A stretch of DNA of 64,000 nt from Escherichia coli (GTDB lineage: Bacteria > Pseudomonadota > Gammaproteobacteria > Enterobacterales > Enterobacteriaceae): assembly GCF_045037415.1 (NCBI RefSeq), contig NZ_CP173438.1. The stretch is one strand, 5' to 3'. A model generated the notes under the pieces. It had not been told where the DNA came from and ran no database searches. It saw only the letters and a list, made by a program, of their open reading frames with translations. How positions within the stretch are numbered: the stretch's first letter is position 1; the number at the start of each line of letters is the position of its first letter. This document shows, in pieces, positions 1-64,000 of the stretch. The position numbers were made by a program, and so were the translations under genes.

Positions 1-2527
<2,527 letters not shown>

Positions 2528-2533
2528 GTGCGG

Positions 2534-2962
2534 TTAACCTCCCGTAAGTGGAACTAACAGCACATCGACCTCACTTGAGGTAATCACTCTTTTCGCCGAG
2601 CAGGATGCTCGCGAAAAGAAACTGTGATTGTGATTACCGCAAATCACCAAATCGAAATGATGTTTGCGACAAACTTCCAGAATATGTTCGCTTAACTCAC
2701 CGTAGGCAATAAACGTCTTGTCAACGGGATACCCCGCATCCTGAATTAACTTATCAAGAAAGCTTTGCGTTTCTTCCTGCATCACGTTGCGTAAATCTTC
2801 AAGCATCGGCGCAGCTAATTGATTGTACATTTCCGGGTCGGAAGCGAGAGTAATTAAACTGATGTGTCCCTTTACTGGCCTGGCGATAGATACCGCTTTT
2901 GCCAGCAGTTGCTGACTTTCCGGTGTAACCGCAACGGCGACAAGAATATTGCTATAGCTCAT
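2534..2962 (-). CDS. uspC: universal stress protein C
   Basis: 142-aa ORF MSYSNILVAVAV... matches UspC (YecG); convergent with otsA with 6 bp between stop codons. Confidence 0.9.
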   Translation of the reverse strand: MSYSNILVAVAVTPESQQLLAKAVSIARPVKGHISLITLASDPEMYNQLAAPMLEDLRNVMQEETQSFLDKLIQDAGYPVDKTFIAYGELSEHILEVCRKHHFDLVICGNHNHSFFSRASCSAKRVITSSEVDVLLVPLTGG

Positions 2963-3741
2963 AACCTGTTCCTTATTCTGTGAACTTCAGGTGACATTAA
3001 AGCTTTACTCCTAATGGAGAAACGACGCAATCCCAACTCAGTTAAACAGGTAAATATTAGTCTGGTCATTAGTAAATACAATTAATCAATTGCTCTTGGT
3101 TATCATATGATTTCAACTGTATTTATAAGAAAATAATGTACTGATTTCCCATATTGAACAAGTGGTTAATATATGTAAAGCATTTTATTAACATTAGGTT
3201 GATTGTTGCCTTTCTTTGTAGTTAATTAGTTTGTTGTGCGGTAAGTGTTTGTTTAAAAATGGCTTACCTGGTATTGCATTAAAGCGATTATTTATAGCAG
3301 ATGATTATTTACGGTGAGTTATTTTAACTGTACGCAACATCCCATTTCGATTATTCCTGTTTCATTTTTGCTTGCCAGTGTAGCGAAAAATTTTTTAACA
3401 GATTGAAATACACCCAAAACAAAAGTATGACTTATACATTTATGTTAAGTAATTGAGCGTTTTGTGTGATCTGCATCACACATTATTGAAAATCGCAGCC
3501 CCCCTCCGTTGTATGTGCGTGTAGTGACGAGTACAGTTGCGTCGATTTAGGAAAAATCTTAGATAAGTGTAAAGACCCCCTTCTATTTGTAAGGACTTAT
3601 TAAACCAAAAAGGTGGGTCTGCTTATTGCAGCTTATCGCAACTATTCTAATGCTAATTATTTTTTACCGGGGCTTCCCGGCGACATCACGGGGTGCGGTG
3701 AGACCGCATAAAAATAAAGTTGGTTATTCTGGGTGGGAATA
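2963..3741 (+). promoter_or_regulatory. flhDC upstream regulatory region and long 5' leader (no IS element present)
   Basis: About 780 bp AT-rich intergenic region between uspC and flhD; position corresponds to the class I flagellar master promoter region; individual binding sites not mapped. Confidence 0.5.
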
Positions 3742-4092
3742 ATGCATACCTCCGAGTTGCTGAAACACATTTATGACATCAACTTGTCATATTTACTACT
3801 TGCACAGCGTCTGATTGTTCAGGACAAAGCGTCCGCTATGTTTCGTCTCGGCATAAATGAAGAAATGGCGACAACGTTAGCGGCACTGACTCTTCCGCAA
3901 ATGGTTAAGCTGGCAGAAACCAATCAACTGGTTTGTCACTTCCGTTTTGACAGCCACCAGACGATTACTCAGTTGACGCAAGATTCCCGCGTTGACGATC
4001 TCCAGCAAATTCATACCGGCATCATGCTCTCAACACGCTTGCTGAATGATGTTAATCAGCCTGAAGAAGCGCTGCGCAAGAAAAGGGCCTGA
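3742..4092 (+). CDS. flhD: flagellar master regulator FlhD
   Basis: ORF 3733..4092; [24 protein letters not shown]... matches FlhD; start placed at MHTSEL. Confidence 0.92.
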
Positions 4093-4094
4093 TC

Positions 4095-4673
4095 ATGAGT
4101 GAAAAAAGCATTGTTCAGGAAGCGCGGGATATTCAGCTGGCAATGGAATTGATCACCCTGGGCGCTCGTTTGCAGATGCTGGAAAGCGAAACACAGTTAA
4201 GTCGCGGACGTCTGATAAAACTCTATAAAGAACTGCGCGGAAGCCCACCGCCGAAAGGCATGCTGCCATTTTCAACCGACTGGTTTATGACCTGGGAACA
4301 AAATGTTCATGCTTCGATGTTCTGTAATGCATGGCAGTTTTTACTGAAAACTGGCTTGTGTAATGGCGTCGATGCGGTGATCAAAGCCTACCGTTTATAC
4401 CTTGAACAGTGCCCGCAAGCAGAAGAAGGACCGCTGCTGGCATTAACCCGTGCCTGGACATTGGTGCGGTTTGTTGAAAGTGGATTACTGCAACTTTCCA
4501 GCTGCAACTGCTGCGGCGGCAATTTTATTACCCATGCTCACCAGCCTGTTGGCAGCTTTGCCTGCAGCTTATGTCAGCCGCCATCCCGGGCAGTAAAAAG
4601 ACGTAAACTTTCCCAGAATCCTGCCGATATTATCCCACAACTGCTGGATGAACAGAGAGTACAGGCTGTTTAA
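4095..4673 (+). CDS. flhC: flagellar master regulator FlhC
   Basis: 192-aa ORF with the zinc-binding cysteine cluster (CNCCGGNF...CSLC) typical of FlhC; immediately follows flhD. Confidence 0.93.
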
Positions 4674-4697
4674 CTGATACGGTGTGGCGAAACATTC

Positions 4698-4731
4698 CAG
4701 CAGCGGTAACGACGTACCGCTGCTTTTTTTT
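4698..4731 (+). terminator. intrinsic terminator after flhDC
   Basis: GC-rich inverted repeat cagcagcggtaacgacgtaccgctg followed by a T8 run. Confidence 0.5.
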
Positions 4732-4799
4732 GCCCCTATCGCGTGTTAACGCCTGACGACTGAACATCCTGTCATGGTCAACAGTGGAAGGATGATGTC

Positions 4800-5683
4800 G
4801 TGCTTATCTTATTAGGTTACCTGGTTGTTCTCGGTACAGTTTTCGGCGGTTATTTGATGACCGGTGGAAGCCTTGGAGCACTCTATCAACCCGCTGAACT
4901 GGTGATTATTGCCGGTGCAGGGATTGGGTCGTTTATCGTCGGCAATAATGGCAAAGCGATTAAAGGCACGCTGAAGGCGCTGCCGTTGCTGTTTCGTCGC
5001 TCCAAATACACCAAAGCAATGTATATGGATCTGCTGGCTCTGCTTTATCGGTTGATGGCGAAATCGCGGCAGATGGGGATGTTTTCGCTGGAACGCGATA
5101 TTGAAAATCCCCGTGAGAGCGAGATCTTCGCCAGCTACCCACGCATCCTTGCGGATAGCGTCATGCTTGAATTTATCGTCGATTATCTGCGCCTGATTAT
5201 CAGCGGTCACATGAACACCTTCGAAATCGAAGCCCTGATGGATGAAGAAATTGAGACGCACGAAAGCGAGGCAGAAGTCCCGGCGAACAGTCTGGCGCTG
5301 GTCGGGGACTCACTTCCGGCTTTTGGTATTGTTGCGGCTGTAATGGGGGTAGTTCACGCGTTAGGTTCAGCCGATCGTCCTGCCGCCGAGCTGGGGGCGC
5401 TTATCGCTCATGCGATGGTGGGGACTTTCCTCGGTATTTTATTGGCTTACGGATTTATTTCCCCATTAGCGAGTGTTTTACGTCAGAAAAGCGCCGAAAC
5501 CAGCAAAATGATGCAGTGCGTCAAAGTCACTCTGCTTTCAAATCTGAACGGTTACGCACCGCCTATCGCCGTTGAGTTTGGTCGCAAAACGCTCTATTCC
5601 AGCGAACGTCCGTCGTTTATTGAGCTGGAAGAGCATGTGCGTGCGGTGAAAAATCCGCAACAACAGACGACAACCGAGGAAGC

Positions 5684-5687
<4 letters not shown>
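4800..5687 (+). CDS. motA: flagellar motor stator protein MotA
   Basis: 295-aa ORF, GTG start, [17 protein letters not shown]... matches MotA. Confidence 0.93.
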
Positions 5688-8579
<2,892 letters not shown>

Positions 8580-8599
8580 ATGAGTAAAAAGGTAACAAT

Positions 8600-9103
8600 A
8601 TGACCGGTATGACGAATGTAACAAAGCTGGCCAGCGAGCCGTCAGGCCAGGAATTTCTGGTATTTACCCTTGGTGATGAAGAGTACGGTATTGATATTCT
8701 GAAAGTGCAGGAGATCCGTGGCTACGATCAGGTGACACGGATTGCGAACACGCCAGCGTTTATCAAAGGCGTCACGAATCTGCGCGGCGTTATTGTGCCG
8801 ATTGTTGACTTACGAATTAAGTTCAGCCAGGTGGATGTGGACTATAACGACAACACGGTAGTTATCGTCCTGAATCTCGGACAGCGGGTGGTCGGCATCG
8901 TGGTTGACGGCGTCTCAGACGTGCTTTCATTGACGGCGGAGCAAATTCGTCCGGCACCGGAATTTGCCGTGACGCTTTCAACCGAATATCTCACAGGACT
9001 GGGCGCACTGGGCGACCGCATGTTGATTCTGGTGAACATCGAAAAACTGCTGAACAGCGAAGAGATGGCGCTGTTAGATAGCGCGGCGTCAGAAGTGGCG
9101 TAA
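8600..9103 (+). CDS. cheW: chemotaxis coupling protein CheW
   Basis: 167-aa [36 protein letters not shown]... matches CheW. Confidence 0.93.
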
Positions 9104-9129
9104 TTCTCCCGATGTCCTCAATTGAAATG

Positions 9130-9158
9130 AACCCGATGATCTGCGCATCGGGTTTTTT
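9130..9158 (+). terminator. intrinsic terminator after the motAB-cheAW operon
   Basis: Hairpin aacccgatgatctgcgcatcgggtt followed by a T6 run. Confidence 0.5.
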
Positions 9159-9247
9159 ATTTCAATTTCGCGGCGGGTGGCATCAGCAATAAAGTTTCCC
9201 CCCTCCTTGCCGATAACGAGATCAACTTGTTTTCAGGAAGGTGCCTT

Positions 9248-10909
9248 ATGATTAACCGTATCCGCGTAGTCACGCTGTTGGTAATGGTGCTGGGGGTATT
9301 CGCACTGTTACAGCTTATTTCCGGCAGTCTGTTTTTTTCTTCCCTTCACCATAGCCAGAAGAGCTTTGTGGTTTCCAATCAATTACGGGAACAGCAGAGC
9401 GAGCTGACGTCAACATGGGATTTAATGCTACAAACGCGCATTAACCTGAGTCGTTCAGCGGTGCGGATGATGATGGATTCATCCAATCAGCAAAGTAATG
9501 CCAAAGTTGAATTGCTCGATAGCGCCAGGAAAACATTGGCCCAGGCCGCGACTCATTATAAAAAATTCAAAAGCATGGCACCGTTACCTGAAATGGTCGC
9601 TACCAGTCGTAATATTGATGAAAAATATAAAAACTATCACACAGCGTTAACTGAACTGATTGATTATCTTGATTATGGCAATACTGGAGCTTATTTCGCT
9701 CAGCCAACCCAGGGAATGCAAAATGCAATGGGAGAAGCGTTTGCTCAGTACGCCCTCAGCAGTGAAAAACTGTATCGCGATATCGTCACTGACAACGCAG
9801 ATGATTACCGATTTGCCCAGTGGCAACTGGCGGTTATCGCGCTGGTGGTGGTATTGATTCTGCTGGCGGCGTGGTACGGCATTCGCCGTATGTTGCTTAC
9901 ACCGCTGGCAAAAATTATTGCGCATATTCGCGAAATTGCCGGTGGTAACCTGGCGAATACCCTGACCATTGACGGGCGCAGTGAAATGGGCGACCTGGCG
10001 CAGAGCGTTTCACATATGCAACGCTCTTTGACTGACACCGTCACTCATGTGCGCGAAGGTTCAGATGCCATCTATGCCGGTACCCGTGAAATTGCGGCGG
10101 GCAACACCGATCTTTCCTCCCGTACTGAACAGCAGGCATCCGCGCTGGAAGAAACTGCCGCCAGCATGGAGCAGCTCGCCGCGACAGTGAAGCAAAACGC
10201 CGATAACGCCCGCCAGGCCTCGCAACTGGCGCAAAGTGCCTCCGACACCGCCCAGCACGGCGGCAAAGTGGTGGATGGCGTAGTGAAAACGATGCATGAG
10301 ATCGCCGATAGTTCGAAGAAAATTGCCGACATTATCAGCGTTATCGATGGTATTGCCTTCCAGACTAATATCCTCGCGCTGAATGCCGCTGTTGAAGCCG
10401 CGCGAGCGGGTGAACAAGGCCGTGGTTTTGCCGTGGTGGCGGGCGAAGTGCGTAATCTTGCCAGTCGCAGCGCCCAGGCGGCAAAAGAGATCAAAGCCCT
10501 CATTGAAGACTCCGTCTCGCGCGTTGATACCGGTTCGGTGCTGGTCGAAAGCGCAGGGGAAACAATGAACAATATCGTCAATGCTGTCACTCGCGTGACT
10601 GACATTATGGGCGAGATTGCATCAGCATCGGATGAACAGAGTCGTGGCATCGATCAAGTCGCATTGGCGGTTTCGGAAATGGATCGCGTCACGCAACAGA
10701 ACGCATCGCTGGTGCAGGAATCAGCTGCCGCCGCAGCTGCGCTGGAAGAACAGGCGAGTCGTTTAACGCAAGCGGTTTCCGCGTTCCGTCTGGCAGCCAG
10801 CCCACTCACCAATAAACCGCAAACACCATCCCGTCCTGCCAGTGAGCAACCACCGGCACAGCCACGACTGCGAATTGCTGAACAAGATCCAAACTGGGAA
10901 ACATTTTGA
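9248..10909 (+). CDS. tar: methyl-accepting chemotaxis protein II (aspartate/maltose receptor)
   Basis: ORF 9227..10909; start placed at [16 protein letters not shown]...; C-terminal NWETF pentapeptide and MCP signalling domain present; position next to cheW. Confidence 0.9.
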
Positions 10910-10954
10910 CGAGTATTTACTAAAGCGGTCATTGCCGCCTGATGGGGAGCGTTG

Positions 10955-11180
10955 ATGTTTAATCGTATTCGAATTTCGACCACGCTGTTTTTAATTTTGA
11001 TTCTCTGCGGGATCTTGCAGATTGGCAGTAACGGCATGTCTTTTGGGCATTTCGCGACGATTTGCAACGACTGAATCAGGCCGACCATCTTTCGTCGCGT
11101 GTGGCGGTATTTACCCTTGAAGAACATGAAGTAGCACGACATGAGTCGGCGCAGTTACAAATTGCGCCAGTGGTATCCTG
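10955..11180 (+). pseudogene. tap: tap (dipeptide chemoreceptor) remnant: N-terminal about 30 codons joined to the C-terminal about 45 codons, with a frame break
   Basis: ATG at 10955 gives MFNRIRISTTLFLILILCGILQIGSNGMSF then a stop at 11072 after a T4 run; the +1 frame continues WAFRDDLQRLNQADHLSSRVAVFTLEEHEVARHESAQLQIAPVVS* ending at 11180; full-length Tap is about 533 aa. Confidence 0.75.
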
Positions 11181-11199
11181 AAGTGATTGAGAAGGCGCT

Positions 11200-12060
11200 A
11201 TGACTTCATCTCTGCCCTGTGGGCAAACGTCTTTATTGTTACAGATGACCGAGCGCCTGGCGCTTTCCGACGCGCATTTTCGGCGGATAAGTCAATTGAT
11301 CTATCAACGCGCCGGGATCGTTCTGGCTGACCATAAACGCGACATGGTTTACAACCGACTGGTTCGTCGTTTGCGTGCGCTGGGACTGGCGGATTTCGGT
11401 CATTACCTGAACTTGCTGGAATCTAATCAGCACAGCGGTGAGTGGCAGGCGTTTATCAATTCGCTGACCACGAATCTGACGGCATTTTTCCGTGAGGCAC
11501 ACCATTTTCCTCTGCTCGCGGATCACGCACGTCGCCGTTCTGGCGAGTATCGCGTATGGAGCGCGGCGGCTTCAACCGGCGAAGAGCCGTACAGCATAGC
11601 GATGACGCTGGCTGATACATTGGGCACCGCGCCCGGACGCTGGAAAGTGTTTGCCAGCGATATCGACACCGAAGTGCTGGAAAAAGCCAGAAGCGGTATT
11701 TATCGCCATGAAGAGTTGAAAAACCTGACGCCGCAGCAACTGCAACGGTATTTCATGCGAGGGACGGGACCGCATGAAGGGCTGGTACGCGTGCGTCAGG
11801 AGCTGGCGAACTATGTTGATTTTGCCCCGCTGAATTTGCTGGCGAAACAGTACACCGTGCCGGGGCCGTTTGATGCGATCTTCTGTCGTAACGTCATGAT
11901 CTACTTCGATCAAACTACCCAGCAGGAGATTTTGCGCCGCTTTGTTTCGCTCCTTAAACCCGACGGATTGCTGTTTGCGGGTCACTCTGAAAACTTTAGC
12001 CACCTTGAGCGCCGCTTCACGCTGCGTGGTCAGACGGTGTATGCGCTAAGTAAGGATTAA
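11200..12060 (+). CDS. cheR: chemotaxis protein methyltransferase CheR
   Basis: 286-aa [32 protein letters not shown]... matches CheR. Confidence 0.93.
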
Positions 12061-12062
12061 CG

Positions 12063-13516
<1,454 letters not shown>

Positions 13517-13526
13517 GGATGCGACT

Positions 13527-14171
13527 ATGATGCAACCATCAATCAAACCTGCTGACGAGCATTCAGCTGGCGATATCATTGCGCGCATCGGCAGCCTGAC
13601 GCGTATGCTGCGCGACAGTTTGCGGGAACTGGGGCTGGATCAGGCCATTGCCGAAGCAGCGGAAGCCATCCCCGATGCGCGCGATCGTTTGTACTATGTT
13701 GTGCAGATGACCGCCCAGGCTGCGGAGCGGGCGCTGAACAGTGTTGAGGCGTCACAACCGCATCAGGATCAAATGGAGAAATCAGCAAAAGCGTTAACCC
13801 AACGTTGGGATGACTGGTTTGCCGATCCGATTGACCTTGCCGACGCCCGTGAACTGGTGATCGATACACGGCAATTTCTGGCAGATGTCCCCGCGCATAC
13901 CAGCTTTACTAACGCGCAACTGCTGGAAATCATGATGGCGCAGGATTTTCAGGATCTCACCGGGCAGGTCATTAAGCGGATGATGGATGTCATTCAGGAG
14001 ATCGAACGTCAGTTGCTGATGGTGTTGTTGGAAAACATCCCGGAACAGGAGTCGCGTCCAAAACGTGAAAACCAGAGTTTGCTTAATGGACCTCAGGTCG
14101 ATACCAGCAAAGCCGGTGTGGTAGCCAGTCAGGGTCAGGTGGACGATTTGTTGGATAGTCTTGGATTTTGA
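13527..14171 (+). CDS. cheZ: CheY-P phosphatase CheZ
   Basis: ORF 13497..14171; start placed at [12 protein letters not shown]... to give the 214-aa product. Confidence 0.9.
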
Positions 14172-14359
14172 TTTGTATTGCCTGATGTGACGTGACCACG
14201 TCATATCAGGCGATGACGCCGCATCCGACAAACGCATACTATGCTTGATGTGTGGCAGTAAAAGCCCTAAATCCCGCCTGTTTTGCCCCTTACTCAAACC
14301 ATTGAACGCTTTGCGCTCTGGCATCATTTACGCTTAATACTCTTTCCAGGATTGGCGAC

Positions 14360-15508
14360 GTGTCTGACGAGAGCGACGACAAAACAGAGGCCCCCACACC
14401 TCACCGACTAGAAAAAGCGCGGGAAGAGGGGCAAATCCCGCGTTCCCGTGAACTGACTTCACTGCTGATTTTGCTGGTGGGCGTTAGTGTTATCTGGTTT
14501 GGCGGTGTGTCGCTGGCCCGTCGATTGTCGGGCATGCTCTCCGCAGGGCTACATTTTGATCACAGTATTATCAATGACCCGAATCTGATCCTCGGGCAGA
14601 TTATTCTGCTGATCAGAGAAGCCATGCTGGCGCTGCTACCGCTGATTAGCGGCGTGGTGCTGGTGGCGATTATTTCTCCGGTTATGCTGGGGGGGCTGGT
14701 ATTTAGCGGAAAATCCTTGCAGCCGAAGTTTTCCAAACTCAACCCGCTACCGGGCATTAAACGGACGTTCTCGGCACAGACTGGCGCGGAGTTGCTTAAG
14801 GCAATTTTGAAAACCATCCTGGTTGGCAGCGTGACGGGGTTTTTTCTCTGGTATCACTGGCCGCAGATGATGCGCTTAATGGCCGAGTCTCCGATTACCG
14901 CCATGGGTAATGCAATGGATCTGGTAGGGCTATGCGCGCTGCTGGTGGTGCTTGGTGTCATTCCAATGGTGGGATTTGACGTCTTTTTCCAAATCTTCAG
15001 CCACCTGAAAAAGCTGCGAATGTCACGGCAGGATATTCGTGATGAGTTCAAACAAAGCGAAGGCGACCCCCATGTTAAAGGGCGGATCCGTCAGATGCAG
15101 CGAGCGGCCGCACGGCGTCGGATGATGGCCGATGTGCCGAAAGCGGATGTCATTGTCAATAACCCGACCCACTATTCGGTAGCGTTGCAGTATGACGAAA
15201 ACAAAATGAGCGCACCGAAAGTGGTCGCTAAAGGTGCAGGGCTGGTCGCGCTGCGCATTCGTGAAATTGGCGCTGAAAATAACGTCCCGACGCTTGAAGC
15301 GCCGCCGCTGGCGCGTGCGCTGTATCGACATGCGGAGATCGGTCAACAAATCCCGGGTCAACTGTACGCCGCGGTGGCGGAAGTGCTGGCCTGGGTCTGG
15401 CAACTGAAACGCTGGCGTCTGGCTGGTGGACAGCGCCCTGTACAACCTACTCATCTTCCGGTGCCGGAAGCCCTGGATTTTATTAACGAGAAACCGACCC
15501 ATGAGTAA
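14360..15508 (+). CDS. flhB: flagellar export apparatus protein FlhB
   Basis: 382-aa ORF, GTG start; the NPTH autocleavage motif (VIVNNPTHYSVAL) is present. Confidence 0.9.
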   Translation: MSDESDDKTEAPTPHRLEKAREEGQIPRSRELTSLLILLVGVSVIWFGGVSLARRLSGMLSAGLHFDHSIINDPNLILGQIILLIREAMLALLPLISGVVLVAIISPVMLGGLVFSGKSLQPKFSKLNPLPGIKRTFSAQTGAELLKAILKTILVGSVTGFFLWYHWPQMMRLMAESPITAMGNAMDLVGLCALLVVLGVIPMVGFDVFFQIFSHLKKLRMSRQDIRDEFKQSEGDPHVKGRIRQMQRAAARRRMMADVPKADVIVNNPTHYSVALQYDENKMSAPKVVAKGAGLVALRIREIGAENNVPTLEAPPLARALYRHAEIGQQIPGQLYAAVAEVLAWVWQLKRWRLAGGQRPVQPTHLPVPEALDFINEKPTHE

Positions 15509-17579
15509 TCTGGCCGCGATGCTGCGCCTGCCCGCAAACCTGAAATCGACACAATGGCAGATCCTTGCCGGACCGATTTTGATCCTGTTGATCTTGTCGA
15601 TGATGGTGCTGCCACTGCCCGCATTCATACTCGACCTGCTGTTTACCTTCAATATTGCCTTGTCGATCATGGTGTTGCTGGTGGCGATGTTTACCCAGCG
15701 CACGCTCGAGTTTGCTGCGTTTCCGACCATTCTGTTGTTTACCACGCTGTTGCGTCTGGCACTTAACGTGGCTTCAACCCGTATCATTTTGATGGAAGGG
15801 CATACCGGCGCGGCGGCGGCTGGAAAGGTGGTCGAAGCGTTCGGTCACTTCCTCGTCGGTGGCAATTTCGCTATCGGTATCGTGGTGTTCGTCATTCTCG
15901 TGATCATCAACTTTATGGTTATCACCAAAGGTGCCGGGCGTATTGCGGAAGTGGGCGCGCGCTTTGTTCTCGATGGTATGCCGGGTAAGCAGATGGCGAT
16001 TGACGCCGACCTTAACGCCGGATTGATTGGTGAAGATGAAGCGAAAAAACGCCGCTCCGAAGTGACTCAGGAAGCCGATTTTTACGGCTCGATGGACGGG
16101 GCAAGTAAGTTTGTTCGCGGCGATGCCATCGCCGGGATCCTCATCATGGTCATTAACGTTGTCGGCGGATTGCTGGTCGGTGTGCTGCAACATGGCATGA
16201 GCATGGGGCACGCGGCGGAAAGTTATACGCTATTGACCATTGGCGACGGTCTGGTGGCACAAATTCCGGCGTTGGTGATTTCTACCGCCGCGGGGGTCAT
16301 CGTTACGCGTGTCAGCACCGATCAGGATGTTGGCGAGCAGATGGTGAATCAGCTTTTCAGTAACCCAAGCGTTATGTTATTAAGCGCCGCCGTGCTCGGT
16401 TTACTCGGCCTGGTGCCTGGAATGCCAAACCTGGTATTTTTGCTGTTCACTGCCGGATTGCTGGGGCTGGCCTGGTGGATCCGCGGACGTGAACAAAAAG
16501 CGCCTGCCGAACCAAAACCGGTAAAAATGGCAGAGAATAATTCGGTAGTCGAAGCAACGTGGAACGATGTACAACTGGAAGATTCTCTGGGAATGGAAGT
16601 GGGGTATCGGTTGATCCCGATGGTTGATTTTCAGCAGGATGGTGAGTTGTTGGGCCGTATACGCAGTATCCGCAAGAAATTTGCCCAGGAGATGGGCTTC
16701 CTACCCCCAGTGGTGCACATCCGCGATAACATGGATTTGCAACCAGCCCGCTATCGTATCTTGATGAAAGGTGTCGAAATGGGGAGTGGTGATGCTTATC
16801 CGGGGCGCTGGCTGGCAATTAATCCAGGCACTGCCGCCGGAACATTACCTGGTGAAGCGACCGTTGATCCGGCATTTGGCCTGAATGCTATCTGGATTGA
16901 AAGTGCGCTTAAAGAACAGGCGCAGATTCAGGGGTACACCGTGGTTGAGGCCAGCACGGTGGTGGCAACGCATCTTAACCACCTCATTAGCCAGCATGCC
17001 GCAGAGCTGTTTGGTCGTCAGGAGGCACAACAGCTGCTGGATCGCGTCGCCCAGGAGATGCCAAAGCTGACGGAAGATCTCGTTCCTGGCGTCGTCACGC
17101 TTACCACACTGCATAAAGTGCTGCAAAATCTGCTCGATGAAAAAGTGCCGATTCGCGATATGCGCACCATTCTCGAAACGCTGGCGGAACATGCGCCCAT
17201 CCAAAGCGATCCGCATGAATTAACCGCTGTCGTGCGCGTAGCGTTGGGACGGGCGATTACCCAGCAGTGGTTTCCTGGCAAAGATGAAGTCCATGTTATT
17301 GGCCTCGATACACCGCTGGAACGTTTGTTGCTACAGGCGTTGCAAGGCGGTGGTGGACTGGAGCCAGGGCTGGCGGATCGTTTACTGGCGCAAACTCAGG
17401 AAGCGCTATCCCGTCAGGAGATGTTGGGTGCGCCGCCGGTATTGTTGGTGAACCACGCGCTACGACCATTATTGTCTCGCTTCCTGCGCCGCAGCTTGCC
17501 GCAGTTAGTGGTGCTGTCGAATCTGGAACTATCAGATAACCGACATATCCGTATGACGGCGACGATTGGCGGCAAATAA
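15501..17579 (+). CDS. flhA: flagellar export apparatus protein FlhA
   Basis: ORF 15426..17579; start placed at MSNLAAMLRLPANLKSTQWQ... (692 aa); overlaps the flhB 3' end by 8 bp. Confidence 0.92.
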   Translation: MSNLAAMLRLPANLKSTQWQILAGPILILLILSMMVLPLPAFILDLLFTFNIALSIMVLLVAMFTQRTLEFAAFPTILLFTTLLRLALNVASTRIILMEGHTGAAAAGKVVEAFGHFLVGGNFAIGIVVFVILVIINFMVITKGAGRIAEVGARFVLDGMPGKQMAIDADLNAGLIGEDEAKKRRSEVTQEADFYGSMDGASKFVRGDAIAGILIMVINVVGGLLVGVLQHGMSMGHAAESYTLLTIGDGLVAQIPALVISTAAGVIVTRVSTDQDVGEQMVNQLFSNPSVMLLSAAVLGLLGLVPGMPNLVFLLFTAGLLGLAWWIRGREQKAPAEPKPVKMAENNSVVEATWNDVQLEDSLGMEVGYRLIPMVDFQQDGELLGRIRSIRKKFAQEMGFLPPVVHIRDNMDLQPARYRILMKGVEMGSGDAYPGRWLAINPGTAAGTLPGEATVDPAFGLNAIWIESALKEQAQIQGYTVVEASTVVATHLNHLISQHAAELFGRQEAQQLLDRVAQEMPKLTEDLVPGVVTLTTLHKVLQNLLDEKVPIRDMRTILETLAEHAPIQSDPHELTAVVRVALGRAITQQWFPGKDEVHVIGLDTPLERLLLQALQGGGGLEPGLADRLLAQTQEALSRQEMLGAPPVLLVNHALRPLLSRFLRRSLPQLVVLSNLELSDNRHIRMTATIGGK

Positions 17580-17971
17580 TGAGAGCCTTATTAGCAATAT
17601 TATTGTTTCCGCTGCTGGTGCAAGCCGCCGGGGAGGGGATGTGGCAGGCGAGTAGCGTGGGCGTTACGCTAAATCATCGCGGTGAATCGATGTCGTCAGC
17701 GCCTCTTTCTACGCGACAACCTGCTTCAGGATTGATGACGCTGGTGGCGTGGCGTTATCAGCTTATCGGTCCGACACCTGCAGGACTGCGGGTTCGCTTG
17801 TGTTCACAATCTCGTTGTGTCGAATTGGAGGGGCAGAGTGGAACCACCATGGCCTTTTCCGGTATACCGGCGGCAGAACCGTTGCGCTTTATCTGGGAAG
17901 TGCCTGGCGGTGGGCGGCTAACTCCGCCGCTAAAGATTCAACGGAATGAAGTGATTGTAAATTATCGTTAA
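17579..17971 (+). CDS. flhE: flagellar protein FlhE
   Basis: 130-aa ORF with signal peptide MRALLAILLFPLLVQAAGEG...; follows flhA. Confidence 0.88.
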   Translation: MRALLAILLFPLLVQAAGEGMWQASSVGVTLNHRGESMSSAPLSTRQPASGLMTLVAWRYQLIGPTPAGLRVRLCSQSRCVELEGQSGTTMAFSGIPAAEPLRFIWEVPGGGRLTPPLKIQRNEVIVNYR

Positions 17972-17975
17972 TGAT

Positions 17976-18010
17976 AAAAAAGCCGATGTCTGCAATGACA
18001 TCGGCTGTTG
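17976..18010. terminator. bidirectional intrinsic terminator between convergent flhE and argS
   Basis: Hairpin agccgatgtctgcaatgacatcggct flanked by an A-run upstream and a T-rich stretch downstream. Confidence 0.5.
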
Positions 18011-18023
18011 CCGTATAACGCGA

Positions 18024-19757
18024 TTACATACGCTCTACTGTCTCAATACCCAGCGTATCCAGACCCAGCTTCAGCGTCTTCGCCGTCAGTTGTGCCAGTT
18101 TCAGACGGCTGTTACGCACTTCTTCGTTTTCTGCGCTGAGGATCGGGCAGTGCTCATAGAAGCCAGAGAACAGACCGGCCAGATCGTACAGGTAAGCACA
18201 CATCACATGCGGCGTGCCTTCACGGGCAACCACAGTGAGGGTTTCTTCAAACTGCAGCAGGCGAGCTGCCAGTTGCGCTTCACGATCTTCACGGATGATT
18301 ACCGGAGCTGCAGCCAGTTGCTCTTCGTTAATTTCTGCTTTACGGAACACGGACAATACACGCGTGTAAGCATACTGCATGTATGGCGCGGTATTACCCT
18401 CAAACGCCAGCATGTTGTCCCAGTCGAAGATGTAGTCCGTGGTGCGGTTTTTGGAGAGATCCGCATATTTCACCGCACCAATACCAACCGCGTTAGCCAG
18501 TTTTTCCAGCTCGTCGGCTGGCATATCCGGGTTCTTTTCTGCCACCAGACGACGTGCACGCTCCAGGGCTTCATCCAGCAGATCGGCCAGTTTCACCGTA
18601 CCGCCAGCGCGGGTTTTGAACGGTTTACCATCTTTGCCCAGCATCATGCCGAACATGTGGTGTTCCAGCGGTACGGATTCCGGTACATAGCCCGCTTTAC
18701 GGACGATCGCCCATGCCTGCATCAGGTGTTGATGCTGACGGGAATCGATGTAATACAGCACGCGATCGGCATGCAGTGTTTCATAACGATATTTCGCGCA
18801 GGCGATATCAGTGGTGGTGTAGAGATAGCCGCCATCTTTCTTCTGAATGATAACGCCCATCGGTTCGCCTTCCTTGTTTTTGAACTCATCAAGGAATACA
18901 ACGGTCGCGCCTTCACTTTCTACTGCCAGACCTTTGGCTTTCAGGTCCGCCACGATACCCGGCAGCATTGGGTTGTAGAGACTTTCACCCATGACGTCAT
19001 CGCGGGTCAACGTCACGTTCAGACGATCGTAGGTGATCTGGTTCTGCGTCATGGTGATGTCGACCAGTTTGCGCCACATCTCGCGGAAATATTCGTCACC
19101 GCTTTGCAGTTTTACCACGTAGTTACGTGCACGCTCGGCAAACTCTTCATCCTCGTCGTAATGCTTTTTCGCATCGCGGTAGAAACCTTCAAGGTCAGCC
19201 AGCTCCATTTCACCGGCGTTTTCCTGCTGCTGCTTTTCCAGCCATGCAATCAGCATACCGAACTGAGTGCCCCAGTCGCCGACGTGGTTTGCGCGAATCA
19301 CTTTGTGACCGAGGAACTCCAGAGTACGAACTGCTGCGTCACCAATAATGGTAGAGCGCAGGTGACCGACATGCATCTCTTTCGCCACGTTTGGCGCAGA
19401 GTAGTCAACCACAATGGTCTGTTTTTCTGGCGTAGCAACACCGAGACGATCGGACGCCAGCGCCTGCTGAACATGTTCAGCCAGGAATGCCGGATCAAGG
19501 AAAATGTTGATAAAGCCTGGACCGGCGATCTCAACTTTGCTGGCGATACCGTTAAGATCCAGATGAGTCAGCACCTGCTCTGCTAATTGTCGCGGTGCCA
19601 TACCCAGTTTTTTAGCAACTGCCATCATGCCGTTAGCCTGATAGTCGCCGAACTGAACTTTTGCTGACTGACGAACCTGCGGTTCGCAATCCGCAGGCGC
19701 GCCTGCCGCAATCATGGCCTGACGGACTTTTTCTGAGAGAAGAGCCTGAATATTCAC
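18024..19757 (-). CDS. argS: arginine--tRNA ligase
   Basis: 577-aa [22 protein letters not shown]... with the class I HVGH signature (EMHVGHLRS). Confidence 0.95.
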
Positions 19758-19972
19758 CGGAATACCTTACATTGATGAAGCGAGCAAAAATTACCCGCAC
19801 CAGTTAAAGAAATTAGGGCGGGAGTATACTGCAAATGGCTGTTTTCGTCAGCAACGTGCGCGTGGCGTATTGCCGTTTTCACTATTGCATCAGAAGCGGC
19901 GTGAAATCAGCGGTTGGTTGGCGCAGGGCAACAGGGTAAATTAACGCTTTTAATGAAAGACGAAGAATGATT

Positions 19973-20539
19973 ATGGCGAACTGGCAATCTATCGACGAGC
20001 TGCAGGATATTGCATCGGATTTACCGCGATTTACCCACGCATTAGATGAACTTTCCCGCCGTCTGGGGTTGGATATCACTCCGCTGACTGCCGATCACAT
20101 TTCTTTGCGTTGCCATCAAAACGTCACCGCTGAACGCTGGCGTCGCGGGTTTGAACAGTGCGGCGAGCTTTTGTCAGAAAATATGATCAATGGCAGACCG
20201 ATTTGTTTGTTTAAATTGCATGAACCGCTACAGGTTGCGCACTGGCAGTTTTCCATTGTGGAGCTACCGTGGCCCGGGGAAAAACGTTACCCGCACGAAG
20301 GTTGGGAACATATTGAAATCGTTCTACCGGGTGATCCAGAAACGCTGAATGCCCGTGCGCTGGCATTGCTTTCTGATGAAGGACTCAGCCTGCCGGGGAT
20401 CTCAGTTAAAACCAGTTCGCCAAAAGGTGAGCATGAACGATTACCGAATCCGACGCTGGCGGTCACCGATGGTAAAACAACCATTAAGTTTCATCCGTGG
20501 TCCATTGAAGAGATCGTTGCCAGCGAGCAGTCGGCGTAA
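19973..20539 (+). CDS. yecM: YecM (VOC-family protein of unknown function)
   Basis: ORF 19967..20539; MANWQSIDELQDIASDLPRF... matches YecM; divergent from argS. Confidence 0.85.
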   Translation: MANWQSIDELQDIASDLPRFTHALDELSRRLGLDITPLTADHISLRCHQNVTAERWRRGFEQCGELLSENMINGRPICLFKLHEPLQVAHWQFSIVELPWPGEKRYPHEGWEHIEIVLPGDPETLNARALALLSDEGLSLPGISVKTSSPKGEHERLPNPTLAVTDGKTTIKFHPWSIEEIVASEQSA

Positions 20540-20543
20540 CTAA

Positions 20544-21299
<756 letters not shown>

Positions 21300-21344
21300 T
21301 TTTTACCGTTGCATCATGTCGCCCAATATGATGCTTGCTCGTAC

Positions 21345-21378
21345 CAGGCCCCTGCAATTTCAACAGGGGCCTTTTTTT
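21345..21378 (+). terminator. intrinsic terminator after cutC
   Basis: Hairpin caggcccctgcaatttcaacaggggcc followed by a T7 run. Confidence 0.45.
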
Positions 21379-21686
21379 ATCCCTGAGTAGTATAAAAAAC
21401 GAACGATTGCCGTGATCTGTTGAGCGGGTGACAGTGCGCATAGCATTGTGCTAGAAATATTCTATATATTCACATTCATTATGTGATTTAAATTGCCAAA
21501 ACTGACAAATATATATTCTAAATAACAACTGGGTTATTCCTTAGCAATTAATGATTACATTGTAATAAATCATATTCTTTATCGATTATTTCAGGCAGTG
21601 TTGTGCCGAATTAAGCAAGTAGTCAATTCGTTGTATATTTATTTATACAATGGTATCGGTGTCCTGGAATTTAATTAGAGGAATCT

Positions 21687-22787
21687 ATGCGAGGGAAAAA
21701 ACGCATTGGGTTATTGTTTTTGCTGATAGCGGTTGTGGTTGGTGGCGGCGGGTTATTGCTGGCGCAAAAAGCCTTACATAAAACGTCGGATACTGCATTT
21801 TGCCTTTCCTGCCACTCGATGAGTAAACCTTTTGAGGAATATCAGGGAACTGTCCACTTTTCGAACCAAAAAGGTATACGCGCGGAATGTGCCGATTGCC
21901 ATATTCCAAAGTCAGGGATGGATTATTTATTTGCTAAATTAAAAGCATCTAAAGATATTTATCATGAATTTGTTAGCGGCAAAATAGACAGTGACGATAA
22001 GTTCGAAGCTCATCGCCAGGAAATGGCCGAAACAGTATGGAAAGAATTAAAAGCAACTGACTCTGCAACCTGCCGTAGTTGCCATTCTTTTGATGCCATG
22101 GATATTTCCTCGCAAAGTGAATCTGCGCAGAAAATGCATAATAAAGCGCAAAAGGACGGCGAAACTTGTATCGATTGCCATAAAGGCATTGCCCATTTCC
22201 CGCCAGAAATAAAAATGGATGACAACGCGGCGCATGAGCTGGAAAGTCAGGCCGCTACTTCAGTTACTAATGGCGCACATATTTATCCTTTCAAAACTTC
22301 TCGCATAGGCGACCTGGCTACCGTGACTCCTGGTACCGATCTCACCGTCGTTGATGTCAGTGGTAAACAGCCAATTGTTCGGTTGCAGGGTTATCAAATG
22401 CAGGGCAGTGAAAACACGCTCTACCTGGCGGCAGGTCAACGGCTGGCGCTCGCCACATTAAGTGAAGAAGGTATCAAGGCGCTAACGGTAAACGGGGAAT
22501 GGCAGGCTGACGAATACGGCAATCAATGGCGTCAGGCGTCTTTACAGGGTGCGCTAACCGATTCCGCATTAGCGGACCGTAAACCACTATGGCAATACGC
22601 TGAAAAACTTGACGATACCTATTGCGCTGGCTGCCATGCCCCTATTGCCGCCGACCATTACACCGTCAATGCATGGCCGTCCATTGCCAAAGGAATGGGT
22701 GCGCGAACCAGCATGAGCGAAAACGAACTGGACATTTTGACGCGGTACTTCCAGTACAACGCCAAAGATATTACCGAGAAACAGTGA
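21687..22787 (+). CDS. torY: pentaheme c-type cytochrome TorY (NapC/NirT family)
   Basis: 366-aa ORF with five CxxCH haem-binding motifs (CLSCH, CADCH, CRSCH, CIDCH, CAGCH) and an N-terminal membrane anchor. Confidence 0.92.
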
Positions 22788-22811
22788 TCCTCGTTGATCA
22801 GGGAGGAAGTT

Positions 22812-25241
22812 ATGACATTAACAAGACGCGAATTTATTAAACATAGCGGTATTGCCGCTGGGGCGCTGGTGGTGACATCGGCTGCACCGTTACCTGCATG
22901 GGCAGAAGAGAAGGGCGGCAAAATTCTCACCGCGGGACGTTGGGGAGCGATGAACGTAGAAGTGAAGGACGGCAAGATTGTTTCTTCGACAGGCGCGCTG
23001 GCGAAGACCATACCGAACTCCTTACAGTCTACGGCGGCGGATCAGGTACACACCACGGCGCGTATTCAGCATCCGATGGTGAGAAAAAGCTATCTCGATA
23101 ATCCACTGCAACCGGCGAAAGGTCGTGGCGAAGATACCTATGTACAGGTGAGCTGGGAACAAGCATTAAAACTGATTCATGAGCAACACGATCATATTCG
23201 TAAAGCTAACGGACCATCGGCCATTTTTGCCGGATCTTACGGCTGGCGTTCTTCTGGCGTGTTGCATAAAGCGCAAACCTTACTGCAACGTTATATGAAC
23301 CTGGCGGGCGGTTATTCCGGGCATAGCGGCGATTATTCAACCGGAGCGGCACAGGTGATCATGCCGCATGTGGTCGGTTCTGTGGAGGTCTATGAACAGC
23401 AGACTTCCTGGCCGCTGATTCTGGAAAACAGTCAGGTGGTGGTGTTGTGGGGCATGAACCCGCTGAATACCTTAAAAATTGCCTGGAGCAGTACCGATGA
23501 ACAAGGGCTGGAATACTTCCATCAGCTGAAAAAATCTGGCAAACCAGTGATTGCCATTGATCCTATCCGCTCCGAAACCATCGAATTCTTTGGCGATAAT
23601 GCCACCTGGATCGCACCGAATATGGGCACCGACGTGGCACTGATGTTAGGGATTGCGCATACCCTGATGACACAAGGCAAACACGATAAAGTGTTCCTTG
23701 AAAAATACACTACCGGGTATCCGCAGTTTGAAGAGTATCTGACAGGCAAGAACGATAATACGCCGAAGAGTGCGGCCTGGGCGGCGGAAATTACTGGCGT
23801 GCCGGAAGCGCAGATTGTGAAACTTGCAGAACTGATGGCGGCAAATCGCACAATGCTGATGGCAGGCTGGGGAATTCAGCGCCAGCAATACGGTGAACAG
23901 AAACACTGGATGCTGGTGACGCTGGCGGCGATGTTAGGGCAAATTGGTACACCGGGCGGCGGGTTTGGTTTCTCTTATCATTACTCCAACGGTGGCAACC
24001 CGACGCGTGTTGGCGGCGTGCTACCAGAAATGTCTGCGGCGATTGCCGGACAGGCCAGCGAGGCCGCTGATGATGGCGGAATGACGGCGATTCCTGTTGC
24101 CCGTATCGTCGATGCGCTGGAAAATCCTGGCGGCAAATATCAGCATAACGGTAAAGAACAAACGTATCCGAATATCAAAATGATCTGGTGGGCGGGTGGC
24201 GGTAACTTTACCCATCACCAGGATACTAATCGTCTGATTAAAGCATGGCAGAAACCGGAGATGATCGTCGTTTCTGAATGCTACTGGACCGCAGCAGCCA
24301 AACACGCAGATATCGTATTACCGATCACCACATCGTTTGAGCGCAATGACCTGACGATGACCGGTGATTACAGCAACCAGCATATTGTGCCGATGAAGCA
24401 GGCTGTCGCTCCGCAATTTGAAGCGCGCAACGATTTTGACGTGTTTGCCGATCTTGCTGAATTACTCAAACCTGGCGGAAAAGAGATCTATACCGAAGGT
24501 AAAGATGAAATGGCGTGGCTGAAATTTTTCTATGATGCCGCTCAGAAAGGTGCCCGTGCGCAACGCGTGACGATGCCGATGTTTAATGCCTTCTGGCAGC
24601 AAAATAAACTGATCGAAATGCGCCGCAGCGAGAAGAACGAACAGTACATTCGTTATGGTGATTTCCGCGCCGATCCGGTGAAAAATGCGCTGGGTACGCC
24701 AAGCGGCAAAATTGAGATTTACTCCAGAACGCTGGAAAAATTTGGCTATAAGGATTGCCCGGCACACCCAACCTGGCTTGCGCCTGATGAGTGGAAGGGT
24801 ACCGCCGACGAGAAGCAGTTGCAGCTTCTGACCGCACATCCGGCACACCGTTTACACAGTCAGCTTAACTATGCGGAACTGCGTAAAAAATATGCGGTTG
24901 CCGATCGTGAACCAATCACTATTCACACCGAAGATGCTGCTCGCTTTGGTATTGCGAATGGCGATCTGGTGCGTGTCTGGAACAAACGTGGTCAGATTCT
25001 GACAGGCGCGGTGGTGACTGACGGGATCAAAAAAGGCGTGGTATGCGTGCATGAAGGTGCATGGCCAGATCTGGAAAATGGCTTGTGTAAAAACGGTAGT
25101 GCGAACGTGTTAACGGCGGATATCCCCAGCTCGCAGCTGGCGAATGCCTGTGCCGGTAACTCTGCGCTGGTGTATATCGAAAAATATACGGGCAATGCGC
25201 TGAAGTTAACGGCGTTTGATCAGCCAGCTATTCAGGCATAA
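22812..25241 (+). CDS. torZ: TMAO/N-oxide reductase TorZ (BisZ), molybdopterin oxidoreductase
   Basis: ORF 22794..25241; start placed at [18 protein letters not shown]... (twin-arginine signal RREFIK); about 809 aa, molybdopterin oxidoreductase family. Confidence 0.92.
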
Positions 25242-25248
25242 GACGTAA

Positions 25249-25275
25249 AAAGCGCCCGGAAACGGGCGCTAAATT
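25249..25275. terminator. bidirectional terminator between convergent torZ and cmoB
   Basis: Hairpin agcgcccggaaacgggcgct with a flanking A-run and T-run. Confidence 0.5.
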
Positions 25276-25276
25276 T

Positions 25277-27424
<2,148 letters not shown>

Positions 27425-27476
27425 ACAAACTCCCTTTAAAATGGCCGATGGCACCTGTCTATGATAGGTGGCAAAT

Positions 27477-28217
27477 TCAGAAAAGAGAAGATTGCTGTGG
27501 AATAGCCGGAACTGCTCCGATCTCTGGAAGCGTTTTACGTAAGTCTTCCCACAGGGTATGTACCAGTTCCGGGGCCTGGGCAATATCTGGCGTATGTAAA
27601 AAAAGATAAGGCGTAGTGGTCTGATGCCACTGCGCTAATTTTTGTAACCAGACCTGAAATAATTCCCGGTTTTGCGTCATATCATCACTACCGATAAAAC
27701 GGATCAGTGGATTTTTCGCCGTCAGTACAGCATGTACCGGAACTTTAGGTTTTTTTCGTTGAGCGTAGCGAATAGCTTCACTGTGTGGACGTGCTGCATG
27801 AACCGGGCGGCTGTCTAAAATCACCCGATTAACGCCGCGCTGATGTAAACCGCGATTAAGCGTTTGTTCCTCTTCCCCTTTGGCGAAAAACTGTGGATGG
27901 CGGACTTCCACACCATAATTAAATTCGCCGGGAAGAGAATCGAGAAAATGCCAAAGCGCAGGCAGCTCCCGTGGGCCGAATGTGGCAGGCAGTTGCAGCC
28001 AGTATTGTCCAATGCGCGGAGCCAACGGTGACATGCGGGTCAAAAATTCAGTCACTAAATCATCGCAATGCCGTAATGCTGCCTGATGCGAAATAGTCGC
28101 CGGAAACTTAAAACAGAAGCGGAAGTCATCTGTGGTCTGCTCACGCCAGCGCAGGACAACCTCGGGTTTCGGCAGGGCATAAAGCGTGGTGTTACCCTCC
28201 ACACAGTTAACATGACG
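27477..28217 (-). pseudogene. yecE: yecE (DUF72 family) lacking about 29 N-terminal codons; disrupted by prophage integration
   Basis: Frame matches YecE from ...RH(V)NCVEGNTTLYALPKPEV to the C-terminus ...AIPQQSSLF; upstream of about 28217 the frame continues into phage sequence with no ATG and an in-frame stop at 28260-28262. Confidence 0.75.
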
Positions 28218-28228
28218 GGTATTAAGGA

Positions 28229-29542
28229 TTAACTTACTGATTTTAATAAGCCTCTGGTGTCACTTTGGTGACTATGGGGCATCATTGGGACATAATCTGT
28301 CAGCTTCTGATTCAGCATTGCGATCTGTTCTGCATTGCTGTCAGTCATCCATGCTCCGTATACATTGAATACCATCTGGGCACTTGCATGGCCCATCTGG
28401 CTGGCAATGAAGCTTGGGTTTGCTCCGGCAGATAATGACCAGCACGCATAAGTGTGTCGTGACTGGTATGCCTTTCGATGCCTGATCCCTGCACGCTTAA
28501 TGGCTGTTTCCCATGAGTCACCTACAGAATCGACTTTGTAGACAAAACCTACCTGTTCGCTTTTTCTAACCACTTGAGGGTTAAACACGAAAGTACATTC
28601 ATGGTTCACTGAACGTCCATATTCACGTAGTTGCACCTTGATGTTGTACTGCTTACCCAGTCTTGTCATTTCAGCCTGATTTTTCAGGACACTGATAGCG
28701 GGCTGGATAAGGTGCACAACCCTGTTTGTGCTTGCTTCAGTTTTCGGTAGAGTGAACTCACCAAGTTTCGTATAATTGCGCCTGATGGTAATTGTTCCTG
28801 CCTTCAGATCGATATCTTCCCAGGCCAGGGAAACCAGTTCACCGTGACGCATTCCTGTGTACACAGCCAATGACCACAGGTTTTTCGTCTGCTGATGTCG
28901 GCAAGCATCTATCAGGCGAATAAATTCGTCACGAGTTAGCGGATCTGGCTCTGCCCTGGCTCTTTTAAGAGGCTTAATTCCCTGGAAGGGATTTGCTTCT
29001 AAGTAACCGTGATCTGCAGCAAACTGAAACATTCCAGCGATTGTCGTCATGTAATAATTTACAGTAACGACGCTCCGTCCTTTTGCTGCTGCTTTGTTTT
29101 TCGTTGAATTCTGATACCCGGTAAGCAAATCTTTCCTGATATACAGCAATTCCTCTTTGGTTACCGATGACACCAGTCTACTGCCTCCAATTTTCGGAAC
29201 CATCGTTCTTGCAACGGATTCATAGCGATTGAATGCATTTGCAGAGATTTCCATTCGTTTCAGATCCAGCCACTTTTCTTCAAGTTCCTTCACCGTAATT
29301 TCTTTTTTACTTACCCCAAAAGCCTGAAGGTTGGGGGAGTCAGGGAACTGTGCAGCATAATCAAAGCTTCCTGTGCGGATGGCAAAACATACTGATGTCC
29401 GCAGTTCCCCGGCGATCTTCCTGTTCTTGGCAGTGTCAGGGACACCAAGATTTTCCCTGACACGTTTACCTTTAAAATTAAACCAGATGCGTAATGTGCC
29501 GCCGTGGTTTTCGACGCCTGTTGGATATTTGACTTTATCCAT
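28229..29542 (-). CDS. int: phage integrase (tyrosine recombinase)
   Basis: 437-aa ORF; C-terminal catalytic region with R...HxxR...Y arrangement (HTYACWS...GHASAQMVFNVYGAWM) typical of lambdoid integrases; abuts the attL junction. Confidence 0.9.
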   Translation of the reverse strand: MDKVKYPTGVENHGGTLRIWFNFKGKRVRENLGVPDTAKNRKIAGELRTSVCFAIRTGSFDYAAQFPDSPNLQAFGVSKKEITVKELEEKWLDLKRMEISANAFNRYESVARTMVPKIGGSRLVSSVTKEELLYIRKDLLTGYQNSTKNKAAAKGRSVVTVNYYMTTIAGMFQFAADHGYLEANPFQGIKPLKRARAEPDPLTRDEFIRLIDACRHQQTKNLWSLAVYTGMRHGELVSLAWEDIDLKAGTITIRRNYTKLGEFTLPKTEASTNRVVHLIQPAISVLKNQAEMTRLGKQYNIKVQLREYGRSVNHECTFVFNPQVVRKSEQVGFVYKVDSVGDSWETAIKRAGIRHRKAYQSRHTYACWSLSAGANPSFIASQMGHASAQMVFNVYGAWMTDSNAEQIAMLNQKLTDYVPMMPHSHQSDTRGLLKSVS

Positions 29543-29597
29543 CGATACCTCCAGACGCCCAAGAGCGATACGAGCTTACATATTTCATGATATTAAA

Positions 29598-29834
29598 TCA
29601 CCTGGGTTGTTTGTTTTTCATTGAGGCGACCCAGGCATCTATTGCTTTTCTGTTATACATACATTCACTGGAAGGCTTTGGATTACCGTCTGGTGATACG
29701 TGAATATACTCTCTTCCAACCATCCAGCATTCTTTCCGGGCCCGAAGAATTGTGCCTGGTTTGAGCCCGGTAATTGCGATAAGAACGCTTTCACAAACCC
29801 ATTCATTGGGAGCCAGTTGAATCACATTGCCCAT
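29598..29834 (-). CDS. excisionase-like DNA-binding protein
   Basis: 78-aa ORF immediately upstream of int on the same strand; weak resemblance to lambda Xis (GREY..H..S region); assignment positional. Confidence 0.55.
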   Translation of the reverse strand: MGNVIQLAPNEWVCESVLIAITGLKPGTILRARKECWMVGREYIHVSPDGNPKPSSECMYNRKAIDAWVASMKNKQPR

Positions 29835-29992
29835 GTATTACCTCACACAACACTCAGCCCACGGCAGTGGCAACACACTTCAAACATTCGCTTCACAACT
29901 TCACGACAGTAGAAGCCGTCAACATCTCGCGTCAGGTCATAGCGATTGCCGTAACGCTGGTGGACCCATCGTTCAAATGCTTTATTCATTCT

Positions 29993-30235
29993 TTACTTCC
30001 TTTTTATGGCTCGTAATTTTTTCAGGTGCTTTTCCTGCTCAGTGTCCGCGAGAATTTTGCGGTACTCCTGGTGGTCAATATGTTCGAACAGGCAGTTTAA
30101 CTCACCAATGCGTACCCGCCCGGATCGTCCGTCCATCCGTCGAAAGAACACTGAGTGCTCAGTGATGCGAGTAATCACCACGGGGTATCCGGCTCTGTCC
30201 GTGTATATCTGACCGCGTTGAATCAAAGCGAACAT
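29993..30235 (-). CDS. hypothetical phage protein
   Basis: ORF 29993..30289; start placed at MFALIQRGQ... with a GGGGA Shine-Dalgarno upstream. Confidence 0.35.
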   Translation of the reverse strand: MFALIQRGQIYTDRAGYPVVITRITEHSVFFRRMDGRSGRVRIGELNCLFEHIDHQEYRKILADTEQEKHLKKLRAIKRK

Positions 30236-30319
30236 GTGGTTATCCCCAGCGGCAAATCGAATACACCACCAGCGCCACCGCCATCGCAATTCCTACCGTT
30301 GTTAATGCTTCAGGCCAGG

Positions 30320-30664
30320 TCATCGTAAAATATCCTCCACGCTTATCAGTCCGTTCCGCTCCAGATAACTCATCGCCTTATCCGGTAATTTGCAGTCTGG
30401 CTTCGCTTTCCTCAGTTGCCAGGTTAACTGCTTTACCAGCATGGTTAACTCATCGACCAGACGCTGATATCCCACTGGTTTGTATTCATGCAATTTACCG
30501 GCTGGCTCTGCTACCAGCGATACCAGTGCGATTTCCAGAACAGCAATATCCATCTTATATGTGCGGATGATGTCATGGTCGATTGTGCCCGGTATGCACA
30601 GTCTCTGTGCTTCAATAGTCTCCTCTGCGTGAGCTATTAACTGCTCTCTGGTAAAAGTCGTCAT
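30320..30664 (-). CDS. hypothetical phage protein (carries an ...[17 protein letters not shown]... motif)
   Basis: 114-aa ORF; its ATG overlaps the stop of the upstream small ORF (ATGA). Confidence 0.45.
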
Positions 30665-30828
30665 GCCGTAGCCCCTTCTTGATATTTTTCAAACCAGAAC
30701 ACAACCGGCTCTGCTTCCAGCGATACCAGCGCAATCCGTGCCAGTTCCATTTGTTCACCACGGGTAAGCCCGTTTTCAAGCGGATTTTTAATGAACAATT
30801 CAATACGTTCTTTGGTAATAGTGGTCAT
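30661..30828 (-). CDS. small hypothetical protein, paralog of the N-terminus of the 31104..31514 product
   Basis: 55-aa ORF below the ORF-track size cutoff, [44 protein letters not shown]...; near-identical to [44 protein letters not shown]... Confidence 0.35.
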
Positions 30829-30838
30829 GTGTTACTCC

Positions 30839-31102
30839 TTAACCCGCAGTGCTTTCAACTGATGAGGGGAACAAAATCTTTTCATCAAACCCTGCATTCA
30901 TATCATGGACAGCAACACACCAATCCATTGACGAACGATTATCAAGAGCCTCCATGATTTCATCCATGCGGCGCAGGTCATACAGGTAAATGCTTTTATC
31001 GCCAATGGTGTAAAAACCAATTTTTTTCGGTGATGGGCAGCGATCAAGAACGTCCTGTAATTCGTTCAACCATGCCCGTTCTTTTTTTGTTAAAGTTGCC
31101 AT
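30839..31102 (-). CDS. hypothetical phage protein
   Basis: ORF 30839..31213; start placed at MATLTKKERAWLNELQ... behind a strong AAGGAGAG Shine-Dalgarno. Confidence 0.4.
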   Translation of the reverse strand: MATLTKKERAWLNELQDVLDRCPSPKKIGFYTIGDKSIYLYDLRRMDEIMEALDNRSSMDWCVAVHDMNAGFDEKILFPSSVESTAG

Positions 31103-31103
31103 A

Positions 31104-31514
31104 TCACTCTCCTTTCCCATGAAGCATAGCGGCGCGGCAGGCGTTCCAGCCTGTAGCGTATGCAGCCGCTTTGCTGCTGCCTTCAACTGGCGCATCCTGC
31201 CAATACATTTCATCCGGCACTACCGGCGCTGGCAAGGCAGCGTGATAGTAGAGTGGCATAGTTTTGTACAGTGGTTCGCCAGGACTTCCGTCAACCTGAT
31301 TCCATTCTTCAACCCAGGCATCAACAACCGCTTTGCTGGTTGATACATGTTCTTCTGAATCTACATTTTGTCCTGATATACAGAACATAACTGCCTCTGC
31401 TTCCAGCGATGCCAGAGCAATTCGTGCCAGTTCCATTTGTTCGCCACGAGTAAGTCCGTTATCAAGCGGATTTTTAATGAATAATTTGATACGTTCTTTG
31501 GTTATAGCGTTCAT
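31104..31514 (-). CDS. hypothetical phage protein (N-terminal paralog motif)
   Basis: ORF 31104..31556; start placed at MNAITKERIKLF... behind an AAGGAGAG Shine-Dalgarno. Confidence 0.45.
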   Translation of the reverse strand: MNAITKERIKLFIKNPLDNGLTRGEQMELARIALASLEAEAVMFCISGQNVDSEEHVSTSKAVVDAWVEEWNQVDGSPGEPLYKTMPLYYHAALPAPVVPDEMYWQDAPVEGSSKAAAYATGWNACRAAMLHGKGE

Positions 31515-31515
31515 C

Positions 31516-32331
31516 TCACTCTCCTTTGATGCGAATGCCAGTAGCGCGGATTGCATCGATGACTTCAGAAACTTTGTATGCCATTACCGTTTGGTAATCA
31601 TCGTGAAAATCTGTTCGATGAAGCATGCTGCTACGTTCCGGGAGCGATATTTCCCGAGCATCCAGTTCCTTAACGCGCTCCTCCAGTTCGTAGACCCTGC
31701 ATTGTTCTCTATCATCAATCAGATATAACCCAAGACATTCGCTTTCTACCCAACCGCCAAAATCATGATCGTAACGCTCACATGAAAACTCACCGTCACC
31801 GTCCTTTGTTGGAATGGTGTAACTATCTAATGGGCCACCATATGTCGGCACATTTCCCAATGTTGGATGCTCAATCCACATGAAAAATGCACGTCCGGTT
31901 ATTGGGCAAATATCTGGCCGCCATTGGTTACGAACAGCCTTGGTTTCGGATAATTCTTCAGCGTGTTGTTTTACTTCCTCAAGCTCAACTCTCAGCTTCC
32001 CAACCGTAAGAGCAATATCCTCGTTCTTCTGGTCGCGGCGTTTGATGTATTGCTGGTTTCTTTCCAGCTCATCCAGCAGCGCCAAGACGGTAGCCGGATT
32101 GGCTGCAGCGATGAATTCAGCATTGGCCTGCTGTTCCATTTGGAAATCTTCATCGAAACCGCTTTCAGGATGCGCTCCTTCAATTCTGCAAATGGGAATA
32201 TATCCAGCAGCCTCGCGATGAATTAGCGCATCATCACCATCAAATCGGCCCTCTCCATATTCGAGCGACCACTCACCACACGTTGCTTTCTCTGCCTTTT
32301 CACGCAGTGCCTGATAGTCAATCTTGCTCAC
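31516..32331 (-). CDS. Ead/Ea22-like early protein
   Basis: 271-aa ORF MSKIDYQALREKAEKATCGEW... resembling the recalled Ead/Ea22-like family common in lambdoid prophages; memory-based. Confidence 0.5.
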   Translation of the reverse strand: MSKIDYQALREKAEKATCGEWSLEYGEGRFDGDDALIHREAAGYIPICRIEGAHPESGFDEDFQMEQQANAEFIAAANPATVLALLDELERNQQYIKRRDQKNEDIALTVGKLRVELEEVKQHAEELSETKAVRNQWRPDICPITGRAFFMWIEHPTLGNVPTYGGPLDSYTIPTKDGDGEFSCERYDHDFGGWVESECLGLYLIDDREQCRVYELEERVKELDAREISLPERSSMLHRTDFHDDYQTVMAYKVSEVIDAIRATGIRIKGE

Positions 32332-32632
32332 TGGTTGCCTCCTTTGCCGGGATTTCTAACTTTTGAGTGGTTGTATCAAATTCAAACAACTTAACCACGT
32401 CATCAAACAGGACATAATCACCATCAGGATCTTCAGTCATATCTGCGCCACAATCCTGACCGCACGAGTCGCAACCATCCATATCAAGCTCGTATCGCTT
32501 CAGGTTTGCGATATTTGATAAATTCAGCGCCAGTACAGCCAGGTCATAAACCTCTTCGGCAGTGACATCGCTGTTCAGTCCCATTTCATGGCGATATATG
32601 ATTTTTTCTACTCGTTGTTTTGTGATCGTCAT
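32318..32632 (-). CDS. hypothetical phage protein
   Basis: ORF 32318..32656; start placed at MTITKQRVEKIIYRHEMG... Confidence 0.35.
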   Translation of the reverse strand: MTITKQRVEKIIYRHEMGLNSDVTAEEVYDLAVLALNLSNIANLKRYELDMDGCDSCGQDCGADMTEDPDGDYVLFDDVVKLFEFDTTTQKLEIPAKEATSEQD

Positions 32633-32892
32633 TTTTCTCTTCACTCCGATATACAAGGATTACCACACCCCCTCTGCTGATTGCGCGAGCTGGATCCCCT
32701 GGTTCCATGCCGTCAATTCCGAAGGCTTCGGAAAACGCATTCATTGCCTTCTGGCGTTCATCCTGCTTACGGCGTTTATTCCATTTTTTCAGGAACAACA
32801 GCGACAGCCACCGTCCGCTGCAGAACACGATGTAAAAATAACCAAGGAGCGCCAGGCCGACATTCAGGGCCGTTTCTATGGTTAGTTGTGAG

Positions 32893-33141
32893 TCAGTTGC
32901 CATTTCTTACCTGTTTAAGTAACTGGTTGAACATAACACTTAGGGGATTGCTGTATCCAAACGGCAGATTGTTTACGCAGTACAGAATCATTTTGTTTTT
33001 TTCTCCAGTTCGTACTATTAACCCATTCCACAATAACCGTGATAATTCATTACTGATAGAAGTTGCGCTTCTTCCAAGTGCGAGGGATATATCTTCTCTA
33101 CTGCAATCTGGATTTTCCTGGATATACTCGATAACGGTCAT
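32893..33141 (-). CDS. putative winged-helix DNA-binding protein
   Basis: ORF 32893..33183; start placed at MTVIEYIQENPDCSREDISLALGRSATSISNELSRLLWNGLIV..., helix-turn-helix-like pattern. Confidence 0.35.
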   Translation of the reverse strand: MTVIEYIQENPDCSREDISLALGRSATSISNELSRLLWNGLIVRTGEKNKMILYCVNNLPFGYSNPLSVMFNQLLKQVRNGN

Positions 33142-33151
33142 GTGGTCCCTT

Positions 33152-33733
33152 TTACTTAATATCTGTTTCGGATTGCATGCCATGAGTATTCATTTCGTTA
33201 ATAATTTCATCCAGAAGGATTTCAAGCCCTTCTCGACCCATATCTGAAAGAATGAAACCTTTATCAGGGGAAGTAGTGAGCATTTTCTGATAAAGAAACA
33301 GCGCTCTTCCCATTCCTTCAGCTTCGCCGTATTTTTGAATTAAATTCCATTCAATATACTGTTGTAAGGCAAATCGAATGGGGCCGGGATATATCGTCAT
33401 AAACCCATACATCCCGTTATATACCACGGCGTGTTCAGTTGTTCCGTGTTCATTCAGGATATCAATTGTGCCGTTCTTGTCTTCTTCTTCGTTGATGAAT
33501 GTCGTCACATACAACCATCGCCACTGAGCAACCTTCATCTCAACCGGAAGTTTACCCAGTAATCCTGCTTCGTCGGCTTGCGCCAGACACTGAAGGATAC
33601 GTAAACCTCGCACATTAGGAGTATCGAATTCTCCGGCATCCAGACGACGTATGGCGTCGTGATAATCAATCGTCATACTGCCAGTTCGTATACCATTGGC
33701 TGTTGCTTCAGCCTGGAATTCATCGTATTGCAT
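33152..33733 (-). CDS. hypothetical phage protein
   Basis: 193-aa ORF with no recognisable motifs. Confidence 0.45.
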   Translation of the reverse strand: MQYDEFQAEATANGIRTGSMTIDYHDAIRRLDAGEFDTPNVRGLRILQCLAQADEAGLLGKLPVEMKVAQWRWLYVTTFINEEEDKNGTIDILNEHGTTEHAVVYNGMYGFMTIYPGPIRFALQQYIEWNLIQKYGEAEGMGRALFLYQKMLTTSPDKGFILSDMGREGLEILLDEIINEMNTHGMQSETDIK

Positions 33734-33738
33734 GATAT

Positions 33739-33921
33739 TTATTCCTCATCTTCATCTGCTGGTGCAATAACGTCATATCCTGCCTTTTCTGCAATAAACA
33801 GGAATGTTGAAAGAGTTCCTACAAGTTCATCGTCATGAACATGGCGAATGAATATTACTTTCCCGTTTTTGATGGTCAGCAATACTCTGGTTTGTTCGTG
33901 TTCTGCTGTTTTCTGATGCAT
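33739..33921 (-). CDS. hypothetical small phage protein
   Basis: 60-aa ORF tightly packed after the upstream gene. Confidence 0.3.
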   Translation of the reverse strand: MHQKTAEHEQTRVLLTIKNGKVIFIRHVHDDELVGTLSTFLFIAEKAGYDVIAPADEDEE

Positions 33922-34115
33922 TATTATCTCCCGTATGCTTTACGCAGAAATAAGCAGGCAATATGCATGTAATTTTCACCGTATTGTGCAATAAGGCAGG
34001 CGGTCTTGTGTGATGCCATATTCTTTATAAAAGTCACAATAAAGCCTCCTGTGGATTAAGGTTGTAACAATCCCCGGCGATAAAACCGCAATAAACGTTC
34101 AGGGCATATTTGTTG

Positions 34116-34481
34116 TTATTGCGCTAATTCTTTTTCGGCAGCAGCTTTTGTATACTCACATGCAAAATTCAGAATTTCGCTGCCGAGTGTTTTCGTTTCG
34201 TGATTACTGGACATATGTAATACCTGTGTTGCATGCAATAAATGATAAACATTTACCGCAAATGAATCAGGCTCCAGGCAAATGCCTTCGTAATTATCTT
34301 GCTGTGAGGTTGTTTCTGTCATTGCTCCTGAAGTGCATACGAGCCTGTTTTTGACAATTCTCTTTTCTCTAATCACTATATCGGCAACATCTATTGCCTT
34401 TACAACCTCCGGGAGAAGTTCCGGGTTTGTATAATCAAAGTCATCAACATGGAGAACAGTTATGTTTTCGAACTTTTTCAT
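34116..34481 (-). CDS. hypothetical protein in the cI-downstream (rex-equivalent) slot
   Basis: 121-aa ORF with no recognisable motifs, preceded by a 128-bp intergenic region. Confidence 0.45.
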   Translation of the reverse strand: MKKFENITVLHVDDFDYTNPELLPEVVKAIDVADIVIREKRIVKNRLVCTSGAMTETTSQQDNYEGICLEPDSFAVNVYHLLHATQVLHMSSNHETKTLGSEILNFACEYTKAAAEKELAQ

Positions 34482-34609
34482 GGTTTCCTCAGCTGACTTA
34501 TATGTTCTGCTATATAGCGAGTCTCAGAAGTGTTTTCATATTAAGACTGTTTCCGCAATGATTGATAAAAATGTTCGCATGTACCTTGAGGGGCGAAGCG
34601 GCGATTATG

Positions 34610-35113
34610 TCACCATTGGTATTGGTTCTTCCGTAGAAGAGCTTCGCGAGATAAGGGGCAAACTTGTTGAGATGCGTCATGGTGTTGCTGCTCCTCACTT
34701 TTTGGTTGCTCCGGAGGAGTAACCTCACCAGTTAACAGCCACATCGCATCGCAGCCAAGAATATTTGCCAGTGGGATAAGCATACTGATAGTTGGTTCAT
34801 ACTCTCCGCTCTCCCACTGGATGATAATTTCTTCATCGAGATCGAGCAGCCTGGCGAGTTCGGCGGTTGTTAAGCCGCAGGCTTCGCGTTGGGTGCGAAG
34901 ACGGTTGTTGATTGCAGAATTTTTGTTCTGTAAAAGCATTGCTGACGATAGCTTTCTGGATATGCTATTTGTCATATCCCATGCCAGTCCTGCGCATGAC
35001 TCTATATCGCTAGAGAGCGTAGCATCAGGTGTTGCTTTTGCTATTAGTGTAATGAGGCTGCCGAGGTTTTTCAGTTCTTCGAGACAGTCAAGAGTTGTAG
35101 CTTTATTGATCAT
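34610..35113 (-). CDS. HTH-XRE family DNA-binding protein with an unusual N-terminal extension
   Basis: 167-aa ORF; classic XRE helix-turn-helix segment NNRLRTQREACGLTTAELARLLDLDEEIIIQWESGEYEPTISMLIPLANILGCDAMWLL located in the C-terminal half; true start uncertain (internal Met candidates). Confidence 0.55.
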   Translation of the reverse strand: MINKATTLDCLEELKNLGSLITLIAKATPDATLSSDIESCAGLAWDMTNSISRKLSSAMLLQNKNSAINNRLRTQREACGLTTAELARLLDLDEEIIIQWESGEYEPTISMLIPLANILGCDAMWLLTGEVTPPEQPKSEEQQHHDASQQVCPLSREALLRKNQYQW

Positions 35114-35216
35114 GAGATGATACCTCAGTTACGAACTTTGTTTTATGGTAACTAAGGTATCAAGGTGTGGCAAGTGATTTTTGATACTTTGGTTTCTTTT
35201 TGTGTTTTGTTTCTGG

Positions 35217-35873
35217 TCAGAAAATATCCCACCTGGCATCAACCACAACACCTACTATTTCGCAATCATTGTCCATTTCTATGATTGGATATTGTGGATT
35301 AAGGGGCTTTAGAAACGCCTTTCCCATGTCAGAAATATATTTTTTGAATGTTGCTTCATTGGTAGATTTTTTTCTGGCGATGACGTAACACCCTGAAAAA
35401 ACTTCTTTATCTGGGTTGACAAGGATCGACATTCCTTCAGGAAATGTTATTCCTACGGGCGAAGTCATTGAGTCTCCGTGCACTTCCAGCCAGAACCCCC
35501 TCTCACCAGCGTATTTTACAGAATGCCTCCAATTATCCTGATCATACATGTTGTAGTCATCACCAGAAGTTGCGAATAATCCTGCCTGAACCCAGTTAAT
35601 TACAGGGTAAGAGTGTGCTGTGTCTCTCTGTGGGCAGCTCTTAACATTATTTTCCCAATGCTTATCTTTTTCATCTCCGTTCTGAAGCCACTGCGGTGAA
35701 CACCGCAGTGCAGCTGCAACTTTAAAAAGGGTGTCACCGTTGAAACTTTTTGTAAGGCCTTGCTCGGCTTTACTGATTGCAACTCTGGTGATCCCAGCTT
35801 TTTTAGCCAACGCATCTTGTGTTAACCCAGCTTTTTGCCGTGCGTTGATGAGACGTTCACCTAAAGACTTCAT
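35217..35873 (-). CDS. CI-like prophage repressor (N-terminal HTH plus C-terminal S24 LexA-like peptidase)
   Basis: ORF 35217..35948; start placed at MKSLGERLINARQKAGLTQDALAKKAGITRVAISKAEQG; C-terminal domain has VHGDSM (Ser) and downstream Lys of the S24 autoprotease. Confidence 0.82.
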   Translation of the reverse strand: MKSLGERLINARQKAGLTQDALAKKAGITRVAISKAEQGLTKSFNGDTLFKVAAALRCSPQWLQNGDEKDKHWENNVKSCPQRDTAHSYPVINWVQAGLFATSGDDYNMYDQDNWRHSVKYAGERGFWLEVHGDSMTSPVGITFPEGMSILVNPDKEVFSGCYVIARKKSTNEATFKKYISDMGKAFLKPLNPQYPIIEMDNDCEIVGVVVDARWDIF

Positions 35874-35984
35874 TTTTCTTCTCCTCTCATGGCTGTTGAT
35901 ACTAAAGTAACAGAATTTCTTGATACTTTGGATTCCTGTGGTTAACATCGTTGAATAACAAAGTATCTGGTGTGAGACTAAAGA

Positions 35985-36212
35985 ATGACCCTTTATGAAA
36001 TATTAAAAATTCAATTTAAAACCAATGCCGCTATTGGTCGCAGGTTCCCAAAGAAAGGAAGGCCTCGTGGCAGTCAAGGTGTTGGAAAGTGGAAAACGCG
36101 AGGTGTTCCGGAGGATGTTGCCATTCTTTGTCATCTGGATCCGAGCATTCCATATACACACCCAAGTCTAGCGAATACAGAAGATGACAAGCCCACAGGA
36201 GACCAACAATGA
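35985..36212 (+). CDS. ORF in the cro position (divergent from the repressor); function unverified
   Basis: 75-aa ORF divergent from the cI-like gene; no clear helix-turn-helix by eye, assignment positional only. Confidence 0.3.
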   Translation: MTLYEILKIQFKTNAAIGRRFPKKGRPRGSQGVGKWKTRGVPEDVAILCHLDPSIPYTHPSLANTEDDKPTGDQQ

Positions 36213-36916
36213 ACACCGCAATTTTTAACGGCAAAGCATCCATGACCAGCGTTGAGATCGCAGAGCTGGTGGGAAGCCGACCAGATAGTGTTAAGAGAAC
36301 TATTGAAACACTGGCTAAAAAGGGAATCATCCAATTTCCACAGACTGTGGAAATTGAGAATAAACAATCACTTGGGCCTCGCCGATTTTCTAGCGCGTAT
36401 GTATTCGAAGGTGAACGAGGTAAGCGCGACAGCATCATTGTCGTCGCACAGCTCTGTCCTGAATTCACAGCTCGCCTGGTAGATCGCTGGCGCGAACTGG
36501 AAGAACAGATCCGTAAGCCAATGAGCGAAATCGAAATGGTTGCCGCGATGGCTCTTGAAGCCGTTCGCCAACAGAAACGGATCACTCAGGTGGAAGAAAA
36601 AGTCAGCCACGTTGCTGAAACAGTCGAGCAAATTAAAAAGGGCACTATTCGTGAGGGCTATGCCGGATATCGCCAACTGAAAGCAAAAACCGGTTTGTCA
36701 GATGATAAATGCCGCAATCTGGTGAACGCCTATCAAATTCCTACAGACACACATGAGTTCATGACGCCGGACGGATTGTTGTCACGTCGCGCAATTGTTG
36801 CTGTGGAACCGTTTATGGCTGCTTTTTATCGGGTTATGGAGGAAGCAGAACCGCGAGGGACTCGCTGGTATCACCCGAAAATGGGGTTATTTCAGGTTAT
36901 TGGTTGGCAGCGGTGA
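36209..36916 (+). CDS. Rha-like / antirepressor-like phage regulatory protein
   Basis: 235-aa ORF; N-terminal segment MTSVEIAELVGSRPDSVKRTIETL resembles the Rha-type DNA-binding motif pattern. Confidence 0.45.
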   Translation: MNTAIFNGKASMTSVEIAELVGSRPDSVKRTIETLAKKGIIQFPQTVEIENKQSLGPRRFSSAYVFEGERGKRDSIIVVAQLCPEFTARLVDRWRELEEQIRKPMSEIEMVAAMALEAVRQQKRITQVEEKVSHVAETVEQIKKGTIREGYAGYRQLKAKTGLSDDKCRNLVNAYQIPTDTHEFMTPDGLLSRRAIVAVEPFMAAFYRVMEEAEPRGTRWYHPKMGLFQVIGWQR

Positions 36917-37024
36917 AAAAAAGCCGGGAGTAACCCGGCTCACTCAACATCAATAACGGGGAGCTGTTTCGCATAAAACGGCTCCGAAACATCCAAGAAC
37001 AGTTCTAAAGATATCAGCAGCTAT

Positions 37025-37325
37025 ATGATCATTTCAAGACCAAATATTGATTCTGCAATTTCGGGACGTTACACTGTCTCCGCACCTTATAAAGCGGGTG
37101 CCGGGATTGGCGTCCTGAAATTGTCAACGGCGATGTATGACGCGCCAGCGTCTTTTTTATCGTCCGCATTTGCTCACATCCAGATTATGGTGGGCTGGGC
37201 GGGGGCACCGAAAGGTGCGCCGGTTCTCCGTTGACGCCGGTTACGCCAACCCCGTCCAGTTCACCACCAGTGAAATTGGCGTTTCCGGTGGTGGAAGTTT
37301 TTCACTGTCAACGGAGGCTGCCATC
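37025..37325 (+). repeat. about 300-bp leader repeat, copy 1 (terminator-like hairpin plus GAAA-tetraloop stem)
   Basis: Direct repeat of 37685-37984; the first about 60 nt are near-identical (atattgattctgcaatt.cgggacgttacactg...accttataaagcgggtgccggg); contains gacgcgccagcgtc followed by T6, and gcaccGAAAggtgc. Confidence 0.5.
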
Positions 37326-37688
37326 ATGGCTACTGTCCTAACTTCCCCATTCCTAAAAATCGAAGTCGTCAACGGCAAGGCCGTTATTTTCTCCCTGCAT
37401 GTTGCCTGCCATTTCAAGCGCATGCACCAGAACATCGTTGACAAAATCGAGTATCTGAACTGCTCACGCGAGTTTTTTACCCGCAATTTCATACCGGGTA
37501 CTTATCACATCTACGGTGACTCCCTGCGTGGTTATTACATCACCCTTGATGGTCTGATGATGCTTCAGCTTGGGTTAAGTCTGCGCACAATGCGGTACTA
37601 CGAGAGCTGTATTGAAGCATTCCATGAGGCTGAAACCGTCCAGGGTCACTCCGCGTTCCGTCGTAATCAACGGGAGGTGCACCTATGA
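37326..37688 (+). CDS. Rha-family regulatory protein (short form)
   Basis: Start placed at MATVLTSPFLKIEVVNGKAVIFSLHVACHFKRMHQNIVDKIEYL... behind a GGAGG Shine-Dalgarno; the Rha N-terminal pattern parallels the next gene. Confidence 0.55.
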   Translation: MATVLTSPFLKIEVVNGKAVIFSLHVACHFKRMHQNIVDKIEYLNCSREFFTRNFIPGTYHIYGDSLRGYYITLDGLMMLQLGLSLRTMRYYESCIEAFHEAETVQGHSAFRRNQREVHL

Positions 37689-37984
37689 TCCGCCACCAGC
37701 ATATTGATTCTGCAATTCCGGGACGTTACACTGCTCAGGCACCTTATAAAGCGGGTGCCGGGCGTGGAAACCCGAAATTCAATATAGAGCACAACCGCGC
37801 TCATGCGGTTTTTTCGTGTCATGAGCATCGTTACACCCAAATTATGGTGGGGCGTGCAGGGCCAACTTCGGTTGGGCCGGGTTCTATGTTGACCGGTATT
37901 TCCACCCCTGTACGTCTCACCACCTATATGGTCGTGGAAAGCCTTGGTGGTGAGTTCATTGAATTCAACATAGGGGCTGTCACC
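37685..37984 (+). repeat. about 300-bp leader repeat, copy 2 (terminator-like hairpin plus UUCG-tetraloop stem)
   Basis: Direct repeat of 37025-37325; contains ccgcgctcatgcgg followed by T6, and ccaacTTCGgttgg; in frame with the downstream Rha ORF, so it could alternatively be coding. Confidence 0.45.
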
Positions 37985-38536
37985 ATGACTACTCTCCCAA
38001 CCCAATCTCACCCTGAAATCACGATTATCAATGGTCGCGTTGTCACCACATCTCTTGCAGTAGCTAATTACTTTACTAAACGGCATGAGCGGGTTTTAGA
38101 TAGAATTAGAAACCTCGAATGTTCCGCTGAATTTACTGAACACAATTTTGTGTTAAGTGAATACACCGACGCATCAGGCCGCAAACTCCCTTGTTACCAA
38201 ATCACCCGCGACGGTTTTGCGTTTCTTGCCATGGGCTTCACTGGTAAACGTGCTGCCCAGTTCAAAGAGGCATACATCAACGCCTTTAACCTGATGGAGA
38301 AGAGTTTATCAGGTGCCGATGCGTCTGATATGTCAGCTGTCGCACGAAACGCCAGAGGCGTATACCTGCATTTGCGTGAAATCCATCAAATCTGGACAAG
38401 CCAGCTTTATCCAATGCTTAAGGCCGTTGAATCTCCGCTGGCTAGCAAACTGTACGACCGTGTTGGTGATGCTGTTTTTGGCGCTGCACTTGTTGATTCC
38501 AGGCTGAATGGTTCTGACAAGGAGGTTCGCCCATGA
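37985..38536 (+). CDS. phage regulatory protein Rha
   Basis: ORF 37685..38536; Rha-like segment EITIINGRVVTTSLAVANYFTKRHERVLDRIRNLECSAEF...YQITRDGFAFLAMGFTGKRAAQFKEAYINAFNLME; start placed at MTTLP behind an AGGGG Shine-Dalgarno. Confidence 0.65.
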   Translation: MTTLPTQSHPEITIINGRVVTTSLAVANYFTKRHERVLDRIRNLECSAEFTEHNFVLSEYTDASGRKLPCYQITRDGFAFLAMGFTGKRAAQFKEAYINAFNLMEKSLSGADASDMSAVARNARGVYLHLREIHQIWTSQLYPMLKAVESPLASKLYDRVGDAVFGAALVDSRLNGSDKEVRP

Positions 38537-38727
38537 TTAGTTACGAAATCATCATCTCCACTACGGAATACAGAAACGATGTATCAGTTCGCACGGATGT
38601 ATCTGTCTGGCACCGTCGCTATAAATCCAGAAAAACAGCGGAACTGAAAGCGGCAGAGATGTGTGAAACCATCTCAATGAAAGGTAGCCCGGTTAAATAC
38701 GTAACTACGGCGGAGGTGCGTCCATGA
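38533..38727 (+). CDS. hypothetical small phage protein
   Basis: 64-aa ORF, ATGA-overlap packing with neighbours. Confidence 0.35.
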   Translation: MISYEIIISTTEYRNDVSVRTDVSVWHRRYKSRKTAELKAAEMCETISMKGSPVKYVTTAEVRP

Positions 38728-38948
38728 TCCGCCACATCGTTAATTCCCTGTATCACCGATACAACCGTTGCCCCCGTGTGGGGCAGTGGTTCGCCACCAG
38801 CAACGGTCACGTTCTGCGGGTTTGCCTAGTCAACGCTGAAAGCCAGAAAGTCGTGTGCGAACTACAGGGGCGTAGCTACACCATCAGTTACCCTCTGGCG
38901 GTATTTCTGTCTGGAAAAATGTTTAAGCGTCTGGGAGGTGTGGCGTGA
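38724..38948 (+). CDS. hypothetical small phage protein
   Basis: 74-aa ORF, overlapping-stop packing. Confidence 0.35.
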   Translation: MIRHIVNSLYHRYNRCPRVGQWFATSNGHVLRVCLVNAESQKVVCELQGRSYTISYPLAVFLSGKMFKRLGGVA

Positions 38949-39244
38949 ACTGTTTTCAGTTTGTGTGCGGATGTGCTTTCGATAACCCGATTCAGCGCCT
39001 AATTATGTTGCGTGTTTTGATGTCGGGTTCTTCAGACGGTGAAGGCGAGAGAGTTATTGATCATCAGGTGCTTGCTGATTTCTGCTGTTGTTCTAAGCAA
39101 GCGATATTCAGGGAAACCCTGGCACTGGAAAGAGCTGGTTATCTTCATATCCGAAAAATTGCAACGCTTACTATTGATGCAAAAGCCAGACTACAACCTG
39201 CGCGTGGCTACACAATTCTCATGCCGCGGAAGGAGGTTGTATGA
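38945..39244 (+). CDS. hypothetical protein, possible DNA-binding
   Basis: 99-aa ORF directly upstream of the replication module. Confidence 0.35.
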   Translation: MNCFQFVCGCAFDNPIQRLIMLRVLMSGSSDGEGERVIDHQVLADFCCCSKQAIFRETLALERAGYLHIRKIATLTIDAKARLQPARGYTILMPRKEVV

Positions 39245-40227
39245 GCCGTTACGCCCCCACACCGGAAGTTATGGCTATTGGTCAAATTAATATTTCCGGC
39301 AATGTTACACCTGCGAACTGGTGGAAATATATTCGACTACCCAGTGGGCGTCCGGATGCGACGGCTATCGCTCTGCTTTCAGAGATCGTTTACTGGTACC
39401 GCCCGACAGAGGTCAGGGATGAGCACACCGGAGCGTTGCTGGGATATCGCAAGCGTTTTCAGGGCGACAAACTGCAAAGAAGCTACCAGGCGTTTGCTGA
39501 GCAGTTTGGTTTCGGGAAAAGGGAAACCGCAGATGCGCTGAAGCGTCTGCGCGATGCAGGGTTTATTACTCTGGATTTACGCACGGTGGAAATGCTCGAT
39601 GGGGTGAAATGCAGCAATATTTTGTTTGTCGGGATCAACCCACAGGCAATTGCGGCCATCACCACACCTTCTTCTGTTTCGCCAGAAAGTAACAGCAATA
39701 ATGCAATCAGCGATACAGCTATTACGTTAAAACGGAACACCCCCCGACGTCATAACGGAACAGGGGATACGCCGAATGTTGATACAAATACAGAGATTAC
39801 TACAGAGATTACAACGGAGACTAAAAACACTATTGATGCATCCGCTGACGCGTCTGCGCGTTCTGCCCGACAGGAATATTCACCGGAATTTGAACAGGCC
39901 TGGCAGGAATATCCCAAACGTGCTGGTGGCAATTCCAAGTCAGCAGCCTTCAAAGCCTGGAAAGCCCGTATCAGGGAGGGAATAAAACCGGAGACCATGC
40001 TTGATGGCGTGAAGCGGTATGCCGCCTGGGTACGTGCTACAGGAAATACCGGCACACAGTTCGTGAAGCAGGCTGCGACGTTCTTTGGACCCGATCGTCA
40101 CTTCGAAGATTACTGGCAACAGCCAGCCGCTCACGGAGGTGGGCGACAGCGACAGGTCGATGTCCTGGCTGGCCTGGGAGCCATGTCTGACAAATTCGGT
40201 AAATCCAGTAACAAATTGACATTCTGA
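39241..40227 (+). CDS. replication initiator (lambda O-like position) with internal iteron-like repeats
   Basis: 328-aa ORF preceding the DnaC-like and DnaB-like genes; linker region TEITTEITTE encoded by the direct repeats cagagattac(ta) and cagagattac(aa). Confidence 0.55.
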   Translation: MSRYAPTPEVMAIGQINISGNVTPANWWKYIRLPSGRPDATAIALLSEIVYWYRPTEVRDEHTGALLGYRKRFQGDKLQRSYQAFAEQFGFGKRETADALKRLRDAGFITLDLRTVEMLDGVKCSNILFVGINPQAIAAITTPSSVSPESNSNNAISDTAITLKRNTPRRHNGTGDTPNVDTNTEITTEITTETKNTIDASADASARSARQEYSPEFEQAWQEYPKRAGGNSKSAAFKAWKARIREGIKPETMLDGVKRYAAWVRATGNTGTQFVKQAATFFGPDRHFEDYWQQPAAHGGGRQRQVDVLAGLGAMSDKFGKSSNKLTF

Positions 40228-40228
40228 G

Positions 40229-41137
40229 GTGACAGCGATGATGACGATTGACCAACGTGAGAAACAAACAAGACTACAGGCGCGAATGGATGAGTTACGG
40301 GCAGAAATGGATGAGTTACGGGCAGAGATTGCATTTGCTCAGAAGGGCGAAAAGCCATGGCCTTATCGTTCCTGCCTGATGCGTGAAGGTCGCGGATATT
40401 GCGAAAAACACGGTAAATATCGTACGCATATACTGGTGTGGATCGATCGTAATGGCGAGGACAGAGAAAAAATTTCATGCTGCCCTGACTGCTTGATCGC
40501 TGAGGCCAGTGATTTGACCATGGAACTGTCGTCCCTCAAGGCGGAAGAACTGACTGATAACGCCGGAATTGCTCTGCGTTTTCGGGACTGCGAGTTTGAT
40601 AATTATCTGGAGGTTAATCCTGACGCAGCCAGAAATCTTGCGGCCTGTCGCCGCTATGCGGAGAACTGGCCAGATATGCTGGAGAACGGTACCAGTCTTG
40701 TTATGACCGGCAGTTGCGGTACCGGGAAAAATCATCTGGCGGTATCAATGGCAAAACACATCATCCGTAACTATCTGGCCAGTGTGGAGATCACCGACGT
40801 GATGCGCCTTACCCGGGCTGTGAAAAACTGCTGGCGGAATGACAGTGAAAAAACAGCGGATGACGTCATTGAGCATTATGCGTCACTGGATTTGCTGATT
40901 GTCGACGAAGTCGGCGTTCAGTTTGGCAGTGCGGCTGAAATGGCCATTTTGCAGGAAATTATCAATGCCCGGTATGAGGGTATTTTGCCAACTATCCTGA
41001 TCAGCAACCTTTCACCGGAAGAATTGTGGGCGTTCATCAGTCCCCGGATTGCCGACAGGATCACCGATGGCGGGCGCAACTGGTTGTCGTTTAACTGGCC
41101 CAGCTACCGTTCTCGTATCGGAGGTGTTGCCGCATGA
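40229..41137 (+). CDS. DnaC-like helicase loader (AAA+ ATPase)
   Basis: 302-aa ORF with Walker A GSCGTGKNHL and Walker B LLIVDEVG. Confidence 0.75.
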   Translation: MTAMMTIDQREKQTRLQARMDELRAEMDELRAEIAFAQKGEKPWPYRSCLMREGRGYCEKHGKYRTHILVWIDRNGEDREKISCCPDCLIAEASDLTMELSSLKAEELTDNAGIALRFRDCEFDNYLEVNPDAARNLAACRRYAENWPDMLENGTSLVMTGSCGTGKNHLAVSMAKHIIRNYLASVEITDVMRLTRAVKNCWRNDSEKTADDVIEHYASLDLLIVDEVGVQFGSAAEMAILQEIINARYEGILPTILISNLSPEELWAFISPRIADRITDGGRNWLSFNWPSYRSRIGGVAA

Positions 41138-42534
41138 CCAGCCAGAACACCCCGGCATGGCGTAACGATGACCTGGAAGGCGCTGTCATCGGTGCGTTTT
41201 TTCTGCGTGGGGCCGATCCGGAAGTGATGGATATTCTGGCCACACTTCCGGCGGATGTATTTTTTGTGCGTCAGTACCGGGATATTTACGCGGGGATTTG
41301 CAGACAGGCTCGCATATCCGGCGTCATTGACCCCGTACTGCTGTGCAATGAGATGCCGGAACTTGCCCCGGTGATTACCGACACCGGACGCAAAACCTGG
41401 GTGAAGTCTTCACTGGAGCACTATGTCGCAGCGTTGCGGCGCAATGCCGCACTGCGTGATGCAGAAAAAACACTGACTGAAGCATTACAGAATTTACGTG
41501 ATGCGTATACCTGTGAAGCAGCCGAGGATGCCCTGAAGGATGCGCAGAACATGATGGCCTCACTGTCGACCGGAAAGGGCGTCATTCAGCCGGTTCACAT
41601 TGATGATGTCCTTCCGGAAGTGGTCGACCGTGTTGAATGCCGCAATCAGGGACTGGAGAAATCCAGGGCGCTGATGACCGGTATTGATGAACTGGACGCA
41701 AAAACGGGCGGTATGGAGCCCGGAGACCTGGTATTCATTGCCGCCCGTCCTTCGATGGGGAAAACCGAACTTGCGCTGGACATCATCGACAAGGTGACTG
41801 AGCAGGGGCATGGCGTGCTTCTGTTCACCATGGAGATGGCGAACATCCAGATTGGTGAACGTATGGTGTCTGCTGCCGGTGGAATGCCGGTATCCCGTCT
41901 TAAGTCTGTTGCCCGTTTTGAAGATGAAGACTGGGCGCGTTTCTCGCAGGGCGTGGGACGAATGACGGGGCGTAATATCTGGATGGTGGACCAGGCAAAC
42001 CTGACCATTGATGAGATATGTGCAACCACGAAGCACCACCGGATGAAGCATCCGGAAACGGCGCTGGTTGTGGTCGATTACCTCGGCCTGATTAAAACCC
42101 GCAGCACGGGGCGTCACGACCTTGCTGTGGGGGAAATCTCAAAGGGACTTAAAAGCCTGGCAAAATCCGGCGGTTTTCCGCTGATTGCTCTGAGCCAGCT
42201 CTCCCGTGGCGTGGAATCCAGACCCAATAAACGCCCAATGAACTCGGACCTGAAAAACTCCGGGGAAATCGAGGCGGATGCCGACATCATTCTGATGCTT
42301 TACAGGGAGGAGGTATACAACCCGGAAACTCAGGCCAGAGGCATAGCAGAAATCAACATCACGAAACAGCGTAATGGCACGCTCGGGACCATTTACCGGC
42401 GTTTTCATAACGGACATTTTCTGCCTGTGGACCAGGAGAGTGCCCGGGTTCTTTCCACACCAATGCAACAGCCCCAGCCGCGCAGATACAGCAACAAACG
42501 AACTGACAGCAGTAAGATGGAGCGTTTCTTTTGA
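41134..42534 (+). CDS. DnaB-family replicative DNA helicase
   Basis: 466-aa ORF with Walker A ARPSMGKTELALD and DnaB-like C-terminal domain motifs (VVVDYLGLI, LSQLSRG). Confidence 0.85.
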   Translation: MTSQNTPAWRNDDLEGAVIGAFFLRGADPEVMDILATLPADVFFVRQYRDIYAGICRQARISGVIDPVLLCNEMPELAPVITDTGRKTWVKSSLEHYVAALRRNAALRDAEKTLTEALQNLRDAYTCEAAEDALKDAQNMMASLSTGKGVIQPVHIDDVLPEVVDRVECRNQGLEKSRALMTGIDELDAKTGGMEPGDLVFIAARPSMGKTELALDIIDKVTEQGHGVLLFTMEMANIQIGERMVSAAGGMPVSRLKSVARFEDEDWARFSQGVGRMTGRNIWMVDQANLTIDEICATTKHHRMKHPETALVVVDYLGLIKTRSTGRHDLAVGEISKGLKSLAKSGGFPLIALSQLSRGVESRPNKRPMNSDLKNSGEIEADADIILMLYREEVYNPETQARGIAEINITKQRNGTLGTIYRRFHNGHFLPVDQESARVLSTPMQQPQPRRYSNKRTDSSKMERFF

Positions 42535-42788
42535 ACAACCAGACAATGACTTTTACCCCTGAGCAATTACGTAAACAGGCACAGGAAATGTTGCGGCAGG
42601 CGGAACAACTGGAAAAAACAGGTGTAACAAAAGATGCCATTCGTCGGGATATGGTGCCAGCGCTCAGGGAACTGATGCAGGCAAAACACCGTGCACAAAA
42701 AGCAGTGGATGAGCTGGTGGATTGTGTGGCAGAGCTGGAAACCAGAGTTGGTAAGTTTGAAAAACTGGTGCAGGAGGTACTGCGCTGA
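42531..42788 (+). CDS. hypothetical coiled-coil protein
   Basis: 85-aa ORF, overlapping-stop packing. Confidence 0.4.
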   Translation: MNNQTMTFTPEQLRKQAQEMLRQAEQLEKTGVTKDAIRRDMVPALRELMQAKHRAQKAVDELVDCVAELETRVGKFEKLVQEVLR

Positions 42789-43156
42789 TGCGTGATATGT
42801 ACGAAGTTTTAGATCGTTGGGGGGCCTGGGCTGCAGCAGATAACAGTGGTGTGGACTGGCAGCCGATAGCAGCAGGCTTCAAGGGGCTTTTACCACACGG
42901 TAAAAAGTCACGTCTCCAGTGTGATGATGACGAAGGTATCATGATAGACGGTTGTGTGGCTCGGTTGCGAAAGTATAAACCCGAAGAGTATGAGTTGATC
43001 ATTGCTCACTTTGTTATTGGTATCTCATTACGCGCTATTGCTAAAAAACGGAAATGTTCAGATGGAACAATACGGAAAGAGATGCAAACAGCAATGGGGT
43101 TTATTGATGGCTGCTTGTCATTTTTCATTTACTACAATGACTTAAGTTCTATGTAA
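42788..43156 (+). CDS. late-gene antiterminator Q-like protein (QuuD-type)
   Basis: 122-aa ORF MRDMYEVLDRWGAWAAADNSGVDWQPIAAGFKGLLP... resembling the recalled short Q/QuuD family of E. coli prophages; sits directly before the late cargo and lysis region. Confidence 0.6.
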   Translation: MRDMYEVLDRWGAWAAADNSGVDWQPIAAGFKGLLPHGKKSRLQCDDDEGIMIDGCVARLRKYKPEEYELIIAHFVIGISLRAIAKKRKCSDGTIRKEMQTAMGFIDGCLSFFIYYNDLSSM

Positions 43157-43219
43157 AATCGTTCTACTTTCCCAACTTTTATGTGTATATAATACCAGGA
43201 TAAAGTAACGGAGAATCTT

Positions 43220-44260
43220 GTGAACATTCAGGCAGTAGACATTTTTTGTGGTGCGGGGGGCTTAACTTTTGGGCTAAAAAAAGCCGGGATTGAGGTTTCT
43301 CATGGTATTGATATTGATGAATCCTGCCGTTTTGCTATTGAGAGCAATAATCCTTTAACGCAGTTCATTAATCAGTCAGTTACAGAACTGCAATCCTGCG
43401 ATGTGTCTGCTATGTTCAAGGAAGGAAATATTAGATTGCTTGCTGGATGTGCTCCTTGCCAACCGTTTTCCAAGTATCGTAATCCAAATAGCCGTAAAGA
43501 CGATACAAAGTGGCGTTTGTTATATGAGTTTCAAAGGCTTGTAAGTGATGTCATGCCAGAGCTTGTGACGATGGAGAATGTTCCTCAACTTAGAAACCAT
43601 AAGGTTTTTGAAGGGTTTGTTAGTGCATTAAAGACTCTTGGATATCATTTGTGGTACGACGTTGTAAGATGTTCTGAGTATGGCTTACCTCAAAATAGAC
43701 GTAGATTAATTCTAATTGGTTCCCAATTGGGGCCGATCAGCCTTGATCAAAAAAAAGTTAGCCGTAAAGTTACTGTTAAGGATGCTATTGGTAGGTTGCC
43801 AAAAGTAGGGGCAGGTGAGAAGCTGGAAAGCGATCCCTTGCATCGTTCGCCTAAATTGATGGATATCAATCTTAAACGAATCATGCATTCTTTACCTGGT
43901 GGTACGTGGGATGACTGGCCTGAAGAAATTAGAGCAGACTGTCATAAAAAGAATTCAGGTGCTACCTATAAAAGCGTTTATGGACGGATGGTTTGGGACG
44001 ATACTAGCCCTACGATAACTACCCAGTGTTATGGATATGGAAATGGACGATTTGGCCATCCTGAGCAAAATCGCGCCATAACTTTGCGTGAAGCTGCGAT
44101 TTTGCAATCCTTTCCAATGGATTATAAATTCCTTGACAAGGAGACGCCTTTTTCATTCCAAAAATTGGGGACAATGATTGGAAATGCTGTTCCCCCTATA
44201 ATTGGTCAGATAATAGGGGAAACATTTATCAGACATGTTGAGGGGATAAATACCCGTTAG
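43220..44260 (+). CDS. DNA (cytosine-5)-methyltransferase, Dcm family
   Basis: 346-aa ORF, GTG start; C5-MTase motifs I FCGAGG, IV PCQPFS, VI ENV, VIII QNRRR and X GNAV are all visible. Confidence 0.85.
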   Translation: MNIQAVDIFCGAGGLTFGLKKAGIEVSHGIDIDESCRFAIESNNPLTQFINQSVTELQSCDVSAMFKEGNIRLLAGCAPCQPFSKYRNPNSRKDDTKWRLLYEFQRLVSDVMPELVTMENVPQLRNHKVFEGFVSALKTLGYHLWYDVVRCSEYGLPQNRRRLILIGSQLGPISLDQKKVSRKVTVKDAIGRLPKVGAGEKLESDPLHRSPKLMDINLKRIMHSLPGGTWDDWPEEIRADCHKKNSGATYKSVYGRMVWDDTSPTITTQCYGYGNGRFGHPEQNRAITLREAAILQSFPMDYKFLDKETPFSFQKLGTMIGNAVPPIIGQIIGETFIRHVEGINTR

Positions 44261-44918
44261 AGGTAATATAATTTTCTGTTGAGTTGATTAATAAACGCAA
44301 ATATAGATCAATTCTTTCTGACCTCGATTTGACTTCTTCTAAAGGGTCTATTTGACCTTTTTTAGAAAAGCTGGTACTTCCATGTGCCAGCTCATTTCTG
44401 ATATCTTTAAGTAAATCTAAGTCAACACCATTTCTACACTCTGGTGAGTTTGCAACAGTTATTCCGTAAGCTTGTGTTATTTTGTGCAATACAGACTTGC
44501 AAACATTACCATTGAATTCTTTACGTATGTTTAATGAGGCTGAAATGATCCTTTTAGATATATCGGAACCAATTTTTTGATAAAGAGATTTTCCCGATTC
44601 ATTATCTGAAATGATACGGTGCAAGATATTTACTTGGAATTTCTCCCTGAGTGATGCGTAATTTACTTCATTATCTTGCAAATGGTCATAAATTGACTCA
44701 ATGCATCCTCTGGCAGTGTTTTCAACCTGATTGTACAGCATCATGTGCACGGATGATTTTAAAATGTTAACCCTAAGGGTATTTGATTCTATTTCATCTT
44801 TATGCGTTTGCTGATCTAACTGCTGAGTCTGAGCCTCTAAAGATGACGCAAGAGAAAGCAATTCCATAATATCTCTTGCTCTTTCTTCGTATTCATCTCT
44901 TAAATCAATCAAACTCAT
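44229..44918 (-). CDS. HEPN-domain protein (predicted RNase/nuclease), partner of the DUF262 protein
   Basis: 229-aa ORF; C-terminal Rx4H HEPN motif (DIRNELAHG); ATG 2 nt after the stop of the upstream DUF262 gene with an AGGA Shine-Dalgarno inside that gene's 3' end. Confidence 0.65.
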   Translation of the reverse strand: MSLIDLRDEYEERARDIMELLSLASSLEAQTQQLDQQTHKDEIESNTLRVNILKSSVHMMLYNQVENTARGCIESIYDHLQDNEVNYASLREKFQVNILHRIISDNESGKSLYQKIGSDISKRIISASLNIRKEFNGNVCKSVLHKITQAYGITVANSPECRNGVDLDLLKDIRNELAHGSTSFSKKGQIDPLEEVKSRSERIDLYLRLLINSTENYITSNGYLSPQHV

Positions 44919-44920
44919 AG

Positions 44921-46078
44921 TTACATTCCTAATAATTTATCTTTGACATAAAATATTCTGTTTTTGAGTTGGCTGGTGTTGTTGGCACTATCAGCAGTAA
45001 CTATGGTTTCAAATTCCTCCCCAAACAGCCAGTCTCCTACAGGAATAACCGGAGCCTGTAGATGTGGATTGGCTTTTAAGGCAAGAGCAGTTCCCACTGC
45101 TATGGCTTCGTATCTAGCACGGGGGGTGGTTTTGCTTGTTGGTGTCTTTTTAAACCCCATAGGGAAATGAGCATCTACAAAAGCAAGCATGCTTTCAAAA
45201 TCATGTTTAAATTTGTCTACATCTTGTTGTGTGACCCTTTCGGCCTGAACATTAAGATAATTGTCAATAAAAGGAGCGACATAACCCTTATAATTTTCTA
45301 AATCATTTAAGTATGCAAAAAATCTCAAAACTAACTCACGATGATCGCCATTCGAACGTTTCCGGTCTGATAATGGAGCTAGACTAGCGAAAAGTGGATT
45401 TGTTGAGCAAGGAGTCACAACATCCCTATAGAAAATTGAAGTGGCCGCATCTGAACCATGTCTAACCTCCATCGCTTCCAGTCTCTTAACACCTGAATTT
45501 ATTCTTTCGAATAAATCTCTTCTATGTTGCTCCTCAACATCACCTTTCAATTCAATAAATCTTAGTGATGCCCTTAAAAATCGCCTCTGGCGGCTAGCCA
45601 AAAGATCTGAAAATTTGAAGCCCTCTAAACTTTTGAGTTCTTTTAAGTCTTTCAATTCAAACTGATTGTTCCAAAAGTAGTAAATTGAGCGAATCCTTTG
45701 TGAACCGTCAATAATTTCTACACGACCATCCAACTCAGGATCTTCATTAAATACGTCGGAGATGTAGAGGTACGGGATTGGAAAATCTAATAATATACTT
45801 TCGATGAATCGAGAGGCTGTTTTGATATCCCATTTGTAATCGCGTTGATAATCAGGAATAAAAAGTTCGTTTTTGTCAGTTTCAAGATTATTGCCATACT
45901 TTTGTACAATTAATTCAACGGTCCATTCACGTACGTTGTATCCAATATTTCTCTGAGCAAGCCTAATCTCGTTGTCGGCAGAAGTGACCAAGGCTGCAAT
46001 TTCAGCTTTTTTTCTATTTTTCGCGTTTTCATCTTGAATCTGAGCAAGCTCTTCTTTGAGTTCTTTGAGTGTGGTCAT
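44921..46078 (-). CDS. DUF262 (ParB/Srx-like, GmrS-N-type) domain protein without an HNH/DUF1524 domain
   Basis: 385-aa ORF; DUF262 hallmarks FIPDYQRDYKW and IIDGSQR near the N-terminus; long helical C-terminal region with no nuclease motif. Confidence 0.75.
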   Translation of the reverse strand: MTTLKELKEELAQIQDENAKNRKKAEIAALVTSADNEIRLAQRNIGYNVREWTVELIVQKYGNNLETDKNELFIPDYQRDYKWDIKTASRFIESILLDFPIPYLYISDVFNEDPELDGRVEIIDGSQRIRSIYYFWNNQFELKDLKELKSLEGFKFSDLLASRQRRFLRASLRFIELKGDVEEQHRRDLFERINSGVKRLEAMEVRHGSDAATSIFYRDVVTPCSTNPLFASLAPLSDRKRSNGDHRELVLRFFAYLNDLENYKGYVAPFIDNYLNVQAERVTQQDVDKFKHDFESMLAFVDAHFPMGFKKTPTSKTTPRARYEAIAVGTALALKANPHLQAPVIPVGDWLFGEEFETIVTADSANNTSQLKNRIFYVKDKLLGM

Positions 46079-46186
46079 ATCACTGTTCCTTTAATTGGAG
46101 TTGGAAATAGATTGTAAGAAAACTATAACGCGTACGCAAAAAATATTATATCGTGTTAAGAGTGGTTACTACGCCACACAGCTTAA

Positions 46187-46212
46187 ACCCGCCGCCAGGC
46201 GGTTTTTTGTGT
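46187..46212 (+). terminator. intrinsic terminator on the + strand (candidate late tR'-type terminator)
   Basis: cccgccgccaggcgg hairpin followed by a T6 run, between the DUF262 gene start and the next + strand ORF. Confidence 0.45.
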
Positions 46213-46331
46213 CCGAAAAACGGCGCAGTACGTTAAACGTGCTGGTGGTTGCGAATACCGGTCTTTCAGCTTGCTGGCTTTTCAGACAAGAGTTATTGGT
46301 ATGTCACGTTAACCAGAAAAGGGAAAAAGAC

Positions 46332-46529
46332 ATGCTAAAACAGCAGGATATGACCGAAACTGCCAGAGTGGTGTTTAATGAATTAAGCGTCACCGAACCG
46401 GCGACCGTCGGGGAAATTGCGCAGAATACTTACCTTTCACGCGAACGCTGCCAGCTAATACTGACCCAGCTTGTTATGGCGGGTCTGGCAGATTATCAGT
46501 TCGGTTGTTACAGACGCCTTCCGCAGTGA
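46332..46529 (+). CDS. hypothetical small protein, possible winged helix
   Basis: ORF 46095..46529; start placed at MLKQQDMTETARVVFNELSV... Confidence 0.35.
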   Translation: MLKQQDMTETARVVFNELSVTEPATVGEIAQNTYLSRERCQLILTQLVMAGLADYQFGCYRRLPQ

Positions 46530-46679
46530 AGGCTTTTTTATTTGTGGTAATGGGCGGCTGGTGGGTGTTAGCGGCACCTGCCAGCCATCTGCTCATGCGT
46601 TGGGGTCACAAGCAAACCTCAGGCCCATCTGCTTTGCGCAAAAGCGGTATGAGCCTATCAGAGAAGTGCTTATTGATCT

Positions 46680-47420
46680 ATGGCTAATACTGTAAAAATA
46701 TCCAGTTGTGAGTTAATCAACGCCGACTGCCTGGAATTTATCCGGTCGTTACCCGAAAATTCTGTTGACCTGATAGTCACGGACCCGCCGTACTTTAAAG
46801 TGAAGCCTGAGGGCTGGGATAACCAGTGGAAGGGCGACGATGATTACCTGAAGTGGCTGGACCAGTGTCTGGCGCAGTTCTGGCGGGTGCTGAAACCTGC
46901 CGGAAGTCTTTACCTGTTCTGTGGTCATCGCCTGGCATCTGATATCGAAATCATGATGCGTGAACGCTTCAGTGTGCTGAACCATATTATCTGGGCGAAG
47001 CCGTCCGGACGCTGGAACGGATGCAACAAGGAAAGCCTGCGGGCGTATTTCCCCGCCACAGAGCGCATTCTGTTCGCGGAACATTATCAGGGGCCGTATC
47101 GTCCGAAAGATGCCGGGTATACGGCGAAGGGCAGTACGGCTGTGTCGGACAGGGCTTACATATTGCCAAAAAACTGCTTCCGTATATCCCTAATAACGCG
47201 GGGATCCTGCTGGTACCATGCTGTCGTGGTGGTTCGGCATTCACCCAGGGCACGGAGGGGACATTCAGCGAGTCCACGGGGGCCAGTCAGGATTCGGCTC
47301 GCTGGGGAGTGGGTAAGCCGTTATATCAGGATCTGCTTTTCCGCACGAAGGCAGCATTGCAGAAAAACCCGAAAAACGTTTTGCTGGCGATATGCTGGAT
47401 GCAGGGGGAATTCGATATGA
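46680..47420 (+). pseudogene. N6-adenine/N4-cytosine-type DNA methyltransferase, N-terminal fragment only (frame lost after about 140 codons)
   Basis: Motif IV TDPPYF and ...LNHIIWAKP... are present, but no motif I follows; the frame degenerates into low-complexity sequence while the overlapping frame becomes NanS-like. Confidence 0.45.
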
Positions 47421-48562
47421 CGAATGCCAGTTACGCCCAGCAGCCAGCAGCATTTCTTGCAATGGTACAGCAGTTCCGTGCTGACCTTGCCGGGCTGGCG
47501 GCGCAGTGTCACGGTGGAAGTCCGGCATCAGTCCCCTGGATTTGTGGCGACACGACATACGTGTGGAAACAAGAACACGGTACGCAATATGAAGTGGTAT
47601 ATGGTGCATATAAAGGTAAAGAATCCCAGCAGATTTATTTTGTTCCCTTTATGACCGATGGTAGCGGAGTTAATACACCGACAAACAACCCGTCAGAAGA
47701 TCCTGATATTGCCGGGTCTGGTTATTACGGTTCGGCATCCCGAACGAACAAAAACTGGGTATCATCAAATCGCCCGACGCATTTCAGCTCATGGGCGCGT
47801 CGTGGCATTATTCCCGATCGTATGGCAACTGCTATTCTGAACGTAGCCGGTCGCACCTTAGCCTTCATTAGTGGTAAGGCACCGGAAATCAAACCCTCGC
47901 CCGGCGGCGACACTCCATCGGGGCCGTCTGATGGTGACACATCCGTTCGTACAGTCTCCCTGCTGCCGACAGCCGGAGAGGCTGCTGCGCAGGGCTGGAC
48001 CATCACCGGCGGCAGTGTTGCGCTGGAAGATGGTGTGTTTAAGGTTACCAAGCAGAGCAATAAAACTTGGTCCCTGATGCATCCGGTGGATGACGCAGTC
48101 TCCCTGCTGACACGGGGTGGCAGACTGAGCTGTAAGTTTCGACTGTCAGGCGCACTGACCAACAACCAGTTCGGTCTGGGAATTTATCTGTGTACCGATG
48201 TAGCGTTACCTGACGTCGTGGCGATGACCGGGACTGGTAACCCGTTCCTGATGTCGTTCTTCACCCAGACCACAGACGGCAAACTGAATCTGATGCATCA
48301 CAGGAAAGCAGGAAACACAAAGTTGGGCGAGTTCGGGAATTACAGTAACGACTGGCAGACGCTGGAGCTGGTGTTCACCGCCGGCAGTGCCACGGTTACT
48401 CCGAAACTGAATGGAGTGGCTGGCCCGGCATTCCAGGTCATAAAAGACAGTCTGACACTGGGGCTGAATGCGCTGACGCTGACGGATATTACCAAAAATG
48501 CAGCGTATGGCGTTGAGATAGAAAGTCTGGTGCTGGAGATAAATGCACCAGCATCATCATAA
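47021..48562 (+). CDS. prophage NanS-like sialate O-acetylesterase (NanS-p type), apparently 5'-truncated
   Basis: Frame matches recalled YjhS/NanS from ...QYGCVGQGLHIAKKLLPYIPNNAGILLVPCCRGGSAFTQGTEGTFSE... onward, plus a C-terminal extension; the N-terminal GQSN-containing region was not seen. Confidence 0.55.
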   Translation: MQQGKPAGVFPRHRAHSVRGTLSGAVSSERCRVYGEGQYGCVGQGLHIAKKLLPYIPNNAGILLVPCCRGGSAFTQGTEGTFSESTGASQDSARWGVGKPLYQDLLFRTKAALQKNPKNVLLAICWMQGEFDMTNASYAQQPAAFLAMVQQFRADLAGLAAQCHGGSPASVPWICGDTTYVWKQEHGTQYEVVYGAYKGKESQQIYFVPFMTDGSGVNTPTNNPSEDPDIAGSGYYGSASRTNKNWVSSNRPTHFSSWARRGIIPDRMATAILNVAGRTLAFISGKAPEIKPSPGGDTPSGPSDGDTSVRTVSLLPTAGEAAAQGWTITGGSVALEDGVFKVTKQSNKTWSLMHPVDDAVSLLTRGGRLSCKFRLSGALTNNQFGLGIYLCTDVALPDVVAMTGTGNPFLMSFFTQTTDGKLNLMHHRKAGNTKLGEFGNYSNDWQTLELVFTAGSATVTPKLNGVAGPAFQVIKDSLTLGLNALTLTDITKNAAYGVEIESLVLEINAPASS

Positions 48563-48712
48563 AAAGTGAGCCAGTCAAATGGAAGGTATCGTTAAACTCA
48601 CCGGTAGTGTCAGTGGGTCGTCTGAGATGCCTGCATGAGTTATCAGAGCCATCAGTACTTAACTGGTGGCTTTTTTTATTGTTGTCAGCTTCCGGATAAC
48701 GGGAGACGGGGT

Positions 48713-48928
48713 ATGTACCAGATGGAAAAAATCACAACAGGTGTGTCATACACCACGTCAGCGGTGGGAACGGGCTACTGGTTCCTGCAGTTGCTGGACA
48801 GGGTTTCCCCGTCTCAGTGGGCGGCAATAGGCGTGCTGGGGAGTCTGCTGTTTGGGCTGCTGACATATCTGACTAACCTGTATTTCAAAATCAGAGAGGA
48901 CCGTCGTAAGGCTGCACGGGGAGAGTAA
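48713..48928 (+). CDS. S: holin, phage 21 S-like pinholin
   Basis: ORF 48635..48928; [71 protein letters not shown] resembles S21; tandem Met starts (MYQM) and a GGGAGACGGGG Shine-Dalgarno. Confidence 0.8.
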
Positions 48929-48932
48929 TTCA

Positions 48933-49283
48933 ATGACTCAAAACTATGAACTGATTGTGAAAGGGATCCGCAATTTTGAGAATAAAGTTACGGTAACTTT
49001 AGCGTTACGGGACAAAAAACGCTTTGACGGTGAAATTTTTGACCTGGACATCTCGCTGGACCGTGTTGAAGGTGCCGCGCTGGAGTTTTATGAGGCAGCA
49101 GCCAGAAGGAGCATCAGACAGGTCTTCCTGGATGTTGCTGCCGGGTTATGTGAAGGGGATGAGCAGTCGCCGGAAAAGCGCCCCGTAATTTTAGAGGCGC
49201 AGAATGTATGGATAACCTACAAAGGAAAGCTACCGGGAAGAATTACTGGTTCTCTGAAGACTCCTCCGGAATCACAACCTTAA
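48933..49283 (+). CDS. hypothetical protein inserted between holin and endolysin
   Basis: 116-aa ORF with no recognisable motifs. Confidence 0.4.
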   Translation: MTQNYELIVKGIRNFENKVTVTLALRDKKRFDGEIFDLDISLDRVEGAALEFYEAAARRSIRQVFLDVAAGLCEGDEQSPEKRPVILEAQNVWITYKGKLPGRITGSLKTPPESQP

Positions 49284-49346
49284 GTCACTGACCGGAACAG
49301 ATAAACCTGTCCGTGGGCAGAAACCGATAAATCCTGATAAATATCC

Positions 49347-49880
49347 ATGAACACCAAAATCAAATACGGCCTGTCGGCTGCCGTTCTGGCGCTGATTGCC
49401 GCTGGTGCGCCTGCGCCTGACATTCTCGACCAGTTTCTGGATGAAAAGGAAGGTAACCACACCACGGCATACCGTGATGGCGCGGGTATCTGGACCATCT
49501 GCCGCGGTGCCATCCTGGTGGATGGCAAACCTGTCGTTCCGGGCATGAAGTTGTCGAAGGAAAAATGCGACCGGGTTAACGCCATTGAGCGTGATAAGGC
49601 GCTGGCATGGGTGGAGAAAAACATCAAAGTGCCATTGACCGAACCCCAGAAAGCGGGGATCGCGTCATTCTGTCCGTACAACATTGGTCCCGGTAAGTGT
49701 TTCCCGTCGACGTTTTACAGACGAATTAATGCTGGCGATCGCAGGGGAGCATGTGAGGCGATTCGCTGGTGGATTAAGGACGGTGGCAGAGACTGCCGTA
49801 TTCGTTCAAATAACTGCTATGGACAGGTCTCACGGCGTGACCAGGAGAGCGCGCTGGCGTGCTGGGGAATTGACAAATAA
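49347..49880 (+). CDS. R: SAR endolysin (lysozyme, GH24-like) R
   Basis: 177-aa ORF; N-terminal weakly hydrophobic Gly/Ala-rich signal-arrest-release segment (YGLSAAVLALIAAGAPAP) followed by a lysozyme-like domain. Confidence 0.8.
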   Translation: MNTKIKYGLSAAVLALIAAGAPAPDILDQFLDEKEGNHTTAYRDGAGIWTICRGAILVDGKPVVPGMKLSKEKCDRVNAIERDKALAWVEKNIKVPLTEPQKAGIASFCPYNIGPGKCFPSTFYRRINAGDRRGACEAIRWWIKDGGRDCRIRSNNCYGQVSRRDQESALACWGIDK

Positions 49881-50039
49881 GCAGAATATTTTGTTGAAAA
49901 ATGACGTTGGCTAATACGGACGGATAACACGAAATCCTGAGAACTGGCAAAACCTAAGTGAATAAAAGTAAAAACCCCGTTTGTTGGCTGCAAGCGGGGT
50001 TTTGTGTTTCCTGACTCTGGAAAAGTCAAAGGAGAAAGT

Positions 50040-50177
50040 GTGTTTGATTTTAGCAAACTGATTCGGGAGATTCGAGTGATGGCTGAAAAATTATCCACCT
50101 GGAAGTTCATTCTTATCTGGCTGGTGTTTGTGATTATGGCCTCCGGTTATTTCATCGGTCAGATACGCTGGTGGTGA
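50040..50177 (+). CDS. possible small membrane protein between R and Rz
   Basis: GTG start after an AAAGGAGAAAG Shine-Dalgarno; product contains the hydrophobic stretch KFILIWLVFVIMASGYFIG; below the ORF-track size cutoff. Confidence 0.25.
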   Translation: MFDFSKLIREIRVMAEKLSTWKFILIWLVFVIMASGYFIGQIRWW

Positions 50178-50178
50178 A

Positions 50179-50646
50179 ATGAACCGCGTACTGTGCGTGG
50201 TCATCATTGCCCTGCTGGTGGCCTGTGGTGCGCTTAGTCTGGGGCTGAATCATTACCGTGATAACGCCATAACCTACAAAGAGCAGCGCGATAAAAAAGT
50301 CAGTGAGCTGGAGCTGGCAAATGCAACCATTACTGATATGCAGCAGCGCCAGCGTGATGTTGCTGCACTTGATGCCAGATACTCGAGGGAATTAGCCGAT
50401 GCGAGAGCTGAAAATGAAACTCTTCGCGCTGACGTTGCCGCTGGTCACCGCAGCCTGCGGATCAACGCCACCTGTCCAGGTCCCGTGCGTGAAGCCACCG
50501 GCACCGCCCGCGTGGATAATGCAACCGGCCCCCAACTGGCAGACACCGTTACACGGGATTATTTCACCCTCAGAGAGCGGCTGATGACGATGCAGAAGCA
50601 ACTGGAAGGGGCACAGGACTATATCCGCACTCAGTGCCTGAAATAA
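50179..50646 (+). CDS. Rz: i-spanin Rz
   Basis: 155-aa ORF MNRVLCVVIIALLVACGALSLGLNHYRDNAITYK... closely resembles lambda Rz. Confidence 0.82.
   Translation: MNRVLCVVIIALLVACGALSLGLNHYRDNAITYKEQRDKKVSELELANATITDMQQRQRDVAALDARYSRELADARAENETLRADVAAGHRSLRINATCPGPVREATGTARVDNATGPQLADTVTRDYFTLRERLMTMQKQLEGAQDYIRTQCLK
50414..50584 (+). CDS. Rz1: o-spanin Rz1 (lipoprotein) embedded in the +1 frame of Rz
   Basis: MKLFALTLPLVTAACGS...CVKPPAPPAWIMQPAPNWQTPLHGIISPSE closely resembles lambda Rz1, including the lipobox cysteine and proline-rich region. Confidence 0.72.
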   Translation: MKLFALTLPLVTAACGSTPPVQVPCVKPPAPPAWIMQPAPNWQTPLHGIISPSESG

Positions 50647-51269
50647 GTTTTGCTGATGCGCGGTATTGTCGCCGTATCCCCGCATTAACAGAGACCGCAG
50701 CCCGACAGGGAGACTCCTCTGCGCGAGTGTGCGGGGATAATCAAAAACGATACACACCGGGGTTTACCGCGTTAACGGAGCGCGGCGTTGTCCCCTCATA
50801 GTCGCCTGTCCGGTGCGATGGTGGAAGAAGCCGGATGTTTATCACTATTAATTGATGACACAGAAATGGATTCATTGAATTTCAGCACGTTTTTGTATTC
50901 GTGTTATTGAACATCTGTTTATTTTACTTTTAACATATTGATAATAAAAAGAGCTGTAAATCTTTAGATGAGTCGATTTTGTCCGGGGAAGTTCAAATGG
51001 ATTTTATGCTGACGGTTTCTGGTGTGGTTATCCTGTCCATTGCTTATACTGCAGATAAATATGGCTGCCATTTGTTATCACGTATTGGCGCTTATTGTTC
51101 GTTGATGCTGATTTTCTCGTCGCTTTTTTTTGAGTAAGTTATATTAATTATAACAAATAATTTTCTGTGTTATTTTTTCAGGCTATCCCGTCAGAGGGGA
51201 AGCCTGTACTGCCAGGGAGCGAATGGAAAACTGATGTGTCCGGTAACTGCGTGTTCTGTGAACACCATG

Positions 51270-51455
51270 TTACTTAATTATGTAATTCATACCCGAACTC
51301 TCTGTTGACAGCCTTCTTCTGCAGGCTTCAATAACCCACGCTGAAAAGTTTCCTGAACCTTTCAGATCAAGAGCGATGTTAATTTGTTCAATCATCTGGT
51401 TTGGAAATCGGATGTTGCGGGTTGTTGTTCTGCGCGTTCTGTTCTTTGATGACAT
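51270..51455 (-). CDS. small Arc/ribbon-helix-helix-like DNA-binding protein
   Basis: 61-aa ORF; ...NIRFPNQMIEQINIALDLKG..NFSAWVIEACRRRL resembles the RHH pattern; lies in the lambda-like right-end region. Confidence 0.4.
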   Translation of the reverse strand: MSSKNRTRRTTTRNIRFPNQMIEQINIALDLKGSGNFSAWVIEACRRRLSTESSGMNYIIK

Positions 51456-51661
51456 AATGTTTCCCCATATTCAGTGTTGCTGATTTGTATTATCAGAAGT
51501 TGCTTTTACGTTAATTTGACGCAGATCAATTAATACGATACCTGCGTCATAATTGATTATTTCTCGTGGTTTGATGGCGTACACACATGTTGTGATAAAC
51601 CTTATATAGATGATAATCATTATCATTTCGTGGGTCCTTTCCGGCGATCCGACCGGTTACG

Positions 51662-51673
51662 GGGCGGCGACCT
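51662..51673 (+). other. cosN cohesive-end site (lambda-type 12-nt gggcggcgacct)
   Basis: Exact lambda cosN 12-mer, flanked upstream by ...gggtcctttccggcgatccgaccggttacg and downstream by cgcgggttttcgctatttatgaaaattt, both recalled lambda right-end and left-end sequences. Confidence 0.75.
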
Positions 51674-51842
51674 CGCGGGTTTTCGCTATTTATGAAAATT
51701 TTTAGGGAAAAATCAGATCCGTTCTTCTTCTTTTTAACTGATTGATTATCAATAGAATTTTAAAAATATAAAAGGATCTGACAAAGGCTGTTTTTGTTAG
51801 AAAACGCCATTTTCAGATCCTTTCTGGTTCCCGGGGGAGTGT

Positions 51843-52391
51843 ATGAACGTCAATAAGAAAAAACTGGCCGATATTTTTGGCGTTGATGTCAGGACCATCA
51901 CCGCCTGGCAGAGTCAGGGGTTACCACTAGTTTCTGGTGGAGGGAAAGGGACTGAATCAGTTTTTGATACAACTGCTGCCATTCAGTGGTATGCGCAGAG
52001 GGAAGCTGATATTGAAAACGAAAAACTCCGTAAAGAGATCGAGGATTTGAGGGCTGCCAGCGAATCAGACCTTCAGCCCGGCACCATTGATTACGAACGT
52101 TACCGACTGACGAAGGCACAGGCCGATGCACAGGAGCTGAAAAATGCTCGTGAGGAAGGCCTTGTCCTCGAGACGGAGTTATTTACCTACATCTTTCAGC
52201 GAGTGGCACAGAATATATCAGGGATCCTTGTCCGTGTCCCTCAGACACTGCAGCGTAAATACCCTGATATATCACCCGTACATCTTGATGCTGTGAAAAC
52301 TGAAATCGCGAAAGCATCCGATGTGGCTTCTGAAGCCGGTGAGAATGTGCGCAGGTGGATTGATGATTTCAGACGAACTGAGGGCGGCTAA
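51843..52391 (+). CDS. nu1: terminase small subunit Nu1
   Basis: 182-aa [39 protein letters not shown]... closely resembles lambda Nu1. Confidence 0.88.
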
Positions 52392-54291
52392 TTCTGCAGG
52401 AGCGATAGCAACCGGCCTCCTTGCGCTAAAAATTCCTGTCCCTCTGACGACAGTTCAGTGGGCAGATCGACATTATTACCTTCCGAAAGAGTCATCTTAC
52501 ACCCCGGGGCGGTGGGAAACACTGCCGTTTCAGGTTGCCATCATGAACAGCATGGGGAATGACCGGATCCGCACTGTTAATCTGATTAAATCTGCCCGTG
52601 TTGGTTATACAAAGATGTTGCTGGGAGTGGAGGCTTATTTTATTGAGCATAAATCACGCAACAGCCTTCTTTTCCAGCCCACGGATTCTGCTGCTGAAGA
52701 TTTTATGAAATCTCATGTGGAACCCACGATCAGGGATGTGCCGGTTTTACTCGATCTTGCACCGTGGTTTGGGCGTAAACATCGTGATAATACCCTCACG
52801 CTGAAACGTTTTTCATCGGGCGTGGGCTTCTGGTGCCTGGGCGGGGCTGCCGCTAAAAACTACCGTGAAAAATCCGTGGACGTGGTCTGCTATGACGAAC
52901 TTTCCTCGTTCGAACCGGATGTCGAAAAAGAGGGTTCGCCAACCCTGCTTGGGGATAAACGTATTGAGGGCTCTGTATGGCCCAAATCCATTCGCGGCTC
53001 GACGCCTAAAATCAAAGGCACCTGCCAGATCGAAAAAGCGGCCAACGAGTCGGCGCATTTCATGCGTTTTTATGTGCCCTGCCCACACTGTGGGGAGGAG
53101 CAGTATCTGAAATTTGGCGATGAATCCACGCCTTTTGGCCTTAAATGGGAGAAGGACAGCCCCGAAAGCGTTTTCTACCTCTGTGAACATCATGGCTGCG
53201 TGATCCATCAGTCTGAGCTTGACCAGAGCAACGGGCGGTGGATCTGTGAAAACACGGGGATGTGGACCCGTGACGGTCTGACGTTTTTCAGCGCCGCGGA
53301 TAATGAAATTCCGCCGCCGCGCTCCATCACGTTCCATATCTGGACGGCGTACAGTCCGTTCACCACCTGGGTACAGATAGTCTATGACTGGCTGGATGCA
53401 CTGAAAGATCCCAACGGCCTGAAAACCTTTGTGAACACCACGCTGGGCGAGACCTGGGAAGAGGCCGTGGGCGAAAAACTCGATCACCAGGTACTGATGG
53501 ATAAGGTCGTGCATTACACGGCGGCGGTGCCAGCCCGGGTGGTTTATCTGACGGCGGGCATTGACTCGCAGCGAAACCGTTTTGAGATGTATGTCTGGGG
53601 ATGGGCACCGGGAGAGGAAGCTTTTCTGGTGGATAAAATCATCATTATGGGCCGTCCCGATGAGGAAGAGACGCTGTTACGTGTGGATGCGGCGATCAAC
53701 AAAAAATACTGCCATGCAGACGGAACCGAAATGACCATTTCCCGTGTCTGCTGGGACACCGGGGGGATCGATGGTGAAATTGTCTATCAGAGGTCAAAAA
53801 AACACGGTGTTTTCCGGGTGCTGCCGGTAAAAGGCGCATCTGTCTATGGCAAGCCGGTGATCACCATGCCGAAAACCCGCAATCAGCGGGGCGTGTATCT
53901 GTGTGAAGTGGGGACGGACACCGCAAAAGAAATTCTCTATGCCCGTATGAAAGCCGATCCCACGCCTGCGGATGAAGCCACGTCGTATGCCATCCGTTTT
54001 CCTGATGATCCGGAGATTTTTTCGCAGACAGAGGCGCAGCAACTGGTCGCGGAAGAGCTTGTGGAGAAGTGGGAAAAAGGAAAGATGCGTCTGCTGTGGG
54101 ATAACAAAAAGCGGCGTAACGAAGCGCTGGACTGCCTGGTGTATGCCTATGCGGCATTACGTGTGTCCGTGCAACGCTGGCAGCTTGATCTGGCTGTACT
54201 GGCAAAATCCCGGGAAGAAGAGACGACCCGGCCAACCCTTAAAGAACTGGCAGCGAAGCTGTCCGGAGGAGTGAATGGTTACAGTCGCTGA
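52363..54291 (+). CDS. A: terminase large subunit A
   Basis: ORF 52321..54291 resembles lambda gpA throughout ([12 protein letters not shown]..., [14 protein letters not shown]..., [11 protein letters not shown]...); start placed at MISDEL, overlapping the Nu1 3' end. Confidence 0.9.
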
Positions 54292-54481
54292 ACTACAGGC
54301 GCTGCGTCAGGCGCGCCTTGATTTATTAACCGGTAAACGGGTGGTGTCTGTCCAGAAAGATGGTCGCAGAATTGAATATACGGCGGCTTCTCTGGATGAG
54401 CTTAACCGGGCGATCAATGATGCGGAGTCGGTACTGGGGACAACCCGACGTCGCCGTCGTCCGCTGGGAGTGAGGTTATGA
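54275..54481 (+). CDS. W: head-tail joining protein W
   Basis: 68-aa ORF ...LLTGKRVVSVQKDGRRIEYTAASL... resembles lambda gpW. Confidence 0.8.
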   Translation: MVTVAELQALRQARLDLLTGKRVVSVQKDGRRIEYTAASLDELNRAINDAESVLGTTRRRRRPLGVRL

Positions 54482-56070
54482 AACGAACGCCTGTCCTGAT
54501 TGATGTGAACGGCGTTCCGCTTCGTGAGAGTCTCAGCTACAACGGGAGCGGCGCAGGATTTGGCGGGCAAATGGCGGAGTGGTTGCCACCGGCGCAGAGT
54601 GCCGATGCGGCCCTGCTACCCGCGTTGCGTCTGGGGAATGCCCGGGCAGATGATCTGGTGCGCAATAACGGAATAGCGGCTAATGCGGTGGCTCTGCATA
54701 AGGATCACATTGTCGGGCATATGTTTCTGATCAGCTACCGTCCGAACTGGCGCTGGCTGGGGATGCGGGAGACCGCAGCAAAAAGCTTTGTCGATGAGGT
54801 GGAGGCGGCCTGGTCGGAATACGCCGAAGGGATGTTTGGTGAGATCGACGTGGAAGGAAAACGCACGTTCACGGAATTTATCCGTGAAGGTGTGGGCGTT
54901 CATGCGTTTAACGGCGAAATCTTTGTGCAGCCGGTCTGGGATACGGAAACCACGCAGTTATTCCGTACGCGTTTTAAAGCCGTGAGTCCGAAACGGGTGG
55001 ACACGCCTGGACACGGTATGGGGAACCGTTTTCTGCGGGCCGGTGTGGAGGTCGATCGATATGGCCGTGCCGTCGCGTACCATATTTGTGAGGACGATTT
55101 TCCGTTCTCTGGTAGTGGACGATGGGAACGGATCCCGCGTGAACTTCCCACCGGGCGTCCGGCCATGCTGCATATTTTCGAGCCGGTGGAGGACGGGCAG
55201 ACCCGTGGGGCTAATCAGTTTTACAGCGTCATGGAACGGCTGAAGATGCTCGATTCCCTGCAGGCAACACAGCTTCAGTCGGCCATAGTGAAGGCGATGT
55301 ATGCAGCGACGATTGAAAGTGAACTTGATACCGAAAAGGCCTTTGAATATATCGCCGGTGCGCCGCAGGGGCAGAAGGATAATCCGCTTATTAATATTCT
55401 GGATAAGTTCTCCACCTGGTATGACACGAATCACGTGACGCTGGGCGGTGTCAAAATTCCGCACCTTTTCCCCGGTGATGATCTGAAACTTCAGACCGCG
55501 CAGGATTCAGACAATGGATTTTCAGCGCTTGAACAGGCGCTGCTGCGGTATATCGCCGCCGGTCTTGGCGTTTCCTACGAACAGTTGTCCCGTGATTACT
55601 CGAAGGTCAGTTATTCAAGTGCCCGCGCCTCCGCCAATGAGTCGTGGCGCTATTTTATGGGGCGGCGAAAATTTATTGCGTCCCGGCTGGCCACGCAGAT
55701 GTTTTCCTGCTGGCTGGAAGAGGCACTTCTTCGGGGGATTATTCGTCCGCCACGGGCACGTTTTGATTTTTATCAGGCGCGATCAGCCTGGTCACGGGCT
55801 GAGTGGATTGGAGCCGGAAGAATGGCCATTGACGGGCTCAAGGAGGTTCAGGAATCAGTGATGCGCATTGAGGCCGGACTGAGCACGTATGAGAAAGAGC
55901 TGGCGCTGATGGGCGAGGATTATCAGGACATTTTCCGCCAGCAGGTCAGGGAATCTGCAGAGCGGGAAAAAGCCGGACTCTCACGTCCGGTGTGGATAGC
56001 GCAGGCGTATCAGCAGCAGATAGCGGAGAGTCGCAGGCCGGAAGAGGAGACAACACCACGTGAGACGTAA
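54478..56070 (+). CDS. B: portal protein B
   Basis: 530-aa ORF resembling lambda gpB (ADDLVRNNG..., FEPVEDGQTRGAN.FYSVME, AIVKAMYAATIESELDT...). Confidence 0.9.
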   Translation: MKRTPVLIDVNGVPLRESLSYNGSGAGFGGQMAEWLPPAQSADAALLPALRLGNARADDLVRNNGIAANAVALHKDHIVGHMFLISYRPNWRWLGMRETAAKSFVDEVEAAWSEYAEGMFGEIDVEGKRTFTEFIREGVGVHAFNGEIFVQPVWDTETTQLFRTRFKAVSPKRVDTPGHGMGNRFLRAGVEVDRYGRAVAYHICEDDFPFSGSGRWERIPRELPTGRPAMLHIFEPVEDGQTRGANQFYSVMERLKMLDSLQATQLQSAIVKAMYAATIESELDTEKAFEYIAGAPQGQKDNPLINILDKFSTWYDTNHVTLGGVKIPHLFPGDDLKLQTAQDSDNGFSALEQALLRYIAAGLGVSYEQLSRDYSKVSYSSARASANESWRYFMGRRKFIASRLATQMFSCWLEEALLRGIIRPPRARFDFYQARSAWSRAEWIGAGRMAIDGLKEVQESVMRIEAGLSTYEKELALMGEDYQDIFRQQVRESAEREKAGLSRPVWIAQAYQQQIAESRRPEEETTPRET

Positions 56071-57565
56071 TCTTTCACACATTATTGCCGCAGCATTCAA
56101 TGAACCGCTGCTTCTGGAGCCCGCCTATGCGCGGGTTTTCTTTTGCGCGCTCGGGCGCGAGATGGGGGCAGCAAGTCTTTCGGTACCACAACAGCAGGTA
56201 CAGCTTGATGCTCCCGGAATGCTGGCTGAAACGGACGAGTACATGGCCGGAGGTAAACGACCGGCCCGTGTTTACCGGGTGGTGAACGGTATTGCGGTAC
56301 TGCCGGTGAGCGGCACGCTGGTGCACCGGCTGGGGGGGATGCGGCCATTTTCCGGAATGACTGGCTATGACGGCATTGTCGCCTGTCTTCAGCAGGCAAT
56401 GGCAGATAGCCAGGTGCGGGGCATACTGCTGGACATTGACAGTCCGGGCGGGCAGGCCGCCGGCGCGTTTGACTGCGCTGACATGATTTACCGCCTCCGT
56501 CAGCAGAAGCCGGTCTGGGCACTGTGCAATGACACGGCCTGTTCTGCAGCCATGCTGCTGGCGTCGGCCTGCTCCCGACGGCTGGTTACCCAGACATCCC
56601 GTATCGGCTCCATTGGCGTGATGATGAGCCATGTCAGCTATGCCGGTCATCTGGCGCAGGCCGGTGTGGATATCACGCTGATTTATGCCGGGGCGCACAA
56701 GGTGGATGGCAATCAGTTTGAAGCGTTGCCGGCAGAGGTTCGCCAGGATATGCAGCAGCGGATTGATGCGGCGCACCGGATGTTTGCCGAAAAAGTGGCG
56801 ATGTATACCGGGTTGTCTGTGGATGCGGTCACGGGAACAGAGGCCGCCGTTTTTGAAGGTCAGTCCGGCATTGAGGCCGGGCTGGCGGATGAATTAATCA
56901 ATGCGTCGGATGCCATCAGTGTGATGGCCACGGCGCTGAACAGTAATGTCAGAGGAGGCACTATGCCGCAATTAACTGCAACGGAAGCCGCCGTGCAGGA
57001 GAACCAGCGAGTGATGGGGATCCTGACATGCCAGGAAGCGAAAGGACGTGAACAGCTTGCCACGATGCTGGCAGGGCAACAGGGCATGAGCGTTGAACAG
57101 GCCCGGGCGATTCTGGCCGCGGCGGCACCGCAGCAGCCGGTGGCATCCGCGCAGAGTGAAGCCGATCGCATTATGGCGTGTGAAGAAGCGAACGGTCGTG
57201 AACAACTGGCAGTAACGCTGGCGGCGATGCCGGAGATGACGGTGGAAAAAGCCCGCCCGATCCTGGCTGCTTCACCGCAGGCGAATGCCGGACCATCACT
57301 CCGTGATCAGATCATGGCCCTGGATGAGGCAAAAGGGGCTGAGGCGCAGGCTGAACAGCTGGCTGCCTGCCCGGGAATGACCGTGGAGAGCGCCCGGGCT
57401 GTGCTGGCTGCGGGATCAGGTAAGGCAGAACCGGTCTCTGCATCCACAACCGCCCTGTTTGAACATTTCATGGCGAACCATTCACCGGCTGCGGTCCAGG
57501 GGGGCGTGTCACAGGCGTCAGAAGACGGTGATGCGGACGTGAAAATGCTCATGGCCATGCCATGA
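56060..57565 (+). CDS. C: head maturation protease C (S49 family) with nested scaffold (Nu3-like) C-terminal region containing tandem repeats
   Basis: 501-aa ORF; N-terminal S49/ClpP-like protease region; C-terminal three roughly 38-aa tandem repeats (I[ML]xxEEAxGREQLAxxLAxxxxMTVExARxILAA). Confidence 0.82.
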   Translation: MRRNLSHIIAAAFNEPLLLEPAYARVFFCALGREMGAASLSVPQQQVQLDAPGMLAETDEYMAGGKRPARVYRVVNGIAVLPVSGTLVHRLGGMRPFSGMTGYDGIVACLQQAMADSQVRGILLDIDSPGGQAAGAFDCADMIYRLRQQKPVWALCNDTACSAAMLLASACSRRLVTQTSRIGSIGVMMSHVSYAGHLAQAGVDITLIYAGAHKVDGNQFEALPAEVRQDMQQRIDAAHRMFAEKVAMYTGLSVDAVTGTEAAVFEGQSGIEAGLADELINASDAISVMATALNSNVRGGTMPQLTATEAAVQENQRVMGILTCQEAKGREQLATMLAGQQGMSVEQARAILAAAAPQQPVASAQSEADRIMACEEANGREQLAVTLAAMPEMTVEKARPILAASPQANAGPSLRDQIMALDEAKGAEAQAEQLAACPGMTVESARAVLAAGSGKAEPVSASTTALFEHFMANHSPAAVQGGVSQASEDGDADVKMLMAMP

Positions 57566-57601
57566 AGTCAGTGCTGAACATCAATACGAGGTTTTAACAA
57601 T

Positions 57602-57949
57602 ATGGTGACGAAAACCATCACTGAACAGCGTGCGGAAGTACGTATTTTTGCCGGTAATGATCCGGCTCACACCGCCACAGGCAGCAGCGGGATTTCCTCG
57701 GCAACACCGGCACTGACACCCCTGATGCTGGATGGGGCCACCGGGAAACTGGTGGTCTGGGACGGACAGAAAGCCGGTAGTGCGGTTGGCATACTGGTAC
57801 TGCCGCTTGAAGGCACAGAGGCGGTGCTGACCTATTACAAGTCGGGGACCTTTGCGACGGAGGCAATCCGCTGGCCTGAAAGTGTGGATGAACACAAAAA
57901 GGCCAACGCCTTTACCGGCAGTGCCCTGAGTCACGCGGCGCTGCCGTAA
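57602..57949 (+). CDS. D: head decoration protein D
   Basis: 115-aa ORF ...NDPAHTATGSSG...TPLMLD...KLVVWDG...AVGIL...YKSGTF... resembles lambda gpD. Confidence 0.85.
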   Translation: MVTKTITEQRAEVRIFAGNDPAHTATGSSGISSATPALTPLMLDGATGKLVVWDGQKAGSAVGILVLPLEGTEAVLTYYKSGTFATEAIRWPESVDEHKKANAFTGSALSHAALP

Positions 57950-58006
57950 CACGTTATCAGGCCACCGCGTTGGCCTGACTGATTTCTTAATGAAAGGAAC
58001 TGATTT

Positions 58007-59035
58007 ATGGGATTGTTTACGACCCGCCAGTTACTCGGTTATACCGAACAAAAAGTTAAATTCCGTGCGCTGTTTCTGGAGCTGTTTTTCCGCCGTACGG
58101 TGAATTTCCACACCGAAGAGGTGATGCTGGACAAAATTACCGGAAAAACGCCGGTGGCGGCCTATGTCTCCCCGATCGTTGAAGGAAAAGTGCTTCGCCA
58201 TCGCGGTGGTGAAACCCGCGTGTTACGTCCGGGCTACGTCAAGCCCAAACACGAATTTAATTACCAGCAGGCGGTTGAGCGCCTTCCTGGTGAAGATCCG
58301 GCTCAGCTGAACGACCCGGCCTACCGTCGTCTGCGTATCATTACCGATAACCTCAAACAGGAAGAGCACGCCATTGTCCAGGTGGAAGAAATGCAGGCGG
58401 TGAATGCCGTGCTGTATGGCAAATACACCATGGAAGGGGAACAGTTTGACACGGTCGAGGTGGATTTCGGACGCTCTGAAGGAAATAACATTGAGCAGGC
58501 CGACGGTAAAAAATGGTCTGAGCAGGACCGTGATACGTTTGATCCGACGCATGATATTGACCTTTACTGCGATCAGGCCAGCGGTCTTGTAAATATTGCC
58601 ATTATGGACGGTACGGTCTGGCGTCTGCTGAATGGCTTTAAGCTGTTCCGCGAAAAACTGGATACCCGTCGCGGCTCAAATTCACAACTCGAAACGGCAG
58701 TGAAAGACCTGGGAGCGGTGGTGTCTTTCAAAGGGTATTACGGTGATCTGGCCATTGTGGTGGCGAAAACGTCTTATGTGGCAGACGACGGTACCGAAAA
58801 ACGTTATCTGCCGGTGGGCACACTGGTCCTGGGGAATACGGCAGCAGAGGGCATTCGTTGCTATGGTGCCATTCAGGATGCGCAGGCGTTGTCCGAAGGT
58901 GTGGTGGCCTCTTCCCGTTATCCGAAACACTGGCTGACTGTGGGCGATCCGGCCCGTGAATTCACCATGACGCAGTCCGCACCGCTGATGGTGCTGCCGG
59001 ATCCGGATGAGTTTGTGGTGGTGCAGGTGAAATAA
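58007..59035 (+). CDS. E: major capsid protein E
   Basis: 342-aa ORF resembling lambda gpE (YVSPIV.G.V.R.RGG, PGYVKPKHE, TRRGSNS.LETAVKDLG, TTGDPAREFTM.QSAPLM). Confidence 0.9.
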   Translation: MGLFTTRQLLGYTEQKVKFRALFLELFFRRTVNFHTEEVMLDKITGKTPVAAYVSPIVEGKVLRHRGGETRVLRPGYVKPKHEFNYQQAVERLPGEDPAQLNDPAYRRLRIITDNLKQEEHAIVQVEEMQAVNAVLYGKYTMEGEQFDTVEVDFGRSEGNNIEQADGKKWSEQDRDTFDPTHDIDLYCDQASGLVNIAIMDGTVWRLLNGFKLFREKLDTRRGSNSQLETAVKDLGAVVSFKGYYGDLAIVVAKTSYVADDGTEKRYLPVGTLVLGNTAAEGIRCYGAIQDAQALSEGVVASSRYPKHWLTVGDPAREFTMTQSAPLMVLPDPDEFVVVQVK

Positions 59036-59086
59036 TCCGTGAGCGGGGGCGAAATGCCCCCGTGTCTTTTTTCACAGGAGGCTGAG

Positions 59087-59470
59087 ATGGCAACAAAAGA
59101 AGAAAATCTGAATCGTCTTCGTCAACTGGCTGGCCTGCTGGGGCGCGAGGCGGATATGTCGGGGAGTGCTGCGGATATTGCGCAACGTGTGTCTGAGTGG
59201 GAAGAGGAGCTTGCTGTTTCCCCGGAGGGCATTATGCACTCTGATGAGAGCGGGGCTGATCAAAATCACACAGACGATGGTGAGCAGTTGAACAACACGG
59301 ATGCTCCGGATGATGTTAAAGCCGTCCGGGTACGGAAGTGCCTGCAAGTAATGGGGTATTGCCCGGAGACAGGTCGTCCCGTTGAGCTGGCGTTACGGGG
59401 TATGCGTGTTCTGGTGCCATCATCACTGGCAACGGCCATGATACAGCACGGAACGGCTGAATATGCGTGA
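59087..59470 (+). CDS. DNA-packaging protein FI-like
   Basis: ORF 59039..59470; start placed at MATKEENLNRL... behind an AGGAGG Shine-Dalgarno; positional equivalent of lambda FI with weak similarity. Confidence 0.5.
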   Translation: MATKEENLNRLRQLAGLLGREADMSGSAADIAQRVSEWEEELAVSPEGIMHSDESGADQNHTDDGEQLNNTDAPDDVKAVRVRKCLQVMGYCPETGRPVELALRGMRVLVPSSLATAMIQHGTAEYA

Positions 59471-59816
59471 TTTTCAGAATGCCTTTGATGCTGCCCTCGC
59501 CGGGGTAGACAGTACGATCGTTGAAGTGATGGGACTCTGTGCGCAGTTCACCTCGGGGGCACAGTGTGGCAGCGAAGTTCAGGGGGTTTTTGACGATCCG
59601 GAGTCGCTGGGGGTTGCCGGTGGCGGGGTCCGTATTGAAGGAAGCTGCCCGTCATTATTTGTGCGGACGGATACGGTTCGTGCCGTGCGGCGTGGTGACA
59701 CGCTGACCATTAATGGTGAGACATTCTGGGTGGATCGTGTTTCTCCGGATGACGGGGGCAGCTGTTATCTCTGGCTCAACCGTGGGCAACCACCCGCAGT
59801 TAACCGGCGACGATAA
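59463..59816 (+). CDS. head-tail connector protein FII
   Basis: 117-aa ORF whose C-terminal half (GVFDDPE...VRIEGS.PSLFVRTD.VR..RRGDTLTI....FWVDRVSPDDGGSC.LWL.RG.PPAVNRRR) matches recalled lambda FII. Confidence 0.85.
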   Translation: MRDFQNAFDAALAGVDSTIVEVMGLCAQFTSGAQCGSEVQGVFDDPESLGVAGGGVRIEGSCPSLFVRTDTVRAVRRGDTLTINGETFWVDRVSPDDGGSCYLWLNRGQPPAVNRRR

Positions 59817-59830
59817 ACGCAGGGTGAATT

Positions 59831-60406
59831 ATGGCGATAAAAGGGCTTGATCAGGCGATTGACAATCTGAGCCGGGTTCGTAAAAACGCCATTCCGGCTG
59901 CTTCTGCAATGACCATTAACCGCGTGGCCATAACGGCGATTAATCAGTCTTCGTCACAGGTTGCCCGGGAAACCAGGGTGAGACGGAAACTGGTAAAGGA
60001 ACGGTCCAGACTGAAACGGGCGACGGTCAGAAATCCGAATGCCAGAATTATCGTTAACCGCGGTGATCTCCCTGTGATTAAGCTGGGGATCAGAATGCTG
60101 GGGCGTCGTCCGAACAGCATACTCAAAGCCGGTCAGCATCGTTATCAGCGGGCATTTATCCAGCGATTAAATAATGGGCGCTGGCATGTTATGCAACGTC
60201 TTCCCCAGGCCAGATATGAGGAGGGCAATGACGACAAGGGAAGGAAAAAGCGTAATCGCCTTCCCATTCAGGTGGTGAAAATCCCGATGGCGGCCCCACT
60301 GAAACAGGCATTTGATGAGAATGTTGACCGTATCCGGCGTGAACGCCTGCCTAAAGAACTGGCATACGCGCTGAAACAACAACTGAGGATTGCGATAAAA
60401 CGATGA
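59831..60406 (+). CDS. Z: tail completion protein Z
   Basis: 191-aa ORF in the lambda gpZ position and of matching length. Confidence 0.75.
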   Translation: MAIKGLDQAIDNLSRVRKNAIPAASAMTINRVAITAINQSSSQVARETRVRRKLVKERSRLKRATVRNPNARIIVNRGDLPVIKLGIRMLGRRPNSILKAGQHRYQRAFIQRLNNGRWHVMQRLPQARYEEGNDDKGRKKRNRLPIQVVKIPMAAPLKQAFDENVDRIRRERLPKELAYALKQQLRIAIKR

Positions 60407-60798
60407 AACACACTGACATTCGTGCCGCAGTGCTGGATGCACTCGAGCAGCATGAACACGGGGCGACGCTGTTTGATGGTCGCCCCGTTGTTTTTGACGA
60501 AGAGGATTTTCCTGCGATCGCGGTTTATCTGACGGATGCAGAGTATACCGGTGAAGAGCTGGATGCAGATACCTGGCGGGCCACGCTGCATATTGAGGTG
60601 TTTTTACCGGCACAGGTACCGGATTCAGAGCTTGATCAGTGGATGGAAAGCCGGATTTACCCGGCGATGACCGCGATCCCGGCACTGGCAGGACTGATTA
60701 CCACGATGGTTACGCAGGGCTATGAGTATCGTCGTGATGACGATATGGCGTTATGGAGTTCTGCAGATCTGACTTATTCCATTACATACGAGATGTGA
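60403..60798 (+). CDS. U: tail terminator protein U
   Basis: 131-aa ORF in the lambda gpU position and of matching length. Confidence 0.8.
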
Positions 60799-60805
60799 GG
60801 ACGAT

Positions 60806-61558
60806 ATGGCAACACCAAATCCCCTTGAGCCGGTAAAAGGTGCCGGTACCACTCTGTGGGTTTACAACGGCAAGGGTGATGCTTATGCAAACCCGTTGTC
60901 AGACGATGACTGGCAGCGACTGGCTAAGGTGAAGGATCTGACGCCGGGCGAGATGACGGCAGAATCCTACGATGATAACTACCTGGATGATGAAGACGCG
61001 GACTGGACCGCGACCGGGCAGGGGCAGAAATCTGCAGGTGATACCAGTTTTACGCTGGCCTGGAAACCGGGAGAGGAAGGCCAGAAAGGGCTTATAGGCT
61101 GGTTTGAAAGCGGCGATGTCCGGGCCTATAAAATCCGTTTTCCGAATGGCACGGTGGATGTGTTTCGTGGCTGGGTCAGCAGTATCGGTAAGGCCGTGAC
61201 GGCGAAAGAAGTGATCACCCGCACGGTGAAAGTCACTAACGTGGGTAAACCTTCTGTAGCGGAAGAACGCAGCAAAATTACGCCGGTCAGTGCGATTAAG
61301 GTGACGCCGACATCCGGTACGGTGGCAAAAGGGAAAACAACCACCCTGACGGTTTCTTTTGAGCCGGAAAGTGCAACCGACAAGACGTTCAGAGCGGTTT
61401 CCGCCGATCCGTCGAAAGCCACCATTAGTGTGAAAGATATGACAATTACGGTAAACGGCGTGGCGACAGGTAAGGTGCAGATCCCTGTGGTGAGCGGAAA
61501 TGGTCAGTTCGCCGCAGTGGCTGAAGTCACCGTTACTGAAGCGGGCGCTGCAGGGTAA
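60806..61558 (+). CDS. V: major tail tube protein V
   Basis: 250-aa ORF closely resembling lambda gpV ([71 protein letters not shown]...). Confidence 0.9.
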
Positions 61559-61571
61559 ACGGAGGTAATAC

Positions 61572-62003
61572 ATGTTTCTGAAAACAGAACAATTTGAATA
61601 TAACGGTGTGTCTGTCACGCTTTCCGAATTGTCTGCGCTGCAGCGTATCGAGCATCTTGCCCTCCTGAAACGGCGTGCAGAACAGGCAGAATCCTGCGGC
61701 AACCTGCAGGTAAGCGTGGAAGATCTCGTCAGAACCGGCGCGTTTCTGGTGGCGATGTCCCTGTGGCATAACCATCCACAGAAAACGCAGTCACCGTCAA
61801 TGAATGAGGCCGTGATGAAGATAGAGCAGGAAGTGCTCACCACCTGGCCTGCCGATGCCATTGCCCGGGCGGAAGACGTGGTGTTGTGCCTGTCCGGGAT
61901 GATCGAAGCTGTTCGTCCGGATACTGATATTACTGAAGTGGCGAAAAATAACACGCTGACTGATGATGATTTTTCTGCGGGAAAGTCTTCGACGGCGAGC
62001 TGA
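61572..62003 (+). CDS. G: tail assembly chaperone G
   Basis: 143-aa ORF MFLKTEQFEYNGVSVTLSELSALQRIEHLAL... resembles lambda gpG. Confidence 0.85.
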   Translation: MFLKTEQFEYNGVSVTLSELSALQRIEHLALLKRRAEQAESCGNLQVSVEDLVRTGAFLVAMSLWHNHPQKTQSPSMNEAVMKIEQEVLTTWPADAIARAEDVVLCLSGMIEAVRPDTDITEVAKNNTLTDDDFSAGKSSTAS

Positions 62004-62443
62004 ACTTTGCCCTCAGACTGGCGCGTGAGATGGGGAGACCCGACTGGCGCGCCATGCTTGCCGGGATGACATCCACCGAATATGCCGACTGGCACCGTTT
62101 TTACCGCACGCATTATTTTCAGGATACCCAGCTGGATATGCATTTTTCCGGGCTGACGTACGCTGTACTCAGCCTGTTTTTTTGCGATCCGGATATGCAT
62201 CCCTCTGATTTCAGTCTGCTTGTCCCCCGGCATGAGGAAGAGCAGGTGGAGAGGCCGGATGAGGACAAAATGCTGATGCAGAAAGCGGCAGGACTTGCCG
62301 GAGGCGTCCGGTTCGGTGGGGACGGAGGGCGCGATATTTTATCGTCTGCGGATGTGGCGGATGTCATGGTGGATGATGCCGCATTAATGATGGCTTCAGC
62401 GGGGATTCCGGGAGGTGTGAGATATGTCCCAGCCGGTTGGTGA
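61572..62443 (+). CDS. tail assembly chaperone G-T fusion made by programmed -1 ribosomal frameshift
   Basis: Slippery heptamer G GGA AAG at 61979-61985 in the G frame; the -1 frame ORF 62030..62443 encodes a gpT-like sequence ending just inside the start of H. Confidence 0.7.
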
Positions 62444-64000
62444 TCTTGTTATTGACCTGAGTCTGGATGCTGTCCGTTTCGATGAGCAGATGAGCCGGGT
62501 AAGGCGTCATTTTTCAGGTCTGGATACCGACGCCAGAAAAACCGCCAGTGCTGTTGAACAGGGCCTGAGCCGCCAGGCGCTGGCTGCACAAAAAGCCGGG
62601 ATTTCCGTCGGGCAGTATAAAGCGGCCATGCGAACCCTGCCCGCACAGTTTACGGATATCGCCACGCAGCTTGCAGGTGGTCAGAATCCCTGGCTGATCC
62701 TGCTGCAACAGGGCGGTCAGGTGAAGGACTCCTTCGGCGGGATGATCCCCATGTTCAGGGGGCTTGCCGGTGCGATCACCCTGCCGATGGTCGGGGTCAC
62801 CTCGCTGGCGGTGGCGACAGGTGCGCTGGTGTACGCCTGGTACCAGGGAGATTCCACGCTTTCAGCGTTTAATAAAACCCTGGTTCTTTCCGGTAATCAG
62901 TCCGGACTGACTGCCGATCGTATGCTGACTCTCTCAAGAGCCGGGCAGGCAGCAGGGCTGACGTTTAACCAGGCGAGAGAGTCACTGGCAGCCCTGGTGA
63001 ATGCCGGTGTGCGTGGTGGTGAACAGTTTGATGCCATCAACCAGAGTGTCGCGCGTTTTGCGTCTGCATCCGGTGTGGAGGTGGATAAAGTCGCTGAAGC
63101 CTTCGGGAAGCTGACCACTGACCCGACGTCGGGACTGATGGCGATGGCGCGCCAGTTCCGTAACGTGACGGCAGAGCAGATTGCGTATGTTGCACAGCTG
63201 CAGCGTTCCGGAGACGAGGCCGGGGCATTGCAGGCGGCGAACGATATCGCCACGAAAGGCTTTGATGAGCAGACCCGTCGCCTGAAAGAAAACATGGGAA
63301 CACTGGAGACCTGGGCGGATAAAACAGGGAAGGCATTCAAATCGATGTGGGATGCCATTCTGGATATCGGTCGTCCGGAATCCTCAGCGGATATGCTCGC
63401 CAGTGCGCAGAAGGCATTTGATGAGGCGGATAAAAAATGGCAGTGGTACCAGAGCCGGAGCCAGCGCCGCGGTAAAACCTCCTCTTTCCGGGCCAACCTT
63501 CAGGGCGCATGGGATGACCGGGAAAATGCCCGTCTGGGTCTGGCAGCGGCAACGCTGCAGTCGGATATGGAAAAAGCCGGTGAACTGGCGGCAAGGGACA
63601 GGGCTGAGCGTGAGTCGTCACAGCTGAAGTATACCGGAGAGGCGCAGAAGGCGTATGAGCGCCTGCTGACGCCACTGGAGAAATATACCGCCCGGCAGGA
63701 AGAGCTGAATAAGGCCCTGAAAGACGGGAAAATCCTGCAGGCGGATTACAACACGCTGATGGCGTCGGCAAAAAAGGATTATGAGTCGACGCAGAAAAAG
63801 CCGTCCGGTGTGAAGGTGTCTGCCGGTGAGCGCCAGGAAGACCAGGCGCATGCAGCCCTGCTGGCGCTTGAAACCGAGCTCAGGACGCTGGAAAAACACA
63901 GCGGTGTGAATGAGAAAATCAGCCAGCAGCGCCGGGATTTATGGGAAGCGGAAAATCAGTATGTGGTCCTGAAAGAGGCCGCCACGAAACGGCAGTTATC
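62424..64000 (+). CDS. H: tail tape measure protein H (5' portion; continues beyond the window)
   Basis: ATG at 62424 opens a frame reading MSQPVGDLVIDLSLDAVRFDEQMSRVRRHF...AGISVGQYKAAMRTLPAQFTD... that resembles lambda gpH and stays open to the window end. Confidence 0.88.
   Translation, partial: MSQPVGDLVIDLSLDAVRFDEQMSRVRRHFSGLDTDARKTASAVEQGLSRQALAAQKAGISVGQYKAAMRTLPAQFTDIATQLAGGQNPWLILLQQGGQVKDSFGGMIPMFRGLAGAITLPMVGVTSLAVATGALVYAWYQGDSTLSAFNKTLVLSGNQSGLTADRMLTLSRAGQAAGLTFNQARESLAALVNAGVRGGEQFDAINQSVARFASASGVEVDKVAEAFGKLTTDPTSGLMAMARQFRNVTAEQIAYVAQLQRSGDEAGALQAANDIATKGFDEQTRRLKENMGTLETWADKTGKAFKSMWDAILDIGRPESSADMLASAQKAFDEADKKWQWYQSRSQRRGKTSSFRANLQGAWDDRENARLGLAAATLQSDMEKAGELAARDRAERESSQLKYTGEAQKAYERLLTPLEKYTARQEELNKALKDGKILQADYNTLMASAKKDYESTQKKPSGVKVSAGERQEDQAHAALLALETELRTLEKHSGVNEKISQQRRDLWEAENQYVVLKEAATKRQL

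What the first reader, a model, noticed from the sequence alone, without database searches (positions are those of the whole stretch)
46680..47420. N6-adenine methyltransferase fragment joined out of frame to a 5'-truncated NanS-like esterase
ORF 46680..47420 starts as a convincing beta-class MTase (TDPPYF motif IV, LNHIIWAKP) but never reaches motif I and degenerates after about 140 codons. From about 47120 a different frame (ORF 47021..48562) reads as a YjhS/NanS-like esterase lacking its expected N-terminal region. This looks like a deletion scar fusing two cargo genes, probably inactivating the methylase and possibly the esterase.
Basis: partly seen in the sequence, partly recalled or inferred. 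Interest (0 to 1): 0.4.

Follow-up and report, generated by a model that had tools for sequence, protein, structure and literature searches.

The report
Prophage deletion scar joining two genes
A 1,812-base deletion in a lambda-like E. coli prophage joined the front of a DNA methylase gene to the back of a sialic-acid esterase gene, out of frame; this is ordinary prophage decay that public annotation already flags as two pseudogenes.

Summary

- **What is there:** window 46680-47135 holds codons 1-152 of a 349-aa beta-class N6-adenine DNA methyltransferase. From 47124/47136 to 48562 the sequence is codons 140-618 of a 618-aa prophage NanS-p (SASA) sialate O-acetylesterase, read one base out of phase.
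- **The intact version:** strain CH4796 carries a nearly identical prophage, with 3 differences in 13.6 kb outside the repeat. Its locus reads methylase, three tRNA genes, a small pseudogene, then NanS-p.
- **The deletion:** the window differs by one clean 1,812-bp deletion between two copies of GC(G/A)AAGGGCAGT. One copy remains at 47124-47135.
- **What was lost:** methylase motif I (FMGSG), all three tRNA genes, the NanS-p DUF1737 domain, and the GQSN block carrying the catalytic serine. Both genes are therefore predicted to be dead.
- **Not an artefact:** the same junction is present in 48 of 5,426 complete E. coli genomes, including strains named O25b:H4-ST131.
- **Already recorded:** RefSeq annotates both remnants as pseudogenes.

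This is real but ordinary prophage decay, of low interest.

The parts
46680..47135 (+). 5' remnant of a beta-class N6-adenine DNA methyltransferase gene: codons 1-152 of 349. It keeps motif IV (DPPY at residue 35) and lacks motif I.
   Evidence: 99.98% identical to the intact gene of CH4796 up to 47135. Pfam N6_N4_Mtase covers model positions 1-105 of 221 only. PGAP annotates a pseudogene 'missing C-terminus'.
47124..47135 (.). Deletion junction: the single remaining copy of the direct repeat GC(G/A)AAGGGCAGT. The crossover lies within the exact 9-mer AAGGGCAGT at 47127-47135.
   Evidence: Three-way alignment with the left and right copies in the intact locus, L005 5177-5188 and 6989-7000. Microhomology of 9 bp or more is expected for about 9 in 100,000 random breakpoint pairs.
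47136..47420 (+). Out-of-frame tail of the methylase ORF: 94 codons and a stop, read in the wrong frame of NanS-p. It is not homologous to any methylase.
   Evidence: Frame arithmetic. There is no Pfam match beyond residue 134.
47021..47125 (+). Apparent N-terminal extension of ORF 47021: methylase DNA read in the NanS-p frame. It is an accident of the fusion, not esterase coding sequence.
   Evidence: NanS-p homology starts only at 47124. PGAP starts the remnant at 47126.
47126..48562 (+). 3' remnant of the prophage NanS-p (SASA family) sialate O-acetylesterase gene: codons 140-618 of 618. It keeps SGNH blocks II (RGGSAF), III (MQGEFD) and V (THFS) and the C-terminal DUF6645 jelly-roll domain. 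It lacks DUF1737 and block I (GQSN).
   Evidence: 99.96% identical to the intact CH4796 gene. Pfam SASA from model position 63, plus DUF6645. PDB 3pt5 and 6yp6 alignments. Block definitions from PMC10792757. PGAP annotates a pseudogene 'missing N-terminus'.

Best explanation
This is a deletion scar in the late-gene cargo region, between the antiterminator Q gene and the lysis genes, of a lambda-like prophage integrated next to yecE in an ST131-type E. coli chromosome. The ancestral locus read: methylase (349 aa), tRNA(CAT), tRNA-Arg(TCG), tRNA-Arg(TCT), a small pseudogene, then NanS-p esterase (618 aa). A single 1,812-bp deletion occurred between two short direct repeats, GCGAAGGGCAGT in the methylase gene and GCAAAGGGCAGT in nanS-p. 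This is the signature of RecA-independent short-homology deletion by replication slippage or illegitimate recombination. The mechanism is inferred; the repeats and their single-copy outcome are shown. The joint is out of frame. The methylase remnant lacks its AdoMet-binding motif I and everything between motifs IV and I. The esterase remnant lacks the capsid-binding DUF1737 domain and the serine nucleophile. Both products, if made at all, are predicted to be inactive, and the three phage tRNA genes are gone.
For: The sister prophage in CH4796 has identical protein accessions on both sides and an intact locus. The window aligns to it in two blocks, at 99.98% and 99.96%, that overlap by 12 bp, which implies a 1,812-bp gap. 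The three tRNAs lie in the deleted interval and the window has none. The repeat sequences and the frame offset are shown. Junction microhomology of 9 bp or more is expected for 9e-5 of random breakpoint pairs. Motif I (FMGSG) is at residue 310 and GQSN at residue 71 of the intact proteins. NanS block I is GQSNA with the Ser19 nucleophile, and mutagenesis confirmed that the Ser and His are catalytic (PMC10017367). The 3pt5 alignment covers the GQSN block at residues 59-379 of the intact protein. A junction-spanning 121-bp query matches in full in 48 of 5,426 genomes. PGAP annotates two pseudogenes. Separate, intact versions of each gene are common: methylase DNA occurs in about 1,925 genomes and NanS-p DNA in about 1,955.
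Against: Nothing here contradicts it. Inactivity is inferred from sequence and was not measured. The deletion mechanism (slippage versus another short-homology pathway) cannot be told from the sequence. Whether CH4796 is the direct ancestor or only a close relative is unknown. I did not test that the 48 genomes form one clone.
Confidence: 0.95

Rival explanations
1. Sequencing or assembly error: a 1-bp frameshift in what is really one in-frame fusion gene, or a collapsed assembly.
For: Only the bare fact that two ORFs overlap out of frame.
Against: The difference from the intact allele is 1,812 bp, not 1 bp. The identical junction is found in 48 complete genomes assembled independently. No in-frame fusion appeared among the records inspected, where the two genes are always separate and 1.8-3 kb apart.
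Confidence: 0.01
2. A mosaic junction created by recombination between two different lambdoid phages, one donating the methylase side and the other the NanS-p side, rather than a deletion within one element.
For: Lambdoid phages are highly mosaic. The best phage-database matches for the two sides come from different phages, PPyecE_EH1910 or phiP27 for one and Stx2 phage 86 for the other.
Against: Both flanks, 5.2 kb to the left and 8.4 kb to the right, are at least 99.96% identical to one single prophage (CH4796) that has the intact locus. An internal deletion is therefore the simplest account. An exchange between two copies at the same short repeat would give the same product and the same functional result.
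Confidence: 0.03
3. The remnant is still useful: ORF 47021 or a shorter internal start yields a non-catalytic sialoglycan-binding protein, using the retained substrate-pocket blocks II, III and V and the jelly-roll carbohydrate-binding module.
For: The C-terminal DUF6645 domain is intact and aligns to the solved NanS-p C-terminal domain 6yp6, which is described as a lectin-like carbohydrate-binding module (PMC10462455). The ORF stays open for 513 codons.
Against: The only upstream start codon lies in out-of-frame methylase sequence with no recognised start signal. The catalytic domain lacks its first 80 or so residues, including a core strand and the nucleophile, so it is unlikely to fold. The deletion is confined to 48 near-identical genomes, so there is no evidence of conservation. 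The remnant already carries a nonsynonymous change (47562, Ala to Val) relative to the intact allele.
Confidence: 0.03

Closest known systems
Prophage NanS-p sialate O-acetylesterases (933Wp42 of phage 933W, gp84/vb_24B_21 of phi24B, YjhS-family protein of Stx2 phage 86), which are homologues of chromosomal NanS/YjhS (PDB 3pt5)
   Same: 97.3% DNA identity to the phage 86 gene over the retained part. Same genomic position directly upstream of the holin gene. Same SASA and DUF6645 domains and SGNH blocks II, III and V.
   Different: It lacks residues 1-139, comprising the DUF1737 domain (shown to be the capsid-decorating domain in phi24B) and block I with the serine nucleophile. It is a pseudogene, not a working family member.
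Beta-class (motif IV before motif I) N6-adenine DNA methyltransferases carried downstream of Q in lambdoid and Stx prophages, such as the phiP27 putative DNA methylase and the methylases of Stx2a phages
   Same: 92-98% DNA identity over the retained 5' part. Motif IV DPPY is present. Same position after the small conserved ORF (phrog_331) downstream of Q.
   Different: It ends at codon 152 of 349, so there is no motif I and no segment between motifs IV and I. Pfam covers only the first half of the model.
Short-direct-repeat (microhomology) deletions in bacterial genomes and decaying prophages
   Same: Two imperfect 12-bp direct repeats (9 bp exact) flank the lost segment in the intact allele, and exactly one copy remains.
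   Different: Nothing unusual. The mechanism is inferred from the product only.

Membership tests
N6_N4_Mtase (PF01555), beta-class adenine methyltransferase | Catalytic motif IV (D/S)PP(Y/F) | tested here: met
   DPPY at residue 35 of the window ORF.
N6_N4_Mtase (PF01555), beta-class adenine methyltransferase | AdoMet-binding motif I (FxGxG) at the C-terminal end | tested here: not met
   FMGSG lies at residue 310 of the intact protein. The window gene ends its homology at codon 152.
N6_N4_Mtase (PF01555), beta-class adenine methyltransferase | Full-length domain match | tested here: not met
   The window ORF covers model positions 1-105 of 221, while the intact relative covers 1-219. The NCBIfam score of 68.9 is far below the cut-off of 292.
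NanS / NanS-p SASA (SGNH-fold) sialate O-acetylesterase | Block I GQSN with the serine nucleophile (Ser19 in NanS) | tested here: not met
   GQSN is at residue 71 of the intact 618-aa protein. The window retains codons 140 onward only.
NanS / NanS-p SASA (SGNH-fold) sialate O-acetylesterase | Blocks II (RGGSAF), III (MQGEFD) and V (xHFS, catalytic His) | tested here: met
   RGGSAF, MQGEFD and THFS are all present in ORF 47021.
NanS-p (prophage form) | N-terminal DUF1737 domain | tested here: not met
   It occupies residues 3-53 in the intact protein and is absent from the window ORF.
NanS-p (prophage form) | C-terminal DUF6645 / jelly-roll carbohydrate-binding domain | tested here: met
   Pfam DUF6645 with E = 6e-19 at residues 363-473. 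The equivalent part of the intact protein aligns to PDB 6yp6.
NanS-p (prophage form) | Esterase activity on Neu5,9Ac2 | not testable with these tools
   This needs an enzyme assay. It is predicted to be absent because the nucleophile is deleted.
Short-homology (direct-repeat) deletion | A direct repeat at both ends of the lost segment in the intact allele, with one copy left at the junction | tested here: met
   L005 5177-5188 and 6989-7000 compared with window 47124-47135. The chance expectation is 9e-5.

The most novel reading that the evidence does not exclude
The NanS-p remnant is expressed during prophage induction as a catalytically dead, lectin-like sialoglycan binder. Alternatively, loss of the methylase and the three rare-codon tRNA genes was selected in an ST131 sublineage rather than being neutral decay.
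Probability: 0.03. Interest if true: 0.3.

Novelty: already known. Interest (0 to 1): 0.08.

Why it matters
It matters little. The case documents one well-resolved example of how prophage cargo decays: a short-repeat deletion that removes parts of two genes and three tRNA genes. The exact junction could serve as a lineage marker for the 48 genomes that carry it. It also means this prophage should not be counted as a source of sialate O-acetylesterase activity or adenine methylation in those strains. Annotation pipelines already call both remnants pseudogenes.

Tried and rejected
- **1-bp frameshift or natural in-frame fusion:** rejected. The intact allele differs by 1,812 bp, and no fusion gene appeared among the inspected homologous loci.
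- **The 81-genome count from the 2.2-kb query:** this is an overestimate. A junction-spanning 121-bp query gives 48, so the larger figure probably includes places stitched together from separate pieces.
- **NCBIfam:** it has no model for NanS-p, with no hits for either the intact or the truncated protein.
- **PADLOC:** it gave nothing for the HEPN-like neighbour or the small upstream ORF.
- **Promoter scan:** no sigma-70-like site in 46000-49000, so there is no sign of a new promoter created at the junction.
- **E302 as the intact parent:** rejected. Its methylase is 99.3% identical but its downstream region is different, with IS66 and iraM. CH4796 is the proper comparator.
- **Window against strain 4433:** a naive position-by-position comparison appeared to fail, but this was only a 1-bp indel.

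Full report
**Observation.** The two overlapping ORFs exist exactly as described: 46680..47420 (246 aa) and 47021..48562 (513 aa), both on the + strand. The first begins with a clear methyltransferase sequence containing VTDPPYF and LNHIIWAKP. Pfam matches it to N6_N4_Mtase only over residues 29-134, which is the first 105 of 221 model positions. The second ORF matches the SASA esterase family only from model position 63 onward, plus a complete DUF6645 domain.

**Identity of the locus.** The 2.2-kb stretch is 100% identical to many complete E. coli chromosomes, including strains named O25b:H4-ST131. The window as a whole matches strain 4433. It differs by one mismatch and one 1-bp indel over the first 42.7 kb, and by one mismatch in each of the two comparisons that cover the rest. 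It runs from chromosomal araH...yecN and a DUF72 gene (yecE) into a lambda-like prophage that starts with an integrase next to that gene. In that genome RefSeq already annotates two pseudogenes: 'DNA-methyltransferase, missing C-terminus' (window 46680-47138) and 'DUF6645 domain-containing protein, missing N-terminus' (window 47126-48562). They lie between the antiterminator Q region and the holin, lysozyme and Rz lysis genes.

**Intact versions of each gene.** The esterase part matches full-length prophage NanS-p genes, starting at window position 47124. Examples are the 631-aa YjhS-family protein of Stx2 phage 86 at 97.3% identity, and the genes downstream of stx in many Stx1a phages. The methylase part matches 349-354-aa 'DNA methylase' genes of Stx2a phages, phiP27 and about 1,925 E. 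coli genomes. Pfam on the intact proteins gives N6_N4_Mtase across the whole methylase. For NanS-p it gives DUF1737 (residues 3-53), SASA and DUF6645.

**The undeleted sister allele.** Strain CH4796 carries a prophage with identical protein accessions for the helicase, Q, Dcm, HEPN-like nuclease, DUF262 protein, small ORF, holin, YdfR, lysozyme, Rz and terminase. Its locus is intact: methylase (349 aa), tRNA-Ile (CAT anticodon), tRNA-Arg (TCG), tRNA-Arg (TCT), a 126-nt pseudogene fragment, then a SASA esterase of 618 aa. The window aligns to it in two blocks:
- window 41948-47135 to L005 1-5188, with 1 mismatch;
- window 47124-55562 to L005 6989-15427, with 3 mismatches, one of which lies inside the repeat.

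The blocks overlap by 12 bp, which implies one deletion of exactly 1,812 bp.

**The junction.** The repeat reads GCGAAGGGCAGT in the methylase gene and GCAAAGGGCAGT in nanS-p. The window keeps one copy with the methylase-type G at 47126, so the crossover fell within the exact 9-mer AAGGGCAGT at 47127-47135. For random breakpoint pairs in these two genes, 9 bp or more of microhomology is expected about 9 times in 100,000. The endpoints are therefore not arbitrary. They fit a short-direct-repeat deletion, with replication slippage or illegitimate recombination as the likely route. That mechanism is an inference from the product.

**Consequences.**
- **Frame:** at 47124 the methylase frame is in phase 0 and the NanS-p frame is in phase 1, so the joint is out of frame.
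- **Methylase ORF:** 152 genuine codons are followed by 94 meaningless ones.
- **ORF 47021:** it starts with about 35 codons of methylase DNA read in the wrong frame.
- **Methylase loss:** motif I (FMGSG, residue 310) and everything between motifs IV and I are gone.
- **Esterase loss:** residues 1-139 are gone, including DUF1737 and GQSN at residue 71.
- **Why GQSN matters:** in NanS (PDB 3pt5) block I is GQSNA with Ser19 as the nucleophile. Blocks II (RGGSAF), III (MQGEFD) and V (SHFS) follow (PMC10792757). Mutagenesis confirmed the catalytic role of the Ser and His (PMC10017367 citing Rangarajan 2011). The 3pt5 alignment covers residues 59-379 of the intact protein and includes this block. 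The window ORF keeps blocks II, III and V and the C-terminal jelly-roll domain (6yp6), but not the nucleophile.
- **DUF1737:** a 2026 preprint shows that this domain of the phi24B homologue is a capsid-decorating domain. It is also deleted here. This prophage has a lambda-type head with its own decoration protein, so that role may not apply in any case.
- **tRNA genes:** all three are lost, and ARAGORN finds no tRNA anywhere in the window. From my own knowledge, they correspond to the ileZ-argN-argO set described upstream of stx in Stx phages.

**Artefact excluded.** A 121-bp query spanning the junction matches in full in 48 of 5,426 complete genomes. All other genomes match only one half of it. 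The count of 81 from the longer query is an overestimate.

**How ordinary this is.** PHROGs contains separate families for the N-terminal and C-terminal halves of this methylase, and for several pieces of NanS-p. Many E. coli NanS-p hits are annotated only as 'DUF6645 domain-containing protein'. Both points suggest that fragmentation of these two cargo genes is common. Compared with the intact allele, the remnant carries one nonsynonymous change (47562, Ala to Val).

**Verdict.** The feature is a precisely defined deletion scar that is already captured as two pseudogenes in public annotation. It has no unusual mechanism and is of low interest.

Noticed in passing
window 43220-46078: Between the antiterminator Q gene and the methylase remnant sits a C5 cytosine methyltransferase (43220-44260, +). 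Two minus-strand genes follow it: a MAE_28990/MAE_18760 HEPN-like nuclease (44229-44918) and a DUF262 protein (44921-46078). The DUF262 protein hits the PADLOC models NsnA (E = 6e-46) and PD-T4-2_A (E = 4e-27). This looks like a defence or restriction-type cassette inserted antisense into the phage late transcription unit. The HEPN partner has no PADLOC hit but belongs to phrog_3846.
   Followed up: partly
L005 5832-6081 (absent from the window): The deleted interval held three phage tRNA genes with anticodons CAT (called Ile by PGAP and Met by ARAGORN), TCG and TCT. The whole 64-kb window has no tRNA gene.
   Followed up: yes
window 48645-48683: A strong terminator-like hairpin (12 pairs) followed by a T-run lies between the NanS-p remnant's stop codon (48562) and the holin start (48713). 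The homologous region of phage 434 carries an annotated 'terminator' (H36). It is odd to find one directly upstream of the lysis genes in a late operon.
   Followed up: partly
window 46332-46533: A small conserved ORF (65 aa, phrog_331; called 'TrmB family transcriptional regulator' in one genome) always precedes the methylase gene in the inspected phages. It is followed at once by a terminator-like hairpin at 46516-46533.
   Followed up: no
window ~10955-11107: Between tar and cheR, RefSeq annotates only a short frameshifted 'Tar ligand binding domain' pseudogene, at the position where K-12 has tap. This is another deletion remnant in the chromosomal part of the window.
   Followed up: no
window ~27480-29545: The prophage integrase gene overlaps the 3' end of the DUF72 (yecE) gene, which places the prophage at the yecE integration site also used by Stx phages. 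PPyecE_EH1910, a prophage named after that site, has the best phage-database match to the methylase part.
   Followed up: no
window 47562: This is the only coding difference between the NanS-p remnant and the intact CH4796 allele, and it is nonsynonymous (Ala to Val in TTYAWKQ). It is compatible with relaxed constraint, but a single change proves nothing.
   Followed up: no
PHROGs hits to L005 proteins: PHROGs holds separate families that correspond to halves or pieces of the methylase (phrog_6025, phrog_6952) and of NanS-p (phrog_9498, 19075, 16581, 3591 and others). Split or truncated copies of both genes are evidently frequent in deposited phage genomes.
   Followed up: no

Follow-up and report, generated by a model that had tools for sequence, protein, structure and literature searches.

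A ydfR-family (DUF1327) gene between the holin and endolysin genes of an Escherichia coli lambdoid prophage: likely accessory cargo, with a possible link to RNase E

Introduction

Why does a lambdoid prophage of Escherichia coli carry a gene between its pinholin gene, S, and its gene for a SAR-like endolysin, R? Lysis cassettes of the phage 21 type had been described as running S-R-Rz/Rz1, and the complete genome of phage 21 bears this out: there the S stop overlaps the R start and no gene, hence no ydfR, lies between them. The window analysed here is a stretch of 64,000 nucleotides from contig NZ_CP173438.1 (assembly GCF_045037415.1). In it, unlike in phage 21, 351 nt of ydfR and a 63-nt spacer part S from R. 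Since S and R overlap in phage 21, the ydfR gene is an insertion relative to that phage. A first-pass annotation of the window had listed the ORF as an unrecognised gene that could be a lysis regulator or a moron exploiting late expression.

Several questions should be addressed at such a locus. Is the ORF a genuine gene, distinct from the endolysin? Does it belong to a known family? Is the product part of the lysis machinery, or is it cargo? On what might it act?

A genuine gene, separate from the endolysin

The ORF is present where it had been placed, from an ATG at 48933 to a TAA at 49281-49283 (116 codons, + strand, according to the ORF list), and encodes a ydfR-family (DUF1327) protein of 13.1 kDa and pI 5.6. 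The spacer between the holin stop (TAA, 48926-48928) and the ATG is 4 nt (ttca) when counted from the sequence, rather than the 5 bp first given. A Shine-Dalgarno-like GGGGAGAG can be read at 48918-48925 (+), within the 3' end of S, and the initiation region, 48890-48960, is no more structured than shuffled controls (z +1.17).

Copies of the gene were compared from the window, K-12 Qin, Tritos, Evi, mEp460, Stx2_EH2201 and Stx1_499. Over core codons 1-72, pairwise dN/dS of the window gene against the K-12, Evi, mEp460 and Stx-phage copies is 0.23-0.43; over all pairs with measurable dS the range is 0.21-0.44, one close Stx pair excepted. The core evolves under purifying selection. The window protein also has 320 homologous protein clusters. 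Given the Shine-Dalgarno sequence, the open initiation region, the dN/dS values and these clusters, we consider this a genuine gene and not a chance ORF.

Could it nevertheless be non-functional, as a frameshifted N-terminal fragment of the endolysin or the remains of a gene in decay? The two genes do share a frame (both starts, 48933 and 49347, are multiples of three), the structure of the C-terminal tail is poorly predicted and its dN/dS is 0.61, and other pseudogenes lie directly upstream in the same prophage. However, four in-frame stops lie between ydfR and R, three of them further stops within the spacer (49284-49346, +), and among the matches listed no YdfR homologue carries a lysozyme domain or appears as part of an endolysin, which rules out a split N-terminus. 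R has a complete SAR-like N-terminus of its own, the core is constrained as described, and stand-alone copies of ydfR occur in sequenced phages such as mEp460 and Evi. The non-functional reading is largely refuted and we regard it as very improbable. A few holin-DUF1327 fusions do occur among the listed homologues, mostly as single-sequence clusters; we infer that these are mis-calls across the 4-nt spacer. The identity of the ORF and its separateness from the endolysin are near certain.

A named and common family

The label 'unrecognised' does not apply. At the DNA level the gene is an exact (100%) match to that for WP_000193280.1, a 'YdfR family protein' of E. coli Ecol_AZ146 (NZ_CP018991.1), and the product scores 145.1 bits with PF07041 (DUF1327), for which the gathering cutoff is 25 (E 7.5e-43), in an alignment that takes in positions 1-92 of the 93 in the profile. 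Pfam, RefSeq and the annotation of K-12 already contain this family, under its name and at its place between holin and endolysin. Judged on sequence, the 'extra' gene can be classed as a named and extremely common variant.

In K-12 the Qin prophage carries essQ-ydfR-rrrQ, the same holin-ydfR-lysozyme order as the window with the same 4-nt spacer; the RefSeq record of XL1-Blue names the Qin holin essD. K-12 YdfR (P76160) belongs to the same PF07041 family and is 82% identical to the window protein over residues 1-72, with a tail past about residue 72 (SEKVESYLQHQYSFKIENPANKHERPHHKYL) that is unrelated to the window tail. The junction with the lysozyme gene differs also. In K-12 ydfR overlaps rrrQ, whereas in the window the 63-nt spacer follows ydfR. 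The next K-12 gene, rzpQ, at the spanin position of the order essQ-ydfR-rrrQ-rzpQ, is annotated as a DUF2514 domain-containing protein. The S-ydfR-R order is further seen in mEp460, Tritos, Evi and the Stx1a, Stx2a and Stx2c phages, and the S-ydfR spacer is 4 nt in every E. coli copy examined.

Of 5426 complete E. coli genomes, 4313 (about 80%) contain DNA resembling ydfR, at 8427 places and often in several copies per genome. The S-ydfR junction, counted with a 151-nt probe across it for which full coverage was required, is present in at least 2145 of the 5426 (about 40%). A tblastn search of YdfR against 50,697 phage records gave 101 matching records, all of E. coli lambdoid phages. The family is narrow in that a search of the full database with its profile gave 89 clusters at 50% identity; distant members that could be named come from Pantoea, Serratia, Sodalis and Yersinia.

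Database labels offer little on function. The leading PHROG matches are phrog_406 (E 5e-68) and phrog_2091, both of unknown function, and the same label attaches to all five PHROG matches, none being in the lysis category. No NCBIfam family matched YdfR, no PADLOC profile for anti-phage defence did so at E ≤ 1, and a PDB profile search gave nothing below E 0.3. In the literature, a search for 'DUF1327' returned annotation mention only, and one for phage RNase E inhibitors in prophages returned nothing on YdfR or DUF1327.

The lysis cassette and its surroundings

The neighbouring genes make up a cassette with a likeness to that of phage 21, comprising a dual-start holin of the S21 type, a SAR-like lysozyme and an embedded spanin pair. 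The class II holin (71 residues; 48713-48928, +) matches PF04971 (E 9e-33) as well as phrog_9876 and phrog_20, both holin families, and its counterpart in NZ_CP018991.1 is annotated 'class II holin family protein'. It starts MYQMEK, with Met1 and Met4 as the dual start of a pinholin and antiholin. The endolysin R (177 residues; 49347-49880, +) is a lysozyme by PF00959 (E 3e-24) and phrog_7 (endolysin), in which an E-x8-D-x5-T motif can be read. Residues 8-24 (GLSAAVLALIAAGAPAP) are 59% Gly, Ala or Ser and weakly hydrophobic (maximum KD17 1.77), that is, SAR-like. Rz, the i-spanin (50179-50646, +; PF03245, E 6e-48), has the o-spanin Rz1 embedded in it as a 61-residue ORF (50399-50584, +) with a lipobox-like TAAC.

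The cassette differs from phage 21 also between R and Rz. This gap (49881-50177) amounts to a second insertion, and holds a terminator-like hairpin with a 14-pair stem and a T-rich tail (49971-50003, +), which matches no Rfam family, followed by a second extra small ORF of 45 codons (50040-50177, +). The hairpin lies inside the 159 nt that separate R from this ORF. The 45-residue product is a single-pass membrane protein by hydropathy (maximum KD17 2.51), matches phrog_6632 of unknown function and corresponds to the hypothetical protein WP_000459345.1. The ORF stops 1 nt before Rz, and would encode 57 residues if read from a GTG at 50004. In Stx phages a 72-residue ORF takes its place.

The region from 28932 to 64000 is 99.95% identical to a lambdoid prophage of NZ_CP018991.1. 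By this match the Q antiterminator lies about 5.8 kb upstream of ydfR and the terminase about 2.5 kb downstream, which places ydfR in the late operon. The gene is oriented as are S, R and Rz, and a simple consensus scan of the + strand found no sigma-70-like promoter before it and no terminator after it.

Other features of the window can be recorded here. The match to the NZ_CP018991.1 prophage begins at 28932, inside its integrase gene, and two chromosomal sRNAs, C0465 at 9123-9200 (-) and MicL at 21071-21378 (+), lie ahead of that point; on these grounds the window seems to open with E. coli chromosomal sequence. Rfam identifies two tandem pairs of isrK and C4-antisense RNA at 37082-37927 (+), with isrK copies at 37082-37158 and 37739-37815 and C4 copies at 37183-37271 and 37840-37927. 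They lie amid genes for Rha/ash family regulators, directly downstream of a LexA-family repressor gene. Between Q, which a cytosine methyltransferase gene follows, and the lysis genes, genes for a HEPN-like nuclease and a DUF262 protein occupy about 44228-46077 (-), by coordinates transferred from NZ_CP018991.1. This pair resembles a defence-type insertion into the late operon. Further on, at 46680-48562, a DNA methyltransferase ORF is cut short and continues into an ORF of the DUF6645 type whose N-terminus is missing. In the identical prophage RefSeq treats both as pseudogenes, and the arrangement looks like a deletion joint directly upstream of the lysis cassette. Within the late operon, the holin start is preceded at a distance of 40 nt by a terminator-like hairpin (48645-48673, +; 12 pairs and a T run), which Q-modified polymerase presumably reads through.

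A conserved core and an exchangeable tail

YdfR is predicted to be soluble, with a maximum Kyte-Doolittle value over 19 residues of 0.69 and no transmembrane segment. It has two parts. The DUF1327 core, residues 1-75 (48933-49157, +), aligns with stand-alone homologues of 72-76 residues. Phage mEp460 has a core that is 99% identical to it. With a deeper alignment AlphaFold2 models residues 5-76 as three antiparallel strands and one long helix (pLDDT 72-86); a fold search found no convincing or informative match. The C-terminal tail, residues 76-116 (EKRPVILEAQNVWITYKGKLPGRITGSLKTPPESQP; 49158-49280, +), has pLDDT values below 50.

The tail is the variable part. Many distant members of the family end where the core ends, being stand-alone proteins of 72-76 residues that align with residues 1-72. 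The K-12, mEp460 and Stx1_499 proteins carry unrelated tails, other copies are extended to 176-183 residues, and an EKRP...SLKTPP tail segment is found also behind a different N-terminus. In phage Evi, homology to the window covers S and the first 53 codons of ydfR (85%), breaks at 49093 and resumes at 49313, 34 nt before R, the middle part having been replaced. The R-proximal 34 nt of the ydfR-R spacer are thus common to both.

Within the core, the loop between β2 and β3 (residues 26-39) and part of the helix fall into discrete allelic classes. The exceptional Stx pair, Stx2_EH2201 (L003, 1790-2005) and Stx1_499 (L017, 1801-2016), differs by 14 non-synonymous and two synonymous changes, a dN/dS of about 2.1, with the caveat that only 72 codons and small numbers of changes are involved.

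Cargo or lysis regulator?

The base composition sets ydfR apart, with a GC content of 47% and GC3 of 47% against 53-56% and 58-64%, respectively, in S, R and Rz. The gene is also absent from related functional phages. In these respects, and in sitting at a gene junction of the late operon, it resembles the morons of HK97 and HK022, extra DNA with a GC content below that of its neighbours (Juhala et al. 2000; PMC3594210). It differs from them in that no promoter or terminator was detected, and in its late-operon orientation and close coupling to the operon. With neither promoter nor terminator to itself, it is no moron in the classical sense. The suggestion of a moron using late expression therefore stands in part: low GC, absence from related phages and varied late-operon junctions agree with it, the want of its own promoter and terminator does not.

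The distant homologues are informative. Core-only DUF1327 genes occur at the junction of tail genes M and L in three independent loci (L004, L007 and L008), immediately ahead of L in Sodalis, between the genes for the tail chaperone and the tape measure in Serratia (L021), and between tail genes I and J (L023). A tandem two-domain DUF1327 protein of 176 residues is encoded between Q and a different holin (L011). In eight of nine core-only loci, counting phage Evi (L014), in which the gene lies between S and R, a convergent small ORF follows the DUF1327 gene. These convergent cassettes are morons of the HK022 (srb) type. The partner proteins belong to several unrelated families, and one family may appear at different genome positions; partners at the M/L junction share 61-65% identity with that of Evi. 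A pair of DUF1327 gene and partner of the kind seen in Evi is present in 62 of 5426 E. coli genomes. Together these observations describe DUF1327 genes as mobile accessory cargo at late-operon junctions, not as dedicated lysis machinery.

What, then, of a lysis regulator? On that account YdfR would be a cytoplasmic protein, produced in constant proportion to the pinholin, that tunes the timing of triggering by binding either the charged C-terminal tail of the holin or the SAR endolysin. The position between S and R suits such a role, as do the S stop-ydfR ATG distance of always 4 nt, the single homology block formed by S and the 5' part of ydfR, and the occurrence of that junction in at least 2145 genomes. 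The Keio deletion of ydfR appears, moreover, in a raw, unvalidated list of envelope-leakiness scores (PMC3879167 supplement), a score that may reflect a polar effect on rrrQ. However, YdfR has no transmembrane or periplasmic segment, and its five PHROG families are all of unknown function with none in the lysis category. Phage 21 lacks the gene. Among records of Stx2a-converting phages, two match YdfR in the tblastn search as opposed to 124 that match the cassette DNA. The distant homologues sit amid tail genes, away from any holin, and overproduction of the K-12 protein causes no growth defect (PMC13232886). We judge a regulatory role in lysis to be improbable, and the proposal fares worse than that of a moron, which fits better. 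With core-only homologues at tail-gene junctions and the low GC of ydfR, accessory cargo rather than a lysis regulator is the likely description of the gene.

A leader shared by moron cassettes

Inspection of the convergent partner ORFs revealed an element of about 70 nt upstream of them, consisting of TCAGCCCG, a variable hairpin and GAGGGATGGCTGATTA(C/A)CTCTGG, with a Shine-Dalgarno sequence and ATG about 10 nt further on. Copies were catalogued in L014 (2341-2445, -), in L004, L005, L006, L007, L008, L011, L021 and L023, and in L024-L103. The exact 19-mer of the leader is found in 103 viral contigs. HK022 has, between its tail genes I and J, a copy (13978-14048, -, of NC_002166.1) that precedes the 'srb' (gp23) moron.

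In 77 of 81 leader instances examined, the motif is followed by an ORF of 52-97 residues that begins 20-38 nt (in most cases about 31 nt) downstream of the first position of the motif. Together with the nine partner ORFs of DUF1327 loci (70-101 residues), the encoded proteins form 16 clusters (BLASTP E < 1e-5). Among 66 unique leader sequences the hairpin displays compensatory changes at adjacent pairs (A-U 32 versus C-G 29; G-C 36 versus A-U 28), and the CAGCC/GGCUG pairing that flanks it is nearly invariant. No Rfam family matches the leader. It may represent a 5'-leader RNA, or a regulatory module, of moron cassettes that has so far gone undescribed.

Is the leader a partner of YdfR? A DUF1327 gene lies within 3 kb of the leader in one of the 81 instances, in viral contigs, and a search of the window for a copy found none. 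We conclude that the leader is a general 5' module of moron cassettes and not a partner of YdfR. The idea that DUF1327 proteins are specific adaptors between this RNA and RNase E was rejected on the same two observations and the variety of the encoded products, at least 16 unrelated proteins. Also rejected was the ydfR-R spacer as a remnant of a leader cassette; the 34 nt shared with Evi are simply the 5' flank of R.

A possible link to RNase E

The one functional lead found for YdfR is a study of the K-12 protein (RNA Biol 2026; PMC13232886). In two-hybrid assays ydfR codons 1-72 gave interaction with RNase G, full-length RNase E and Rne1-597, and a full-length YdfR fusion gave a signal with Rne1-597 only. 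Rne1-598 co-eluted with Strep-YdfR. A DNase-resistant nucleic acid co-purified with YdfR, though the authors allow that a contaminant protein may have retained RNA. Overexpression of ydfR altered few transcripts and did not slow growth, and RNA-seq under standard growth gave nearly no ydfR reads (all PMC13232886). The window protein is 82% identical to the interacting K-12 fragment.

On this basis we put forward, as a tentative reading whose chance falls just short of even, that a ydfR-family accessory gene has been inserted as cargo into a cassette of the phage 21 type and that the core of its product binds RNase E or RNA. The gene would share the Q-dependent late transcript with the lysis genes. 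YdfR would be dispensable for lysis itself, since related phages do without it, and neither pinholin nor SAR endolysin would be its target. By homology with K-12, the core is expected to associate with RNA and to bind host RNase E in its catalytic N-terminal half. In late infection it might in this way influence how RNA decays or is processed, for instance the stability of late or host transcripts.

The mechanism is carried over from a homologue, and we give it somewhat less than an even chance. The link to RNase E comes from one paper, on that homologue, and the fixed 4-nt junction with S could signify functional coupling to the holin and not mere linkage. That YdfR, made alongside the lysis proteins, docks on the catalytic half of RNase E, possibly with RNA, and re-tunes decay at the lytic end would go a step further, and we hold this to be rather unlikely. 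Examples of such re-tuning would be stabilisation of the long late transcript or control over how the lysis mRNA is processed.

Two proteins that bind RNase E in its N-terminal half are RapZ of the host and Srd of phage T4. YdfR is much smaller than either and has no sequence relationship to them. There is a likeness to RapZ in that RNA co-purifies with K-12 YdfR (PMC13232886), and this concerns the mode of action only.

An accessory role apart from RNase E must also be weighed: defence, anti-defence, a superinfection-related function or some benefit to the lysogen, with the two-hybrid and pull-down signals being incidental. The traits of cargo, namely low GC, absence from phage 21 and a mosaic tail, are compatible with such a role, and eight of the nine independent core-only loci adjoin a convergent HK022-type moron cassette. 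The dN/dS of 2.1 between the close Stx alleles, small numbers notwithstanding, possibly hints at an arms race, and overexpression of ydfR barely alters the transcriptome (PMC13232886). However, neither PADLOC nor NCBIfam has a profile that YdfR matches, and the fold search was uninformative. No promoter from which the lysogen could express ydfR by itself turned up in the consensus scan, K-12 ydfR is almost without reads in RNA-seq of standard growth, and the interaction with RNase E was found by two independent methods (PMC13232886). We view such a role as a real possibility, clearly below an even chance. The reading that we tentatively prefer remains that of inserted cargo with a core that binds RNase E or RNA.

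Implications

The comparative data present the core of YdfR as a mobile module of 72 residues that is untied to lysis genes, and the tail alone as the part that varies. Should the RNase E lead prove right, the main RNA-decay enzyme of the host is manipulated by a gene that is very common in prophages. Were YdfR also to re-tune RNA decay at the end of the lytic cycle, it would be a temperate-phage counterpart of T4 Srd, T7 gp0.7 and phiKZ Dip, carried in most E. coli genomes.

Follow-up and report, generated by a model that had tools for sequence, protein, structure and literature searches.

The lysis region of the Escherichia coli sequence that we analysed (NZ_CP173438.1; the whole stretch of 64,000 nt is called the window) has the layout of a lambdoid lysis cassette, with genes for an S21-type class II holin, a YdfR/DUF1327 protein, the endolysin R and the spanins Rz and Rz1. 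Between the endolysin gene and Rz lies a gap of 298 nt that holds, in this order, a conserved upstream segment, a terminator-type hairpin (HP1) with a U-rich tail, a second and weaker hairpin (HP2) that includes a Shine-Dalgarno sequence, and an open reading frame (ORF) of 45 codons (Table 1).

Table 1. Features in and around the endolysin-Rz gap; positions are those of the window
Feature	Position	Strand	Remarks
S21-type class II holin gene	48713-48928	+	Context; lambdoid lysis cassette, 48713-50646
YdfR/DUF1327 gene	48933-49283	+	After the holin gene
Endolysin gene R	49347-49880	+	Phage_lysozyme; SAR-type hydrophobic N-terminal segment
Upstream conserved segment	49885-49961	+	Endolysin stop to HP1, by alignment of E. 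coli, Salmonella SPN3UB and IMG/VR sequences
HP1	49971-50003	+	Terminator-type; A-run, CCCCG...CGGGG core, start of U-run; 14 bp
U-rich tail	50000-50009	+	TTTTGTGTTT (also UUUUGUGUUU), directly 3' of the HP1 stem
HP2	50007-50035	+	Weak hairpin, UUUCCUGACU pairing with AGUCaaAGGAGA; −7.6 kcal/mol
Shine-Dalgarno AAGGAG	50029-50034	+	5 nt before GTG 50040
45-residue tail-anchored membrane-protein gene	50040-50177	+	phrog_6632; WP_000459345.1
Junction TGGTGGTGAaATG	50169-50181	+	ORF stop, then Rz ATG at 50179, 1 nt apart
i-spanin gene Rz	50179-50646	+	Context
o-spanin gene Rz1	50399-50584	+	Embedded in Rz

We judge the features of the gap to be more than chance because the gap is matched in 2016 of 5426 complete E. 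coli genomes (this count is of matches to the leader region; matches over at least 80% of the gap, leader and ORF together, were found in 870) and in 52 phage records. It is 100% identical in a prophage of E. coli strain Ecol_AZ146, and 95–97% identical in H-19B, CP-1639 and many Stx1 and Stx2 phages. In the Qin prophage of K-12, which served as the empty-site comparison, the gap is absent, the endolysin and spanin genes being abutting or overlapping; in the Salmonella phage SEN34, the phage's own endolysin gene directly abuts Rz, with no insert. Given this adjacency of endolysin and spanin genes in both, the arrangement in the window is an insertion. The first ~80 nt of the gap, the upstream conserved segment with its GGAUAACACGAAAUCC mini-hairpin, are found only in copies located between endolysin and Rz and are missing in SEN34, L187 and other copies outside lysis regions.

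The initial annotation had seen a stem-loop followed by a T-rich stretch at this place, and the predicted fold bears it out. The arms of HP1 (49971-49984 and 49990-50003; AAAACCCCGTTTGT and GCAAGCGGGGTTTT) enclose a loop at 49985-49989 and form 14 pairs, two of them U.G, with a folding energy of −21.6 kcal/mol (z = −3.8; none of 200 shuffles was equally stable). With its GC-rich stem-loop and a 3' U-rich tract on the transcribed strand, for which the family consensus is (C/U)UUUCUGUUUC, HP1 has the sequence features of an intrinsic terminator. The minus strand folds less stably, at −14.4 kcal/mol, a difference of 7 kcal/mol, and across the family G.U pairs outnumber A.C pairs by 17 to 7; the excess of G.U pairs and the greater stability of the plus strand point to a function as sense-strand RNA. 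To judge from its 5' A-run and 3' U-run, HP1 could also stop antisense transcription. A longer lower stem, AAAGCG/CUGUUU, is predicted in Salmonella and was rejected as a family feature, its G-C pair being lost in E. coli and E. fergusonii.

By its pattern of substitutions, the ORF behind the hairpins is a real small membrane-protein gene conserved at the protein level. Its product, VFDFSKLIREIRVMAEKLSTWKFILIWLVFVIMASGYFIGQIRWW, is read from the GTG at 50040 to a TGA stop at 50175-50177. Of the two starts first proposed, this GTG stands: conservation at the protein level extends to residues 2-13, the 45-residue product is also the one given by PGAP and phrog_6632, and an in-frame stop six codons upstream of the GTG in the Salmonella orthologue fixes the start there. 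The other, an ATG at 50088, does not; the ATG inside the frame is codon 14, at 50079. The good Shine-Dalgarno noted at the outset is present at its 5-nt distance from the GTG. Compared with 45-codon orthologues from Salmonella and E. fergusonii, dN/dS was 0.126, 0.085 and 0.152, with synonymous sites near saturation and changes mostly at third positions ([15,6,21] and [7,1,17] by codon position); conservation in related phages, named at the outset as a check on the ORF, is thus found at the protein level, at a dN/dS of 0.09–0.15. AlphaFold2 predicts a helix at residues 4-17, a break at a conserved Leu-Pro/Ser and a helix at 20-44 (mean pLDDT 81.5); in this prediction, the N-terminal helix is amphipathic and the C-terminal one, ending in RWW, is a membrane helix. 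The single hydrophobic 17-mer, starting at residue 23 with a mean Kyte-Doolittle value of 2.5, agrees with the transmembrane-like segment of the initial annotation.

The protein matches phrog_6632 with E = 1.4e-29 (residues 13-57 of the 57-residue frame to positions 1-45 of the 45 in the profile), a family also matched by a divergent allele in L004/L007 (E = 1.8e-13). PGAP calls the ORF in some genomes, and its call in Ecol_AZ146, WP_000459345.1, is 100% identical; CAH23245.1, a 'putative bacteriophage protein' of phage CP-1639, belongs to the same protein family. None of these three entries gives a function or mentions the leader. A profile search of 1.8 billion representative proteins found 47 clusters of 42–54 residues that share the motif SKLIRELRxMxEKLPxW(K/R)F ahead of a membrane segment, and the named members, from E. 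coli, E. albertii, E. fergusonii, Salmonella, Burkholderiaceae, Canicola (Pasteurellaceae), Neisseria and Pseudomonas phages, are all labelled hypothetical. The 80 loci in our narrow alignment carry identical proteins and are uninformative on diversity; some E. coli copies of the ORF are frameshifted, in keeping with decaying prophages. Searches of Pfam, NCBIfam and PHROGs gave no holin, antiholin or lysis family, the PHROG hits being all of 'unknown function' and the only Pfam match, Epiglycanin_C, being at chance level (E = 0.19). PADLOC defence models matched none of nine small proteins of the superfamily, a PDB sequence search with the small proteins gave nothing meaningful, and full-text searching of the literature turned up no paper that describes the ORFs or the leader.

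One could still take the hairpin for the 3' terminator of the endolysin module, or for a mosaic boundary, and the ORF for a chance frame: the first 129–156 nt past the endolysin stop are present in far more E. coli genomes than the ORF, and most phage records leave the ORF unannotated. Such a reading is scarcely credible and, on the comparisons made here, is already contradicted by a dN/dS of about 0.1 with saturated synonymous sites, a 45-codon length kept across genera, a family of 47 representative clusters, and a hairpin that accompanies the ORF also where no endolysin gene is upstream.

Ahead of the ORF family, in phages of E. coli, Salmonella, Pseudomonas, Burkholderiaceae and Pasteurellaceae, stands a leader of ~85 nt composed of the two hairpins. 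HP1 consists of the A-run, CCCCG, a variable inner stem and loop, CGGGG and the (C/U)UUUCUGUUUC tail; HP2 follows ~10 nt on and pairs a pyrimidine stretch with the Shine-Dalgarno region, and the start codon comes 5–8 nt past HP2. Among 13 family members that were picked by protein similarity alone and lie in unrelated contexts, 12 have both hairpins directly upstream. We aligned 31 leaders over both helices: 87.2% of the cells are paired, against 41–59% with the partners slid; changes on both sides of a pair occur in 61 cells, against 11–33; and the covariation score of 0.260, against 0.087–0.136 for slid partners, was reached by none of 500 shuffles. The pair at the base of the HP1 stem is A-U, G-C and C-G in 14, 14 and 2 of the leaders, and the inner pairs are of three to five types. 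The covariance model and part of the alignment came from a scan that required CCCCG...CGGGG, so the invariance of this core is partly built in; the same core is also seen at loci selected by protein similarity.

It is covariation that supports HP2, because its single-sequence folding is weak, with z-scores from +1.0 to −3.3 across the family and −0.5 in the window. Its stem occurs as CCUUG/CAAGG, CGUUA/UAACG, CCUUCUG/CAGAAGG, UCCUAU/AUAGGA and UUCC/GGAA, and six of the ten HP2 pairs show double changes. In the predicted fold of the window sequence, the AGGAGA of the Shine-Dalgarno region is buried in HP2.

Within the window, the covariance model finds one full copy of the leader (49962-50045; 77 bits, E ~1e-16), the reverse strand of which scores 32 bits. 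At 45 bits or more, 43 of 44 hits are followed by a small membrane ORF of this type; among the 39 distinct proteins, 23 have WW at the C-terminus. Scores of ordinary terminators and of reverse-strand hits lie mostly at 24–41 bits, with one reverse-strand hit at 45.6 (L104). A scan of IMG/VR for the 5' half of HP1, blind to the ORF in that downstream sequence was ignored, returned many generic terminators without such an ORF, and every match with the UUUCUGUUUC tail and HP2 led into a protein of ~45–65 residues that has its membrane segment at the C-terminus. Conserved non-coding sequence in the leaders is confined to HP1, HP2 and the Shine-Dalgarno: a consensus scan gave no sense-strand promoter between R and the ORF, and nothing promoter-like is conserved in the 31 leaders. 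On these sequence comparisons, hairpin and ORF are one unit, and the hairpin belongs to the ORF and not to the endolysin gene, because the leader accompanies the ORF also where no endolysin or spanin gene is nearby.

The leader is not among the known RNA families that we searched. Rfam 15, scanned over 49700-50400 at gathering scores and permissively, gave no family, including AgvB, AsxR, STnc100, IsrK and C4; the top match near the site was the rimP leader, on the minus strand and at 28 bits against a cut-off of 47. AgvB and AsxR were rejected also on their published sequences, which differ. A 2026 preprint has placed the prophage sRNAs PasA and PasC at the gap between esterase and holin, with the order esterase-PasA-holin-lysozyme; they were rejected as the identity of the leader, as they map to that gap and not after the endolysin. 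In the window, the corresponding gap (48563-48700), between a nanS-p-type esterase gene (47021-48562) and the holin gene, contains a terminator-like hairpin at 48645-48673.

The leader is shared by other families of C-terminally anchored proteins, of 43–65 residues. In E. coli, matches to the gap break off at one of two points, the end of the U-tract (129 nt) or the Shine-Dalgarno (156 nt), and beyond these breakpoints lie different ORFs of 28–60 residues, each with a single C-terminal hydrophobic segment; one to four of them stand in tandem, tightly packed and some overlapping by GTGA, and they belong to phrog_1115, 4493, 3246, 4906 and 12997, all of unknown function in PHROGs. The endolysin-Rz junction is a hotspot for the exchange of small membrane-protein genes; L004/L007 (2656-3141) and L005/L006 (2657-2985) have two to four different ones there. 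In L003 (2652-2690), L140 and L200/L218, the start placed by the leader opens only a mini-ORF of four to eight codons; its stop and the start of the real small membrane-protein gene share a GTGA, and this suggests translational coupling inside the cassette. At L186 (1001-1198) and L188 (3951-4148), two small membrane ORFs have behind them a 65-residue protein with a lipobox-like LSGC or LVGC; it may be a small lipoprotein, perhaps o-spanin-like or another outer-membrane factor. Whole cassettes also occur in tandem, two in E. fergusonii and three in a Burkholderiaceae prophage. In L015 (2418-4884), three cassettes of a leader and an RWW-ending ORF lie on one strand just upstream of terminase genes and alternate with toxin-antitoxin modules, ParE-type and YafQ/RelB, of the opposite strand.

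At the 3' end of the cassette, the ORF ends, as first described, 1 nt ahead of the Rz ATG, its TGA reaching to 50177. The two final Trp codons together with the stop make up GGUGGUGA, a Shine-Dalgarno-like sequence for Rz. In most cassettes, the ATG of the next gene comes 1–7 nt past the stop and UGGUGG is at the place expected of its Shine-Dalgarno. The ORFs ending in WW have TGA as the stop in 18 cases, TAA in four and TAG in one; since RWW is kept with TAA and TAG stops, it is a feature of the protein and not just a nucleotide motif. We rejected the idea of RWW as a mere by-product of the Rz Shine-Dalgarno on the same ground, and RWW is kept also in L016 though no spanin gene or closely spaced start codon lies downstream.

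At the endolysin/i-spanin site, the cassette is found in E. coli, Salmonella and E. fergusonii, beside three different combinations of holin, endolysin and spanin. In SEN34, it has baseplate genes on both sides, for the spike and for the wedge; in Pseudomonas phage YMC11/02/R656, it lies after minor tail genes; in L162, among tail genes ahead of the gene for a very large protein, the beginning of which, in our reading, resembles a lambda J-type tail-tip protein; in L102, a Canicola prophage, between head genes; and in the Burkholderiaceae prophages L015 and L016, before terminase genes and among toxin-antitoxin modules. The orientation of the cassette is that of the late genes in every case. 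Late operons of the named phages that we looked at are of lambda type; SPN3UB, SEN34 and the E. fergusonii prophage carry a Q-like gene upstream, and the Pseudomonas phage has a gene in the Q position after NinG.

It is thus unlikely, in our view, that the peptide is an accessory specific to lysis, that is, an antiholin-like, releasin-like or spanin-regulating peptide with a hairpin that tunes the ratio of endolysin to spanin. A lysis role would fit the frequent location between endolysin and spanin genes, beside three lysis-gene families in three hosts, the arrays of one to four such ORFs at this junction in E. coli prophages and the single nucleotide between the ORF stop and the Rz start; it would not fit the baseplate, tail, head and terminase locations, where a lysis-specific role finds no support. 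The same family with the same leader stands among the baseplate genes of SEN34, where endolysin and Rz abut, as well as in the tail, head and terminase/toxin-antitoxin settings of the other phages, and the family searches gave no lysis-related match. The distribution of loci therefore suggests a cassette that is not specific to lysis. Of the small membrane modulator of lysis first proposed, the membrane-protein gene remains, and the role in lysis becomes one of several candidates and not the best supported. The second proposal, an attenuator lowering spanin expression, gives no reason for the hairpin being kept where no spanin gene follows; a terminator in a Q-antiterminated late operon should be read through anyway. 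Accessory membrane proteins of lysis cassettes such as P2 LysA, the Mu gp25 releasin and antiholins are similar in their position by endolysin and spanin genes and in membrane anchoring; the ORF protein is much smaller and occurs also far from lysis genes, and the separation from these proteins was made with family models (Pfam, NCBIfam and PHROGs) and not by comparison of individual sequences.

Extra DNA between late genes that are adjacent in relatives, often coding for a small membrane protein and spreading horizontally, also calls to mind phage morons, reportedly the subject of Juhala et al. 2000. A moron is by definition transcribed on its own, from a promoter that belongs to it and up to a terminator behind the gene, and HK97 gp15 is a superinfection-exclusion moron. 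As a moron for lysogenic conversion, for example by superinfection exclusion in the manner of gp15, the locus would use the hairpin as an insulator from neighbouring transcription. Insertion between genes adjacent in relatives, the small membrane-bound product and the occurrence in moron-rich spots of tail operons and beside toxin-antitoxin modules are all as expected of a moron; an own promoter and a downstream terminator are lacking. No promoter is conserved in or ahead of the leader, the terminator-type hairpin is upstream of the gene, the Shine-Dalgarno is predicted to be masked, PADLOC gave no matches, and the 3' end of the cassette, unlike that of a moron, supplies a Shine-Dalgarno for the next gene. 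We consider a moron of this type distinctly improbable.

The predicted occlusion of the Shine-Dalgarno is shared with the type I toxin mRNAs hok, tisB, zorO and aapA1, as is a peptide of ~30–50 residues with one membrane helix. A locus of this kind would combine the occluded Shine-Dalgarno with an antisense RNA ending at the bidirectional-looking hairpin, and the small hydrophobic peptide, the symmetry of the A-run and U-run in HP1, the reverse strand of which still scores 32 bits, and the toxin-antitoxin modules that are the neighbours in L015–L017 would be in line with it. The sole minus-strand promoter match, however (50162-50133; 9 of 12 positions), falls on codons that differ in Salmonella; unrelated ORF families stand behind the same leader, and an antisense promoter would need to recur in each; and the G.U pairs favour the sense strand. 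The family searches detected no similarity to the hok, tisB, zorO and aapA1 toxins, and the cassette differs from their mRNAs in lying inside phage late operons and in having no conserved antisense promoter that we could find. We give little credence to the locus being of type I.

We lean, with some reserve, towards a self-contained, promoterless plug-in cassette between R and Rz, the peptide of which is made only from antiterminated late transcripts. Lambdoid late operons have intrinsic terminators, tR' and those upstream of stx, that are expected to stop unmodified RNA polymerase and to let the Q-modified enzyme pass, and HP1 is like them in its GC-rich stem and U-tract, its sense-strand orientation and the Q gene upstream; it is unlike them in not standing at the head of the operon and in being linked to, and moving with, one small gene. 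In a lysogen, stray transcription past S and R would stop at HP1, and the peptide would not be made. After induction, Q-modified RNA polymerase would read through HP1, HP2 would keep translation of the peptide low, and ribosomes finishing the peptide gene could reinitiate at Rz with UGGUGGUGA as its Shine-Dalgarno. The peptide would then enter the inner membrane late in infection, with its N-terminus inside, and would be an accessory late function, one that fits into a late operon at many points, not a core component of lysis. We infer each of these steps from sequence: the stop at HP1, its read-through by Q-modified polymerase, the masking of the Shine-Dalgarno by HP2 and the coupling to Rz. 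With an upstream terminator of its own and a masked Shine-Dalgarno everywhere, leaky expression is probably harmful, and this fits a membrane-active peptide; the peptide looks toxic, its toxicity being our assumption.

More tentatively, the locus may represent a new kind of cassette for Q-type late operons. If so, a terminator gate and an anti-Shine-Dalgarno hairpin at the 5' end and a donated Shine-Dalgarno at the 3' end would make the cassette insertable between any two tightly packed late genes with both left intact, and the conserved ends would let recombination exchange one membrane-peptide allele for another. In that case the ~85-nt leader is a new cis-regulatory RNA motif, present in phages of Enterobacteriaceae, Pseudomonas, Burkholderiaceae, Pasteurellaceae and Neisseria, and the peptides are a new superfamily of late-expressed, tail-anchored membrane effectors. 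The gate model would also explain how phages hold potentially harmful membrane peptides safely in the lysogen until antitermination, and would offer a route to the insertion of genes between packed or translationally coupled neighbours without polarity.

Whatever its function, the cassette is widespread and under-annotated, the leader region being present in the 2016 E. coli genomes and in Stx1 and Stx2 phages, H-19B included, and a covariance model of the leader would reveal a class of missed small membrane-protein genes. In Shiga-toxin phages, an altered timing of lysis or state of the envelope late in induction could bear on toxin release.

Elsewhere in the window, a 46-residue hydrophobic ORF (50997-51137; PGAP WP_000347013.1) lies in AT-rich DNA after Rz, without a copy of the leader, and is perhaps a further small membrane-protein moron. 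At 37082-37927, matches to isrK and C4 antisense RNA reach the Rfam gathering score in two tandem pairs, a P1/P7-type immunity RNA arrangement inside the prophage. MicL sRNA (21071-21378, plus strand) and C0465 RNA (9123-9200, minus strand), both also at the Rfam gathering score, mark this part of the window as host chromosome.

What the first reader, a model, noticed from the sequence alone, without database searches (positions are those of the whole stretch)
51300..51680. Lambda-type cos site and right-end sequence identify the packaging mechanism
The exact lambda cosN 12-mer gggcggcgacct (51662-51673) is embedded in flanks that match recalled lambda right-end and left-end sequence, followed by Nu1 and A. 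The phage therefore packages by cos cleavage with 12-nt 5' overhangs and has a lambda-like late region joined to non-lambda early and cargo modules, which is useful for predicting virion genome ends and mosaic breakpoints.
Basis: partly seen in the sequence, partly recalled or inferred. Interest (0 to 1): 0.25.

Follow-up and report, generated by a model that had tools for sequence, protein, structure and literature searches.

The report
Lambda-like prophage cos packaging site
This is the DNA-packaging (cos) site of a lambda-family prophage in an E. coli chromosome; it is textbook in kind, but its cutting site matches lambda while its terminase-binding part and binding protein are of the Salmonella Gifsy-1 type.

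Summary
GGGCGGCGACCT occurs once, at 51662-51673 (+). The 30 bp before it match the lambda right end at 28/30, and the 41 bp from it match the lambda left end at 41/41. cosQ (GGGTCCT, 51632-51638) and the 16-bp cosN core are identical to lambda. Intact Nu1-family and gpA-family terminase genes follow, then W, portal and head genes.

The window is E. coli chromosome, 99.995% identical to strain THO-003, with a roughly 51-kb prophage inserted in yecE.

The label "lambda-type" needs refining, because cos lies on a three-way mosaic junction:
- Upstream DNA is lambda-like (86.5%).
- cosB and the TerS DNA-binding domain are Gifsy-1-like.
- The rest of TerS, TerL (95.8% aa) and the head genes are phage-21-like (92.6% nt).

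cosB keeps the R3-I1-R2-R1 layout, but its R core is TCAGATCC. Lambda has GTTTCC and phage 21 has TGTCGG. TerS carries T20/A21/S24 at or beside the known specificity positions. Across 86 loci, helix type and R core partition perfectly.

The predicted mechanism is cos cleavage giving 12-nt 5' overhangs, probably with a packaging-initiation specificity that is neither lambda's nor 21's. This is an ordinary, well-understood kind of feature and of low interest.

The parts
51270..51455 (-). Small DUF3950 / YlcI-YnfO family ORF (61 aa). It is the last gene before the right genome end and the counterpart of the DUF3950 ORF annotated at the right end of phage 434.
   Evidence: Pfam DUF3950 E 9.2e-19. 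PGAP annotates it as 'YlcI/YnfO family protein'. The 434 record annotates the equivalent ORF.
51321..51661 (+). Right-end segment homologous to lambda 48169-48502. This is the lambda-type arm of the mosaic.
   Evidence: 86.5% identity over 341 nt to lambda, with no blastn match to the phage 21 right end over this stretch. Megablast gives 88% to many lambda-like phages.
51632..51638 (+). cosQ (GGGTCCT), the packaging-termination subsite, at -30 to -24 from the top-strand nick.
   Evidence: Same sequence and same offset as the cosQ features annotated in the 434 and 21 records. GGGTCCTTTCC is also conserved in relatives whose cosN differs.
51660..51675 (.). cosN core, CG|GGGCGGCGACCT|CG. The predicted top-strand nick is between 51661 and 51662 and the bottom-strand nick between 51673 and 51674. 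This gives 12-nt 5' cohesive ends covering 51662-51673.
   Evidence: 16/16 identical to lambda, 434 and 21. The 12-mer is unique in the window. The definition of cosN is taken from PMC9026076.
51679..51711 (.). I2 spacer, AT-rich, left-end bp 18-50, between cosN and cosB.
   Evidence: Identical to lambda up to bp 41, then follows the 21/Gifsy-1 form. The extent of I2 is taken from PMC4856287.
51711..51730 (+). cosB R3, the predicted critical TerS binding site (AATCAGATCCGTTCTTCTTC; core TCAGATCC = left-end bp 52-59).
   Evidence: Direct repeat with R1 at a spacing of 100 nt. Same position as R3 annotated at bp 50-65 in 434 and 21. The core covaries with the TerS helix.
51735..51747 (-). cosB I1, the predicted IHF bending site (AATCAATCAGTTA, a perfect WATCAANNNNTTR match).
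   Evidence: One of only 3 consensus matches in 64 kb. It lies at left-end bp 74-86, exactly the coordinates annotated for I1 in the 434 and 21 records.
51762..51783 (-). cosB R2, a TerS binding site in inverted orientation (reverse complement TTGTCAGATCCTTTTATATT; core at 51774-51781).
   Evidence: Inverted repeats I1 and I2 pair it with R1 and R3. The position matches R2 annotated at bp 107-123 in 434 and 21.
51811..51830 (+). cosB R1, an accessory TerS binding site (TTTCAGATCCTTTCTGGTTC).
   Evidence: Direct repeat of R3 at 83% over 18 nt. AGATCCKTTCT occurs only at these two places in the window. The position matches R1 at bp 150-166 in 434 and 21.
51843..52391 (+). Terminase small subunit (TerS, Nu1 family, 182 aa). 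The N-terminal winged-HTH domain is of Gifsy-1 type and the C-terminal TerL-binding part is of phage 21 type.
   Evidence: Pfam Phage_Nu1 E 1.6e-86. Amino-acid identity is 82% to 21 gp1, 81% to Gifsy-1 TerS and 56% to lambda Nu1. The best PDB match is 7LXS, whose sequence equals Gifsy-1 TerS residues 1-55.
52363..54291 (+). Terminase large subunit (TerL, gpA family, 642 aa), with ATPase and endonuclease domains. It overlaps the TerS gene by 29 nt, as in phage 21.
   Evidence: Pfam GpA_ATPase and GpA_nuclease. Identity is 95.8% to 21 gp2 over 642 aa and 67.5% to lambda gpA. The PGAP gene call has the same coordinates.
54275..56070 (+). gpW-like head-tail joining protein (54275-54481) and lambda-family portal (54478-56070). 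The portal is the docking partner of the terminase-DNA complex.
   Evidence: Pfam gpW E 1.2e-22 and Phage_portal_2 E 6.1e-100.

Best explanation
Window 51632-51830 is the complete cos site (cosQ, cosN, I2, and cosB made of R3-I1-R2-R1) of a lambda-family prophage inserted in yecE of an E. coli chromosome.

The inferred mechanism follows lambda biochemistry. TerS dimers (gene 51843-52391) bind the TCAGATCC-type R sites, with IHF bending the DNA at I1 so that R3 and R2 face each other. This anchors TerL (52363-54291) on cosN. TerL nicks the top strand between 51661 and 51662 and the bottom strand between 51673 and 51674. The result is virion DNA with 12-nt 5' overhangs: 5'-GGGCGGCGACCT at the left end and its complement at the right end. 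cosQ directs the terminating cut at the next cos on the concatemer.

The site is a natural chimera. cosQ, cosN and the right-end flank are lambda-type. cosB and the TerS DNA-binding domain are Gifsy-1-type. The TerS C-terminus, TerL and the head genes are phage-21-type. Recognition for packaging initiation is therefore most likely of the Gifsy-1 class and distinct from both lambda and 21.

Shown here: sequence identity, subsite layout, intact genes, and covariation between the TerS helix and the R core. Inferred: binding, nicking positions, specificity, and whether the prophage is active.
For: - The 12-mer is unique in the window.
- The junction alignment gives 28/31 before the nick and 41/41 after it against lambda, and cosQ GGGTCCT sits at the same offset as annotated in 434 and 21.
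- R3 and R1 are direct repeats 100 nt apart, with R2 inverted between them.
- A perfect IHF consensus lies at bp 74-86, the annotated I1 position.
- Pfam assigns Nu1, gpA ATPase, gpA nuclease, gpW and portal.
- TerS and TerL are full length: TerL is 642 aa and 95.8% identical to 21 gp2.
- Among 86 loci with 49 distinct upstream sequences, TerS helices of the form RT[IV][TS]xWQ go only with AGATCC sites, nearly all arranged two forward and one reverse. RTIERWQS goes only with TGTCGG, and RTIQNWQE only with GTTTCC.
- The differing positions coincide with, or lie next to, the published specificity determinants: TerS residues 20 and 24, and R3 bp 56, 58 and 59 (PMC4669245; PMC9026076).
- Published work describes Gifsy-1 as a lambda-like phage with an R3-I1-R2-R1 cosB.
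- Sliding identity shows Gifsy-1 is the best match over 51700-51960 and phage 21 from about 51960 onward.
Against: - There is no experimental evidence for this prophage: no virion end sequencing and no induction data were found.
- In the near-identical strain THO-003 the J tail-tip gene, outside the window, is annotated as frameshifted, and the prophage is about 51 kb. By my own recollection that is near the upper packaging limit of lambda-size heads, so the element may not produce infectious particles on its own.
- The distinct-specificity claim rests on covariation among related sequences and on analogy. N15 terminase packages lambda DNA despite different R sites, so cross-recognition cannot be excluded.
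- R2 departs from the R3/R1 consensus after the core: TTTTA in place of the TTCT found in R3 and R1.
Confidence: 0.88

Rival explanations
1. The cos site is a relic in a defective or cryptic prophage. The sequence is intact but is never cleaved in nature by its own phage. At most it is used when a co-resident lambdoid phage with a compatible terminase supplies missing functions.
For: J is annotated as frameshifted in THO-003, and there are several pseudogenes in the cargo region at window 46680-48562. The prophage is about 51 kb. The genomes that carry it hold 3 matching places each, meaning other lambdoid prophages are present.
Against: Every cos subsite and every packaging gene within the window is intact and full length. 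A frameshift in J would prevent infectivity, but it would not prevent cos cleavage or head filling. The J gene of the window's own source strain was not seen.
Confidence: 0.3
2. Packaging specificity is simply lambda's or 21's. On this view the differences in the R core and in the TerS helix are neutral drift within one functional class.
For: R3 bp 57-69 (TCCGTTCTTCTTC) are identical to lambda, and bp 58 and 59 are C and C as in lambda. S24 is shared with phage 21. N15 terminase packages lambda DNA despite different R sites.
Against: The partition of helix type against R core is perfect across 86 loci, and it holds in lineages whose cosN and flanks differ. bp 54-56 are AGA here, against GTT in lambda and GTG in 21. 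bp 56 is a proven discrimination position. Residue 20 is T here, against Q in lambda and E in 21.
Confidence: 0.2
3. The 12-mer is a chance occurrence and the region is not a packaging site.
For: 17 of 100 shuffles gave at least one match when 1 mismatch was allowed.
Against: 69 of 72 contiguous positions around the nick match lambda, and the site has cosQ, the cosB architecture and adjacent terminase genes.
Confidence: 0.01

Closest known systems
Bacteriophage lambda cos (cosQ-cosN-cosB; Nu1/A terminase)
   Same: cosQ is identical, as are the 16-bp cosN core and left-end bp 1-41. The subsite order and spacing are the same (R3 near bp 50-65, I1 at bp 74-86, R2 inverted, R1 near bp 150-166). 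The right-end flank with the DUF3950 ORF is 86.5% identical. Gene order Nu1-A-W-B-C-D-E is the same.
   Different: The R core is TCAGATCC rather than GCGTTTCC. TerS is only 56% identical, with T20/A21/S24 where lambda has Q20/N21/E24. TerL is 67.5% identical and the head genes about 65-69% at nucleotide level.
Bacteriophage 21 cos and terminase (gp1/gp2)
   Same: cosQ and cosN are identical. TerL is 95.8% identical. The TerS C-terminal region and the 29-nt TerS/TerL gene overlap are the same. The 7.5 kb of head genes are 92.6% identical. S24 of TerS is shared.
   Different: The R core in 21 is (C/A)TGTCGG. The TerS helix is RTIERWQS in 21 and RTITAWQS here. The phage 21 right-end flank is unrelated upstream of about -70.
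Salmonella phage Gifsy-1 cos and TerS (DNA-binding domain structure PDB 7LXS)
   Same: The same class of R sites: R3 CCAGATCCGTTCTTCTT, an inverted GGATCTG, and R1 GCAGATCCTTTCC. The recognition helix is nearly identical (RTVTAWQSQ against RTITAWQSQ). Gifsy-1 is the best nucleotide match across cosB and the TerS N-terminal domain.
   Different: The Gifsy-1 cohesive end is GGGCGGCAGCGT, differing from lambda at bp 8, 9 and 11. Its TerS is shorter (164 aa) with a different C-terminus. Overall nucleotide identity is only 59-80% in this segment and about 73% across the head genes.

Membership tests
Lambda-like cos site (12-nt 5' cohesive-end packaging site, sensu Feiss) | [quoted passage not shown] | tested here: met
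   12/12 identical, and the 16-bp core CGGGGCGGCGACCTCG is identical to lambda, 434 and 21.
Lambda-like cos site (12-nt 5' cohesive-end packaging site, sensu Feiss) | The 7-bp cosQ upstream of cosN | tested here: met
   GGGTCCT at 51632-51638, -30 to -24 from the nick, as annotated in 434 and 21.
Lambda-like cos site (12-nt 5' cohesive-end packaging site, sensu Feiss) | A complex cosB: three R sites with R2 inverted, and an IHF site between R3 and R2 | tested here: met
   R3 and R1 are direct repeats, R2 is inverted between them, and a perfect IHF consensus lies at bp 74-86.
Lambda-like cos site (12-nt 5' cohesive-end packaging site, sensu Feiss) | Nu1-family TerS and gpA-family TerL genes immediately downstream | tested here: met
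   Pfam PF07471, PF05876 and PF20454, all far above their cut-offs.
Lambda-like cos site (12-nt 5' cohesive-end packaging site, sensu Feiss) | Terminase actually nicks here, giving 12-nt 5' overhangs in virion DNA | not testable with these tools
   This needs end sequencing of virion DNA or an in vitro cos-cleavage assay.
Lambda packaging specificity (cosB-lambda / Nu1-lambda) | R sites with a CGTTTCC core, including the T:A pair at bp 56 | tested here: not met
   GTTTCC does not occur in the 150 nt upstream of TerS. bp 54-56 are AGA.
Lambda packaging specificity (cosB-lambda / Nu1-lambda) | TerS recognition helix with Q20 and E24 | tested here: not met
   The window TerS has T20 and S24. The determinants are taken from PMC4669245.
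Phage 21 packaging specificity (cosB-21 / gp1) | R sites with a (C/A)TGTCGG core, including the G:C pair at bp 56 and G at bp 59 | tested here: not met
   TGTCGG does not occur. bp 56 is A and bp 59 is C.
Phage 21 packaging specificity (cosB-21 / gp1) | TerS recognition helix RTIERWQS (E20, R21, S24) | tested here: not met
   The window has T20 and A21. Only S24 is shared.
Gifsy-1-type cosB / TerS class | AGATCC-core R sites arranged two forward and one reverse upstream of TerS | tested here: met
   Window counts are (2,1), the same as Gifsy-1 and 41 other loci.
Gifsy-1-type cosB / TerS class | TerS recognition helix RT(I/V)TAWQSQ | tested here: met
   RTITAWQSQ here and RTVTAWQSQ in Gifsy-1. 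PDB 7LXS is the best structural-database match, E 5.9e-28.
Gifsy-1-type cosB / TerS class | A functional packaging specificity distinct from lambda and 21 | not testable with these tools
   I found no helper-packaging data for Gifsy-1-type cos. The claim is inferred from covariation only.

The most novel reading that the evidence does not exclude
The TCAGATCC R sites together with the T20 TerS helix may define a separate packaging-initiation specificity of the Gifsy-1 type, one that neither lambda nor 21 terminase recognises. Because this prophage joins it to a lambda-identical cosQ and cosN and a 21-type TerL, it would be a natural domain-swap experiment. It would show that cosB plus the TerS DNA-binding domain is an independently exchangeable specificity cassette. 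The R3/R1 fusion variant seen in one relative (L036) would show how a simple one-R cosB, like that of N15, can arise by a single recombination.
Probability: 0.6. Interest if true: 0.25.

Novelty: new member of a known kind. Interest (0 to 1): 0.13.

Why it matters
In practical terms, the finding fixes the predicted virion genome ends: the left end starts at 51662 with a 12-nt 5' overhang. It also fixes the packaging strategy. A cos phage packages unit-length genomes, so it should perform little generalised transduction.

The finding also locates mosaic breakpoints exactly at cos:
- lambda-type DNA up to 51661;
- Gifsy-1-type DNA from about 51700 to 51960;
- phage-21-type DNA from there onward.

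For packaging specialists this is a modest extra example that cosN, cosB with the TerS DNA-binding domain, and the TerS C-terminus with TerL reassort as separate modules. It does not open a new question.

Tried and rejected
- **att core.** I looked for an att core repeat between the yecE/int junction (window about 28.0-28.5 kb) and the yecE remnant 15.2 kb beyond the window in THO-003. Nothing longer than 8-14 nt turned up, so the prophage length is only approximate (51.0-51.1 kb).
- **Rfam.** A whole-window scan at gathering thresholds found no RNA family in the cos region.
- **Promoters and terminators.** The scan of 50600-51900 gave counts no higher than shuffles.
- **tRNAs.** None were found in the window.
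- **Literature.** Searches for the PDB codes 7LXS, 7LWR and 7LW0, and for induction of a yecE prophage in this lineage, returned nothing relevant.
- **Closest isolated phage.** Megablast of cosB plus TerS against isolated phages found no close match, at best 87% over part of the query. No sequenced isolate in that collection carries this exact cassette.
- **PICI or cos-satellite site.** I considered and rejected this, because the site is followed by its own full terminase and head genes.

Full report
**1. Observation.** The 12-mer GGGCGGCGACCT occurs once in the 64-kb window, at 51662-51673 (+). Taken alone this is weak evidence, because 17 of 100 shuffles gave a match when one mismatch was allowed. 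I therefore fetched the ends of lambda (NC_001416), 434 (OL657226) and 21 (OL657228), joined each right end to its left end, and aligned the junctions to the window. Window 51631-51661 matches the last 31 nt of lambda at 28/31. Window 51662-51702 matches lambda bases 1-41 at 41/41. Upstream, 51321-51661 is 86.5% identical to lambda 48169-48502. This stretch includes a 61-aa DUF3950/YlcI-family ORF on the minus strand at 51270-51455.

**2. Genomic context.** The window is E. coli chromosome, 99.995% identical to strain THO-003 (NZ_AP022525.1 2186754-2250753). Of 5426 complete E. coli genomes, 161 carry at least 80% of the 50900-52900 segment.

Host genes (otsBA, flhDC, mot, che, flhBAE, argS, torYZ, cmoAB, yecN) run up to a truncated yecE. 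A prophage begins at the integrase gene (28230-29543, minus strand). Its gene order is:
- int, xis and small early genes;
- a LexA-family repressor, Rha and Ash proteins;
- a DnaC-like ATPase and a DnaB-like helicase;
- a Q-family antiterminator;
- cargo: a Dcm-type methyltransferase, a HEPN-like nuclease with a DUF262 protein, and gene fragments;
- holin, lysozyme and Rz;
- cos;
- TerS, TerL, W, portal, protease, decoration protein, capsid protein, FI, FII, Z, U, V, G, T and H.

In THO-003 the prophage continues about 15.2 kb past the window end to the yecD side, for a total of about 51 kb. There its J gene is annotated as frameshifted.

**3. Anatomy of cos.** Left-end bp 1 corresponds to window 51662.
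- **cosQ:** GGGTCCT at 51632-51638, which is -30 to -24. This is the same sequence and offset as the cosQ features annotated in the 434 and 21 records.
- **cosN:** the 16-bp core CG|GGGCGGCGACCT|CG at 51660-51675, identical to lambda, 434 and 21.
- **I2:** the AT-rich spacer at bp 18-50 is lambda-identical up to bp 41.
- **R3 and R1:** TCAGATCCGTTCTTCTTC at 51713-51730 (R3) and TCAGATCCTTTCTGGTTC at 51813-51830 (R1). They are direct repeats exactly 100 nt apart.
- **R2:** an inverted copy lies between them, with core GGATCTGA at 51774-51781.
- **I1:** AATCAATCAGTTA on the minus strand at 51735-51747 is a perfect match to the IHF consensus WATCAANNNNTTR. It is one of only three such matches in the window. 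It sits at bp 74-86, exactly the coordinates annotated for I1 in 434 and 21.

This is the published complex cosB layout, R3-I1-R2-R1 with R2 inverted (PMC4669245; PMC9026076).

**4. The terminase.** TerS (51843-52391, 182 aa) matches Pfam Phage_Nu1 at E 1.6e-86. TerL matches GpA_ATPase and GpA_nuclease. The TerL start favoured by PGAP, and by comparison with phage 21, is 52363. That gives 642 aa and a 29-nt overlap with the TerS gene, as in 21.

| Protein | vs phage 21 | vs Gifsy-1 | vs lambda |
|---|---|---|---|
| TerS | 82% (gp1) | 81% | 56% (Nu1) |
| TerL | 95.8% (gp2) | not compared | 67.5% (gpA) |

(Values.) No isolated phage in the INPHARED collection carries a closer TerS than 21 or Gifsy-1. 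From my own knowledge of lambda gpA, the Walker A stretch (KSARVGY), the YDE Walker B stretch and the nuclease AGIDSQ stretch can be read in the ORF translation. I did not test these motifs separately.

**5. "Lambda-type" is only partly accurate.** The R core differs between phages:

| Phage | R core | TerS recognition helix (residues 17-24) |
|---|---|---|
| Window | TCAGATCC | RTITAWQS |
| Lambda | GCGTTTCC | RTIQNWQE |
| Phage 21 | (C/A)TGTCGG | RTIERWQS |

 At R3, bp 54-56 are AGA here, GTT in lambda and GTG in 21. bp 58-59 are CC here, as in lambda, and CG in 21.

Published genetics identify TerS residues 20 and 24, and R3 bp 56, 58 and 59, as the determinants of lambda-versus-21 discrimination (PMC4669245; PMC9026076). 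So this prophage differs from both reference specificities at, or directly beside, the positions that matter.

**6. Covariation.** I collected 80 relatives of this TerS from IMG/VR and added lambda, 434, 21, Gifsy-1 and SerU-LTIIb. The 150 nt upstream of TerS gave 49 distinct sequences. The partition is perfect:
- Helices RT[IV][TS]xWQ (46 loci including the window and Gifsy-1) carry AGATCC. In 42 of them it is arranged two forward and one reverse. They never carry TGTCGG.
- Helices RTIERWQS (39 loci including 21) carry TGTCGG and never AGATCC.
- Lambda and 434 carry GTTTCC.

The pairing holds in lineages whose cohesive-end sequences and flanks are quite different. Examples are Gifsy-1 (GGGCGGCAGCGT), L035 and L037 (GGGCGGCGAACC), and the L059 and SerU-LTIIb group, whose cosN is unrelated. 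The helix and the R core therefore travel together while cosN reassorts. These sequences are related by descent, so the count is not a probability. The pattern is nevertheless what a protein-DNA recognition pair predicts.

Gifsy-1 itself has R3 CCAGATCCGTTCTTCTT, an inverted GGATCTG, R1 GCAGATCCTTTCC and helix RTVTAWQSQ. The window's cosB and TerS N-terminal domain therefore belong to the Gifsy-1 class. The PDB holds a TerS fragment, 7LXS, whose sequence equals Gifsy-1 TerS residues 1-55. It sits alongside fragments matching phage 21 (7LWR) and lambda (7LW0, 1J9I). 7LXS is the window's best PDB match.

**7. Mosaic map.** Local blastn of the window against complete lambda, 21 and Gifsy-1, together with a 60-nt sliding identity across cos, gave:
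- 28.2-48.7 kb (early and cargo region): no similarity to any of the three. The only exception is a 200-nt stretch at 70% to Gifsy-1 that overlaps the isrK/C4 RNA region at 37.1-37.3 kb.
- 50242-50624 (Rz): about 80% to lambda and 21.
- 51321-51661: lambda 86.5%.
- 51632-51700: all three are similar.
- 51700-51960 (cosB plus the TerS DNA-binding domain): Gifsy-1 is best at 59-80%, against 29-68% for lambda and 21.
- About 51960 to 59208: phage 21, 92.6% overall.
- Tail genes: about 78-83% to both lambda and 21.

cos is therefore itself a recombination junction between three modules.

**8. Mechanism.** This part is inferred from lambda biochemistry as summarised.
1. [quoted passage not shown]
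2. This anchors TerL, which nicks cosN 12 bp apart.
3. The cohesive ends separate and the complex on the cosB-bearing end docks on the portal.
4. ATP-driven translocation proceeds until the next cos.
5. There cosQ and cosN direct the terminating cut.

The predicted virion DNA starts at 51662 with the 5' overhang GGGCGGCGACCT and ends at 51661 on the top strand. It is a circular permutation of the prophage map.

**9. Rival explanations.**
- **Relic cos in a defective prophage.** I put this at about 0.3. It is compatible with the anatomy and changes only whether the site is used in practice.
- **Specificity equal to lambda's or 21's.** About 0.2.
- **Chance occurrence.** Excluded.

**10. Verdict.** This is a textbook kind of feature in an unstudied prophage, so I rate it a new member of a known kind, with low interest. 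The one addition is that packaging recognition is probably of the Gifsy-1 type rather than lambda's. The site also illustrates modular exchange within cos and terminase.

Noticed in passing
window 37082-37927: Two tandem copies of an isrK Hfq-binding RNA followed by a C4 antisense RNA (Rfam, all above gathering scores). They lie within the ash/Rha-type early genes and resemble a duplicated P1/P7 immI-like antirepressor control module inside a lambdoid prophage.
   Followed up: no
window 43220-46078: A Dcm-type cytosine methyltransferase (+) faces a HEPN-like nuclease and a DUF262 protein (-), between Q and the lysis genes. The DUF262 protein hits PADLOC NsnA (5.9e-46) and PD-T4-2_A (4.4e-27), which suggests an anti-phage defence cargo. 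The HEPN-like protein had no PADLOC hit.
   Followed up: partly
L036 (IMGVR_UViG_2529293040_000025), 260 nt upstream of TerS: A relative with identical cosQ, cosN and TerS has R3 fused directly to R1. This is an exact 100-bp deletion that removes I1 and R2 and leaves a single-R cosB reminiscent of phage N15. It could be a real recombination product or an assembly collapse.
   Followed up: no
L091 3697-7169 and 12617-14516 (THO-003, beyond the window end): The prophage's gpJ tail-tip gene is annotated as frameshifted in THO-003. A reverse-transcriptase gene and a SLATT-domain gene, which look like a defence pair, sit next to the tail-fibre assembly gene near attR.
   Followed up: no
window 46680-48562: PGAP annotates two gene fragments between the defence cargo and the holin gene: an N-terminal piece of a DNA methyltransferase and a C-terminal piece of a DUF6645 protein. 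This suggests a past deletion or rearrangement in the late-operon cargo region.
   Followed up: no
window 51415-51428: TTGCGGGTTGTTGT inside the DUF3950 ORF fits the TTGYN6TTGY CII-binding consensus. It aligns with a site annotated as a CII binding site in the phage 434 record. Its function is unknown and it may be coincidental.
   Followed up: no
window 21071-21378 and 9123-9200: Host small RNAs MicL (371 bits, within or after cutC) and C0465 were detected by Rfam in the chromosomal part of the window. These are ordinary E. coli features.
   Followed up: no

Follow-up and report, generated by a model that had tools for sequence, protein, structure and literature searches.

The 3′ end of a lambda-like gene G in an Escherichia coli prophage raises the question of how the tail assembly gene T that follows it is expressed, either as a gene of its own or as an extension of G that is reached by a programmed −1 frameshift. 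The locus lies close to the end of a stretch of 64,000 nucleotides from the E. coli contig NZ_CP173438.1 (assembly GCF_045037415.1), which is referred to here as the window and supplies the coordinates given below. A first-pass annotation of the window had pointed to a slippery heptamer, in frame near the 3′ end of G and conserved as in lambda, from which the −1 frame would open directly into a T-like open reading frame. The evidence assembled here makes it highly probable that the site is indeed the programmed −1 frameshift of the G/GT pair of tail assembly chaperones in a lambda-like E. coli prophage. It is an instance of the already known lambda-type signal and leaves the understanding of the mechanism unchanged. 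The lambda G/G-T frameshift has reportedly been known since 1993 (Levin, Hendrix and Casjens) and its conservation since 2004 (Xu, Hendrix and Duda), and further accounts by the latter authors are said to date from 2013 and 2014.

Gene G (61572–62003, plus strand) contains 143 codons for the zero-frame product, the tail assembly chaperone gpG (the name also used by RefSeq), and extends from ATG 61572 to TGA 62001–62003. Its predicted Shine-Dalgarno sequence (GGAGG, 61561–61565, plus strand) is located 6 nt upstream of the ATG. Reading directly from the window sequence, GGGAAAG is found at 61979–61985 on the plus strand, 15 nt before the stop codon of G, which bears out the earlier placement of an in-frame heptamer near the end of the gene. 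Since position 61980 is a codon start in the G frame, the heptamer is parsed as G GGA AAG, with GGA (61980–61982) and AAG (61983–61985) forming the complete codons 137 and 138 (Gly137-Lys138) and the G at 61979 contributing the third base of the preceding GCG codon. This corresponds to the X XXY YYZ phase, and the site is the sole in-phase canonical heptamer of the whole G gene. No Shine-Dalgarno-like element is present in the window sequence upstream of the heptamer.

The reading frames around the heptamer leave little room for a productive shift elsewhere. Three consecutive stops, TGA TGA TGA (61961–61969, plus strand), which are read in the G frame as the Asp-Asp-Asp codons GAT GAT GAT, block the −1 frame up to 9 nt before the heptamer, and the frame is open from 61970. 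The G frame and the −1 (T) frame are both open over the 34 nt from 61970 to 62003 (plus strand), the only stretch in which a −1 shift gives a fusion, and the heptamer is located in the middle of this overlap. The −1 frame reads ...FFCGKVFDGELNFALRLAREMGRPDW... and is free of stop codons to TGA 62441–62443. Beyond the slip site, it remains open for 152 codons, compared to only 22 codons for the +1 frame. The frame relationship was also computed (62030 mod 3 = 2; G frame = 0), and the open reading frame downstream is in the −1 frame relative to G, as had been claimed.

The occurrence of the seven letters alone carries no information. The bare heptamer is present 10 times on the two strands of the window, compared to 7.6 ± 3.1 times in shuffled sequences, so that an enrichment of the heptamer per se was rejected and only its phase and position are informative. 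In-phase X_XXA_AAG sequences were found at 3 of 17,341 codon positions in the other long open reading frames of the window, a rate at which about 0.0016 would be expected among the nine in-phase positions of the 34-nt overlap. Such sequences are located in otsB (G_GGA_AAG, 810–816, plus strand), in otsA (A_AAA_AAG, 1261–1267, plus strand) and in the gene of a prophage LexA-family repressor (G_GGA_AAG, 35319–35325, minus strand), in the last case 35 codons short of the end of the repressor. As candidate shift sites all three were judged to be chance occurrences, because their −1 frames close within 6–13 codons (13 in otsB, 6 in otsA and 8 in the repressor), compared to 152 codons at G.

T-frame coding after the shift (61985–62443, plus strand) comprises 152 codons and a stop, with base 61985 being read twice. 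The shifted reading is GGG AAA GTC TTC ..., and residues 1–138 of G joined to the 152 additional residues give a predicted gpGT of 290 residues, which contains ...SAGKVFDGEL... at the junction (junction peptide ...DDDFSAGKVFDGE...). The two parts of this predicted fusion match the expected families. G matches Pfam family PF06894 (E 5e-51) and the NCBIfam equivalog TIGR01674, phage_lambda_G (166 bits, cutoff 74), and the −1 product matches Pfam family PF06223 and the NCBIfam equivalog TIGR01715, phage_lam_T (212 bits, cutoff 77), over residues 5–114. The TIGR01715 match therefore begins at residue 5 of the T frame, 11 residues before the Met that ATG 62030 encodes. In addition, phrog_32165, a family of annotated fused GT proteins whose profile of 290 positions has the same length as the predicted fusion, matches G with positions 1–142 and the T part with positions 140–290. 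A BLASTP comparison of the predicted fusion with lambda gpGT, which was assembled from NC_001416 in the same way, gave a collinear alignment with 71% identity (E 3e-144) that is continuous across the junction. The identities that the first-pass annotation had given to the two open reading frames are thus supported by both the family matches and the alignment. A search of the PDB with the fusion revealed no sequence relative with a solved structure. The C-terminal part of T (62270–62443) contains two copies of the motif LMxxAxG(I/L)xGGVR(Y/F)G in lambda-type T proteins, including that of the window, and the T proteins of phi80, cdtI and Providencia phages contain one copy.

The gene order around the site is that of lambda, V-G-T-H, with G and T between the genes for the tail tube and the tape measure proteins. 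Gene V (60806–61558, plus strand) encodes the tail tube protein (PF16461, E 2e-69) with a C-terminal Ig-like domain (PF02368). Gene H (62424–64000, plus strand) encodes the tape measure protein, as indicated by PF06791 (E 1e-69) and by RefSeq, and runs off the end of the window. The ATG of H at 62424 overlaps the end of T by 20 nt, and its Shine-Dalgarno sequence (GGAGG, 62411–62415) is embedded in the T codons for GGVRY. A scan for promoters and terminators between 60700 and 62700 returned none on the plus strand. A 444-residue open reading frame (60899–62233, minus strand), which is unannotated in RefSeq, lies on the strand opposite V, G and the beginning of T; it was judged almost certainly spurious as a gene, since lambda and phi80 do not conserve it and have short fragments in its place.

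The closest well-studied system is phage lambda itself, in which the G/GT frameshift uses GGGAAAG and the zero frame is kept in ~96% of cases (PMC3296357). Tail assembly depends critically on the resulting G:GT ratio of 30:1; H, the tape measure protein, is bound by the G part and V, the major tail protein, by the T part, and neither of the two chaperones is found in the virion (PMC5009743). In E. coli, shifts occur very readily on G_GGA_AAG as well as on the minimal A_AAG (PMC5009743), and the single tRNA-Lys (mnm5s2U34) is the key player in the slippage; its hypomodification raises GT (PMC5009743, PMC3296357, PMC7618472). At the level of sequence, the following defining features of lambda G/GT are found at the present locus: the position of the genes, the −1 overlap, the in-phase slip site, the homology of G and T and the conservation of the site.

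The similarity between the two sites is closest at the heptamer. A DNA alignment showed that the 15 bases TTTCTGCGGGAAAGT, which include the heptamer, are identical in lambda; G GGA AAG and its flanks (TTTCTGC...T) are unchanged, and the phase and the 15-nt distance to the G stop are equal, so that the site is conserved as in lambda, in agreement with what had been proposed. By comparison, the ~60 nt immediately upstream of TTTCTGCGGGAAAGT, which encode the acidic tail of G, are heavily diverged from lambda and contain two indels. The proteins are 72% identical in G and 86% identical over the first 80 residues of T. Indels, located in the acidic linker ahead of the slip site and in the C-terminal region of T, account for the differences in length (143 residues here versus 140 for G; 290 versus 279 for GT). 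The overlap is also shorter, with 34 nt here, where the −1 frame opens 9 nt before the heptamer, versus 64 nt in lambda. Finally, the codon that follows the slip is GTC here and GTG in lambda; the GTG that serves as the T start in the lambda annotation is therefore absent from the window.

Conservation of the site was analyzed in two sets of relatives. A first scan of viral contigs with the G protein returned 80 loci, all of which are 97–100% identical and thus informative only for retention of the site; the exact slip site is kept in all 80. Since these close contigs are nearly identical, the scan was repeated with a diverse GT alignment, and the resulting distant set consists of 93 relatives (13 phage records with 28–99% identity in G, and 80 diverse viral contigs). 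In all 93 of them, the frame of T is −1 with respect to that of G, with overlaps of 16–85 nt. The T motif ARE[FM][GR]R[PA]D served as an anchor for 40 distinct sequences, and all 40 have a lysine slip site of the form A_AAR exactly 36 nt upstream of the motif.

The composition of the slip site varies among these relatives. G_GGA_AAG is found in the window, lambda, ev099 and some Stx2a phages, A_AAA_AAG in VT1-Sakai and other Stx phages, and G_GAA_AAG in phi80, mEp043, cdtI, one Providencia phage and 65 of the 80 diverse contigs; the remaining sites are A_GAA_AAG, G_GGA_AAA, G_GCA_AAA and G_GAA_AAA. What is invariant in the family is therefore not the canonical X_XXY_YYZ heptamer, which is missing in most relatives, but a lysine codon A_AAR that is in phase and lies at a constant distance from the T domain, a rule that could aid the automated detection of such frameshifts. 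Phages phi80, N15-like, cdtI and mEp460, as well as many enterobacterial prophages, carry homologous G and T genes that fall into the Pfam and NCBIfam families named above, and their T is likewise read in the −1 frame. In this group the slip site is also located 36 nt upstream of ARE[FM]GRPD, with AAG or AAA as the A-site lysine codon. In contrast to the canonical two-tRNA heptamer of the window, the sites of this group (G_GAA_AAG, A_GAA_AAG, G_GGA_AAA or G_GCA_AAA) allow perfect re-pairing by the A-site tRNA-Lys only, and the G stop in this group often follows the slip site by just 0–3 nt, compared to 15 nt in the window.

The pattern of sequence variation is also informative about the frame in use. 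Codon-position entropies in the T frame, counted from the slip site and including the overlap with G, are 0.94, 0.82 and 1.31 for positions 1, 2 and 3 respectively. Third positions thus vary most in the T frame, which indicates that the −1 reading is under selection ahead of every potential start of T. The anatomy of the site, the homology of its genes and its conservation are demonstrated by these comparisons. G diverges much faster than T; in the comparison with Stx1 phages, identity is 46% for G and 86% for the first 80 residues of T. In comparisons of the window with Stx phages and with phi80, the change in similarity between the G and T parts falls near the slip site. This step suggests either a mosaic junction or different constraints on the two parts, with G binding H and T binding V.

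If the locus behaves as lambda does, ribosomes would start at ATG 61572, and most would stop at TGA 62001 to release gpG of 143 residues. When GGA and AAG occupy the P and A sites, respectively, a small share of the ribosomes would slip back by one base, and the two tRNAs would re-pair on GGG and AAA. The shifted ribosomes would then read the −1 frame from GTC 61985 to TGA 62441 and produce the 290-residue gpGT, with no T protein being made independently. By analogy with lambda, about 4% of ribosomes would be expected to shift, for a G:GT ratio of ~30:1; the G part would bind the tape measure protein H, the T part would recruit the tail tube protein V, and neither would end up in the virion. 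Slippage at this locus, its efficiency and the roles of the two proteins are in this way all inferred from lambda.

RefSeq presents the locus differently, with 'phage tail assembly protein T' entered as an independent CDS (62030–62443, 137 residues). In this description T is a separate gene that starts at ATG 62030, a codon that is also shown in the list of open reading frames, and the heptamer would be irrelevant. However, the ATG is not preceded by a spaced Shine-Dalgarno sequence, with just a GAG abutting it, and Phe takes the place of its Met in phi80, cdtI, PSTCR8lys and the majority of the 40 distinct relatives. Upstream of the ATG, the 15 codons read in the T frame are conserved as protein and are covered by both TIGR01715 and phrog_32165. 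Independent initiation of T is therefore unlikely on these three grounds, and the third-position variability, which tracks the T frame from the slip site on, also argues against it. Moreover, different records annotate the start of T at codons that are not homologous: an internal ATG in RefSeq, a GTG overlapping the heptamer in lambda, and later ATGs in phi80, VT1-Sakai and mEp043. Accounts of lambda mention the T region solely within the frameshift product gpGT (PMC5009743, PMC3296357). A stand-alone T gene is thus highly improbable, and ATG 62030 is best read as an internal Met codon, residue 16 of the predicted T part, rather than a demonstrated start. The claim that the −1 frame opens directly into the open reading frame at 62030–62443 holds as far as the frame is concerned; its start does not, since the conserved T-family residues upstream of the ATG, and the Phe found in place of its Met in most relatives, place the beginning of T coding at the slip site (61985).

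A fusion of G and T could in principle also arise during transcription, by an RNA polymerase that adds or drops a base in a run of A. Transcriptional slippage gives an equivalent two-product output in some bacterial and phage genes (PMC5009743), and the A_AAA_AAG variants of the Stx phages contain six consecutive A. Polymerase slippage is supported by homopolymer runs of ~7–9 nt. The site in the window has just three A and three G in a row, which makes slippage of this type unlikely here, and the family conserves the codon phase of the A_AAR lysine codon rather than the length of the run. In addition, lambda GT frameshifting responds to the modification of U34 in tRNA-Lys, as expected for a ribosomal mechanism (PMC3296357). 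We therefore consider a transcriptional origin of the fusion to be scarcely credible. A different concern is that the signal is intact but a relic, in a defective prophage where the G-T frameshift would have no current role in the strain. In strain THO-003, whose complete genome is the closest one, this prophage has a tail-tip gene J marked as 'frameshifted' and several further genes that are partial pseudogenes; with J so annotated, the prophage may be defective and the site may now be unused. On the other hand, the reading frames of V, G, T and H are intact, and the 'frameshifted' call for J, which lies outside the window, could be an assembly error. The G-T region is also 99.3% identical to that of PhiR12_1, _2, _4 and _5, which were deposited as complete phage genomes with K-12 or C hosts, and many E. 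coli genomes and viral contigs carry this module in identical or almost identical form, which is unlike decay. A relic is accordingly an unlikely, though not negligible, explanation, and defectiveness of the prophage bears on the current use of the signal, not on its identity.

The sequence downstream of the heptamer was also analyzed for a structure that could stimulate the frameshift. An RNA fold is predicted at 61993–62063 (plus strand), in which an outer stem of 8 bp (61993–62000/62056–62063) that starts 7 nt after the heptamer encloses a GC-rich hairpin at 62019–62054 (62019–62034/62039–62054). The 100 nt past the heptamer have a minimum free energy of −41.4 kcal/mol (z −3.65 relative to shuffled sequences), compared to a z of −1.55 for lambda. 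Among 13 relatives, standard pairs are formed in 89.5% of pair cells, and one outer-stem pair changes from G-C to A-U between the lambda and phi80 groups. For 40 distinct diverse relatives, pairing drops to 73.5%, and the counts of pairs and pair types in these 40 sequences do not exceed those of shuffles (reached by 484 and 467 of 500). Individual sequences of the lambda, Stx and phi80 clades have z values from −1.6 to −4.6, whereas values are near 0 in most other clades, including most of those in which the G stop comes 0–3 nt after the slip site. A search of Rfam identified no frameshift element, with matches at chance level only (E ≥ 0.17). Two generalizations were rejected. A stimulatory RNA structure shared by the whole family is unsupported outside the lambda, Stx and phi80 clades and, with 13 and then 40 sequences, is inseparable from coding constraint. 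An association between an adjacent stop codon and the lack of structure is confounded by clade and contradicted by Kp4865-4, which has its stop 3 nt after the site and a z of −3.1.

The paired segments of the predicted fold encode the conserved peptide (G/S)EL...LAREMGRPDWRAMLAG, and its Ala-Arg...Arg-Ala codons (GCGCG...CGCGC) are self-complementary by nature. The fold could also be a by-product of this peptide and E. coli codon usage. The fold is thus regarded as an uncertain and unproven possibility that is limited to certain clades. That the frameshift in the lambda/Stx/phi80 branch, including this prophage, is tuned by the outer stem and the GC-rich hairpin appears doubtful. In the other branches, where the G stop mostly comes 0–3 nt after a weaker G_GAA_AAG, no structure of this kind is seen; under such tuning, the same chaperone ratio would be set by differing mixes of slip-site strength, stop proximity and RNA structure. 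A useful comparison is the gamma/tau frameshift of E. coli dnaX, which uses A AAA AAG with an upstream Shine-Dalgarno-like element and a downstream stem-loop and therefore shares a downstream hairpin, here a predicted one, with the window. The dnaX shift reaches ~50% and requires both stimulators, compared to ~4% for lambda-type GT. The window differs from dnaX in having no upstream Shine-Dalgarno-like element and in its fold, which has neither covariation support in the family nor an Rfam match. Like the window, dnaX makes a −1 shift on an X_XXA_AAG heptamer that is decoded by the single tRNA-Lys of E. coli (PMC5009743).

These results affect how the locus should be annotated. G and T have separate CDS entries in RefSeq and in most phage records, and a ribosomal-slippage join is used in none of the records inspected; what they call T begins at an arbitrary internal codon, and the fusion has been missed by gene callers. 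In a corrected annotation, the predicted 290-residue GT fusion would replace the stand-alone T of 137 residues. With the slip site recognized, the V-G-T-H block is also confirmed as a complete lambda-type module for tail-shaft assembly.

The module belongs to a prophage that extends beyond the window. Positions 44000–64000 are 100% identical to E. coli chromosomes such as that of strain THO-003 (NZ_AP022525.1), and a few SNPs and a single 1-nt indel separate the first 44 kb from the THO-003 sequence. According to the THO-003 annotation, the lambda-like prophage begins with an integrase gene beside yecN and a DUF72 gene (~28.2 kb) and continues past the end of the window in the tape measure gene. 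Its late region has the lambda order, namely terminase, portal, protease, decoration protein, major capsid, FI, FII, Z, U, V, G, T and H. SNPs relative to THO-003 are found at 28832, in the integrase gene, and at 47562. The 1-nt indel is within 36000–38000, and upstream of it the coordinates of the THO-003 segment equal those of the window plus 1.

Several other features of the window and of the THO-003 prophage were observed. In the chromosomal part, the gap between tar and cheR (~10955–11106) contains only a short, frameshifted remnant of a gene for a Tar ligand-binding domain. This interval is the position that tap occupies in K-12, and the chemoreceptor gene at this position appears to have been lost in the lineage of the window. 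Within the prophage, a DUF262-domain gene is paired with a gene for a HEPN-like nuclease of the MAE_28990/MAE_18760 family (~44229–46078, minus strand). The pair is directly downstream of a DNA cytosine methyltransferase gene, which itself follows the gene for antiterminator Q, and resembles an accessory cassette of the defence type. It is followed by a truncated DNA methyltransferase and DUF6645 pseudogenes (~46680–48562). At the other end of the prophage, beyond the window in NZ_AP022525.1, a reverse-transcriptase gene and a SLATT-domain gene are located after the tail fibre genes. In the NZ_AP022525.1 segment numbered from window position ~44000, the annotated T is at 18030–18443, gene J is at 23697–27169 and the reverse-transcriptase and SLATT genes are at 32617–34516; the latter two could form a retron-like or other defence cassette.
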